The notes: generated from the letters alone by a model not told the origin. Shown: positions 1 through 61,840, counted from the first letter of the whole stretch. The stretch: DNA of 61,840 nucleotides, filler included, from Choristocarpus tenellus KU-1152 (GCA_964200185.2; 12 parts of 12 records of this genome joined end to end with filler, not necessarily neighbours in it); one strand, 5' to 3'. A program made the numbers and translations.

Positions 1-26
1 ACAAACCCCTCCCCCACCCCCCAGCC

Positions 27-198
27 CCATCTGATGCGTCACTTGTTCGCCCTCCACCCGGATAGGACCAGCCAGTCCCACAGTAAAAACAGGACCACAA
101 CAAAATCAATCACAAACAACCCCCTCCCCCTCCCCCCTGCCCCATCTGATGGGTCACCTTTTCGCCCTCCACCAGGAGAGGACCAGCCAGTCCCACAG
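27..198. repeat. Direct duplication of a ~57-nt unit (27-83 and 142-198)
   Basis: CCATCTGATG.GTCAC.T.TTCGCCCTCCACC.GGA.AGGACCAGCCAGTCCCACAG occurs twice. Confidence 0.8.
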
Positions 199-572
199 GG
201 ATTGGCACATAGCCAACTACGTTCTCACAGTTAGTGTTCAGGACACTGCAGACAAAAGAGGGAGGAAGCATCATCCGGGGAAATAACTGAGACGCCAGGT
301 GGGAGAGGAGGGTATCTGGGCACTAATCCTACCCCTCACCCAAACACATTACCCAAGCCCTAACCAACAGGGCAGTTAGATCCAAGAGAGGAGTTTCACA
401 CCATCAATGGCTTTGTCACAGGCTTGCACGGCAGTTAGAGGGTAAGACCGAGGGGCCTTCCCGCAACTAACGCCTCCGCATAAACACAGAAAACAATAAT
501 TAATGTTCCAAACATCTACACCTGAGCATTGCATTTTCATTACTTCAATCCAATATCCAAGTCTCGGTACAC

Positions 573-655
573 CAACAATGCCATGCTAACAAGAACAATG
601 CCATTTTAACAAGAACAATGCCATTCTAACAAGAACAATGTCATTCTAACAAGAA
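573..655. repeat. 20-nt minisatellite, ~4 copies
   Basis: AACAAGAACAATGCCATTCT-like unit repeated in tandem. Confidence 0.9.
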
Positions 656-932
656 ATCTCCCAAGAAGGACATTAGAGGCATTAGGAGCATGCTTTCAAT
701 ATCTTGACTTTAATTTAATGAGCAAGTGAGACTTCCCCAAGGCATGGGAAAACCCCAGCAGTAGTACGCCTACAAAACGCCTCCATATTGTAGGTCCCAT
801 GGTCAGGAGCCAGTGTGAAGGGTCGCCCACACACCACCACTACAACTTATCTCCAGAAACTTTAGCACAACAATCACATCAATCACAACAATCTGGATTC
901 TTCAGAAAGAGGACAACCAGTCTCTGCCATAG

Positions 933-1150
933 AAGCAACAGGTCATCCAGGGAGATGAATGGGGCCGACAACTCCTCTTCTTAAGAACATATACTGCTAA
1001 TGATGGTAACAGCAACAGGTCATCCAGGGAGATGAATGGGGCCGACAACTCCTCTTCTTAAGAACATATACTGCTAACATATACTGCTAACATATACTGC
1101 TAACATATACTGCTAACCCTAACCCTAACATATACTGCTAACATATACTG
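933..1150. repeat. ~77-nt duplication followed by a 13-nt tandem array with embedded CCCTAA units
   Basis: AGCAACAGGTCATCCAGGGAGATGAATGGGGCC...AAGAACATATACTGCTAA twice, then (CATATACTGCTAA)n and TAACCCTAACCCTAAC. Confidence 0.9.
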
Positions 1151-1521
1151 CATTATAATATGATGGTAACAGCAACACCGTACTAGCATTATAAATACTT
1201 CTGTTTTGAAATCATATTATTATCTGTTACCGTTGTACTTGTGACTTATACCAGAATAAGATTTACCCTTACAGGTGATCTGTGTAGTTGGGGTCATGGT
1301 TTTGTTAGCTAACTGTGCTATTTGCATTTTGCCCCCCTTTGGCAAAGAGGGTCACTGACAACATGCTATCAATAGTATCTATTGGGGAATGAAAGGTGCT
1401 GTCTGGTGTGGTGATGATGAAGTTCAAACAGAATTGGCTCGAAGACTATTTCAAACCAACTCAATCACAACCCAATTGGAACTATGCAACCAAGAACCAA
1501 GTGTTGTATGGAATCTCCAGT

Positions 1522-1556
1522 CAATCCAATCCAATCCAATCCAATCCAATCCAATC
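1522..1556. repeat. (CAATC)n microsatellite
   Basis: About 7 tandem pentamers. Confidence 0.9.
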
Positions 1557-1826
1557 CCCTCGACATAGCTTTCGGTTTTTCTTTGGGTTAGGGTTAGGGA
1601 TAGAATCTAAGAAGATACTTTTCTCCATAACTGAACTATAGCTCTATCGAATCACTATGATATATATGATACTTCGAACGATATTTTACTCTTGTTCCTC
1701 CTGTAATGACATCTGTCTGCAAAACTCCAGAGGGCATGATATATTTTACATAACAAATACCACTACAAAATAATAGCAAGTACAATACTATACTGCACAC
1801 ATCTAGGCATGGCCCTAAGACACAGA

Positions 1827-3756
1827 TTAAGAAATTTTCCAAGCCTGCAAAAAAAAAATATTTCACCCCAAGCTCCCAAAAAAGTCAATTTATAAAAGTG
1901 GTAAGAATTGGCGGATTGGCATGACTATGAAAGAAAACAATGATGGTATGAAGCATTGAAACATACCATAAAAGATATGTGTATACCTTTAGAATATCAT
2001 ACCATAGTACTGATACATTGATGCCCCCAATATCTGGTTGGTAGGAATCTCCGATTTCTTGCCTGTGCCAAATTCCCTGAAGATCATCTATTTGAACTAC
2101 GATATATTTTTTTTCAGTATCCCCTCTCACCGTGAGTAATCAATCCCTCTATATGGAAGGCCTGTGAACATGCCGGCTTCCGCACTTTGATCCTTTGTGC
2201 CCACCACCTTTGTCCCTTGGAAACCAAACCTGCATCATGCCACAAATATCGTAGGGGATGTTTCCGGAAGATTTGCACATTCAAGGAGCGACTTTTTCTT
2301 GTACTTCTGGTGGGTCTTAAGAAATATAAATAGATATTTTCATTCCGAGCAAAGAGGTGGGTCATTGGCCAAATGTGTAGTTTGCACTTGTCTACTCAAA
2401 AATGAAACACAGCCTCTACATTCCCTTTCCCCTCCCCTACCAATCTATAATTCCCTGTGCAATTTCTTGTACTCGTCGCCCCCCACTCTATCACCACTCC
2501 ATCCTGCTTGCAACACGGCACGGAAGCTTTTCCTACCTTATCGCCTCCGCCGCATGCCGCCGGAGTTGAACCGCCCGGACGGATCCTATACCCAGAAATC
2601 TCTCAATGGCGTGGAGTTCCAGCGATCCTGACATCACTTTCGCCAGAATCTCCAGAGAGGGGCAAGAGAAGAAGTATGGGTTGCAGAAGGGGAAAGGATA
2701 AGGGAGGTATGTTTACGTTGTTCCCAAAGACACGTAGACACCAGCACATCATCGCCATTGAAAAGAAATCCTCTGGCGTGGAGGAAAAACCTACAGCACG
2801 ATGAACGTCTCGAAGGGTTGAATTGTGAAGTCAAGCGGCGCTCAAGTAATTACTTGATTCTTTCCGACAGTGGCAATGTCTTCCAAATCCTCCTCCATGT
2901 GTCTTACCGCCTCATCGGTCTTCTCGTTAGCATCCACTGAACTCGCCCCTGTAGTGGAACCTTTGTGATTCATCTTTCGCTTCTTAGGTGCGGGGGAGAG
3001 TTTGACAGTGGGGCCATTGCTTCCCGTTAGGTCAACCATCGTCCTTGCTCGATATATTTGTCGAAGGCTAACGTTGATTCCTCGAGAGCGCAGTTCATTC
3101 TGGAGTTCACTAGTCTTCACCGATGGGTCCCATTGCTCCACCTCTGCGAACTGGAAAGCGAGAGCCTTGACGCTAGGCTTTACACTCTCGCTGCCCCTGC
3201 AACCACGGTGTTCGGGGTTCGCGATACTCGAAACCTTCCAGGCCCCACTCGCCTGCTTGGTGGCCCTGAGGATGAAGTCACATCCAGTGCAGCCAATTTT
3301 CTTCTGCCTACTCCCCCCCAGTAAGCTCATCACTCCTCGTCCTTGTCGCATGAGGCTTGCCTCGCATGCCAGACGCAATGTTTTGCTATCGTTGAACACA
3401 GATCCAATACCAATGTCTTGCGAAAAAATCCCTACAGGAGTAGATGTGCGAAAGGCGGGTAAGGTTGCTAGGGATAGGCCTGTGGTACTGATGGGAGCAG
3501 AAGTGGAAATTGGGATAGGTGCGGAAGAAGTAGTGGAAGAGGTTCCTAAAGATGCTGTAATGGAAGAGGAGGGACCTAACGATGGTACAGTGGTGGGGGC
3601 AGCACCAGGAATGACTGGTGCATTTCTCTCCGTGGGACAGTTTTCCCCAAGACGGAGTCCCATTTGAGGTGAGTTACTAGGGGAAGAAGAAATGTCCGTG
3701 GTTGGAAGTCCATTGGTCATAGAATTATCAACATGTCGCTCTTCAGTTGTGGACAT
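1827..3756 (-). CDS. Spliced Mutator/MuDR-derived protein (WRKY/GCM1-type zinc finger, no DDE domain seen); model has unresolved junctions
   Basis: Large exon from ATG 3756 contains FNDSKTLRLAC...CTGCDFILRATKQASGAWKVSSIANPEHRGC...ELQNELRSRGINVSLRQIYRAR, typical of the MuDR N-terminal domain. Phase-compatible GT-AG exons follow: ..2717, 2627-2537, 2306-2131, 2096-1987, 1844-1827 (AWKIS*). The junction near 2850 needs a frameshift or unusual splice, and the 2130-2097 intron is only 34 nt. Confidence 0.55.
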
Positions 3757-4859
3757 TGTGTAAGTCGAAGGTATACCAACCCACCTCAACCTTATTTGTG
3801 CTCTTCTCTCCTCCCCTCCCAAAACAAGGGTACAGGTACAATATTTTTTTTTCATGGTAGGGAGTATCGTAGAACTCGGTTATATATTTATTTACAACCA
3901 ATATCAAATTGAAATTTACATACTACCAGTACTCATATAATCTGTACACAATATTAGGGAATACTACTTAGTAGACCTTTGACTGTAAGTAAGGTAAGCA
4001 ACCTATTGCTTTGACTGACATCCTTCATTACTATTTCGATAAATTAAAAATAATATCGGGGTATTTTCATCCCCAATCATTGATTTCTGATATACGGTGT
4101 AGACAATGGAAACAATTTACTGAGTGCATGTACAAGTTCCTTAGGGTTGGTTGGTCACCGACGTCTGGTGTTGGTGTGGACATTTATTTGGTTTCGTGGA
4201 GTGAATTGTATCACATAATGTAAAATCAAAAATATGTGTAATGGTTTCCACAAATATGGGAAGGCATTTCCCGCGGTGCATGCCCCAACTGGACACTGTA
4301 GTTGGCTGCCTTCATCAAGGTGTTGAGAAATCTCGACCTCGACCCGTCACCTCACATCTTTGCCCTGACAGGAACTGGACCCTTTACGGGTTTTGTGTTA
4401 GAGAGGGAAGAGGAGGAAGCATGACATGATTCCTTGAGTCTTTGCACACATTGCGGCTTAAATATCAAGACATCGTTAACATACGAACTACACTATATAT
4501 ATAATAGTATGACCAACATACGAACTATAGTAGGACTTGATTTATGTCCGTCTAGGGGTTATTTTCTTCTTCTCCACACTCTACGGTTGATATTATGAAT
4601 AAACCACCTACATAGCTCTCCGTCACCAATCAATCATGTTTTCTCAATTAAGGTGTATGTCTTGGGCGTGAGTTGGGTTGATTGGGTCCCAGGAGGAGGC
4701 ACATATATATGTACTAATCGTCCAGGAAGCATATGCCGACTGTGCGTTTGGACGCTAATACGAAGGAAGAAGCACAGTAAGTCGTTATTTGGATATCCTG
4801 TCTATCATGAAGTCCCACGTTTGAAGTTGCTTATATATTGGCAAGCATTTTCGAACAAC

Positions 4860-5037
4860 GGGTCAAAGTATCTGGGGGGGGGGGGTCGGCGTCCGTTGTT
4901 CNNNNNNNNNNNNNNNNNNNNNNNNNNNNNNNNNNNNNNNNNNNNTTAATTAATTAANNNNNNNNNNNNNNNNNNNNNNNNNNNNNNNNNNNNNNNNNNN
5001 NCTCACAAACCACCCCCCCCCCAGATACTTTTAAACC
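4860..5037. mobile_element. MITE family A termini on both sides of a linker (4860-4901 and 5002-5037)
   Basis: GGGTCAAAGTATCTGGGG on one side and CCCCAGATACTTTTAAACC on the other; matches the complete copy at 31215-31396. Confidence 0.8.
4902..5001. other. Artificial contig linker; also at 9285-9384, 16001-16100, 31088-31187, 34137-34236, 37389-37488, 41915-42014, 46668-46767, 49441-49540, 52590-52689, 59019-59118
   Basis: The same 100-nt N44-TTAATTAATTAA-N44 cassette, with stops in all six frames, appears 11 times. Confidence 0.97.
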
Positions 5038-7619
5038 TTTGTGTACTCAGAGGTGGATCTGTCAAGAAGTCCAACGGGGTAGGTGTTTTAAGCAAGGAAG
5101 AGATCTATTGCTTTCTTGTGAGCAGTATACATGCTTTTGGAAGGCGTGCATCCTACACTCTGCGCCCAGTCTTTAAAAGTTCCCTATATACACATTTCTT
5201 GTTTGTTATTTGTATTTCCGTACTACTACCCTACTTCATTTCAACAAGTACTGCTAATGTTAAGAGTCGGAGTGATTTTGACGTGTGCTAGAGAACTGTT
5301 GAGTCATTTGGTATTCTGAGTCATTTACTGTAAGGTTTGGTGAGCCTCATCTAGTGATGGTGTCTCACTCTCTTCTCAACTGTGATACAAGCTAATAAAC
5401 AATACTATAACTGGTTGTGTGGGACAACAGATCGTCAAGGACTGCTTAACAAGTAGCAGTCGTAACAAGTAGACGATGACCTCTGCTATCTACTAATAAT
5501 ATTGTCAGTTACCCTTCATGAAGTCAAAGGATGGATCGCTGCAGTCAGTCAAAGACTAACATATAGTAAGTATAGAGTAGTAGTTCCTATAGGTCGATCT
5601 CTTTTATCATTATCTACTACCATCAGCGTAACGCCCTCTTAAATCCTTGTTGGGTTTTCCCTCTAAAAACCACACATACCTCTACCTGCTACTACCCCCA
5701 GAAGTGACCATATACAATATACTATCGAAACAATATACTTTGAAGCAAAGTAGCAAAAAAAAAAACTGAAAAAAATAGGCAGGCGGCAACCAGTAGAAAG
5801 TGCACTATCAATATTTTAAACACCTTAGCAGGTAGTGGACGAGAACCAACATCAACTAGAAGAAATATAGCGTCTCACTTTTGTGACCCACCCATTTCTA
5901 GTTTTGTATTCAGCTTCAACATCAAGACCTACTGAGTCGATATACTCTCCTACTAGATAGAACTCTATCGTAAACAGCAATAACAATTAAAAAAAAACTA
6001 GTATTGTAAGCAGAATGGGAATATAATTTAAAGTAGTTCTCTCCTGCTGCAAGGTTTGCATTCCATCTGACTGTCCTTATATCATTTTGTGTGCACCACA
6101 GAGACAAGAGTGTGATGAGTCTATTATGTCACAACAGGCAGCAGTAATAATTTGAGGCAAGCAAACCTTTCTCTCCATATACTAATATCAAACAGGTTAA
6201 TTGAGTAACAACACACCTCAGACAGACCTTGCAGCCTTCCTACGAGGTGTAAGAGACACTACCGTTTCATTGACCGTAATACGCACATGTATGCTACAAC
6301 AAAGAAAATTATTTCATCATCGTTCTCCAGAGTCACTCCTCCTACATGACAACGGCACTGATGATCAACATGACGATGAGCCTTATCTCTCCCCTCTGTT
6401 CCTCACAACATAGATAAACAACACGAAATACGCACATAACAAAAGGCAAGGAAGGTGTAACGGCCTCCTCAACATGTATGACCATCCATCCACCATCCAC
6501 ACAGCTAGCACACTTTCCAACACGCACTACACATCTCAACATTTATCTGTTCCTGCCCCAAAAACCAAGCTGAAAAAACCATCGCCTGCGGCAGACAAAC
6601 AGACGCCCATGAGGCAACACAGTAGAAAATGAAGCACATAAGTGTACTTCATTCACACACAACTACGATTCTCAGTTCATCCTTCCAACCAACTGACCCC
6701 CTTTCTGTCCTATCAACCCCACCAAATAAAAATCACTTCTTCAATTCTCTTTATCCATTCATCTCTGGTCCCACTCCCCCTCCCCACCCCCCACATCTTC
6801 CAACCTCACTGTTACCCTCGAGTCACCACTTTCCCTGCCCCCACCTCGACCTCAGACACATGGAGATCGCCAGGCAAAACCTACAAGTCGCCTGGTCTTG
6901 TTGTCTTGTAATCACCATTTTTTTTTATCTATTCCAAGTACCACTCACTGTAGATGATGTCCCCGCAGCCCTCACAACAAAAAACAAGAACAGTACACCA
7001 AAACAAAACAAAAATCAGCACACACTACTAGTTGGCCTTCTCAGCAGAGACACCTCGCCCAATCAGCTCTGGGCATACACTTCCACTGTTTCCCCAACCA
7101 CCTCGAAATTCCTAGTCAAAAGGGGGTCTTGAGGGCATGAGGTATCAGAGCTACAGATTCAGCAGTCAAAATCAAACAATTAAAACGCCTCCAAACTCAA
7201 TCTTTCACATTCACAATAGCACCACACTGTGAATGAGGTAGAATTGGTAAGCGTTGGTAGCACCACAGGGCAATTCCCTACCCAAGTGAAAAATAAAAAG
7301 CAAGATAGCTACAGCCTACACAGCCTTCCTTCATCTCCCCACAGCCTCAGAAAACATTTGTGAAAGGATGTCTTGTATTCTTATCGTTACCCAGACTTGA
7401 GCGTGTTTCACGAGGAGTAAACAGTCACAATACAAAAAAAGAGTCTAGCAGATAGCCAGGAAATGGGTGCCAGGCTCTGATATAGCTACCCTGTAAAGCA
7501 CACAGCAGACTGTCCTGACTGCCTGTAACTCCTAGCCTCCCCCAATCCCCCTTGTTCCTTCTTCCATATGTCCTGTACTCTCCTCACCCTCCCCACTCCC
7601 ACTCCTCCTTCCCTAATTT

Positions 7620-9284
7620 TCAGGCATTAGCAAAGAGCCAATTCAGCACCTCTTCAAAATCGAAACCAACCGCTGCCGTGGCCCTATCACAGTCCTCAAT
7701 ATTGAACCCTGACAGTTACAAGGCAGTTACGTTTTGATATGATAGGCATGTGTGTTCGTTACAGTTATGTACTTTGAATATGGGATATAGCGGGGTTGGG
7801 TTGATTGGATGGCGGGTTCTTTCTTAAGGAACTGAGGTCTGAGGTGACCTCACAGTAGACTCCAAGGCCTAGACAGAAGTCTATTCACACAACAAATAGC
7901 AGGCCAACAGCATAATAGAGTGTTACCAAGAGGAATGAAGAACGAGCAGGTAAATGCCTGTTTTTACACAAATCAACTACAAAATAGCAGTTAGAGAATG
8001 CAACACTGGGTGTCTGTCTTAGTCACCAATACTACTGCCGTGGAAATGTAACAGTGTGAGGGCTCTGGCACAGCTACTCAACACAGATCAGAAGTCTAAC
8101 ACACAAGAAGCAAAATGGATACCACCATAAACAGGCGAAACAACTGTGAAAGGTGTTACTAATCCAATGTGAGGAATGCAACCTAAGAACAGTATGAAGC
8201 CACAATGAAATATCTCAAGCTTGATTCTTGCTATCTACTCCACTCACCCATGTCGACAAGTCGGGCATACAGCATGTCCACCATAGCCTCATTGTTAGCT
8301 TGGTGGTTGTGTCGCTGTGGCAACCCAGCCCCTCCCCACGCCACTGTTGAAGACCTTGGTGCACCAACCTCTGGCACAGGCGAGGGTGCAGGTGCGCCCC
8401 AACCCGATGCGCCTGACAGTACAGCAGCCACCGGCACTGGTGATGGTTCAACTTGTCCCCAACCTGAAGGACTTGCCACCACTGGTTCAGGCTCACCCCA
8501 ACCTGAAGGACTTGCTGCCACTGGTTCAGGCTCACCCCAACCTGAAGGACTTGCTGCCACTGGTTCAGGCTCACCCCAACCTGAAGGACTTGCTGCCAAT
8601 GGTTCAGGCTCACCCCAACCTGAAGGACTTGCTGCCACTGGTTCAGGCTCACCCCAACCTGAAGATCTTGCAGGCACCGGTTCAGGCTCACCCCAACCTG
8701 AAGAACCTGTCGGTACAGCAGCCGCTGGCGTAGGTGCTGGTTCAGCCCCCCCCCAACCAGAAGAACCTGTTCGTGCAGCAGTCACTGGCACAGGTCCCAC
8801 TTCAGGCTTCCTCCAACCTGAAGAACCTGTCAGTGCAACAGGTTCTGGTGCAGGTGCTGGGTCAGACCCCCCCCAACCTGAAGAAGCCGCATGCACAAGT
8901 TCAGAGTCTCCCCAACCCGAAGGAACTGCTGCACCAGGTGCAGGCACTGGTGCCACTGGTCCAGCAGTGTTCCAGTTGCACGAGGATGATACAGGGGGAT
9001 TGGGAGGTGGTGGGGGTCGCTGTCGCCGTACCTGTTGTTGTTGCTGATGCAAAGTCTGTGAGGACGGTGAGCTACTTGTAGACCCCTGATCCAAGGACCC
9101 AGAGTGAGCAGGAGGAGACCCCCATGCTGACGGGCTCGGCTTGTCTGACATCATGGAAGGGGTTTCAGCTGCAGTTGCAGTTGCTGGGGCCGGGGGTGGA
9201 GAAGATCCCCAATCTGAGGGGTTCTGTTTATCAGATGCCAGTGAAGAAGCCGCAGCTGCAGGGGTCGGGGGGGAAGAAACCCCC
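7620..9284 (-). CDS. GW/WG-repeat protein with C-terminal UBA domain (5'-partial; exons <9284-8248 and 7708-7620)
   Basis: Frame is open from the contig edge and has ~15 (S)GWG/WG motifs in a P/A/S-rich chain. Donor ATG G|GTGAGT at 8248/8247 joins in phase to acceptor TGTCAG|GG at 7709/7708, giving LYARLVDMGFNIEDCDRATAAVGFDFEEVLNWLFANA*, a UBA-type MGF...NWL pattern. Confidence 0.8.
8457..8700. repeat. Coding 39-nt tandem repeat (~6 copies) encoding SGWGEPEPVAASP
   Basis: CCCCAACCTGAAGGACTTGCTGCCACTGGTTCAGGCTCA in near-perfect tandem copies. Confidence 0.95.
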
Positions 9285-9384
9285 NNNNNNNNNNNNNNNN
9301 NNNNNNNNNNNNNNNNNNNNNNNNNNNNTTAATTAATTAANNNNNNNNNNNNNNNNNNNNNNNNNNNNNNNNNNNNNNNNNNNN

Positions 9385-9450
9385 AGGGTCTACACAAGGG
9401 TGTCCATTTGGGCCATAACCGGGAAAAGTGCACTTACATTATCCTTCCGA
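9385..9450. mobile_element. MITE family A internal fragment at contig start
   Basis: GGGTCTACACAAGGGTGTCCATTTGGG...GGAAAAGTGCACTTACATTATCC matches 31245-31303. Confidence 0.8.
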
Positions 9451-9869
9451 GATCGGTCCTAACACCATAGCTGCTTCCCAGCAGTTAAAAACTGACCTCC
9501 ATGTGGTAGATATTGACTTGAATATGGACAAGACCTTTGCCGCACCACCCCAGGGCCACCAACCCAGGCCCTCAGAACTGGAGCTTCTTTCTAAAGCAGG
9601 AATCAACCTAGCCCCGAACCCAAATGGTTTTGTCATATTGGGGGCTCTGGTGGGAACGGGTGGCTTTATACATGCCCATAATGACTGAGGTGATCGAGAG
9701 CTCTGGGACACGAACGTTGGCTACACACCTCAGCGAGATGGAGGACAAACAGATGGCCTGGCTCCTCAACTCCTGGTCCCTCTCCTCCCGCCTAGGCTAT
9801 GTCGCTAGTGTCACTCCCCCCCACCTGGCACGCTCCACCATGGAGCAAACAGACAACACCTTGTTATGA
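9451..9869 (+). pseudogene. Non-LTR retrotransposon RT C-terminal/thumb fragment (CRE/SLACS-like), frameshifted
   Basis: IDLNMDKT...GFVILGALVGTGGF then EMEDKQMAWLL...SRLGYVASVTPP, resembling the post-YxDD region of early-branching LINEs. Confidence 0.6.
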
Positions 9870-10019
9870 ACACTATAAAAGATAATGGAGGTAGCAGACT
9901 CGACAGAGGTGACGGATTTTTTTTAGGAGGGGTGTAGCAATGGGTCTCTCCACCTAGAGACCTACCAACAAGTACAACATAGATAGTAGTAACACAGGAA
10001 ATAGGAAATAGAAAAACAT

Positions 10020-10125
10020 TTTTCACTTTTGTGACAACTGTTCTTAAAAAAAATTCAGACATGTGAATAGTTCTCATTGCTTTTTCCCATACCACATCTG
10101 GAAAATTTCAGAGGGCATAATGATA
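10020..10125. repeat. Dispersed repeat, probably a DNA-transposon subterminal region; related copies at ~1690-1745, ~29885-29995 and ~38190-38282
   Basis: Shared CAACTGTT(A)CTT and CACAT..AAAT(T/G)TCAGAGGGC(A/G)T motifs; the ~1690-1745 copy has only the second motif. Confidence 0.6.
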
Positions 10126-10669
10126 AAACTCAATTTCGAGGAATGTTGTACAAATCCTGATTTTTCGATATAAGTTGGTTACCATGTACACATGATTTGT
10201 AGATACCACTCCAAATTATATCAACACATACAAATTATTTGGCCTACAGTGTTGGCAGTCACCTCCTGCATCAACTTTGTCGTGTCATAACTTTTGATCA
10301 ACGATTTTTTTAATTCATGAAAATTCGTTTGTTGTAATCACATGATCATGCTTAACCTTATTTGATGGGTCTCGGTTGGTCAACTTGCAGTAATGGTGAG
10401 AAATACAGGACCATACCTAAATCAGGTAGTCCGCGCGCGCGGTTCGCGTGGGTTGCCGTGTCGCTCGCGCGAACCGCGCATTTGAGGACGATTTTGACGC
10501 CAGAAGAGGCCATCATCACCAAGAGAACATGGGCATTGTTATCTCTCCATTCTCTTTCCACTATTTCCCGTTTATGCGATGTCGTCACCTGCTGGCTAAG
10601 GCTCACTAATGGGGGCCCAGGCCTCTGAACCAGACAATCCATGCCAAGTCAAATGAGATATTCTGAAGG

Positions 10670-10985
10670 TGCCGGCCTCCTATGAAACTTAAATGTCTTG
10701 TACATCCTGTCCAATTTGGTGCACCCAATGCCTTTCTTGTTGGAATATATCAGGTGGTAAGCAATACTCAACCTGAAGAACCTCTCCACAATTACTCCGG
10801 GCAGTCCCCTTCCTCCTTAAGACTGACAGGAATGTTGGGTCTCATTCTAGGCAACGTGTAGTCACAGTGACCTCGTACATAGTGCTACGCCCGCCTCCAG
10901 ACCATATCTATCGGGTTCAATTCACAGTGTCCTGTGAGGGAGGGGCAGGCAACAACTTGGAGGTCATTGGGCGTCACAATGTCCT
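10670..10985 (-). pseudogene. IS630/Tc1/mariner-like transposase C-terminal relic
   Basis: Translation GHCELNPIDMVWRRA*HYVRGHCDYTLPRMRPNIP and, after a frameshift, MYKTFKFHRR; contains stops. Confidence 0.65.
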
Positions 10986-11040
10986 GTGAGTGGCTTAAAC
11001 AGTATTATGCCGAGGTCCGCCCACGTACCATTTGGGTGGG

Positions 11041-11358
11041 GTGACCCATCTTGATTCTTTTGAAAGGGTTGCCCAACGAGTTAATCAATGATGAGCATAT
11101 CAAATGAAAGCTCTGGATCTAAGGTATCGACTGGTGCAAAGCAATAATTTCGCGAAAATAGTTTTGGTCATGATAGTTCATTCCGGAGCATTTCCAAGGT
11201 TGTACCGAACACATCCGGTTAAACTTTAACCGTACCAACAAAATTTCCGAAACAATTCCTTTGCACCAGCGATAGCTTAGATCCAGACCTTTCCTTTGAT
11301 ATGTTTATCATTGTTTAAATCCTTGGGCAACCCTTTCAAAAAAATCAAGACCGGTCTC
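11041..11358. mobile_element. Foldback/MITE with ~100-nt imperfect terminal inverted repeats
   Basis: TCTTGATTCTTTTGAAAGGGTTGCCCAA...TCTGGATCTAAG...CTGGTGCAAAG is mirrored by CTTTGCACCAG...CTTAGATCCAGA...TTGGGCAACCCTTTCAAAAAAATCAAGA. Confidence 0.85.
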
Positions 11359-12292
11359 ATCCTAGAGGCGACTCCCAACATTATAGTCGTTGAGAGAAGA
11401 TAATTGTTCTGATATATGTGCCCCTAGTTCATCTTCCTATACAAATCTTACCTTGTGGTATAACAGGAAACAAGTAGTTCCGATTTTTTTAATGTGAATT
11501 ATGTCGAGTAACAATTGTGTGCAAATCTTAGGCAACTACTGTTAATACTACACATGTGTGCTAGTCGGTGTAACTCATGTAAGAGAGGGTAGGGGCAAGT
11601 AAAAATACCCTCTCTTATATCCTGATCCAGTCTTCTTGTATATAAGAGCGATTTTATTTTAAATCGAGGGTTGGTGATAAGAGAAACCTATGCTATATCG
11701 AGCAACAGTGCTTGTAGGTACTTTATACTTGTCCCCGAATGATGACAGAGCGACACCCTTGCTGTATGTGCTTCCCATGTGCCTTCAAGAGTAGATACAT
11801 GTGGATATGTATTGAACATTGCTCTCAGTGAGTCAAGCTGTTGTGGTGCAGCAAGCATCACATCTACACCACCCCTGCGCAGTATGCCAGTGTCGTATGT
11901 ATAGAGTACTGTAACTTTGGTAAATTGCACTCATTACAATGTATTCACTCATATATATAGTACACCTTCTCAAGAAAAGCATCCGCAAGACATTGGATGG
12001 CTGGAGAGACGACTCGTATTTCAAATCAAATCAACTTTCAAAGTCAATCTTCCTCCGATGCCCTGCCCTACGTATTCAAACAGTATCAAAAACTCCACCG
12101 TGGATCAAATACAGCTGCACCGCCATGCACCCCCCATCGCACGCCCTCAGCAAAACAACTTACTCGCTAATAAATAAATTGCGAATGCCAAAAAAATCAC
12201 GGATCTCCACTTGTTTGTTTGCCCTTGCCCCAATGGCACTGAGCCAAGCCAGCTTTGCTTTCCGGAGATGGTACGAAACATCATTCATGCTG

Positions 12293-14829
12293 TGTTGAAG
12301 TATTCCACACTGGACCCGCAGCTTTGGTACTTTGATGAAAGACAATGAATAGCTTGATGTTGATATGCAAAGTTAATATTACAAGGGGCTAGTAGTCTTG
12401 ATTCCGCTGACTGATTTGGTTGGTGAGAAAAGTGCAAACTACCATGTAGGATATGTAACGTCCACATGGATAATCGCAAAATAATATCTACTTATCATAT
12501 GTGACATATGATATATCAACGGATGATCCAGTATCAGGTCCCTACCATACATGAACGTTGTGTAGAGCTCAACTGAAATATATGGTAACATATATATCTG
12601 GCTCTACCTTTCCCAATCTGCTCCACCGATGGTGTCTATAGTGTATCAGCAGCACTATCAATGAACACTCTCCCTTGCTGCGCAGACACTATATACCCTT
12701 AGAATCTCCTTGTCTGAAATTTGAAGAAAGAAACAAACTTCTGCTAGTTCTCTCCAAAACAATGCAACAAATATAACCTAACATCAATGTTGACGTTGGG
12801 TCTGTTTAGGTACAAAAAAATCAGTCATCAATCTACTTCTGTTCTATTGCAGTCTGTGTAAACATTCTTGGGTCAATTCTCCTGTGGGTCGTTGACAATA
12901 CTATCTTGCGCCTCCATTAATCAACAAAATCCTCCCTACTACATCATGACGTACAATGAATAGAAAAACAGTAGTTACCATCAATACTGATCTGGGGTCA
13001 TTAAAATCAGTCACCCATCCGTCCTATTGCAGTCTCAAGTGGAAACATTCTCAGGTACTTTCTCCTGCAGGTCGTTAGCAATACCATGTTTCGTATCCCA
13101 CAATCCATCAAATGGCAAGGTTCTTAGCAATACATGTAGCGTCTCCTACAATCAACAAAACCTCCCTAGCACATCACTATTGCAGGTCACTGGAACACAG
13201 ATGCTACCTCATATCTACCATCCTATTGTAGTCGCCAGTGGAAACATTATCGGATACTTTTCCTGCAGGTCCTTAGCAATACCATGTTGCATTTCCCACA
13301 ATCCATGAAATGGCAGGGTCCTAAGCAATACATGTAGCGTCTCCTACAATCAACAAAATCTCCCCAGTACGTCACTACTACAAGTCACCGGAATACAGTA
13401 ATATGGTGAGGCTGTTCCTACCTATTCTATCACAATCTCTACGAACACATTCTGGGGTGATTTTTCTACTGTGGGTCCTTAGCCATACCAAGTTGCATCT
13501 CCCACGATCCATGGAATGGTGGATCCTTAGCAATACCATGCTGCATCTCCCACGATCCTGGAAATAGCGAGGTCCTTAGCAATACTATGTTGCGTCTCCC
13601 ACTATAAACGAAATATCCCTAGGGCAACGCCTAAAGTGAATCCTTGGAAAAGAGTAGCACAAATTAGTCGACTCCCTTACAACTGACATACCATACACAC
13701 AGACGAAGAAAATCCCTCCCTGACTTTAATAGCTATTCTGTCTAAAGTCAGTCTGCATACAACATCACAGCTGTCACTTGACTACTGTGGGTATGCACTA
13801 AAATACACAAGACAAATAGGGGACAGACTAAAAAAATCATTTGAAAGAACAACAAACACAAGGGAAGATAGTGACAAAGGGAAATGTTCCATGTCACGGA
13901 AGAAGTAAGAGCTTCTAATGCAGCCTTCTGACCCGTCCAGTCTCGAACTGATGTCTTCCACCTCTCAAGATTCACTTGGGGGAGGAGTCGTGGTTGATAC
14001 CATATGCGATCCCTCCTTAGCCCCCCTTCCAGAAGGTCTTCCTGTCCTCTCCCTAGCTCGAACAGTCAGGGGACATTCGCTCACCTCATGACCTAACCCT
14101 ATGCATCTCATGCAGCTTCTACCTTGGTTGTCATCTCCCCTCAGTCTTGTAGCCCAATCGAGGTCAGGGCAGTCGTACTTCGTGTGACCATCTTTGCCGC
14201 ACATAAAACAGACTACACAGCCCTTTCTGCGGCCCTTTCTACCAGCAGCTTTACTACTCGCCCTCCTTCCTGAAGCAAGAGTGTGATCATTCCGTTTTCG
14301 CCATCCATCTCCACGATTGGAGAGGTTAAGCGTTGATGCAGCTGGCACACCATCTCCTACTGTTACCACTCTCGCATTATCCTTTGAACTTGGGTGCAGT
14401 TAAACTTTTCGATTAAGGTGCCTTCCTTGACTCCACGTCCAAATCGACCCTTCACAGACTATGTCAGGGTCAAGTAGCGCAAGGTTGCAGCTACAAACAC
14501 TTCGTATAACCTAAGAATGAACCGCAAAACCGAAGAAATCCTCTCTCTTCTTCCCAGCAAATGTGGGGAAGTTGGATACCTTGGTGGGGTTGCTGGCAGA
14601 TATCTTGTATACAATTACTTGCTCACTACTAGCCTCGTCAATCAGCACAATGTCCCAGGAACAATCGGTCCGCTAGGTAGCGTGTTGAAATGTTCCACAC
14701 TGGACTCGCGGCTTTGGTGCTTTGATGAAAGACAATGAATAGCTTGACGTAGATATGAAAAGTTAATATTACAAGGGGCTAGTGGTCTCGATTCCGCTGA
14801 CTGAATTGGTTGGTGAGAAAAGTGCAAAC
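12293..14829 (-). mobile_element. Non-autonomous LTR retroelement: 3' LTR 12293-12667, PPT 12668-12678, internal tandem arrays, gag relic, 5' LTR remnant 14683-14829
   Basis: ~147-nt direct repeat at 12293 and 14683, TGTT...AACA LTR ends, purine tract GCAAGGGAGAG on the minus strand abutting the LTR, no pol visible. Confidence 0.7.
13965..14369 (-). pseudogene. Gag-like ORF with two CCHC zinc knuckles
   Basis: CFMCGKDGHTKYDC and CMRCIGLGHEVSEC (CX2CX4HX4C). Confidence 0.75.
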
Positions 14830-15083
14830 TGTTGAGAAGCTTGGCGCACATGAGGCTCGTCGCCGGAAGCTAGCAGTTGAATTACATGGTAAAGCACACA
14901 CTGAATTATTAATTGCCTGTCAACCATCCATCATCACTGACCTGTGGATTAATGTTGACTTATTATATTTTATATACGTACGTAATCTGTATCATATCTA
15001 ACCAAGCATAAACGTACGCATAACCTATGTTGTATACTTGTGTCAGCACAAACAACGTAAGGATAACACTAGGTTATTCGACA
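14830..15083 (-). repeat. 3' LTR of a Ty1/Copia element (254 nt); PPT at 15084-15095
   Basis: TGTCGAA...CTCAACA termini on the minus strand, directly preceded by GCAAGGGGAGGA and downstream of the RNase H ORF. Confidence 0.8.
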
Positions 15084-15162
15084 TCCTCCCCTTGCTGAAA
15101 ACAAGTACTAACTCTCAAACAATCATAAAACAAAAAAAATAAAACCAAACACAAATGTTGTG

Positions 15163-15933
15163 TCACATGTTCATCAAAAACTTCACATGTTGTCTAAAAA
15201 CTCGAACTGGCAAATTCTTGGTCAAGACATCTGCCCTCTGGTTTGCAGTACCAACAAAAGCAACACAAATCTCTCCTTTTCTAGATAAATCCCTTAAACA
15301 ATGATGTCGGACATCAATGTGCTTTGCTCTAGTAGAGCTTGTGGCATTTCGTACTAGTTTGTATGCACCATCGTTATCCTCAAACAAATCAATGCAACGC
15401 CTAGGAAACTGCGGCTGAATAAACTCAAAAACACTTCTCAAGAAAAGTAATTCCTGTGCCACACTACTAAGTACATGTATTCACTCTCTGTGGAAGACAG
15501 AGCTACAACCCTTTGCACCTTTAACATCCAAGATATTGCTCCTCCTGCAAACATAATTGCTCCTCCAGTCACTGACCTACGATCATTCCAGTCTCCAGCA
15601 TAACTAGCATCAGCATACGCACTCAACTCACACTCAGTACTAAAACCACTAAAACTCAATCCAACACTGGGACACGTATTCAAATATGCTAAAATACATT
15701 CCACTGCACGCCAATGAGTGACTTTGGGATTGCTACTGTACTTGGCAACTGCACAAACTGCATTTGCAATGTCAAGCCTAGTCATAACAGATGCCCATAT
15801 CAAACTACCAACTGTCTCTCTGTATGGTGTATTTTCATCAACACTTGGATGATTCTCACTCTTGTCTAAAGCCCTTGAGAGATCATGGGGTACCGACCTT
15901 TTCTTTGCACCATCCATACCAAATCTTTGACAA
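15163..15933 (-). pseudogene. Ty1/Copia pol C-terminus (RT end plus RNase H), frameshift near 15465
   Basis: TPYRETVGSL..TRLDIANAV, HWRAV..ILAYL, AYADASYAGD..DRRSVTG, VALSSTESEY, EDNDGA, KHIDVRHH, ADVLTK. Confidence 0.92.
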
Positions 15934-16000
15934 GGCTCAAAGTATCTGGGAGGGGGTGGCGGCTGTCCATTTGGGGTCAATTTTTGTATGTCGCGATTTT
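15934..16000. mobile_element. MITE family A end abutting the Copia pol relic, truncated by the gap
   Basis: GGCTCAAAGTATCTGGGAGGGGGTGGCGGCTGTCCATTTGGGG. Confidence 0.85.
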
Positions 16001-17028
16001 NNNNNNNNNNNNNNNNNNNNNNNNNNNNNNNNNNNNNNNNNNNNTTAATTAATTAANNNNNNNNNNNNNNNNNNNNNNNNNNNNNNNNNNNNNNNNNNNN
16101 ATTTTACCACCCGCCACCCCACATGCCCCCCCCCCCCCCCCGATAAAGACCAGATCTATTTTTCCAGAGAGAGCTTAAGGCACTGCTTAGATGAGTAGGA
16201 GCCAACAAACATTCAGGGTTGTGATAACCCGAACAAATTACTAAATCTCCTTCATGTTCACCTTAAGATCATTGCTGCAACTCAATGTACTGTCGTCACA
16301 TCATGCCCTGGTCAGTCCAAGGGTATCAAGGAAGGGTGGAAGTGTCACAGCATTTTCACATAGTAATTGTGAGATGTAGAAGTGTAAGTCTTCATGTGTT
16401 TCAATGAAGTGCTCCATAGTGACAGAAGGGCGGCCATGAAGGACTAGCAACTAGATCACAATAACACAATATTACGAAGTAGTACGTGGATCCTTGATAT
16501 TGTCTTGTCACTATTGATTACACACGATGAGAGCCCACAGGCACAGTTTTCAAAGCGTGCATATGGCACTTTGTGACAGTACTGCTTCAAATATTGCTTG
16601 AGATAAACATTTCCATGCTGTTTCTTCATGCAGACTAGCAATGCAACAAGTTAGAAATCTGAAACCACCACATATTTTAGAAATATCCCAGTGCTACTAG
16701 CAAATTCACTTTTTACTATTTCAATCAAGTTTATAACACATGGAACGGAGAGGGAGTACATGCTTCCCAGATTCTATACCATACTTTACGGGCAGAACGC
16801 CTAAATATTTGTAAGTACTCCAAAATGTTTTTTCCATGCACTTGTGGAAGGAAGTAAAGACAGAATACAACAGAAGGACTACTCTTTACATTTTTTCATC
16901 ACTATCTCAGTGCTTTATTGACTTATGTGAAAATTATTTACAATTCCCACCCTGACATACTTTGTTTGAGGAAGTTGCCCATCCCTAACTACAAGATGGA
17001 CCTTTCTGGTGCAATCGTCAGTCACATC

Positions 17029-17491
17029 TCACCTCCAAAGCAGTACATACACCCCGGGCACGACTGTGAAATATATGTAGGTCTTGATCTCATGTGTAAC
17101 ATATGCCCCAAAGCTCCTACCGACGACAACATTCCAACCTCGACCATATGCCTTCTCAAACGCCTTTCGAATATAGGTTGCTATTGTCGTGAAGACCTGC
17201 CCTTTCAGCAATCACGTTAGTCGGTAATGTAAGTTATGATGTTAACATTGTGGTTGTGACTTTGAAGAGGTTGCATGTGGACCGGGCTTCGGGGCTAGGA
17301 TGTACAACGTCACAGGTTAGAGTCGAAGTTGTAATGGGTAAACAGGGTGGGAGGCCTCCACTGCTTGCATTGTGACACACCTGCCCTTTGCTGATGGTAA
17401 GCTGAAACGCTTCTTGACTCGTCTCCAATGCAAATTGGCACATGTCGTCTGTCATATCTTCCGCAAAGATATGCTGTTGCTTGTTAGACAT
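17029..17491 (-). CDS. Dynein light chain, type 1/LC8 family (exons 17491-17381 and 17196-17029)
   Basis: EDMTDDMCQFALE...IATYIRKAFEKAYGRGWNVVVGRSFGAYVTHE..YIYF..VLLWR; phase-0 GT-AG intron with ACTAAC branch site. The 3' end could alternatively splice at AG|GTGAGA. Confidence 0.93.
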
Positions 17492-17957
17492 GGCTTGGCG
17501 GCACGTTCAATTGCAACCTACTCGTATTCGGTTTGCCGCACTCGTCAATCCTCGGTATTCGGTTATTTCCAATTTCCGTCTTCTCGATCACCCCTGCCCT
17601 CTTCTTATTTTCAGTGAAATAGGGCAGGTGATCACTTCGTGAACAGCAGTCCCTCCTAGGCATGCAGAGACGCTTTGCTTCCCTAGAAAAATGACTACTT
17701 TTGAGAAGACTGGCATAAATTGATCAACTGGAAGGGAGAGGTCCAAAACATCGAACATACTCATTAAGGACTACAGTTACACCCATTGTTTCACTCATAA
17801 AAAAAACAAAATCCTGTGAGGTGAGACTCTATCAACAAAATCAAATGGCAGAGATGCGAGTGAATCTGCTGGACAGACTTTTCCGATCATGTTATGTCAA
17901 GGTCCTTAAAAGTGGATTTGAAAAGTAGCAAATCTAATACAATCTGTGAGGTAAACA

Positions 17958-20900
17958 ATGCGCCTGGCCAAAAATATGGAACAGTCCACGATCGATCGGT
18001 CGACAACTACGCCAGCATCCTCCAGAACCCTTCACCAATCATACCAGGTTAATGACATATTCCTTTGTTCGCCCCATCGAGTTAGTCTCATTGCACTGAA
18101 CAATCACTGATGTGTTCTATGTAAAGGGGAAAGGAAAATAATTTTGAATCATGTTCTCCATTCGTCCTTCTTTAGGGAAAGCATCTCGTCCTGCATATTC
18201 ACTCGAGCTTCCTCTCCTCTTCCTTGGCACAGCACGAGTTGCTAGTCTCACCATGTGACTTCACCAGCCTAGCTGTGGTAGCTGACGTTGACGCAGTCCA
18301 AGAGGAAGCAGAGGGTGATGACTCGAGATGGCTCCTATGGGTGGAGAAGCGGAGGGGAATCCTAGGTTGCAAACGTATCACCTGCCCCAGACCCGAGATA
18401 CCAAGGCCAGCCAGCAGACCATCCCACGAGCCAGATTCGACGAGTAAACAGCGTTATATTCCCCTTCTGGTTAGTGCAGCAGTTTTTCACTGTAGCGACA
18501 CCAGCAGAGCCTGCAAACTCTTACGCCATATTCAAGTAGTCAATTCCGTATGATGCATTCGAAACACAACCCAAGAGAGACTAGTAATATGCTTCAGAAG
18601 TACACCCAGAGTAAGAAGGAAGATCAACCTTTGCAAATTTTGGATCGGCGCAAGAAAATGGGACTAGGATGGAGGGTAATAGTGGGTGGTAGGTTTCATG
18701 ATTGGGTATACCTCTTATTTCTCTTTACGCACATTCAACGCGTTTTTGCAGACATCACCAAAAAGAACTGGAAGTGCCAAAATGGAAGAAATGATCAAGG
18801 GAGGCGACATTAACACAGGCCAATCAGATACGGAGGACGTGGCGCACAGCCAAGTAACCACTGATAGCCCCCAGCAAAACAAAGAGGAGAGAATCTTACT
18901 CGATGGCCTTAATCAGCCACTGAAAATTGCAATCGCTGCTGTCAAGGCCTCTGCCAGGGGCACCAATGATGTCCATGACTCAAGACATCAGAAGGGATGT
19001 TTCATCTTGGAAAACGGCAATGACAGCTCAAACATTTCAAAATCTTGTGCAAAGCAGCAAACTAAGAATTCGCTCCAACCATCCAAAAGAAGGCAATGTA
19101 TGTCAAATGGCAGTGGTCGGATCTGTTATTTACAGTGGGGCAAAAGCAGTACCATAGTTGTGACGGAGGGGCTCATAAATCCAATTGGCCTATTCGTGAC
19201 CTCACAACTAGATGTGTATATCCTGGCAGAGAAGGAGTTCTGTCAATCCGAGAACCAAGGAGACCAAGACTGTGGTATGTATCTAAAGAAGAGGGGAGAT
19301 GAAGGGCTAGTGTGCAGGCGAAGTCTTTATCATGTGCTTTTCCTTCATGGATCCCAGGTTACCAAATTGTTGTGCGAAAACGGCGACCAGAGAGAGGAGG
19401 TAGGGGAGGAGCTGAGGTCCTTAAGTCCACTGAGTGGGTACACTGCTTTGAGTGGAAAGGGACAGGGGTCAGAGAAGATTCCCAGGGAAAGACGGAGCCA
19501 TGATCTTAGTCAAGGTCAAGCTAAGTGGTATTGTAAGGACCGAGGGATTGGATGTAAAGACAAGGGTGCTAGAACAGATCAAGAGGACCAGGCCAGAGTT
19601 GGGCAGAAGGAGGAAATGAAGTCAAGTGAAGAGGAAAAACGAAGTGATACAGATGATACCGACTGGGAGAGCAGTGGAAGTGATGAAAAGAGTGCTGATT
19701 TAAGAGTCACAGTCAAATTTCGCTCAAACACGAAGAAGAAGCAGCAGCAGGTGTTAGAACCTTGTGAGGTATTGACACTTCCAGGAACCACAACATGTGG
19801 TATGGTGGAGCAACCGGTTGATTTATGTGTCCTTGAGAATGGGACGATCATCATTGCCTTCCGGTGTAAAGCGTCTCCTGAGACAGTCATATGCATGGCC
19901 CCTGTGCAGGGCTTGATGAGGGCATACTGTCCTCAAAAGAAGATTTTGGCTGGATGTCAAATGTTATCCTTACCGAGCACACCGGAGTTGGAGAAGCACC
20001 AATGCCATCAAGACCTCCAATCTGTTGCATTTGATCACAGAAAATCTTATATTATTAAGCAAGGCCTCCCTGTCATCACTGGCATTGCACTTGGCCTCAA
20101 GGGCATGGTTTTTATTTCAATGTGTGGGGCTGCAAATGATGGTACCACAACAGCTATAGCAGCCATCCAACTTGTTGGGGTGAGAACAACTCTTGACCCA
20201 AATGTTGAGGGAGGAGTTTCACCACCTTTGATGAATGAAGGACGGTTTGTAAGGGATGAAGAACGTTTTGGGGAAGGAGTAGCTGCTATGAGGCGAGGGA
20301 ATTCCAAGCCAAGTTTCCAAGACAGCTTCAAGGAACCAAGTTCTGTCATTCCCATTGTCTCTGGCTTCTGTTCAGCGGCAGCAGTGGATGCATTGAACAA
20401 CTTGTAAGATTAACCGGGACAGCCAATTCTTCAGTGTTGATCCCATCCTCTCTCTTCTCCCTTACCTTTTCTGTATTCAGATCGTCAGACTATGTTAGAA
20501 GTTGGTCCATGTTTGCAGTCTTTTCAAGTAAATCCATCTCATACCATTATCTATTGAATATAATTAAATCCCGAAATGAAAACAGTAGCAATTATTTTTT
20601 TAAACAATGATAGGTGGTATGCCCTGTCATGTGCATATAATACTTCAAATTATATTTTTTCAGAGTGGGTTAGGTGGACTCTCACACGGTATGATTACCA
20701 AGTATACCATCGGCTTATGTCCAAGAATACAGTCAGCCAAATTCCTCACTTGCATAAATTTTGAGAGTTATCACAGCAGAAACACAGTAGATATGAACAG
20801 AGCAGAGGTGATGGGAAAAAAAGCATCAAACATTGAAAACTTCAAAGTTGATACCTCAAGGGCACTGCATCACCTGTGACTATTAATGCTGAAATTCAGA

Positions 20901-23900
20901 GTTGTTGGAAAACATAGCAGTACAGGAGCAAAATGTGTTCAAAGCACATGGAATATCGATATACCTCGAGTAGTGGAGAGAGAGCTTGACTTTCCTTTAT
21001 TGCTCCTGGGGGCTATTCAACAGAAGGAACTGCCATCCAAGTATATGGTGCATTAGATCTGTCTTTGTTAGATACTCCTCCGATCCTCCGAGATGGGTGC
21101 TTCGTAGATTGGCAAAACTAGGATATATGTTGGAGTTAACAGAATGAACGAAGCGTGCGGTGACCCTTTGTACCATGCAAAGTGACATAAGTATTGTTTT
21201 GCAGCCCATATGATAAACCAAACTTTGCAAGGCTGTCAACCTGCAACCGTACCCATGACCGAAAAAAAAAAAGGGGGGGTAGAACTGTTGAGGTAGAAAA
21301 CGCGCAACAACCAACCTGTTTTTCAAAATATCAGCGCTCTGATTTGTACTGGTCCTGTCAGAAACTGGCTCTCTTGGTCAACTACACCTCTCCTATCACC
21401 AGGTTTTATGTCACAGCCAATAGGGAAGGCGAGTGCCACGCTCTGTGGTGCCACAGCTCTGGGGCATGCCTTCGTCGTCTCAGTTCCATCCAATGCTCAG
21501 CCACAGTGATGAGAATACCTGTAGTGGACAAGGTCTTGTTGCACAACAGAGGGCCAAAAAACGTAGAATCGTCTGGGGGTCCAAGCAGACAACGTGGTGT
21601 GGTTTCTAGGGATGTTATTCTAAGCGCAGCACTAGCAGAAGAAGGAGAAAAAGAAGTTGTGACAGGAGGGCAAGGGGTGGAAGGATTGTTTGCTTCACGG
21701 GGCAAGAGAGAGTCAGTGGAATTTGCCACATCTCCTTCAGAATTTGATGCCATAAGAGGAGCCCAGGGGGAGGAGGAAGAGGGTGTAAACATTGTGGTCG
21801 TGGCAAGGTGTCGGCCGCTGATACGGAAGGAGGTGGAACATGGTGTCCGAGCAGCAGTGAGGTGCACTGGGAAGGAGGTGACCGTTGCTGGGGACGAGCT
21901 GCCACTCAAGAGGGAAAGGAGCTTCATGTTTGACCGTGTGTTTGGTAGGTAGGTAAATGGAATTGAGAGGGGGTGCAGTTGGGGGTGATGACTGTAGTTG
22001 GATGAGGAGATAGCTCCATCAAAGCTATTTTGAAGACAGCAACAGTATGTTTCTGTGATGCTCTTGTGGTAAATAAAAAGCATGGGAATGCGAGGTTTTG
22101 GCCTATAATGTCCTTGTCATAGTGGATTCGATAAGCATGACAAGAAAAGTCTCATGAACCCTCCCCCTATGTTTCGCCGTCATTGCCCCAGGGCCCTATG
22201 TGAGCCAGGCATGCGTATATGCTGAAGCTGTTGCCCCAGTGGTACATAAGGTGCTTGATGGATATAACTCCACGGTCTTTGCGTATGGACAGACTGGATC
22301 GGGAAAAACACACACCATGGAAGGCGGTCTTGGCAATTCTGATTCTCTTGATGCCACGGAAAATAACAGGAGCACCCCCAGTGCAGATGTAAGCTTCACT
22401 CCTTTCTCCTAGGCAACACAGTAGTCAGTATTAGGGACTACACCAGTGGCAAAAACGATGGTACAAACCCACTGTGCCAATCATACTTCTCGCTTGGTCT
22501 ACTGGTTCATTCAATGTAGCGAGTTGCACTGCTTCATCTCCCACTCAGGTTGCAGGTCTGGGGATGATGCCAAGGGCAGTGCACACTGTATTTGGAATGA
22601 TCAATAATGCAGTTGGGCGCAGCAGCAATGAAGATGATGACAGGAGTAACAGAAGGGTTGTGGAGGGGGAGGGACATTCACGGAGGCATTGGGTATATAT
22701 ATCTCACATGGAGATATATAATGAGCGAATCTATGACCTGCTCTCATCAGACCATGAAGAGATGAGACCGTCACCTGTGTCAACAACAACTCCCATGGAA
22801 AGATCTTCACCCAAGGTATTGTCACCTAAAAGATCAAGACCTGTGGTGTCACCACCATCACCGAATAGACACCACTATAGGGGCTTCAAGACTGAGGAGG
22901 AGGAGGAAAAAGGGGGTACTGATGCGTCGTCTCCGAGGGGGAGAAGTGCACATCCGTCGCTGAAGTTGTCGATGGATACTGAAAACTTGAGACCATCAAC
23001 TCCTTCACCTAGGAGAGGAGGAAACACAAGGGGCTTGGGGCTGAAGATTGAAGAGCATCCTGAGTTGGGAGTACATGTGAGGGGGCTAACCCAGGTGGAG
23101 GTGCAGAGTCCAGCAGAGATCTTTGCCATCATGGCCAGAAGCAAATATAACAGGAGGACAGCTGAGGTACAGAATTTGGTACATCTTTTCCATCTACTTC
23201 CTTGGTGTTGACAGTGGTTATTGTTTCACCACAAAAGGCGATTTTCGAATTTCTCTGACAAATTGTCTGGTGAATTTATTGTAGTGAACCAGTCACTGAT
23301 GCCAGTGGCACATGCATGCAATTCTTACTGGGCCTGTGTTTAGGGGGGTCTAGCCACTCCATAGCGCACTAGCCTTCAAAGCAGGCGATGATCTTTTGCA
23401 GTGTATATTGCATATGGACCTAAAACCTTTAAGAGGGTAGGAGCTTTGCCTTGTTTGTCCTTTCGGGGCTTGACTTCCCACAGGTTTTTTATGCTCTTTT
23501 TCGGTTTTCTGTGCAAATACAGTTACCTAAGATGTATACCTGATTATTAAAGGTGAGTCCGGAGCAAGGATATTGACACTTGCTAACAAACACTATAGCA
23601 AAAATCCATCAAAATCGCAACTTAGGATTTATGATCCCGAAAGGATGCAGCCTTACCCTCTTAAATGCTTTAACTATGTATTATCATAGATGAAAGGAAT
23701 GTGAAATATATTAGAGTACCACATATTCACTGAACCAAGTTTGCTATTATAGTGTGGGCTCTGGCATCACATTGTATCCAAGAGGTAGAGTGCAGCAATA
23801 TACAGAGTACTTGTCACAGTGTCATTCGAGGTACCTTGAATTGTTACAACTCTGTACAGCACAAATTTGTGTGGAGGTAGTTGAGTCTTTTCAGACAAAA

Positions 23901-26900
23901 CCTACAAAGTTGTATCTGCACCATGCTACTAAACCTGCACTTTAAAAGGCATGCTTCATCATTAACCATAGACATGGAAAAAATAAATCTGTATGGCATG
24001 CTTGGTGCGACTGGATAGTGGTTGGTGAATCCTAATTGCAACCTTCCTTTACCTTCAATTACCTTGGAGAAAGAAGTTTTTCGAATATGCATTATCAACA
24101 TGATTGCATCCAATCCACCCTTCCTTGCCATACAATTATCCTCCTAAACACACTACCGTTCTCCAACTGTTACCAGACCATGTGCAATTCAAATTCCAGC
24201 CGAAGTCATGGGATCTTTTGCATGCGTGTCATTTCATCTGAGTCTACACCTTGGGGAGGCGAGATTGTGCGGGATGGTCGTCTCAGTCTGGTGGATCTCT
24301 CAGGCAGTGAGAACATAAAAAGAAGCGGTGCTGAGGGTGCCAGGGCAGAGGAAGCGGCTGCAATTGGTCAGGTATACCTGACTGATACTTCTGTAGGACT
24401 AACAAGTTGAGGGAGTGGGTGAGAGCAGATAGAATATAACTACTATTCCATACAATACACCCACAACATCAAATTAGACATTTCTTCTTAGCTCTCTTGG
24501 TCTACTACCTAGTCAGACTCCTGAGCATCATTATTTAAGTGACCTACCCTCTAAATTGTGCTTTAGTGTGACCACATGAAATCAAAAGAAGCTCAAAGAG
24601 GCTTTGTCGTGGAGAATCCTCTCTTCCTCTTTTCCAGTCCTTCCCCCGCCCCCCCAAATCTCCATATCACCATCAGTGCCCCACCCTCTTCTCCTACTGA
24701 CTTCCGTGTGGCAAGTAGCACCCCTCCAAAACTATGATAGAAGTACCACACATCCAATATCATATAGCAAGTGTATGATGCCAAGTTTGATTTTCTTGTT
24801 TATCATTAGCAGTTTCTACAAGTGACTACTCTCTCCCTCCCTCTCTCTCTATCTCTTGCATCTTCCCTGTATTTTACTCGACATTTTATGTTGTCCCTTA
24901 CCTTGATGATAGATGTAGTCTGAAGCCCATACATACACATATGTTGACGCTCACCCACACACCCATGTATTGTCGCACCCAAACACTTCCCCAGAGTCTC
25001 CTGGCACTTGGTAGGGTGATTAAAGCCCTGGTGAGAAAAGCCCCACACGTGCCATATCGAGAGTCAAAGCTGACCCGAGTGCTAGCAGACAGCCTAGGAG
25101 GCAACGCTTTAACTACTGTGATCCTAAACATCACCCCTAACCATAAAATGCTGGATGAAACCCTGAGCACGCTGAGCTATGCCAAGGTCTGCACCATATT
25201 GAAGTCGAAAGGTCGCAGCATTGATGTCCAAGTTTGAATGTGTTGCCTTTTGGCATCACACTTGAGGAAGAGATTGTGGAATCATAAAGATCTGGTAGAG
25301 TATGCTGAACTATTAAACCGCTGGAAGTGCAATCTACTTGGAGGAGGGTTGGTTGTAAAACTGAGCTGGCGCCAAGACTTCTAATTTCTAACTCCACACA
25401 ACACTCCACAACCCCCCCGCTCTCTTTATTGCTTCCATTCTCCTCTGTCCTCCAAAATACGTAATGCACATCCACTGGTGTCTGATATTCTATCCTCCAT
25501 TTTCAGATGGCGCAGAGGGTTGAGAACATCCCCATTCAGAGTAAGGTTTGCATGGCGGAGTCCACAAATAAAGTCCCGACAGAGGGAGGAGAGATTGCCA
25601 GTCGCACTCATCAGACTAAGGATGGGCAGTATCCACTGAATCAGGAGAAGTTTGATGGCCCAGTTCGTCCATGGGAAGCTAAAGTTCCCATACGAACTAT
25701 GTTGGATATTAAAAAGGACAAATACTCACCTGCAAGGCCCACAGGGCAAATGCTGATGACAAGGAAAGCAACACAGACTCTGCAGGTAGAAAATATACCA
25801 TCCCAGAAGCTAGATCAGTCAGACGTTACTTCATGCCCTATGTATGCTACAAAGGGTGTGTTTTCAGTACTTAATCCGACTGTCTCTTCTGGGGACAGTA
25901 TGCATGATTGTCAAGGCAGAAAATCAAGCACCAGTGCTGATCCCCATGAGGATGAGGAAAGTTTGATCTCTTCGCAAGTTGGACATGAAAGCCCTTTAGT
26001 GCCGACTGAGGCTAGGGAGGCAGAGATCTTGGGACAGACTTCTAACAGTGTTAAACTAACTCCTTTCTCACATTTGGAGCCACCTAGGATTTTTGATAGG
26101 ACTGCAGTGCTGTGGATACAGTCAACTGTGATAGAACTTTCCCCAACGGACATTCTTAATCGTGAAGAGTCCTGGGCCAAGAAGGGACAAGGTCTTAAAG
26201 GGAGGGATATAGAGATTTTTTCTAGTGGGAATAGGGGAAAGATAAGGAGCAGGGTTCAAGTACAGAATGGGAAGCGCTGCCCTGAAAATGGAAAGATTAC
26301 TAGAGGATCAGTACGTTTACGGCCGGTTGCCCGGGTTGCCCTCTTGGAGATATTTGGTAGGTATGACAAAAATGATTATGGTTTCCTCTCTGAAACTGAG
26401 GTAGAAACCTTGCAACTCCTTTGGAAGGAGAAAAAAAGGAAAGAGAATGGAAAGGGGTCACACATCAGACCCGACTCTGCCTTTGCCCTTGGTTTGTGTG
26501 GGAATCTTCACCACGGCAAGACCCGCCAGAACACGCAAGCACAAAGGAGGCTGACATCAGAGGCTTTCTTGACATTTGTTCGGGAGGCAGCACTTCGCGA
26601 TGCCATTTTTGTGCGCCACCTATTCCTTACCTGTGGGTACACACTTCACCTTACCCTGAGGAGGGACATATGCAGCAGAAATGGCAGTGATTTTGGGGCA
26701 GGGGTTGCAAGAAGTCATCACCAAGACAAACATAAGGTGAGAAGGTCAATGTACTACTACAGCCCCACTGAGGTTGGAGGAGAGGGGTCGTCAGAGGAAA
26801 AAGGAGATCGACCTCCTCTCGGTTTTGTGGTGGATCCCAGGGAGCTGTTTGACTTTATGGAATGTGTGCCGAGAGAGGGAACATCAATAGGGCCGGGTGG

Positions 26901-27045
26901 TTACCAATTTTGTGTGAAAGGGAAGTTGAAGGGTGGAGGGCTGCATCACCAACATAGGGGTAGGCTGGTTGGGAAAAAAGATGTACATACTGAGAATGAT
27001 GGCAGCAACGACATTCACCGCAACAGTACATTGGATGCCCACTAA
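17958..27045 (+). CDS. Kinesin-like protein, ~1753 aa, central kinesin-5-like motor. Exons 17958-18047, 18233-18469, 18752-20403, 21403-21944, 22192-22388, 22549-23166, 24177-24371, 24995-25186, 25507-27045
   Basis: [91 protein letters not shown]. All 8 introns are GT-AG and phase-compatible (5262 nt total). The first three exons are less certain than the motor exons. Confidence 0.85.
23417..23676 (+). mobile_element. MITE family B (~260 nt) in kinesin intron 6
   Basis: Imperfect TIR ..AAA.C.TTTAAGAGGGTA / TACCCTCTTAAATGCTTT..; internal sequence shared with copies at 27988, 37331, 48467 and 59903. Confidence 0.85.
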
Positions 27046-27987
27046 AGAAATGTGCGTAACAATCTCAAGGTTAGGCGTGGAATGTGGGAGCAGAAGGGGA
27101 CTACTGTGGAAGGAGAGAGACCACCCCTGAGGAAGGTGGTGAGGGCAACATTTACAACATTGTATGTTATTCCAAATGTATTTGCGCTGATATGTCAAAC
27201 TTCAAGGTATATTTTTGGATGGGATGTTAACTGCAGGTGAGGGAGGTACAATTGTACTTCTGTGCCTCTGAGTCGTGCTTAATGCTACTACACTTAATCC
27301 AGCCAATATGTGTGATATCTGAGTCATCAAAGCAGCACTGAAGATTGGGCGAAAATTGTACAAAGTTTGACCAACAGAGAAGGCGAGTATACCCCATACT
27401 CGTGCTCAAGAAACACAGGAGAAGAATCATTCTGCCAGAGACCACAATAAACTGACAACAATATTGAACAGGATTAAGCCATTATAGTGCTCTTCTACCT
27501 AGTGATGGTGCCAATAACTCCGCCAATCTCTTCAGTCGTTTGACCTACTCCTGGAGTCTTAAGTAGTCTGTCATGTCTATGTACAGTGTTTTTGTAGGTG
27601 TTAGACCCTACAATCCAGATAAACGCTGGATATAGACTCTGACGGTCTGAATCGGTGGGAAACAAAATATCATGAGGGAATATCCTTCTACCTAGTTGTT
27701 GCGATTCTATATTCATTGTCATCGGCACACACACAAGGACACCATGAGTAGTAGCAATATTTTCAACACAGGTAAGCACTCTTGGTCCAAAGGATAGGTT
27801 TTTGCTGCTTGTTACATTCTTGCTTCCAAATAAAATGTTGATAGTTGTATAACAAGCATTAATATTTGTAGCAGTCTAGACACACGCACCACCCTGTGGA
27901 GGAGCAAGGCTAAGTCTTCTCACAGCAACAGGTAGGAACAGAACATTGTCAATAAGAAACAGGCGTAGAGGAGAAGTAAGATGCTGA

Positions 27988-28247
27988 GAGTTAAAGTATC
28001 TTAAAGGGTACGAGTTTTTGCCCTGTTTGTCCGTTTGGTGCTTAGCTTCCCATGTTTTTTTTGTGACATTTTACCTACTCCGAAACATCTCGGAGTAGGT
28101 AAAATGTGTACGTAATGAAAAGGTGTGTCCGGGACAAGGATAATGACACTTCCTAACAAACACTATACCCAAAATTATATCAAAATCGCAACGTTAAATT
28201 TTGGGCCCCAAGCGGACGCGGATCTACCCTCTAAGATAATTTGACTC
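27988..28247 (+). mobile_element. MITE family B, complete copy
   Basis: GAGTTAAAGTATCTTAAAGGGTA ... TACCCTCTAAGATAATTTGACTC, flanked by TGA on both sides. Confidence 0.85.
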
Positions 28248-28719
28248 TGAATGCTCTCTTTAGTTGGAAAGTTGAGTCACCTGGTCCACAACCAAGCATT
28301 GAGCACCGAGGGCCCCCTGGGCTCAGTCGTTTCTACTTTGGTACAAAAAAATCCTGACTTGAGTTTCAACTATACTCATAACAGAAAGTTGCATTTTTTA
28401 TCTTGCAAAAGATCCCATCCTGCTTCCAAAATGCTTATGAATTGATTATCATGTTGGTGTGATCAAATCCTTCGACGTGGAAAAGAAAGTTCTGATTACC
28501 TCTCTCGGTAACACTTCACAACAAGATGACACATACAGCACTTGTCATATTGGACAGGAGGGGACAAGAACGCGCACATGTTATGTACAACGACTCTTCC
28601 GTCCTCGAACCAAGAGGACCTTACTGAAAGGATAGAAAGGTTGGAAGGATTTATCGGTTCTTATTTTGGTGAAACTGAACGTTTTTCTCTGTGACCGTCT
28701 TCTCTTGTGTTCTTGCAAA

Positions 28720-29409
28720 TGATTTGATTTGAATTTGTCCCCCATCTGTCGTGTATTTTAGTGCATGCCCACAGTAGTCAACTGACAGCTGTGATGTTGT
28801 ATGCAGACAGACTGACTTTGGTCAGGTAGAGGTTTTCCTCGTTTTTTGTGTTTATGGTGGTATTTCAGTGATAAGTCAATTGATTAGTACTACTCTTTTC
28901 CAAAGACTCACTTTAGGCTTGACACTAGGGATATTTCGTGGATCGTGGGAGACGCATTTTGGTATGGCTAAGGACCCACAGTAGAAAACACCCCATGATG
29001 TGTTCGTAGAGGTTATGATAGGATAGGTAGGAAGTGACAGCTCTACCATATTACTTTATTCCGGAGATTTGTAGTGGTGATGTCCTAAGGGAGATTTTGT
29101 TGATTGTAGGAGACGCTATATGCATTGCTAAGGACCCTGCCATTTCATGGATTGTGGGAGACGCAGTATGGCATTGCTAGGGACCTGCAGGAGAAGTATC
29201 CGATAATGTTTCCACTGGAGACTACAATAGGAAGGTAGATATGAGGTGGGATCTGTGTTCCAGTGACCTGCAGTAGTGATGTACTAGGGAGGTTTTGTTG
29301 ATTGTAGGAGACGCTATATGCATTGCTAAAGACCCTGCCATTTCATGGATTGTCGGAGACGCAACATGGCATTGCTAAGGACCTGGGTCCAGTGTGGAAT
29401 ATTTCAACA
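28720..29409 (+). mobile_element. Second, internally deleted copy of the LTR element at 12293-14829, in opposite orientation
   Basis: Reverse-complement match to ~13050-13840; ends GGGTCCAGTGTGGAATATTTCAACA, the LTR terminus. Confidence 0.8.
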
Positions 29410-29652
29410 TGTGGCCACGTGCGAGCTGATCGGCGACGTCCTCCCAGAGCCCTCGCATGTAACGCTCGGACACTCCAAACTCTGCTGCAAGGGTCGGCCC
29501 AATGTGTTGCGAGAGTTTATGCTCACCAGGGACCACCGCGAGGGCGTGCCACACTGTAAGCGCAACCCTGGTATTCAGGGACACTTAGGCACCCTTTCTA
29601 CGTGGGGGGGTCGACGGGGGTATTGCCATGCGGACGTTCTGGCCCTTGACAT
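29410..29652 (-). pseudogene. Mariner/Tc1-like transposase N-terminal HTH relic, cut by the LTR element
   Basis: IGPTLAAEFGVSERYMRGLWE helix-turn-helix pattern. Confidence 0.4.
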
Positions 29653-30948
29653 GCCCAGTTCTGGCCTCAAAATCATCCCAAAAGACTCCTACTTTGATGA
29701 CTTGAAGCACCTCGAGTTTGTACCTGATGATCCTCGACCCCCACCTTTTCTGAAAGCTGAGATTATCAACCCGATTTCATTCTGTGGGTTATCATCCGAT
29801 TCGGCCCCGTTCTCGCTCGGTGAGCCCTGAAATTTCGCGGCACAAACTTATGGCACAGAGGAAGTAAATAGAAAAATATAATTTACATTTTTTGCCACAA
29901 CTGTTACTTTTTGAGAGGTGCTTATGATATTGAGTTGGTTTTTCATCAGTTTTTCCCCTGACACATCTCCCAAATGTCAGAGGGCATGATAATATAATAC
30001 ATACACACATACACACAACATTGATCCTTAGAACTATCTGACGCAGTCAACTCGAAATGTTGTTGAAAGTAACGTGTATTTTAGTCAGTCAGAACTTTGT
30101 ATCTCCTCCAAATACGTTTGTTGAGGCACTTATACTTCATGATGTCAGTAGTTTATACTGTTCTAAGACTACCCCACTCTAGTCAATGAGGAGATGTAGG
30201 GTTGTGTTTTGAGATTTGAATAGAGGGAATACAATATTACTAAAGAGTATCATAACAAACACTAATGGTAACATCAATAACGGTAATATTAATAGTTACA
30301 ATAGTGATGGTGCACAGGAAAGAAGAGCACACGGGCAGGAAGGGCCATAGTATCCTAGAGAGTGTAAGGGGCTTATATAATCTTCTGCCTGACACCCCCA
30401 TTCCCATGCCCGAAATGCAGCTAAACCCCCATTAGGAAGTTGGGTCCTGTAGAAGAGGACACAAACGTTAACCCGTGCAGGAACATCTGTACCAGAAGGC
30501 AGTCACAGAGGACGTTATACTCAACGGCAACCCCCTGTAGAATGCTATGGTTCGAAAGAAATCAAGCCTCTCTCGCCAGGATACATATCCTGTCCGTGTC
30601 GTATTACAGGGTGTGGCATGGTGATAGAACAGATTTATTGTTGTACTTCACATAAAATTCCAAGTATTTAATTCCTGGAGTCTTTTTGTTGCTTTTGGCA
30701 CAAGTGCATTCCTAGTCGTCTATCTCCCAATGCTGACATGTGACTTCTTCGCTACTGCTCTGCACCAAATACTCTATGATTTTCCCCTCTGAGATAGGAT
30801 GGCCCTATATTATGCATGAGAGCCAAACCAAGTGCGAGATAGGAAGGTTTGGACCCTTTTGCATCCTAATACATCTTACCCTGTGCGATACTCTATTTCA
30901 TTGCTTTAGATGCACAATAGTGTACACAAAGCTGATATTCCAGTTTTT

Positions 30949-31087
30949 GGTACAAAGTATCTGGGTGGGGTGGTGGCTGTCCATTTGGGGTCAATTTTTT
31001 CCATGTCGCGATTTTGGGGTGATTTGGTTGCATCCGTCGGATGGACAATGTAAATGCACTTTTCCTGATTTTGACCCAAATGGACAC
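30949..31087 (-). mobile_element. MITE family A, truncated by the gap
   Basis: GGTACAAAGTATCTGGG... is reverse-complement similar to 31255-31396. Confidence 0.85.
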
Positions 31088-31214
31088 NNNNNNNNNNNNN
31101 NNNNNNNNNNNNNNNNNNNNNNNNNNNNNNNTTAATTAATTAANNNNNNNNNNNNNNNNNNNNNNNNNNNNNNNNNNNNNNNNNNNNCTGAACCAATTCC
31201 ATTCTAGAGTAACA

Positions 31215-31396
31215 GGCTCAAAGTATCTGGGGGGGGGGAGGGGGGGTCTATACCAGGGTGTCCATTCGGGTACTGACCAGGAAAAGTGCACTAACATTAT
31301 CCGTCCGGCTCATGCAACCAAATCACCCAAAAATCGTGACATGGGAAATGGGCGCCCACATGGACAGCTGCCACCCCCCCCCAGATACTTTAAGCC
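31215..31396 (+). mobile_element. MITE family A, only complete copy (182 nt)
   Basis: TIR GGCTCAAAGTATCTGGGGG / CCCCCAGATACTTTAAGCC with AACA direct repeat on both flanks (putative 4-nt TSD). Confidence 0.9.
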
Positions 31397-31420
31397 AACA
31401 CCCACTCCAATCAAAAAAAG

Positions 31421-33600
31421 GTTTCGGCCCTTGACCAGCCTGGAGGAGGATGAGGCTGAGCTCGAACTGCAAGCAGAGGTGCTGTGCAAACTAGCAAAAG
31501 GATACTTATCACTAGGTCTTTACCGAAGAACTCGGGAGGTGTGCACTTCCTGCCTTGAACTTCAACCGAAGGTAACTAGGAAGCCTACATAGTAGTGAGG
31601 CAAAGCATTTGTGTGGAGTGAATGGTCTGGGGGTAAGGAGAAGATGTGTGACCTGGGACTTAAGTCACATATGGTTTTGCAACATTGGAGAAAATTTAGA
31701 GCATGCTAATGAAGTTTACACCCCTGCCACCTGCACCATGTTAACGTTCATGCAGACCTCTGAGGAAAAAAGGCAGGCACATACACGTCTGTGGCGTTGG
31801 TTTGCTGTGGCGGAATTTTTGTGTGGAAAAGCAGTAGCTGATACAATTTCTCCTGGATCTCAGGAGAGGACTCTGCAGGACGAGCTCAGGTAGGAAAAAT
31901 CTTCATGGGCACGGAAGGGTAGCATTTCAATTTCAACGGACTTTTGGATGTGGTGATTGCCTGGTGCTTCCATTTCGTTGTTGTATGTAGCGTTTTTCTT
32001 GCAGAGAACTCTTACGTGCATTACCCCAGATTGCTGAGTAGCTCCAAACCTCGAGAACTCTATGCACAATGACACTTCAGGTCAAGAGCATCAAAGAGTA
32101 ATTCTCGGAAAACAAACAAGTAATCTGGCCCTGTATCTCTCCTCAGACGTGAAGCACTGAAGCACTTGGCAGCATCGATCAAGCTTTCTACCTTTGCGTC
32201 TGGAAAGTACAGCAAGGGTACAAAGAGAAGCAACAGCAGTAAAGGCAAGGGAGAGACACCATATCTGGATTTGGGTCCTCCAGGAGTCTCAGAAGCTCCT
32301 TTGCTTGCACTGGACGCCGCAAGGACACTTTGGAATGTTGCCTTACCCCTTGGTTCCACCCTCTCAGGAAGGGCGTATGTGTTCCCCTTTGTTAAGCAGG
32401 CCCTAGTGGAGCTGGAGAGTGCAGGAGTTCGAGGAGGGGAAAATTTTCGAGTGCAGGTAGAATGGCGAGGATTAGACTTGGGCATGATGGGCAAGCCCAT
32501 AATGAGGTATTCTTCGGCCTGCTCTACCTTCCAGCTACATCATGCACATTGTATTGCCACCGACCACCAATTCAAATTGTGTGCTGTGATCCTAGAACAC
32601 ATATCTGGTGTGTTGACCCTTTATTGTAAAATTAACCCCAATTCCCCTCACACAACCTCCTGTAGCATCTATCTTTCTTTGTATGCATTGCATCTACAAC
32701 GACTGTGCTGGCTTGTGACTCATACTGTCCAACAAATACGGCAAAATAATTTCTTTCCTCCCCTCCTCTCACATTACTGGAAGCTATACGTGATGCTATT
32801 TGAGGGTTATTCTGACCGAGGAAAGTGCCAGGAGGGTCTAGATGCTGTGATTGGAGCCTTCCGCCACATCAGTACTAATGAACAGGTGAATGTGGATGGC
32901 GAGATATGCAGAATGTTGTCGAAGATCTTTTTGAGAAAGAGCCCTCATCTCATAGTTGCGTGTACTACCCCGTGTGGGTCCAGTAGAAGATGCATTGGCA
33001 ATCAGAGGGGGAATATTCAATAGGGATATAATAGTTACACATAACACAAAGCCAAAGAGTTAATATGCTCTACACACATTCATGCACACACAGAAGTAGG
33101 AGTGTGTCATTGGTACATCACCCCTTGTGGATAATTATATAGGTAAACCATGAGGTAGGTGAGCAATGGACCTTTCTTCACAGCATAGCAAAAACCCGTG
33201 AAGTCTCAACACACAATTCCTTCCTTCCCAATTGGACTTTGTCTTGAAGAGTATGATGTGGAAAATATTCCTACCTCACCAACAATCAGAGTGTGTGCTA
33301 GTCTCCATCTCCATCTTCAGTCCATCAAGCAATAAATTAGCTTGGGTCATATCCAACATTCACCACATAGCCACAAACACTCTCTCCCCCTCGACCCTTA
33401 AATATGCTGACCTCCAAAACATCTACATCCTACGCCCAATTTGTGCCAATCCTATGCAATCAATTGCTTCCTTAGCGTCCCCTATGGCATTGGCGGGTGT
33501 TGTTCCTATCACGACTGGGCAAGAGTGTCATGGATGGGGTCTCTCGGAACAAAGAAGGGGACAAGCTCCTTCAGGCTGGAGTATGGGGCAATCTTGCTAG
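31421..33600 (+). CDS. CFAP46: Internal exons of a CFAP46/TTC40-like axonemal central-apparatus protein (31421-31571, 31756-31889, 32147-32456, 32784-32885, 33476-33600)
   Basis: Phase-compatible GT-AG exons give a helical-repeat protein: AARTLWNVALPL...LYVMLFEGYSDRGKCQEGLDAV..RPLWHWRVLFLSRLGKSV..LQAGVWGNLAR. It resembles CFAP46 as I recall it; needs a BLAST check. Confidence 0.6.
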
Positions 33601-34065
33601 GTATGCATCCATGGACATGAAAATTACAGAGAACCTTGAAATCTCCATTTTGAACAAAAAATATTTCATATCAATGACCCCAGGCCGAGCCCCACAGTGC
33701 ATTGTCATAAATGTGCCTTTTTTGTGTATTAAGGTGTTTTAACTTGTCCTCACGATCTGGCATATACTAGTACTATGTAGATTCCGCCCATTACTTACTA
33801 GCTGGTATGAGACTTCAGGTTTTCTGCAGTTGACTATTTTCAAATTTATTTGGATATATATAGCCCAAGGTCATCTGAAGCCCTCCTCCATATCTTCACT
33901 ATCAATAGCTAAAATATAGTTTTTGCTCTGTACAATGGCATCACCCTTGCATTGAATAAGGTTCACAATCAGCACACATAGTGAGAGAGGCCCAAGAGCC
34001 CTGTATATATGCACGAATATTATGCTATCCCCCCTTATTTATACCTCTTCCCACCGGTTCCTCCC

Positions 34066-34136
34066 GACCCAAAGTATCTGGGAGGGGGGAGGGTCTACAC
34101 CAGGGTGTCCATTTGGACCAAAATCAGGAGAAGTGC
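34066..34136 (+). mobile_element. MITE family A, truncated by the gap
   Basis: GACCCAAAGTATCTGGGAGGGG...CAGGGTGTCCATTTGG. Confidence 0.85.
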
Positions 34137-35639
34137 NNNNNNNNNNNNNNNNNNNNNNNNNNNNNNNNNNNNNNNNNNNNTTAATTAATTAANNNNNNNN
34201 NNNNNNNNNNNNNNNNNNNNNNNNNNNNNNNNNNNNATTTTGAGAATTGGCTGTTACCAGGATATGAGGGATCATCCACGCATCTGTAGTGATGAAATTG
34301 TTTTCGACATACAGTCGACGTGTTCGCCCGGGGGCCAAGTTGTGTGTGTCACACAGTTGATGGTTGATGAGAACGAACTTCCATACCTGTGGGCGGTGCC
34401 TTGAGGAGAGCAGTAAGGGGCGTGGGTGTCGGATACGGGAGATGATCCTCCAGCGTCATCAGCAGCCGATGCGGAGGGGCTCGCCTGTCGCCGCATGTCT
34501 CGCATGAATTCCGTACTTTTTTTGCGGATGACCTTAGTCTGTCGATGTTGATGTCGCATTTTCTTGCTGTGACGGACAGAAGGGGTTGAAATGTCGATGT
34601 TGCCCCGTCATCACCTATTCCAACATCAGGAGTGATGCCGACGAGGATGGATCTGTATACCTAGCGTGTATGCTTAGTGCTAAGATCTTTCTTTACACAT
34701 TCTAGGAATGTCTTGACCGGAGATCAGGCATGTATTCGCGTTGTTCCCAAGCCAGCACAACTCACAGCGTGCTCGCCAACGGTGCAAATCTGCTTTTCTC
34801 ATCCAATAACCAAGAGGCAAGTTCGTTCCAAGTGCGACCGCTTCCTTTCATCTTCTGGATCAATGTGGTTGACAAATATGGAGAGGAAGTGGTCCATGAT
34901 CTGGTCCGTTTTGGATTTCTTCCATGAACAGGCGGCACTGGTCTTGGGCAGTCTCTTTAGTCCCCGTTTCCTGAGTGGGATCCAAATGAGGTTACGATAT
35001 GAGTTGGGTGGGTTTGTTTCCCTTTGACATTAGGGATCGATCTTCATAATGCGAACATAGATAATATTGCATCCTTGTCCGAGGGAAGGGACTTGCCCAA
35101 TGTTTGGTCACGAAGCGTTCCACAGAGTACGACCGTGTTGGAGGACACCCCACTTTGAAAGCATGGAGAAGGGTGTGTTTGATACATTGAGAACTGAAAC
35201 CGCCCCAATTATAGTATCCTGAAAAGGTGTGCATCGTGTATGCGGTCAATCGCGAGCCACATTCATAAGGTTATGAAAACGTACCATGACGCATGTAGGA
35301 TGAAGTGAATGAGGGTAGTTTGTCGAACGGTAGAGTATGTGTTTTGATCTGAAGTTCTTAGGAAACAGATGACAAATGCATGGTGGGTGCCGCCCTGACA
35401 ATGTTGGCGTATGTATGTACTACAATTGACATGTTCTGTCAAACGGTAAACTAATGTGTACGATGGGTTTTGTGGTGGAAGGGATACTGAACGCTTCATG
35501 TGATATCGGTCAACACATATCCCCACACGCACATACCATCGTATGCGCCCCTTTCTCTATAGGGGATATGAGATCGTGATTGCGTTATGTGAAAAGTCGA
35601 GGAAGATGGTTTGGAGGCGTGCGGCTTCAAAGAGGTTGG

Positions 35640-35795
35640 TATGTGGACAGCTGCAACTTTTGCCATACTTTGTACGGTAAAGTATAGCGAAAATGACATG
35701 AGGCGAGTGGCTTGAAATAAGTTCGTATGTGGACAGCCGCAATTTTTGCCATACTTTGTCAAACGGTAAAATATGGTAAAAATGACATGAAGGTG
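35640..35795. repeat. ~86-nt tandem duplication; TGTCAAACGGTAAA-like motif recurs at ~35321 and ~35437
   Basis: TATGTGGACAGC.GCAA.TTTTGCCATACTTTGT..ACGGTAAA.TAT...AAAATGACATGA twice. Confidence 0.75.
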
Positions 35796-37330
35796 CAGAT
35801 GAAGGAAGGGCGAAACATGACTTGGCATAATTCATTATTGTGTAAGGGTGAGAGACGGTGTCAGGGTTAGGGCACAGGGTTAGGGTTGGGATCGGAAACA
35901 GAAACTGGAAGTAATATCGTTTACTTCCGATATATATTGGAACGTGGACATCGGAGAACATGAACTTCGTCGTTAGATTTCGCTCTGCTCTTGATGGGAG
36001 GACATGTGCGTCACCAGTTCGGAACTACGGTGGAACTTGTAAACAACACGTCTCTCTGATTTCGATGCAAATGTGTGATTTCGGAAGGATATGGTGATCA
36101 TATGCTTTGCTATGCCTAGTCTTCAAGCGCTAATCCCTCCTTCAGGTAATTTCAGAACGCACAGGCTACGTTGGAGTGTGTCTTACTGCGACAGAGGTCT
36201 GGCCTTGCCTTTGGAATGTCCTGGGGTCTACCTCTCCGGAATCCACGAGTTCATTCCCGTTGTTAGCGAGATCCCCTAGTGGCTGGCGGGTCGTCATTGT
36301 ACATCTGCGGTGCGATGGATGTGGTCCTCTCGAAGAAGTGCGACAACGATTCCTCTTTATTGTCCAGGCCCGTTGGTTTGTTGTCGACAAAGTGAGGGAG
36401 TGTGGGGTTTGTTGCATATGTCGTTTGGCGAAAGTTTTTTTGTTATGATCTATAATAAAATTTAGGTGTTGAGTAAGTCATGAGTAGGTGTTGGGTAGGT
36501 GTGCAAGGACGGCTATTAGAAATCGCTGATTCACTCTGCCGATCCTAAACCTCTTCAATAAACATCCCGACAGTCTTAACGAGCAAGATGGTCCTACCCC
36601 ATTTTAACAAATTTCATACTTGGCCTGTATTGTACTACGCCACGAAATTGAACTCCCTCATCACTCGTTCCTTTTACGCAGGACTATTCTGTTGATATTG
36701 CTGCCTACTTGAACGAGACCAGGGCGCAAAGAGTGCTATCAAGAAAATATGACTAGACCTCTACGTCGGGTCCTGAGGGGTGCCCAGTCAATTTGCTTGC
36801 CAAGTTGACTCCCTCTGTTGAATGCAGCAAGTACAAAATACATAAAATCTTCTACCTGCACGTCAACCAACCAAACATTGGTAGACCCCCTTTCTCTTCG
36901 TCATGCCCCTCGAATATGCCAACAAAAGCATCAGGAAGGGCACCCATCACACTCAGCATTGATGGGGCATCAAATATGTTCCCCGTCTCCACCCGATTTG
37001 TAGTGGAACTTCCCCTAGATGGTACTGTTGTCGCAGTCACTGAAGACCATGTCGACTACTTGGACATTGTTGCTTCAATATACCGGCACCTGCCCCTGCA
37101 CACAGTGGGGGTTGCCATCCCAATCCACACCATCTGGGCGACGAAAATATGTTACAGGCGCTCCCGAAAGCTTACCTCCACAGGATGTATAGCTCCAATC
37201 TACGGGCCTATAGATGGTACTGATGTACGTATAGGACTCCTGATGCACAAGTCATCAAGTATGCTGGATCTCTCACTTGGGTTATCATCAATATCATCCT
37301 ATAAAAAGGAACCGGTTTACGATGTCTTAT

Positions 37331-37388
37331 GAGTGAAATTATCTTAGAGGGTACGAATTTTTCCCTGTTTGTCCATTTGTGGGGCTTG
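37331..37388 (+). mobile_element. MITE family B, truncated by the gap
   Basis: GAGTGAAATTATCTTAGAGGGTACGAATTTTTCCCTGTTTGTCC. Confidence 0.8.
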
Positions 37389-40300
37389 NNNNNNNNNNNN
37401 NNNNNNNNNNNNNNNNNNNNNNNNNNNNNNNNTTAATTAATTAANNNNNNNNNNNNNNNNNNNNNNNNNNNNNNNNNNNNNNNNNNNNGTCCGTCTTGCC
37501 CAGTCATTCTCTTCACGACCCTTGCCTGAGTGAATCACGCCACCACAGAATCACACGATTCACACTGTTTTTCTTCTCTAAGGGTCAGTTCCAGTTCAAG
37601 CCTAAAGGAAACTTTCAGGGCTATTCAGCACTTCTCTTTGTTATTTTCTCTACCCTACCTTGGCATGAATTATCCCAACTCATAGTCAGGCACTACAACC
37701 TACACTACTTCTAATACTACTCCCATTCCGCTTCGACAAATTGTATTGTCTCCGTTTCTGCCTTGTTTCTCACATGTTGCATTCACCATTCCCACCACTC
37801 TTCAGTATCCTACCTCGATGTTCTGCTGAACCTGCCCCAAAGTTGTAACACTTTCATTTGGTCTTGTGTTATTGTGGTATAGCCCAGACAGGATAGTACA
37901 AACAGATGTAGCAAATCCCGCTTATGATAGATAGTGCTGCCACTACACAAGTCTCTCTCGCTCAAGACGCGTCATGCATTTAAAACTGGAGACACCAGGG
38001 AGATGGGCAAGGAGGGGCCTGTCAGATTCTTGGGATGCTTCCCTAACTCCTCGCCCTGTAGTGTAGGGCTGAGCTAGTCTGGAGGCATACCAGCAGGGAA
38101 CACATCATATTGAAATAATGTGCTTTTATGGGAGTGGTGTAGTATAAGCTGGTATTCAAATAGCAAATAGGTTTTGGAGAGATATCTTCCGCATTTATGA
38201 CAACTGTTACTTTTACAGGGGTCCTTATGATATGAACTGACTTTTTCCTTGGCACATATACGAAATTTCAGAGGGCGTAAGAATATGTATGAAATTGCAT
38301 CTTCGATACCAGATTTTTATGGTGAAATTAAGCTTGGCGTCATTGTAGGTGCTCGAATTCGCTAAATCTATACAGGTCTTCTCCACCTTAACCATTGAGC
38401 CGTAACGAAGCCCATATTCATGAAAAGCAACCAAATAAGAAGGGAATAGTGCGCATGGAAATATTATTTATACTACAAATGCGATTGATGTCCAAGAAAT
38501 TCTTTTTTCTTTGTAAGAGATGCTCAGGGCACAGGCGTATTATTAATCAGATATTATCATATATCCTGGTATCTGAGAGTGTAGCTGAAGAACCTTTGCT
38601 TGTCTTCTCCATCCATGTCAAGCGTGTGATTGAGTAATTCCCCATTGAGCTCCAGCTCAGTAAAGAAAAACTCTGTCTCTTAACCACATTCCCCCTAACA
38701 CACACAACACCGTGCTACTGTTCATTTTGTGCAGATCTAGGAAGACTACCACTTCCTCCATCATAGAAATTATCTCGTCCAAGTCTCCATCAATATTCAC
38801 CATAATAAGCCTGAGAAACTTGGCTGCTGTCTCCATGAATGAATTGCTTCAACACTGGTACACTTCATCATTCCTGCCATCTGCAGCCATGATTGGATGT
38901 GGTTCGTCCTTATGCATGCTGACAAGTCCCGTCCTTCGGGGGGACAGCATGGCACAGGAAGCCATTGCAACACCCCTAGATATGACATCAGGTGACATTT
39001 TTGAACACCTCCAGAATATTTACAAGTTTGCAGAGAGAGGACGACCCCCTTTTCGCTGCAGCTGAGGCATCCTTTGATGTATTTGGGGTATCACTCAAAG
39101 GAGGTTTTGAACGCTGCTTGGAGAACCAGGAGGAAACGGAAGAACCTACAGGTCGATTCAAACCTTTTGAGTCACACTAGAAGAAATAAACATGGAAAGG
39201 GAAACATGAACATGAATTTAGCATTATACACCTTTTCTAACCTGTGAAGAAAAACCCTTCAAATTTTACGTCACAACAGAAGTTCCCAAAAACGAAGGGG
39301 TCACTAATGCAAAATGCTAGATGAGGGAACTTCCCTTCAACCTATCTATTATGTATAACTCAACCTCCATATCTGATTCCTCAAATAACCACAATGGCAA
39401 TCTTTCACCTTCCACCTTCAACACCTCCACCCTACATCATTTACTGTTTTTGTGTTAGTATCTGATTTTATGACCCTTTAAGAGATGATGCACCCACTTG
39501 GATGTGGGCCAACCATCTCTAGTTTCGTTTTCATTTCCATCAGAATGTCGCTGCGGAGAGGCTGAAAAAACTCATCACAAATGAAAGGTACCTGTTTGAG
39601 TGGAGAACGTTAATATTCATCAACTCATTTTAAAGAAACACTCTCTTCTGTGTTTCAATGGCTGAATATTGACAATCTTTAGGAGAGGTGGGAACAAATT
39701 GTGGAATGATGTGAGACAAACTATGTACATGTCAACTCTTGAATATACGTAAGAAATGTATCTACCCACACGAATTTAGGACATACTATATGTTTGTCAA
39801 ACATACCGATTTATGCTCGATTGATGGCTGTTTCCAGAGCCAAATTGAAAATTGTGTACCACTATCCCACAATTGGTATGGTACAACCAAAAAGGGTGTA
39901 TCGACATACAAATCTACACTGGATACATTTTAGTCTCCTTATAGGCATGGTGCAGTTTATTCATGGTAAGGTCCATCCGTCCGTACAACCCAAAGTGCCC
40001 AATGATTGACGGACTATTATGTTCTGCATGTTATATTCTAGATTTAGCGCTGTTTATACAGTATTTGAGCAAAGACCCTTTTCATTAGGTACGAAAAGAT
40101 GTGAATTGGCTATTCCTGGGGATCCTTATCATAATGCAACCCTGTGTATACGTACGTGTAAGCCTCTCAGTTATAGTATGACTTACCACTTGAGATGTAG
40201 GATGGAAATACCCAAAGATATCTGTATGATATGCATGTATGTCATTGTACAAAGTAGGGTTGATTGTTATCATACACTGTCATACCATTTTGTGTTCTTT

Positions 40301-41676
40301 TCCGAGAAACTGTGGAGGACCTTCAGAAGGATAGGTTTCTATGAATTCCCATGACTTCTCTTTGAGAGCACGCTTTCCGAAGCGGGATCTATTATCAATG
40401 AGTGGTTACTTGTCAGGAACAACATTTTCTTTTTTGCCATAATTGAGAAACTGAACGGATGATATGAAAATCCATGGTGATGAGTGAAATGTTTTTCTCC
40501 TCTGGTTCTCACAGACAGTGCTCACTAAAGGTGGTACAGTAAGTACACAGAGTACATGCAGCTATGAATACACATACAATTTACATGATATTATTGCATA
40601 ATGCATAATGCATACATACATCATCAACACATCAAAATGGCACATCTTCCAGAGTGGGATATATTTTAGAACTCCAGACTCTGAGAGTCCAGACGCTAGC
40701 TACTTCTCACCAGGTGTTGTTGCACTGCATGAAGTTGAGGGTTTTCTCCTCTAAGCCCTCATCTTCTTCCATCTTGGCAATTGAACCAAGGTCCTCCCAC
40801 ACAGATGGAACCTTCATGCCAAAGAGCTAATTACTCTTCTTCAGCTCCTCTCGGCTCTGTTGTACCCCCACTTTCTCTCTTGAACTTTGTGTACAGGTCA
40901 TCATTATTCACAGGTGAGTGGGTGAACACTCCTGTCATTGCAGCTTCCCTATTGAGAAGCTGCCTACCCCCTGGATCCCTACTACTCTCATCACTTCCGC
41001 TCACACCAAACCCCCATATCACCAACATGATAAACCTGTGTGCAGAACATGATATGTCCAGCATATTCCGGTCTCTCAGGGCTTTGATTGACAGTGTTTC
41101 CTTCCGGATTGGTGGTCTGGCAAAGGAAATTGTGACAAGGCTCTACGTTGTCAACCGAAAGGCTGCTTCAGCATCCTATGACAAGCTGCACCAGGTATAA
41201 ACGAGGGCATTGCCAAAGGAAAGAGGACAAAATGTCAATATTTGTTCACCCATGTTTTGTAGATATATTATGAAGATATCAAAGTTGGAACTTGATTTGT
41301 TCACTGATTCTTCTCCAACTATTACTAAAACAACAATGATACAATAAGATTCATCATAAAATAGATCAAATTAAACCCGGAAAAAATAGTCTGATACAAC
41401 AATCAACAATCAATCAATGATACGCGTTTCTTGGAAGCAAGTGCAACTACACGTTACCAGCAACTTGACATTTGCTTGGGAGTTCGTACAACCAACTCGA
41501 GTGTTTATTGCTAGAAATGAAAAACGAAAATAATGAAGTTACGCTGCATTACGCATCTACTATGCTGTATGTAAATGGGAATGGACCGTTATGAGGTATC
41601 GCACATCACATTGTACTATCAGAATCACACCACTGACTGAGAAGATGAAAATACAAAATCATATCGACTCTTTCTC

Positions 41677-41914
41677 CCAGTCCATTTTGGGTCAAGCCCA
41701 TCCTCAATTTTTTGAAATCTGCTGTTATTGGGTCAACCCCAACAATGTATCATGTAATGGGGCCAGGCCTTCGAAACATGCGAAGAGACTGGCCCCATGC
41801 TAACTGCTGGTCCAGTGTATACCCCTGACATTGACTATTAGCTACCAACAGCCGATTTCAAAAATTGAGGATGGAGCTTTTCATTGAGGACGGGGTTGAC
41901 CCAAAATTGACTGG
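41677..41914. mobile_element. Foldback MITE (~240 nt)
   Basis: CCAGTCCATTTTGGGTCAAGCCCATCCTCAAT ... ATTGAGGACGGGGTTGACCCAAAATTGACTGG, plus an inner inverted pair TTTTTGAAATCTGCTGTT / AACAGCCGATTTCAAAAA. Confidence 0.8.
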
Positions 41915-42014
41915 NNNNNNNNNNNNNNNNNNNNNNNNNNNNNNNNNNNNNNNNNNNNTTAATTAATTAANNNNNNNNNNNNNNNNNNNNNNNNNNNNNN
42001 NNNNNNNNNNNNNN

Positions 42015-42038
42015 CCCCCTTCCCAGATACTTTGGGTC
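42015..42038. mobile_element. MITE family A right end (another at 46768-46788)
   Basis: CCCAGATACTTTGGGTC and CCCAGATACTTTGACCTC. Confidence 0.75.
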
Positions 42039-42549
42039 AAGTGGACTACCAACAAGTCAGCATGCCCTGCACCACTTTCTTCCGCGCAATCTTTGACATC
42101 CTGCACATATCCTCAAGTGGTCCTTGGGCAGGTTGGACTGTCAATAGGAGCCATCGACTAGCCACCTGAGCTGATTTCAAGCCACCCTTTGCCCCTCCCA
42201 CGTTGAATGCTATACCAAACACACACTCAAAACAGCGATCTATGTTGTGGTGAACTCCCTGGCCTACCGAGGAGATAGTCAGCTGACTAGCTCAGGGGCT
42301 TACTAAGCTTTAACAAACGTTTTCTCCAGCAAGCGACCCATATTAGCCATTGGAAACCCACTGCGTCTGCCTTCAAGGCAGGTTTTGCGTCTTCATCTGA
42401 CCCATACCTTCCCTTAACCATCATCCACCTCACTTGGAAGGGTATATGTAGCAGATGAGTCGACGTCCATGAGTCGATTTTCTGCCATCCATGATCCACT
42501 GCTCAGTCGACTCTCCAAATTCAACATCGTCTTGCATGTACATGGAGTG

Positions 42550-42800
42550 CCTTAATGGTGAATCTTTCCAAGCCTGTGGCACATCCTCCTCTTCCCACAC
42601 AGCCACCCACAATCCAATGGAACCCTCTGTAGGATACTGCCATGCTCATTGAGTCCAACTTCGAGCAGGTCATCTGGTCCTATTGCCTTCCCATTTGCCA
42701 TGGCACGCATCACGTTTGCCTCTTCAAAAAGTGGTGTTGGTGTGTCAGCTAGTGCCGTGTAGATGAGGTGTTGCTCGATAGGTTCAGCAGACTTTTAGAA
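42550..42800 (-). pseudogene. LINE (RTE/CR1-like) ORF2 relic, region just before the RT domain
   Basis: VMRAMANGKAIGPDDLLE...AVWEEEDVPQAWKDS resembles the K.A.GPD...W....VP..WKD motif. Confidence 0.6.
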
Positions 42801-44365
42801 CAACCACGATTTGTGTTTGCTCGCTAAAAAAGGTTGCCCATGTGATGGAGGAGAGTCGTATTGTAGACATAGCTGTCAATACCTCGTACCAAGTGGCTTT
42901 CGCCTATCAGAATTTACCAACTACTACAGTATGGAAAGAGGCTTGTCCATTTTGACCGGGGTTGGTTGTATTTCACTGATTGTTGACATTGAAAGACGAT
43001 CCGACAAGGCCCACTCTTCACGAGGAATCCTTCGGTGACCACCCCACACTTCAATTCTATATGTGGGGGGATATCATTTTGGCGAGGGTATGCATGGTCA
43101 AGGTTGGTACTTTATTCTTTGCCAAAGATAAACTTGATATTAGGAATAGCAGAGTAGTCACAAACACATCCTCACTATCGTTCGGAGTGGTGCTGTTAGA
43201 GCTTTACTCGTGTGGGCAAGAATATACCATTGATTTCGATTGTGAGAAATGTACTGGAGTTTTGGGTCAAGAGTTAGTATGGCCCTTTCGCTGCAACTTG
43301 TGGGCAAGAGATTCGTGGAAATCGTAGAGGCAGTGTGTCCGATCGTTCGTGCAGATGGAAATCTACATCTAATCCACATCAACGAGGTCTTTGATTTGAT
43401 GGAACCTGTTCAAAACTCCGGGCGCCACAGAGAACACAGTAGGTTGCCCACCTCATCCTTGGAACTTGCACTCATCAGTAAGGAATGGCTTAGGATAGGT
43501 TGAACACGCCCTTAAACCAAGCTTCTTGGGAAACCCAGCTCAGCCACCACAGCCTAGTCCATTTTTTCATGGAAAATATTTCGAGATCATGTCGTAGGTC
43601 AAGGGCATTGTTGATACCTTTGTGGGCAGATTTCCCTTTCCGTTTCCGACCAATGTCGGGATCCATTACATAAGAATCCTTACGAGGTTTGTAGATCTCC
43701 CAAAGCCTTAGGTGTTTGAGTATTTCTCGCAAACCTCTCGACAACACTCGCAGTCTGACCATGATCAGAACCTCTTCTTTATGCCTTCAAGTATGTCGGT
43801 CCACCTTCGCTCTCATTTTCTCCAACCATTATTTGTATTGACAATCTCAAACATTTTACGATTATAGTGTGTTAAGTAGAAGGAATAGTGTAAGTAGGGA
43901 TTTCAAATTGAGGTTTTGAACTTCCACGAACCTCAATGGTTAGTTACTTAATGTGATAATTTCTCTAGAGATGTTCCTCCGAAGGTGTTCTTCAAACGTC
44001 AGATCTCCATTTCATGTTCACAAGTATTATTATTTGCATGATGAAGTCATAAAATATTTATCTTTTTTTCAAATTCAATTGTATTGAATTAGAAATTACT
44101 TTCTAGGAATTAATGAGAAGTATTCTGGGTAAGAAGATATACACTGCGTGCCATCAAGAAACTGATTAGTTTTCACTAGTATAAATAATGAGGTAAATAA
44201 TGGCGGTGAAGAAAAATATAAGTAATCAATCTCCACCTTCTATTTATACTATCGCAATCAATCAGTCCATGGACACGTTTTCTACATACTTCTCCACCAC
44301 TCACACTCTACGTGATCAGGATCATGTGTAGGTGAATATTTTCGTCCCAACTTCCAACATCCAAC

Positions 44366-45723
44366 ATGTTTTCGTGTTGTTACGATTCGCGACGTAGAGA
44401 CGCGCTTCGTCGAGAGTCCATTAGGGCGAGGGGTGACTGTGGAGGCTTAACTTCAGGAGAGCATACGTCAGGCTCAATTTGGGGTGGTACGGTAACCGCA
44501 ACTGGGGGTGGGCCAGGCAATAAATCCCCACAACGACAGGATCTGAATGCAGTCAAGGATCAACCCAAGCAGAGTTCGAGACATGACGGTCCGTTGGGCA
44601 TCTTCTTTGATTTTCTGACAGAACGTTGCTGGTGGCCATCACCATCAAAGAAAGGCACTAGTAGGCACCCAGTCCCAATATTATGTGGAAACACTACGCG
44701 GCCGAAGCTTCTCACGGAAGATAGCACCGTCACAACAGAAGCTGGGTCACCCCCTATAGTTGAAATTCAGGACTCGCAGACCCAATCCTCCCAGGAAAAT
44801 TTAAATGCCGAAATCGAACCAGATGTTTTTCAAAGAGCATCGACGATGGAGAGGCCGCTTGTCTCCAAACGATTGTCCTTCACGGTGAGTCTTTGCTCAT
44901 TGAAGTGTGTCTGTGGGTATTCAGTGCTTGGTAGGGTGTCCACAGTGGTATGTGCAAGGACTAGTAGCTTGTGCTACACCATCAAACACCCCAGGTCAGT
45001 TCCATTCCAATTATGTCATTGACCGCAGGTGCCTTTTCAAGGAATATTGCATATTGACAGAGCCGTATGTATGTCACAGTAAATATCATGCGTCCGACCT
45101 TAATGTTGGCGTCCTTTAGCAAGAGGCCTATGTTACAGTTATATTTCCAATCTTATCACGTCCATGGAGTATTATTAGGATCGGTGCATACCTTGTACGG
45201 AAATGAGACGAATCTCTTCAAGTTCATATGCCAGATCTTCAAGAACATGATCTTCAAGCACATGATCTTCAAGCACATGATCTTCAAGAACATGAGAATT
45301 TCAGCCCCAGGCAGATAGCATCATCCTCAGTACCTAATCCTTCCTGTACTCCACCTAACCACCCTCCCTTCCCCACTCCACCCTACGTCACCTTAGAGTG
45401 TCATACCTCACCGTACCCTACCTTACCCTAACCCAGCCTAGTTTGTCTCAGACCGACAACATACTCTGAGCTATGCGTACCACCAGTCATTTCCCTGCTT
45501 TACGTAATTCTTGTTTCCACGCCTCCCATTGCAGGAGGAGATTTTTAATCCTTCCTACGTTACCTTTACACCCTTACTCTCTCATGAGATGATGAGGAAG
45601 ATTGAGTACCGGGCACCAGAGAGACATGTGCCCTCTGCAGTGGCCCCCCCAAGCTCTGTTGCTAGCCCTAACTACCGGGATGTATTGCGCCGAGGTGTGA
45701 GGGCTGAACGGGAATTGGGATAA
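44366..45723 (+). CDS. Hypothetical protein (exons 44366-44884 and 45535-45723; further exons possible near 46409-46506)
   Basis: ATG-initiated 173-codon exon ending ACG|GTGAGT, then a phase-0 acceptor TTGCAG|GAG; no recognisable domain. Confidence 0.5.
45234..45295. repeat. 15-nt tandem repeat, 4 copies
   Basis: GATCTTCAAG(A/C)ACAT-type unit. Confidence 0.9.
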
Positions 45724-47879
45724 CTTCTGTGATGATGGAATCGTAGTTGTGTCAACTGTTTGAAAGATCTAACATCGTGACAACTAGAGTCACATAATCA
45801 GGTGAGTTTTCGACATAGGGTGTTCATTGGTCGAGCCTGGCGGAGTAAACCAGCTCAATCATATTTTTTCCCAGAGAAAGGCCTCCTGCTTATTGAGGGT
45901 CCCAGGCTGAGGCAAGAACATCCTAGAGCTACAAAAGTAGGTCCGATTTTAATTCTGTTTTTTTTCAAGAGTGTGCTTATCCGTATAGCAGGAGTTGCAA
46001 AGAGACAAGGCTTTCATGTATATGCTTGTGTCCTAAGGATACCATTCCCCAAAAGTGCCCGTTGTGAGTTTAGAAGCAGTGTGCACCTGCCATTCATCCA
46101 TGTGCTTGGATAATGTCCTCCTCCATATTTAATCAAGAGTTAAAAAATATCAGCAGGTGGATGGAATAGATCATCGTTGATTGGTATAGGTTCGCAATCA
46201 TAGTAGATGCAAATAGACTCGGTACATACGAATGTAGACTGGACCCTTTTTTTTCTCTTTTTTTTTGGGGGGGGGGGGGGAGCTTCTTGGTCAAAGGGAT
46301 TTCTTACTCTTGTTGTCCTTGCCAACACGCACATGCTGATTTTATTATATTTTCTACTGTCAATAAATTCTGATGCACAACCTTGGATTTTTTTGTGTGC
46401 GTGCTCAGAACAAGTTTCATTACTTCACAGAAGAACCAATGCCTCAACTCTTTTCCACTCCGTCTCGCCCACACCCACACCCAAGGGTGCTCGCTGATTC
46501 TGACAGGTACCTTGAGGTTGTATTCAAGACCCCGAAAACGTCACGGACCAGCTCCCTACTGTGTACTAGTGCGCAAACTAATTCTCTCCCCCCCCCCCCC
46601 ACCCCATCAACTAAATGTCGATGTCTTAACCTCGTTCCTGACCCACTGGCTTCCCTGCCCTTGACAGNNNNNNNNNNNNNNNNNNNNNNNNNNNNNNNNN
46701 NNNNNNNNNNNTTAATTAATTAANNNNNNNNNNNNNNNNNNNNNNNNNNNNNNNNNNNNNNNNNNNNCCCCCAGATACTTTGACCTCCGAATCATGTCTA
46801 ACCGCTTGAATAAAGTGGTACCAGTAGCTTCGCGGTCTGTGGTAATCTTGAATTTGTTCACCAGTTTTCCACAACAGTCATACAAGATTCCATATATCAA
46901 ATGAACGGATATAATAAGAGGTTTTGAAGGTTTGTATGCACAAATGTCCAGGCCTTGGGGAACGGGAACTATTTCCCGATCAAGTAATGGAAGAAACGCG
47001 GGGGAACATCTCCGGCGCAATATTGAAGGTGAAGACTTCAAAACAGACAAAAATGAAGGGGTGGGCTGAATTCCTTGCATTAAACTGGTCTTGGTTAGGT
47101 CACTGCCGAATTTTGTCTGTTGTGGAAATACAAGTTTCAAGATTTCCGGATATCTTTAACGCCTTTGTGGACTTTCTGTGAGCACACACACACCTGACTT
47201 ACACAACAACATGAACCCTGACGGTGAGACAAGGAGAGCCACCGAGGCCACATTGCCCTCTGGATCTACCCTTGGCACCTTCTCTGTCGAGAGAGGCCGG
47301 AAAATAAAAGTACCGTGTCAAACTCAGTGCGATGTTAGGTGACCAGAAAGTGCGAGTAGTGTGGCGCAGGAGCATAATCAAATCGCGAAATGGACCGCGC
47401 GGTCGGGACACTGATGCTGAGAGAAGATGCATTGAAAGCATTACCACACAAACGTGGTTGGGTCTTCAACCACGTCGGAGCACTGCTCTGCAGTCTCTGC
47501 CGCCTCAGGAAAGCAGGAAAGAGAACAGCAAGTCCATCACCAGGTGTGGTACCGTGATGAAGTCTGTGGGGAAGCCTGGTCACGGCAGGCGAAGGGAGAA
47601 CCAGAGTGGCCGGCCGAAGGAAAGGTTGGGGAATAGAGCAGTGCGACTACGTGCCATTGCGCTCAGGAAATGCTAAAGTGAAAACCCAGGTGTAGAATAT
47701 CTTAGTAGTCGACAGTTGTAGGAGGCCCTGGCTGATTGGAAGCTGTGCAAGTCGGAGTGGCTTAGGAAATGAGAAAGAAAGTGTTAGGATGGGGCTACAA
47801 GGGCTCTGAAGCCCGAAAGAAGGTAACCCATTTCCGCCACTCAATGAGGAAATGTGATAGTGAAGGCTCGAGCACTTCG

Positions 47880-48135
47880 AATCCTGTACCTATGTATGAA
47901 CGATGGGAAAGACTATCAAACAGCGCTCGAGATGGAAGCAGGATAGGCGATGGTCAGGTCGGAAACTGTGAGTAAATGGGAGAGAGACTTCCTAACTAAG
48001 GGCCATATCAAGGTGTCAGAGCAAGGGCGCGACAAGAGGCATTTCGTTCTGGGCCACGACGAGGACATCCTCCCCAAGATCAAAGAGTGGGTGCGTGAAC
48101 ACACAGGAAGAAAGGGAGGGGAGACCCTTTCCTTG
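47880..48135 (+). pseudogene. Tc1/IS630-like transposase N-terminal relic
   Basis: ETVSKWERDFLTKGHIKVSEQGRDKRHFVLGHDEDILPKIKEWVREHTGRKGGETLS resembles the DNA-binding region of the family that ends in HCELNPIE...HRR. Confidence 0.5.
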
Positions 48136-48466
48136 TTGAAACCCTATACTATAATCAAGTAATAGCATATCTGTTGCCACTCTTGATGACCTACAATCGA
48201 GGGTTCGAACCCCAGTATGAGCGATCTTTCTTCAAAAAATGAAAAATGGCGAAAAACAAAAAACGAAGCCCGAACGTCGGAGGGTATTGTGACGGGCATC
48301 ACGAAGATGCTTTATTTTTATATTCGATGTCTACACCAAAAGTGATGATGGGATAACCCCAGAGGGCGAAGCTATTGGTACCACTATAGCACATGTACAG
48401 AGTTCGTGATTGACCATTACATGGTACGGTGGAAAAAGATGTATCGCCTACCTGTCAAGCGAGGTT

Positions 48467-48731
48467 GCGTCAACGCATTTAAGAGGATAGGGCCGCGTCC
48501 GTTTGGGGTCCAAAATCCAATGTTGCGATTTTGATGTAATTTTGGCTATCATGCTTGCTAGCAAGTGTCATATTCCTTGCTCCAGACACATTTTTCATAG
48601 TCGTATACATTAAACCTACTTCGAAATGTTTCGAAAACCGAAAAAGGACAAAAAAAACCGGTGGGAAGTCAAGCCCCGAATGGACAAACAGGGAAAAACT
48701 CCTAAAAGATTGCCTCTTAATACTGAAGGTG
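48467..48731 (-). mobile_element. MITE family B, inverted copy
   Basis: CATTTAAGAGG...CCTCTTAA with internal reverse-complement match (GCAAGTGTCATATTCCTTGCTCC, GGACAAACAGGG). Confidence 0.85.
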
Positions 48732-50188
48732 AAAAAGGTTTTAACACAAGCAAGATTTAAAAAAGTAACACAAAAGGGTAACAGAAAATATGTATATATA
48801 TAAATATATTTACCTTGGGCAATCATCCCAAGCATTACACAGGAGAATAGTTGGTAGATAGTGTCCTCACATGATCTTCACCGCCCTGAAGTCCTCCACG
48901 ACCTTCACCATCTTCTCTCCCCTTGAAAATAAACTGCCGTGAGGTGAATAATTCCTGGCCTCCCAATCCTTGATCTTTTCATACACAATAGTGAAAGGGG
49001 AAAATCCTACCCTATCGTATTCATAAACGTTCGTTCTAATAATGCACACATTCCCTTGTGCAGTCTCCTCTCCTTTTCTGGGGCTGACTTCTGAGTAACC
49101 TCTCAACACAGCATCTGATCATGTAGCTCAAAGGTCGATCTATCGAAAAGGAACCATTTTCTTGACAGTGGCCTCACATGAGCTCATCATCCCAACCATC
49201 CACTTGTTGCAGTAGCAAGACCTGTGAGAATTTATGGCACTTCCCGAGTTAGGTTCACTCCTGTCCTGGGTAGAGAAGTGGTGGTAGGAGTTGATGCTGA
49301 GCAAGGGAGGAACATGTGTTACAGGCGATATGTCTTGATGGCGGTTTCATAAACACCATTATGACATTGAAGTTATAGATTTGATATATTTGTACTTCTT
49401 GATTATTTATTATTTGGTCATTATGGTCTATGATTGTGATNNNNNNNNNNNNNNNNNNNNNNNNNNNNNNNNNNNNNNNNNNNNTTAATTAATTAANNNN
49501 NNNNNNNNNNNNNNNNNNNNNNNNNNNNNNNNNNNNNNNNCCCCCCAAACACAGACACAAAGCAGACACATCAAACGACTGACTGCATTTGCACAATGAA
49601 GAGACAAGAGGACTGGCTCCCTTTACAGTATTCGCCAACACAACACAACACAAAGTTTCCAAACAACCGAAAAAACAATAAAAAAGCCTGGCAAACTGCC
49701 AAAAAAAAAATGCGTAGAAATTTCCTGTAATACTCTCACACGGTAAAAGAAATTTTACATGTTAATACTCCCGCTGTCCCATGTACGTAAGTCGTAACGT
49801 TTTATTTATTGATTTTATTTATTAAAATCGGGATGACCTCTATTATTATTATTATTTTTTTTTGCATTGAATTTCTTGACCTAAAAAATTAGAATGCCGA
49901 TCAACCAATTTATTCAGTGACTTCTTCTTCTTCTTGTGGACGTACAGTACAGTACACGCCCGCCTAACCTCTGTTCCATATTTTCGGAACCGTTTCGGGA
50001 TATACGTATATATATAAATATAAATATATTTAAAAATAAACAAATCTGTCACGGTAAAAAAATGTTCCGAGGAATCCAATGCAAAAAAATACATAACAAA
50101 AAAAATCGGAGGTCATCCCCAACAGGTACATACATGCATTAAAGGAACACAGACTTAACTTACATGGGACAGAGAGGGAGTACGCATA

Positions 50189-50221
<33 letters not shown>

Positions 50222-50292
50222 GTATATCACCAACAGTTCTTTTTTTCTTATTGATACCCATACCGTACATCTACTTCCGACAAAAAAATAGA

Positions 50293-50317
50293 AACCCTAA
50301 CCCTAACCCTAACCCTA
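50293..50317. repeat. Interstitial telomere-like (CCCTAA)n; shorter runs at ~1114, 1585, 35865, 51243 and 51301
   Basis: AACCCTAACCCTAACCCTAACCCTA. Confidence 0.8.
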
Positions 50318-51444
50318 GCTCCCATTCGGAAAAAAAAGCGACAGAAATTTTTCCTCTCGGCTTTACTAAAATAAAAAAAGAGTTACGAAAATGACTAAAA
50401 ATAATAAAAATTTAACGATAAAAATAAAAGGGTTGCAAAAAAACTGACTCCGTGAAAAACCCCCAAAATATTTCAGACAGAACAAAAAAAAAGTTCGCAC
50501 GATGAACCCCACCCATGCCATAAATAAAAATTAAATAAATCACTGACTCCGCCGACTGACCCACGGAACAATCGACCAAAAAAAAGGTTCCTCCCCTGCC
50601 CGCTTCTGCTGCCCACCTACAGAAAATTCAGAGAAAATTCACAGAGTTTCGTACCGAACAGCTCTCTTCTTCCTTCAACTGGGACGGAGCGTGTCAAGAG
50701 GGAGGAAAAAAATTACTTTTTTTTCATGGGATAAAAAAAAAAGTCTGGTAGTGAGGAACCTTCTGAGCGCAGTCCCATCCATCGGACGCACGAAGAGTTT
50801 GTTGCCCCCTAGTAGTAGGTTAGTAGGTGGAACAAACAGACAGGCGTTTTTCTCCTTGAAAAGAAAAGAAAAAATGTGTATCAAAATCAGATCGGAGGTG
50901 GAGTAGAGAGAGAGAGGCCGCAAACAATCGCCGCAACACCCTTACAAAATAAATACAAACAAAAAGTTGACCAAAAATAAAATATAAAATATTCCAAAAA
51001 AATGTAAAAAAAAAAAACTCGAGACCAAAAATACACAAAACAAAAATGTAAAAAACTCGACCGAAAAAATAGTAGAGAACAAAAATCCTCCAAAAAAATG
51101 TCAAAAAACTTGTTTATTCCTAAAAAAAAATGTACACTATTCCAAAAAAACAAAAACAAAAAATCAACCAAAAATAGAAATAAATACTCCAAAAACATAA
51201 TAAATGCATATTCTCCTCTGGGTTGCGATAATACCTACCTAGCCCTAACCCTAACTAGCGTAGTAGCAAAAAAAAAGAAACACACCTCCGATATGTGTCA
51301 GGTTAGGGTTAGGTCAGGCGAACCTGTTCTGCAGCGAGAAGTTGTATCTGTTGTTTGATGATGTTGTTCACTGGCTGAGTCAGAATAAGGTACATGTCCT
51401 CAACCGTCAAGGGCTTCACAGTCACTCGAATGGGCAGCCTTCCC

Positions 51445-51537
51445 TGTATTGTATTGCATTGTATTGTATTGTATTATATTTTATTGTATTGTGTTGTATT
51501 TTAGTGCATTTTATTGTATTAGATTGTACTGTATTGA
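51445..51537. repeat. Degenerate (TATTG)n microsatellite
   Basis: Long run of TATTG-like pentamers. Confidence 0.85.
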
Positions 51538-54500
51538 CATCAACAAGTCACTACCATATGTAAAAAAATAAAAAATAAAGAACACTGATGTCCATGAGGG
51601 ATGTCAGTAAACTATCTTCAGACTAGTTTGGATGTGATTTATTGAGTTTGTGTGATCATGTAATAAAAAAAAATGTAAGTTACTTCATCCATCCATCCAT
51701 CCATCCAAAGGATCCTTTCTTCTACATCCTAGACATATCCACAAGACACAAGGGGGCGACCATGAATCTTCAATTCAAAAGTATCCTGGATGGGGGGGGT
51801 ACTGTTGGCATCTATCTGTGGGAGAGAGAGAGAGAAAGAGCCTTTTCCTTATACTTCAAATCTCTTCTTAAAAAAATGTTTATAACTCAAACATCTTTAG
51901 TTTTTTTTTTTTCATACTTCAAATCTCTTCTTAAAAAAAAAAATCTTCACACTTCAAATATCTTCACTTACTTGCCACACCCATCCCCCCACTCTCTAAC
52001 CCACAACAACAAAAGTTACAGCTTTATCCAGGGGGTCACATCTGACACACTCACACCCACCAAACCACCATGTGTTTGAACAGAAGCATAGAGCCAGTCC
52101 AACACCGCCTCCAAATCTGGGATTCTGCCTGACAAGACACCGGAGGTACTACAACCCCCCCCCCCCCCCCCCCCCGCCTCCAAAACTACCCCCCAAAAAA
52201 AACAAAAATCTCAACCAACACAACAAAATACTTTTTTACAATGANNNNNNNNNNAACCCACCACCACCCCCCCCCCACAAGAGTGTACTCCCACAAACAA
52301 CCCCCCCGAGCCACCCCCCCCCCCCCCCCCCCCCCCCATGGTCCCAAAAATCCCCCCCAAAATAAATAAGCGTATTCCATATCATGAACATATTTCTTTT
52401 TTACAGTCATACCATACCCCGACTACAAAACCAAAACCCCGTTGAAGTCTTTTCACCAATCAGAATACACGTAACAATCAGCATAGAATTAAATGTGTGT
52501 GTGTGGGGGGGGGGGGGGAAAGGGGGGCCAAGGAAACCCAAACAGCGGGGGAAACCGACCCCTTCCCCCCCCCAGGACACCCTTTATTTNNNNNNNNNNN
52601 NNNNNNNNNNNNNNNNNNNNNNNNNNNNNNNNNTTAATTAATTAANNNNNNNNNNNNNNNNNNNNNNNNNNNNNNNNNNNNNNNNNNNNGGGGGATTCGC
52701 ATGTTGAAAGGGGGGGAAGGGCTTTACTTGTCTGACCTTTTTTTAACGATGAAGTAGAGCTTTTTGAAGTGCACAAGGCGTCTGTTCTTGTGTAGGTTTT
52801 CTAGACACGACAATTATACTATCGGAGTGGTGGCACATATATAAGACCGTTGAAATGCCCTTTCAAGAAGAAAACAGTTCCGTGATGGATGCCGCCCCTG
52901 ACATCGACCAAGAGTATTTTGAAGGCTGCGACCTTTTCCACGAGGAGTTTCTAGGTGTTAAATGTGCTCTCGTAAAAGGCGGCAAGGTTTGACAAGGTTT
53001 GGCAAGGTTTATGCGGCTGAATGTGGTCAATCTTAGGTTGTGTCGACCTGGCCGTGTGCGTAAGGGGGTGACAGCAGTATCTCCTTGAGTGGGTGCCCTG
53101 ATTGCAACCAAGCTCCCCGAAAAGGCGTACCTTTGAGATAAGGCGTACCTTCTAGGTGTTGAACGTGAAAACATACACGGAAACAATCTAGAGGCTGTGT
53201 GTCAAGGTGTTTGTTTGGTGATGGAAGTCAGGGCCTCCATACAACGTGTGGCATTTTGAAGCGTGAAGACCAGTGGATCCAGCGCTTGTGGCCATACATT
53301 CTATCGTCAACAGCAACAGGGGGACTGAGGTGACTAGTGCAGTCTGCAATCTAGGTTCGATGCTGTTGTCCAATCCACTATCGATCATCAGTGTGGAGAC
53401 CTCGCGCCTTCCATGTGGCGGTGGTGTGTGCCTTCCATCACATTCCCACAGTCCTACCCTGATTGATGCTGCTGTATCGTGATGTGTGACAGTAGACCTT
53501 GCCGTGGTATACCCTCTCCTATTTCAATCCTAAAGTGCTGTTGCACTTTGTATCGCCAAGTGCTATCTATCACCCACGATAGGTCTGTGTCTCACCATGA
53601 TAAACATTTCCATACTTGGTCCAGGATTACACCCAGGGATAAGGAGGTGGTATGTTGTTTGTTGTAAATTGGCAGGTGTGTGTCATTTGGATCACTGACA
53701 ACACATCTCTTGCGTTATGATGAGATTAGAATGAGCTTCTACTGCAGACCTTTCACAATGAGGATGAGGTTGATGCTCTTGACCTCTCAAACACAGGGGT
53801 GTGAGTGCTCAAGTTGAAATCGTGTGATCACACTTGTGCAGGAACGACAGGGTAGACTTGCCCACCTTGACATTACTTTTTCGACCAGTCTATGGACATT
53901 CAGCAGGTACCTCCTTGTGGCAATGGTGACCATTACAATAGAGGAGGGGTCTGATGATGGGTGTGGACGATCCACACCTTAACTTCTGCGACATCATGTA
54001 CTATCTTGAGATGTTCAAAATATGATGCTCAGACATTACCACTGAACTTCTTTTTGAAGAATGATTATTGAATACTCTGACTGGATTTGGTGACTTTTGA
54101 TCCTTCTCTTGAATATGTCTAGTCCTGATGAAAGGGTTGTGTTAATTATTATTTTTTGCCAGTAGCCATTTTGCAGATGTTGTGGAGAAAAGGGCAGGTG
54201 TTTAGAATGACATTGAAAGCAAGGGCTGTACATAAAATGGAAAATGATAAGAATGTGATTTACTTTAACTGCACCTGTAGTAGATTTTACGTTAGGGTTG
54301 TACCATGCGCAGATTGCTTTTGTGCTATGCTATTTCTAGAAGGAAACGGTATTATTGGGTGTGCAAGTGGTAGACTCGATATACTTTAAGTAATAACTAG
54401 CTTTGACTGAGCGAGGTGTTCAGTCCACTTGAACTTACCTGTTGTGTATGTCTGGAACTGTGTATTGCGTATGGCGTGCAATTTTTATTAGAGTGAAATG

Positions 54501-57500
54501 TGGGGCTGCTCCAGAAGATTGACTTTGGTTATACTGCAAAGTGTGTATATATATGCAGCTACCATGGATGTCTCTGATCGAAAGTGAGTGATGCAGCATT
54601 GTTGCTACCATGCCACTGTAGTACCAATTATCGCAAAGGACATTGTTGCTCCTCCCTACATCAGTGCAACTGCATGGACAGTTAGTTACCTACGTGTACC
54701 CCTCTCACCAAGCCGTAGGCATTCCTGTAGTTATTGTTGTATCAGATTCTAGGCCAAAGCCGATTGATACTGTTGAGTTTATGCGCTCTCCCTAAGAAGC
54801 TCCGCTGCTTATTTGTGCGTGGCCGAAGAGAGTCTTGTGGAAATGGACTATCGACTACATTTTATTTGCAGTCTAGTTGATAGCAGTATGTAGGACAGTG
54901 AGAAGATATTTTTATTTATTGTAGTACTGTCACGTAGACGGGAGACTGTTGTGCTGGAAAAAGCATGTACCAACTTACACACGCAAGCTTATACTTGACC
55001 CTATTCTACTTGAACTAACTGCAGTTATGGTGGGTGATGGGTCGATTGCTTTGTCGTTCGAGAGTAGTCGACTACTTTAGCATGTTGTGATGATGAAGAT
55101 GATAATACTTGGATTACGTAACATTCGTTTCTTTCCTTCAAAAGCGGGGGAGAAATGACGCAGGTATCAATGCTCTGATCTGTTGTTTCATGGTTGTTCC
55201 TATCATTGTAGTTTTTATGTGTATATGATGACAAACCCTCCGCCTGCGGGCAGGTCTTTCCTTGAGACAATTGTTGTGACTTAGCACAAACCTCAACTAA
55301 AAAGAGCCTTCTTTGTCGCCCAACGCATTTTTCTGTGTATGAAGGCATCCTGACGTGATTACGACAATAACGATAGCATCCTGGGTTTAAATCATTTCTC
55401 CCCGAGTGATTCCCCCCCATGGGACTGTTGGTCATGAAGGGTTGGCCAGTCACTTTTGCTTTTGTGTTCGTGTGCAGACAGAACCAACACTGGGCAAGGG
55501 GGTAAAGTGAGGGACTGGTACCTGGGAGCCAATCCTCAGCTGTAACCATTTCAGAGCTCAAACTCACATGTTTTGTGCTTGTGTTTCTTTGTCATCAACT
55601 TCACACGGTTGTTGTGAAACCCCGATCTAAAGAAACTTCAGAGCAAGACCCAATAACAGAGGGAGGTCCTCACGCCGCATACTCTGTTTAATCCTCCTTC
55701 GTCATGGCGCCAACTTAAGCCCTTAACAACCCAGTATCGAGTGAGATACTAAGGTCTCAGTAACTCCTGCAACAGTATTTTTTAATGCCTAAGAGAAAAT
55801 TGCGTATTCCAAACACCAACACTTTTTAAAATCCAATTTGGACACTCTGACGAGCTTCATCATTCCCAACGATTGCTCCCTCCTATACACCGATCAAGTC
55901 CGTCCCAAGTCTACTGTAAGTGAGAGCGACATTCTGCCCCAGAGGCATTGTACAACGCTTGTCCACGTCAATATAATAGACCCAAACAAAGAAAGCAGTC
56001 GTGCAGCCAGGATGGCTTCAAGACAACTCTCCTCAACCAACAGAATTGTTTCAATTTCGTTGTTTCCTGGGACCTAATATTCCTAGGTAGTTTCTGTCAA
56101 TGCACTGTAGATTCCGGTGGTGGAGCAGGTAATAGTTGGTAGAGTCAGTGTTTGATCTGTCGAAGGCCTGTTACATTCATTGTGTGGACAGTCCTTAAGT
56201 GCATCTGATGTGTGAAATCATGCGCCAGATGTGTTCGTTTTGATCGTGTTCCACTATTTGTGTTCCATTTTTGATGTGCCAGTCGAACATAGGACAATTT
56301 TCTATGCGATTCATGAGTACTTCATTTGGACGAACTCGATTCCCCACATCACTGGATAGGACGGGGAATGTTGGTGTTCCAACTGTTCAGTCCGTGAAAA
56401 TCAAGGTCAAACCAGCCTTGAGGCATGTAATGCATACGTACTCACACCGATTTGTTTTGTCCTGTACCAACTCAATGTGATGTTCGCCGTGCTATAGCGC
56501 GTCGAGCAATCCCCTCTGGGTCTGGTGTGTATGTGTGTTTATTGGATGTTTCAAGGTGGTTTTGCTTGTTATACAGTGTCGCGCACATCAGATACACAGG
56601 AGAACTCTGTCCACTCAATATAACAATTGGTGTGGTAGATCTTATCATAGGCCCTACAACCCATTTCCTACAAAAACCTCACTTCTAAGTTTATCCCTCA
56701 TCCAACCCCCGCCATACACAAGCTACTACTTCTTTTGCATCCTCTGCCGTACACACCGGGTTCCACCTGTACAACTATGCGTGCTGTGCAAGAAAGTATG
56801 TCGAAGTCAAGACTGACTACCAGGGATATAATAAAGAAAAAACAGCATACGACTGTGTCTCCGCCTTCCAAACGTGCTTGATCTGTCTCTATATCCAACC
56901 CTGCCGTTTCAACTCATATCGCATCTTACCGCCCTTCGCCGTTTTTTAGTGACCCCTAACATTGGTTGCCTCCAAGGGAGTCAGGCACTTACTGTGTAGA
57001 CTCCGATTGCTACCTTCTGTAGCCTCGTCTCATGCAGTGAGACACTCCCCCAGCCACGTGTATGCTGATTTAGTCATATGACGCCCTGGTATTTGACACC
57101 TGGTTCAACATACCATGTAGGATGCAGTATGATATTACAGTTTGTCCTGCTGACCACATGGTATTGTCATTAAGTGTCTCGTGCTTTAAGAAGCACTTAC
57201 ATCCTAAGATGCTTAGAGTTTGCTGAGACAACTCCTTTGTTTGCCTTCTTCTCTTCCAAGCTTGACATGGACAGGAGCACATGCACTCCTGATGAACACT
57301 TTGGTCTGTATCCCCTCCCACAAATAAGAGCACCCTAAAATCTTCAATGTCTTTTCACCTCCAAAAAGCATGGAATGGCCATTACAACACTCCATCACCT
57401 AAGGCCTCAATAGAAGAGGACACTAATACAAAAAATCTTTTCATCCAACAGATGATCGTATCTTTCTCCAAGGCGTTACACACTTTCACTATTGGATGCC

Positions 57501-58948
57501 ACTGGATGCTTCCATGCTACAAAGGAAATGTCATCACGTTGTTGTACATGAGTTCTACTCAGTACTAAATGCCAAACACCACCAGCTTCCAACACAAGTA
57601 TTTCACCCAGATGGTAGTGTCTTGCCACCTCTACAATCCCTTTTTCTCTTTCTGAACCGTTTTCTAATCCCAATCCCTCTCAATTCGAAATCCTAGCTCA
57701 TCTTATCTTCGGATCGAACATTTGCACTTGTGACCAACTTTGTAAATCTTGCTTTTTTTTTAAAGCGGAGGATGAACTTGGGCTGCTGGCCTGAGCGAGC
57801 CCCAAAGCTCTGATTTCTATCTCTGCGGCCCGACTCTTCTTTCTCTCTCTCCAGCTTGATGACCTTCCTGGCCTCAGGATCTCAGACTTCACCATAACCC
57901 TCCTCACCCAACACCCCACCAAAACCTCAAGAGCTCTGACTGCTTGCATAGAAATTGCTTCCAACTGGGCAGGCTCACAATCCTTCAAAATATCACAGTT
58001 TGATACAAAATATCACAGTTTGATGCTTCAATCGGATGCCTTCACTCACTCTCCCTGCGTCTCTTTGGCACACTTCACTGAACCGCTGCAACCACAGGTG
58101 TAGTTCCAGATCACAAGTGAACTGATCTTCTATCCCTTTTTATTGGTTGAAGTCAGCCCCTTTCAATCCCAACAAATCCCAACCCCTAAAGAAGCATCAT
58201 CCCTCCCCAGCATACTCCACCATGCTCTCGTGACAAGATGAACCTCTCACAAACAGGACTGATGCGGTTGATCTCAGACTGCACTACTGGGAATTTCTTC
58301 CCAAAATTGCTATTGCTGACGTTTCGTTTTTCCCAGCGATTTCTGTCCTTTCCGTTCCCTCTATTTGGTCTTCATCTTTTCCCCTTCCTTCACCTTGCTG
58401 ATGGGTGCCTTAGAGGCGGAAGGAGGAAAAACTCCGTCGCTCTATCAGAAGAAGTGTCTGCCAACTCCCCTACCTACCTTGAGGGTCATCCTACCGAAGC
58501 CCCTGGTGCTGGCTGCACCCACCAGACCCTTCCGCCACCTAATCTTTGTACAGGAGATGAGTAATGTAGCCTGTGATGGGGAGGTTGATTCGAGGTTGAT
58601 TCGGGAGTTGGCCAACATGCCAACTCTCGATGTGTTTTAATTCCAGTCGGGGGAGATGAAAACACAAGAGGAAGACATCCAATATTCAATGCAGTTGCAC
58701 ACAGGCCCCCCAAGCAGAAAACCGCCGTTTGATGTACGATCTGTGTTGGAGAGAGGTCAACCACATCCGACCTAAGGTAGACTAATGCGACTAGTATACG
58801 TTTCTACTACTGATGAGATTGGGAATATTAACGGAAAGGGAGATGCCTAAGAAATACGGCGAAGAAGGTAAGGTCCTCGAACACAACAATTGGCCGAATG
58901 CCCTTGGGTTGCATCATCCCAAACCTAAGTTTTGTGTTGAGGGACATT

Positions 58949-59018
58949 GACCCAAAGTATCTGGGAGGGGGGGGGGTGTCTACACCAGGGTGTCCATTTG
59001 GACCAAAATCAGGAAAAG
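58949..59018 (+). mobile_element. MITE family A, truncated by the gap
   Basis: GACCCAAAGTATCTGGGAGGGG...CAGGGTGTCCATTTGGACCAAAATCAGG. Confidence 0.85.
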
Positions 59019-59902
59019 NNNNNNNNNNNNNNNNNNNNNNNNNNNNNNNNNNNNNNNNNNNNTTAATTAATTAANNNNNNNNNNNNNNNNNNNNNNNNNN
59101 NNNNNNNNNNNNNNNNNNGTCGTTTGAAGGTCGTTGGATTTGAGTTGTACATCCTGGAAAGGTGAGCATTGAGGGGCGCCTGTAACATTGCATATGCTGT
59201 ACCATATATTTTGAAGGTCTGACGGTCACCCAACCAATGAAAACTCTTCAGCTTAAGCAGACTAATCTTGTCATCATACTTCATACTTCTAATAGCCAAT
59301 CATGGATCTGTTCGTCTGTTGTTTGTTGGTCCGTAGTATTAAAGAATGCTATGTTACCAGTACCAACCTCTTATTCTCGCGCATCTGCTCGCGCGCGACC
59401 TCACAACATGGGGTCTTTCATTAAGTCTTTCAAGAATATGTAAGATATTTGAACTTCCCAGTTCACATTCTAAAATATGTGTGTAGTTTGCACTTTGAGC
59501 CAGAAACAGTACCTGTGCATTGGCTATAGTGATAATACATTCGCTACCAAGGAAACGAGTGGTGACTGCAGAGTCACTCTGTTCGATAGATTACGACAAA
59601 AGCTGTCCGGGAGGGGAAATATCTTTGCCGAATCTATTGCAGTAAGCAGGAAGGGGGTGTTCTAGCAAGGGCCAACCCTGGTCGGAAAGTGCCACATTAG
59701 TGCATTCAATGAAGAGTGGTACGGGTATCATCGTCCATTGATGAACCACCAATCGCATATTAGCAACTGCCTGCCAAGGCCACGAAGAACCTATACTGAA
59801 GGCGTGGAGATGATCAGAAGGTATCTTGAAGGAGTGAAACTCAGGTAGTAATGTGCCCAGGACCTGTGGCCGAGTTGAAGGTTGGTACTTCGCCAAACCT
59901 TT

Positions 59903-60153
59903 GAGCCAAAGCATTTATGTGGGTAGGAGTTTTGTTCTGTTTGTCCGTTCGGGACTTGGTCTCTTTTTAATGCCCTTTTTCGGTTTTCTGTGTGAACGCA
60001 GTTACGTAGAATGTATACGACTATGAGAGGTGTGTCCGGAGGAAGGATATTGACACTTGCTAACAAAGACGATAGACAGAATTAATCGAAATCGAAACAT
60101 TGGATTGATGATCCCAAACGGACGCGACCCCACCCTCCTAAATGATTTGGATA
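59903..60153 (+). mobile_element. MITE family B, diverged complete copy
   Basis: GAGCCAAAGCATTTATGTGGGTA ... CACCCTCCTAAATGATTTGGATA; internal GGATATTGACACTTGCTAACAAA is shared with the 23417 copy. Confidence 0.85.
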
Positions 60154-61840
60154 TTTTCGAACCGAGTCTGGAGGATCAAAGTATTTTCCTTCGTGTCTCG
60201 TTGTGTCCCACATCAACTTGTAAGCGTGTAAAAATAGGATAATCGTAAGGTGTATCCTGTTTTTGTGCATGTGAGATTATGACATTGAATTGAGTCCATG
60301 TGATGTAACTAATGAGATAGTAAATCTGGATTATGTATGGGGTTTAGTATTGCAGTTAAACTTCACTGACATAACCATTGACTTGCATCTGAGGCACAAA
60401 TAATAATATAAAAGCAATAAGAAGACATCCCACAAGGTCACTCTTCTTTTCAGTCATGTAATCATATTCAGCAATGGGGAATCGTGCGAGGCTCCCATAT
60501 CTTTCTTCTCTCTTCTTCCATACTGAGACAAACGGCAGTATAAATCTGCACAGGTTATGAATGCTTTCCAAAGTTTAACTGCACAGTAAGGGGGGATGTA
60601 CTTGTTGTTGACTGTCCCTGCAAAGTATCGATGCGAAAGTACCCTTACACTCGACCTTGCCCACAACCGTTTCCATCCACAGAAGGATTCAGTCACCCAC
60701 AGAATGCATAGCATGATCGCGATGATCAGGTAGATAGCAGACATGATTGCCCAGAGGGTGTTTCAGGTCACATATTGTAGAAGGGTGTAGTGGATACACG
60801 CGAAAGGGCTTGTCCAAACATTTGACACGAATATAAGTTCATCTGGAATCGTGCCTGACAACTAATGTGTGCGTGTAGCACAGACTACATCTTTATCTCT
60901 CTCTCTCCGCTCTTCCAATCCGGATCTTCAGTTGTGTGCGTTGGATTACTTTTCTCAAAGCAAGGCATGGAATAGACAAGGTCCGTCTTGTCCCCGTTAT
61001 CAACAAGAAGGGTCGCGATTTCCTAGTCCAAAATATGATCAAATAATCAGGTCTGAGTGCATTCCTTACAAAGTCATCAATCAGCATGTCTTCAGACAGG
61101 CACAATGGTGTTCCTTCTTCTGGATTGAAGGATAATGGTGGAGGTGAACCACGTCAGTGCTTCGGACACATGATTGGAGATGGCCACCGTGCGAGGAGTC
61201 TGGAGAATTGAGAGTTGAAAGGATTGGAGCTTCGGAGCGACAACGATCTCTGCATTGAACCCCCTCTTCTAAGATTGCTGCACATCATTCATGGCACCTT
61301 CAGAGTAGTGGAAAGAGCGATACAACATAGAAGACAGCAGACATTTGTGAACGGTTGAAGAAACAAATATAACCTGGAGAGGAGGGTGCAGTGATGACCA
61401 AGCTGAATGATGCAACCTGAGTCTTCGATAATGTGACACTTCGTTCTATATGTTCAATATTTACGGTCATAATAATGTTCCATTCGTGCCTTGGTTTCAG
61501 TTTTATAACAACCTTCTCTATAGAGCCGCAGAGGCTGTCCACCGTGAACACTTTTTTACAAGGCAATGGGGGAGGAAAAATTGCAAAGGCCTGGCTACCG
61601 TGCCCACATGATGCTGATACCCCTTGCAAACGTGATTAACCCGTTGGTGCAGTCTCAACTGAATTGGTGATCATGTCTCCAGTAACTTGGCAGAGGGTGC
61701 CATGAACATCTCAATCTGTCCAACAGGGGACAATGTTATGGACAGTAGAAAATATTTGAAAAGTTGGAATGAGAGAGAGTGAAAGTCATCCAAGAGGTAG
61801 TGAGGATAGCACGCTGGATAAGATACTAGAACAAAACAGG

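What the first reader, a model, noticed from the sequence alone, without database searches (positions are those of the whole stretch)
7620..9284. GW/WG Argonaute-hook-like repeats fused to a UBA domain: a possible non-animal GW182 analogue
Seen: a disordered P/A/S-rich frame with ~15 Trp-Gly/Gly-Trp motifs, mostly SGWG, spliced in phase to a hidden 89-nt last exon that completes a UBA domain (LVDMGF...ATAAVGFDFEEVLNWL). The ORF track misses this exon. Established: reiterated GW/WG motifs bind the Argonaute PIWI domain (GW182/TNRC6, Tas3, NRPE1, SPT5L/KTF1), and GW repeats together with UBA is the architecture of animal GW182, which is regarded as animal-specific. Inference: a convergently built Argonaute effector linking small-RNA silencing to ubiquitin or condensates in a non-animal lineage. 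The N-terminus is lost at the contig edge, so the protein family is unknown.
Basis: partly seen in the sequence, partly recalled or inferred. Interest (0 to 1): 0.78.

Follow-up and report, generated by a model that had tools for sequence, protein, structure and literature searches.

The report
Tryptophan-repeat tail ending in UBA domain

Summary
A minus-strand exon (9284-8248) has 16 Trp, 15 next to Gly (11 SGWG), 13-50 residues apart. A 539-nt GT-AG intron joins it in frame to an 89-nt last exon. One run's contig skips exactly this intron and continues about 2 kb past the stop. The last exon matches UBA domains (ESM Atlas 0.92; top PDB sequence hits), and one other organism's copy is 20/28 identical.

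The GW182 reading is only partly supported. The UBA is terminal, with no Q-rich region, PAM2 or RRM after it. About 2,980 more transcript letters lie upstream and are absent from this contig, so the motifs are likely the tail of a protein of up to about 1,370 residues. That layout resembles plant SDE3/NRPE1/SPT5L. Seven Trp lie in one recent 39-nt tandem array. The Argonaute-hook score is marginal (11.5; cut-off 7; known binders 75-586), with Pro/Val/Glu spacers.

No orthologue of the Trp exon, no Argonaute of this organism and no lineage could be obtained. Non-animal GW/WG Argonaute partners are already known. Verdict: a real, unusual Trp-motif-plus-UBA tail with its partner unproven (Argonaute about 0.4 overall).

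The parts
8248..9284 (-). Coding exon, 5' end cut by a scaffold gap: Pro/Ser/Ala/Gly-rich region with 16 Trp, ending in the first part of the UBA
   Evidence: Open frame; covered by X3 contigs at depth 220-336 except inside the tandem array
8336..9211 (-). Trp-motif region: 16 Trp codons, spacing 13 (7 times), 20-21 (6 times), 29, 50; flanks Gly/Ser-rich, spacers Pro/Ala/Val/Glu-rich
8457..8703 (-). Recent 39-nt (13-residue) tandem array, 6.3 copies, 95% matches; holds 7 of the 16 Trp; copy number not confirmed because run contigs break inside it
8679..8885 (-). Older 60-nt (20-residue) repeat, 3.5 copies, 74% matches; Trp kept in register in all four units while spacers differ
8252..8317 (-). 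Predicted helix leading into the UBA loop (UBA helix 1 with an N-terminal extension)
   Evidence: AlphaFold2 on 8249-8500, single sequence: helix at residues 62-83, pLDDT 74-93 there
7709..8247 (-). Phase-1 GT-AG intron, 539 nt, inside the Gly codon of the UBA MGF loop
   Evidence: skipped by X3 contig 18
7620..7708 (-). Last coding exon part (89 nt): predicted UBA helices 2 and 3, then the stop
   Evidence: ESM Atlas UBA clusters 0.92; PDB UBA hits; helices 6-16 and 20-30; 20 of 28 identical to P0001
5581..7619 (-). Inferred 3' UTR, at least 2,039 nt, with no further joint listed
   Evidence: X3 contig 18 covers 5581-7707 without gaps
9285..9384 (.). Scaffold gap; the gene's 5' part (about 2,980 transcript letters) lies in it or elsewhere in the genome
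   Evidence: X3 contig 23 is 3,107 nt and only its last 127 letters lie on 9158-9284; X2 contig 16 runs 742 letters past 9284

Best explanation
This is the spliced 3' end of a real gene whose product likely carries a disordered tail of Ser-Gly-Trp-Gly motifs that would dock into tryptophan pockets of a partner, most likely Argonaute, and ends in a predicted ubiquitin-binding UBA domain. SHOWN: frame, motifs, spacing, splice, stop right after the UBA, long 3' extension, about 3 kb more sequence upstream on one contig. PREDICTED: UBA fold, disorder. INFERRED: each Trp inserts into a pocket on the partner; Gly/Ser flanks give it room; stiff Pro/Ala/Val spacers of 13 or 20 residues let neighbouring Trp reach two pockets or several partner molecules; tandem duplication tunes the number of sites; the terminal UBA adds weak binding to ubiquitylated components. 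The unseen N-terminal part (up to about 990 residues) would carry the real activity. On this reading it is a plant-style hook appended to a larger silencing cofactor (as in SDE3, NRPE1, SPT5L, SPT6L), not a GW182-style scaffold.
For: Trp-next-to-Gly excess survives collapsing the array. All 15 spacings are at least 13 residues, and human AGO-binding sites use two Trp ten or more residues apart (PMC9262622). The three residues either side of each Trp are 30% Gly and 26% Ser and average +0.71 on the published hook matrix, against -0.60 for spacers. My re-implementation of the Karlowski dos score gives 11.5 for residues 85-325, above the 6.99 cut-off, which 1 of 275 other frames of this window reaches. 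In NRPE1, SPT5-like and GTB1 the WG platform is encoded in the 3' region of a large gene (PMC2910046), and SDE3 binds AGO1 through a C-terminal GW region. The array is acidic (net -5 to -8 per 51 residues), and plant AGO1 pocket partners need acidic patches. AlphaFold2 gives coil for the 61 residues with the last three motifs.
Against: No binding test was possible. The score is far below known binders: SDE3 74.5, NRPE1 170, KTF1 586; it equals the weakest untested Arabidopsis candidates (10.8, 11.1). Composition departs from known hooks: Pro 19% vs 3%, Val 10% vs 2%, Asn 0 vs 8%, Asp 1% vs 8%, Lys 0.5% vs 7%. The second score (ics) was not computed. A charge-hydropathy proxy calls only 4 of 10 windows disordered. 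Trp pockets are variable outside animal AGOs (PMC12477606), and this organism's Argonaute was not seen. WG repeats also serve without RNAi (yeast Spt5). Conservation of the motifs in orthologues could not be checked (searches found no relative of this exon).
Confidence: 0.33

Rival explanations
1. One reading: a convergent GW182 analogue, a mostly disordered scaffold that binds Argonaute and recruits deadenylation or condensate machinery to repress small-RNA targets.
For: GW motifs followed by a UBA is the order in GW182. A five-Gln run and a five-Pro run lie upstream of most motifs. A GW182-like non-animal protein has precedent (Cryptococcus Gwo1). The unseen N-terminus could hold effector motifs.
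Against: The UBA is terminal: a stop follows, then at least 2 kb without a listed joint, and P0001 ends two residues later. No PAM2-like pattern in the seen exon (recalled pattern). The GW182 UBA is not strictly required for its activity, so sharing it says little about mechanism. No GW182 or other protein of 605-2000 residues scored E<=0.01 among 7,989 candidates (weak test).
Confidence: 0.1
2. A ubiquitin-binding trafficking or autophagy adaptor of the Ede1/Eps15 type: N-terminal folded domains, a Pro-rich linker whose Trp motifs bind coat or EH-type domains, and a C-terminal UBA that reads ubiquitylated cargo.
For: A long protein with a Pro-rich region and a terminal UBA is the Ede1 layout (1,341+ residues; PMC5328616). 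Some EH domains bind FW, WW and SWG peptides (PMC3279396). The best PDB sequence hit of the last exon is the ESCRT-I subunit UBAP1 (E 0.014). Pro/Ala/Val-rich spacers fit such linkers (recalled).
Against: No NPF, DPW/DPF, WxxF, PTAP, PPxY or clathrin-box pattern in the exon (patterns recalled) and no exact SWG. The UBAP1 hit reflects general UBA similarity only.
Confidence: 0.2
3. The Trp are generic stickers in a low-complexity linker that was recently inflated by tandem duplication. They promote self-association or condensates with no dedicated pocket partner, and the UBA is the only specific binding element.
For: 7 of 16 Trp sit in a 95%-identical array and four more units in a 60-nt repeat, so a few ancestral motifs explain most copies. 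No relative of this exon was found while a relative of the last exon was. The hook score is marginal.
Against: Outside the array the Trp-Gly core is kept while spacers diverge: Trp in 8 of 8 anchored units (ascertained on Trp), Gly at +1 in 7 of 8 with four different Gly codons. Three dispersed xWG motifs (residues 25, 54, 316) lie outside both detected repeats.
Confidence: 0.2
4. The motifs are CCR4-NOT/PAN3-type W-motifs, so the tail recruits deadenylases to mRNAs bound by the unseen N-terminus, without Argonaute.
For: Such motifs are defined as WG/S/T or G/S/TW, are rich in S, T and G, and act additively (PMC5314787). 15 of 16 Trp fit that definition.
Against: The definition is loose and is met by any GW motif. 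No RNA-binding domain is seen, and nothing was tested.
Confidence: 0.1
5. A phosphorylated repeat platform like the yeast Spt5 C-terminal repeats, on a large nuclear factor.
For: Yeast Spt5 has about 15 S(T/A)WGG(Q/A) repeats bound after phosphorylation, in a species that has lost RNAi (listing). Three xxWGGx motifs and 15 SP/TP sites occur here. About 990 upstream codons would fit an Spt5-sized N-terminus (recalled).
Against: 0 exact S(T/A)WGG(Q/A) matches; the period is 13-20, not 6; I know of no Spt5 with a terminal UBA (recalled).
Confidence: 0.07

Closest known systems
Plant C-terminal WG/GW Argonaute hooks: SDE3, NRPE1, SPT5L/KTF1, SPT6L/GTB1 (PMC2910046; bioRxiv 10.1101/2025.10.18.683247)
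   Same: Reiterated WG/GW motifs with Gly/Ser flanks in the 3' part of a probably large gene; tandem-repeat origin as in KTF1.
   Different: Terminal UBA; Pro/Val/Glu spacers with almost no Asn/Asp/Lys; score 11.5 versus 75-586; N-terminal domains unseen; binding not shown.
GW182/TNRC6 (animals; PMC4615383, PMC5314787)
   Same: GW motifs followed by a UBA; Trp spacing of at least 10 residues.
   Different: UBA terminal rather than central; no Q-rich region, PAM2, RRM or silencing domain after it; Trp region is probably C-terminal rather than N-terminal; no sequence similarity detected.
Cryptococcus Gwo1/Gwc1 (listed as 'GW182-like' and 'GW/WG protein' in PMC4778953 Table 1)
   Same: Precedent for a lineage-specific GW/WG protein in non-animal RNAi.
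   Different: Not compared by sequence; I saw no UBA described for them.
Ede1-type endocytic adaptors (PMC5328616)
   Same: Large protein, Pro-rich region, C-terminal UBA.
   Different: No NPF/DPW-type motifs here; EH and coiled-coil domains cannot be checked; regular SGWG repeats are not described in the passages read.
UBA domains of UBAP1, USP13 and UBP14 (PDB 4ae4, 1wgn, 2lbc, 1wiv)
   Same: Best natural sequence matches to the last exon, in register without long gaps.
   Different: Weak scores (E 0.014-0.53); they show domain type, not orthology.

Membership tests
GW182/TNRC6 | UBA in a central position, followed by further coding sequence | tested here: not met
   Stop within a few residues of the predicted last helix; contig runs 2,039 nt further with no listed joint; P0001 ends two residues later
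GW182/TNRC6 | Q-rich region, PAM2, RRM and W-rich silencing domain downstream of the UBA | tested here: not met
   No coding sequence downstream in the one spliced contig seen; rarer isoforms are not excluded
GW182/TNRC6 | GW-rich Argonaute-binding region at the N-terminus | tested here: inconclusive
   About 2,980 unseen letters lie upstream on X3 contig 23; their coding content is unknown
GW182/TNRC6 | Detectable homology to metazoan GW182 | tested here: inconclusive
   0 hits among 7,989 scored candidates and no Pfam family on the exon; weak tests for a low-complexity query
WG/GW Argonaute hook | Reiterated WG/GW motifs beyond chance | tested here: met
   15 of 16 Trp next to Gly; 10 of 11 after collapsing the array, 0 of 20,000 shuffles
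WG/GW Argonaute hook | Trp pairs at least 10 residues apart | tested here: met
   15 of 15 spacings are 13 or more; rule from PMC9262622
WG/GW Argonaute hook | Motifs in a disordered region | tested here: inconclusive
   P+G+S+A 49-71% and 1-4 I/L/M/F/Y/C per 51 residues, but the charge-hydropathy proxy is negative in only 4 of 10 windows; AlphaFold2 coil for the 61 of 345 residues folded
WG/GW Argonaute hook | dos score above 6.99 (Karlowski 2010) | tested here: met
   11.5 in my re-implementation with untrimmed ends; background 1 of 275. Marginal; the boundary rule is my reading of the method and the matrix is plant-derived
WG/GW Argonaute hook | Composition like known hooks (Asn/Asp/Lys present, Pro/Val scarce); ics score | tested here: inconclusive
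   Frequencies depart clearly; the ics score was not computed because its matrix is in a supplement I did not read
WG/GW Argonaute hook | Trp conserved across orthologues while spacers diverge | not testable with these tools
   No relative of this exon recovered; the DNA behind P0001 was not available
WG/GW Argonaute hook | Trp-dependent binding to an Argonaute with intact pockets | not testable with these tools
UBA domain | Three helices with an MGF-type loop between helices 1 and 2 | tested here: met
   MGF is formed across the junction (motif recalled). Helix 1 and helices 2-3 were predicted on the two exons separately; the three-helix bundle itself was not modelled
UBA domain | Similarity to known UBA families | tested here: met
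   ESM Atlas top clusters UBA, 0.92 with 194 of 256 features shared, 10 of 10 best family hits in one clan; top 3 of 7 PDB hits of profile A1 are UBA; both natural hits of 4 are UBA proteins
UBA domain | Pfam gathering score | tested here: inconclusive
   Only the exon halves were scanned: no UBA hit for either; P0001 scores 15.8 bits on UBA_7 against a cut-off of 27
UBA domain | Binds ubiquitin | not testable with these tools
   Needs a binding assay

The most novel reading that the evidence does not exclude
A lineage without GW182 has independently built an Argonaute effector in which a tandemly expanding Trp-Gly hook is coupled to a terminal ubiquitin-binding domain, so that small-RNA complexes are sorted, clustered or turned over according to ubiquitylation, and the unseen 3 kb supplies the repressive activity.
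Probability: 0.12. Interest if true: 0.75.

Novelty: new variant of a known kind. Interest (0 to 1): 0.38.

Why it matters
Lineages such as brown algae have microRNAs and an Argonaute but no GW182, SUO, KTF1 or Tas3 homologue by BLAST (PMC4513859 Table 2), so their Argonaute cofactors are an open question. A Trp-hook protein with a terminal UBA would be a concrete candidate that alignment-based surveys miss, and it would link silencing to ubiquitin directly. That value depends on three things not shown here: the lineage, the N-terminal domains and Argonaute binding. Without them the result is a correct, transcript-supported gene model for an unusual tail.

Tried and rejected
FINDING THE N-TERMINUS. 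No genome is held. The adjacent contig 9385-16000 shows repeat-level depth, and the 3,107-nt X3 contig is not among its 16 listed pieces (2,435 more not shown). A search with the first 54 residues gave 0 of 722 candidates. The whole exon against proteins of 605-2000 residues gave 0 of 7,989. Ten exact look-ups gave 0 of 10. The ESM Atlas gave no usable hit for the exon. Local tblastn found no second copy in the window.

FINDING ORTHOLOGUES. The search of 1.84 billion representatives with the last exon gave 2 hits: P0001 (kept) and P0002 (an unrelated SpaA-like repeat protein, rejected). Profile A1 recovered only P0001 among 262 candidates. Metagenome scans gave 0 of 236 and 1 of 329 stretches; the genome scan gave 2 loci from 40 stretches. 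L001-L003 are bacterial chance matches: an out-of-frame stretch, a stop-ridden frame and an unrelated ORF.

PLUS-STRAND ORF 8187-9047 (286 codons). Rejected as a shadow: no Pfam hit, it runs into the intron, and the abundant contig is spliced GT..AG on the minus strand. Its third codon positions coincide with those of the minus frame, so third-position variation cannot decide between the two.

OTHER DEAD ENDS. The first dos version with trimmed ends passed 116 of 301 segments and was discarded as uncalibrated. Fold searches with the two-helix model were uninformative (best Z 3.2, no UBA among 50 rows; 0 Foldseek matches at E<=0.001). No RNA holder is listed on record. Lineage: Pfam scans of 15, 99 and 14 frames gave only kinesin and zinc-knuckle families at E<=0.01; a PDB search with 32124-32460 gave nothing; earlier-finding look-ups by place or sequence were empty. 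No A[AT]TAAA occurs in 2.3 kb downstream, but under one AATAAA is expected, so this says nothing on lineage. No complex was predicted, for lack of a partner sequence.

Full report
OBSERVATION. The window is a fragmented eukaryotic scaffold with 12 spacer gaps and CpG observed/expected 0.52. On the minus strand a stop-free frame runs from the gap at 9285 down to a donor at 8248. It has 345 codons and 16 Trp, with 14 WG, 12 GW and 11 SGWG. 15 of 16 Trp touch a Gly, against 3.6 in shuffles (maximum 11 in 10,000). Seven Trp lie in a 39-nt array of 6.3 copies at 95% identity, and four units form an older 60-nt repeat. Removing five array copies leaves 10 of 11, still beyond 20,000 shuffles. Spacings are 13 to 50 residues, mostly 13 or 20.

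SPLICE AND TRANSCRIPT. Joining 8248 to 7708 removes a 539-nt GT-AG intron and gives one open frame that ends after 89 nt. Three runs of one study hold the stretch, none with its kind on record. In X3 a 2,389-nt contig at depth 336 skips exactly these 539 letters, with CT..AC ends on the plus strand, and its listed intron contigs have depth 2.6-5.9. X1 and X2 cross the intron unspliced and show the joint at depth 0. I infer that X3 is RNA and that the minus strand is transcribed. This is one run and may be the window's own source. The same contig continues to 5581, 2,039 nt past the stop, without a listed joint. A second X3 contig of 3,107 nt lies on 9158-9284 with only its last 127 letters, so about 2,980 letters, at most 993 codons including any 5' UTR, precede what we can read. 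They were not seen on the next contig, which is repeat-rich. The protein could therefore be up to about 1,370 residues, with the finding as its last quarter.

THE UBA. The junction falls inside an MGF loop (motif recalled). The last exon alone falls into UBA clusters in the ESM Atlas (0.92, 194 of 256 features, 10 of 10 best family hits in one clan). Its only natural PDB sequence hits, 2 of 4, are UBAP1 and USP13. A search of 1.84 billion representatives found one relative, P0001, a singleton from a 3,109-nt contig. It is identical at 20 of 28 positions and ends two residues later; its N-terminal part is probably intron read-through (inference). A two-sequence profile puts three UBA structures first among 7 hits (best E 0.014). 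AlphaFold2 predicts a confident helix at the end of the large exon and two helices in the last exon. Against this: Pfam found no UBA on either exon half, P0001 reaches 15.8 bits against a cut-off of 27, the whole domain was not scanned or folded, and fold searches on the fragment were uninformative. I regard the UBA as well supported and ubiquitin binding as untested.

IS IT AN ARGONAUTE HOOK? For: Gly/Ser flanks; spacing above the ten-residue rule for human AGO sites (PMC9262622, passages); an acidic array, which plant AGO1 partners need (bioRxiv 10.1101/2025.10.18.683247, passages); and a dos score of 11.5 against a cut-off of 6.99, reached by 1 of 275 other frames of the window. The matrix is from PMC2910046 (sections 4 part 1, 13 and 19 read). 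The boundary rule is my reading of the method, and the supplement with the ics matrix was not read and could change the call. Against: SDE3, NRPE1 and KTF1 score 74.5, 170 and 586; the spacers are rich in Pro, Ala, Val and Glu and nearly lack Asn, Asp and Lys; a disorder proxy was equivocal; Trp pockets are fully conserved only in animal AGOs (PMC12477606, passages); and yeast Spt5 carries S(T/A)WGG repeats (10.64898/2026.10.26.761550, passages) in a species without RNAi (abstract start of PMC4778953). Trp motifs also recruit CCR4-NOT (PMC5314787, passages) and bind some EH domains (PMC3279396, passage). No relative of the Trp exon was found, so the key conservation test is open.

IS IT A GW182 ANALOGUE? 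GW182 has an N-terminal GW region, a central UBA, then a Q-rich region, PAM2, an RRM and W-rich silencing segments; the UBA is not strictly required, and no homologue was detected outside animals (PMC4615383, first sixth and passages). Here the UBA is last and nothing follows. That fails membership. It lowers but does not exclude 'works like', since effector motifs could lie in the unseen part. The layout of a WG platform at the 3' end of a large gene is that of NRPE1, SPT5-like and GTB1, and a terminal UBA after a Pro-rich region is that of Ede1 (PMC5328616, passages). GW/WG partners of Argonaute outside animals are known, including Cryptococcus Gwo1, listed as GW182-like (PMC4778953, passages).

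LINEAGE. No call placed the organism. The window holds an intron-containing kinesin-5-like gene and transposon relics. Long low-complexity inserts and a 2-kb 3' UTR remind me of brown algae and their relatives, but that is recalled and untested; 'non-animal' remains an assumption. If it were such an alga the context would be relevant: Ectocarpus has one Argonaute and no TNRC6, SUO, KTF1 or Tas3 homologue (PMC4513859, passages with Table 2; PMC12026948, passages).

LITERATURE. I saw no paper describing a non-animal protein with WG repeats and a terminal UBA in three searches, read as listings only apart from the papers cited above: 5 papers; 8 papers; 12 of 21 listed, none holding 'GW182' or 'GW motif'. 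The library lacks most subscription papers. Five earlier scan findings propose Argonaute hooks for other Trp-repeat proteins, none with binding shown in the notes. I did not test them; they show only that this reading is often reached.

VERDICT. A real, transcript-supported gene end that the ORF track misses. I commit to a multivalent Trp-motif docking tail with a terminal UBA on a larger unseen protein. Odds: plant-style Argonaute hook 0.33, GW182-like scaffold 0.10, trafficking or autophagy adaptor 0.20, generic stickers from repeat expansion 0.20, deadenylase-binding motifs 0.10, Spt5-like phospho-repeat 0.07. New variant of a known kind; interest 0.38. Reading one 3.1-kb contig would settle much of it.

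Noticed in passing
window 21500-27045 (+): Multi-exon kinesin gene (Pfam Kinesin on four exons; best PDB hits kinesin-5) with a long insertion in the motor domain and a 519-codon tail frame that has an EF-hand-like stretch by eye but no Pfam hit.
   Followed up: partly
window 18683-20404 (+): 574-codon open frame with no Pfam family.
   Followed up: partly
window 31188-33020 (+): Probable exons of a long helical protein; resembles ciliary TPR-type proteins from memory, but no Pfam or PDB hit.
   Followed up: partly
window 13968-15998 (-): Retrotransposon relics: a CCHC knuckle and a copia-type RT/RNase H-like frame (recalled); very high summed depth in both runs laid.
   Followed up: partly
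window 2845-3879 (-): 345-codon frame with a Cys/His cluster like a Mutator-type DNA-binding domain (recalled) and a weak SAP match (E 0.065).
   Followed up: partly
window 5263-5452: High-copy repeat just beyond the end of the 3' UTR contig, summed depth in the thousands to tens of thousands in all three runs.
   Followed up: no
window about 1110-1130, 1585-1600, 50293-50317: Short TTAGGG-type runs (one search lists the last; the others read).
   Followed up: no
whole window: CpG observed/expected 0.52 with raised TG/CA, 0.32 in the 3 kb holding this gene's 3' end, suggesting CpG methylation including gene bodies.
   Followed up: no
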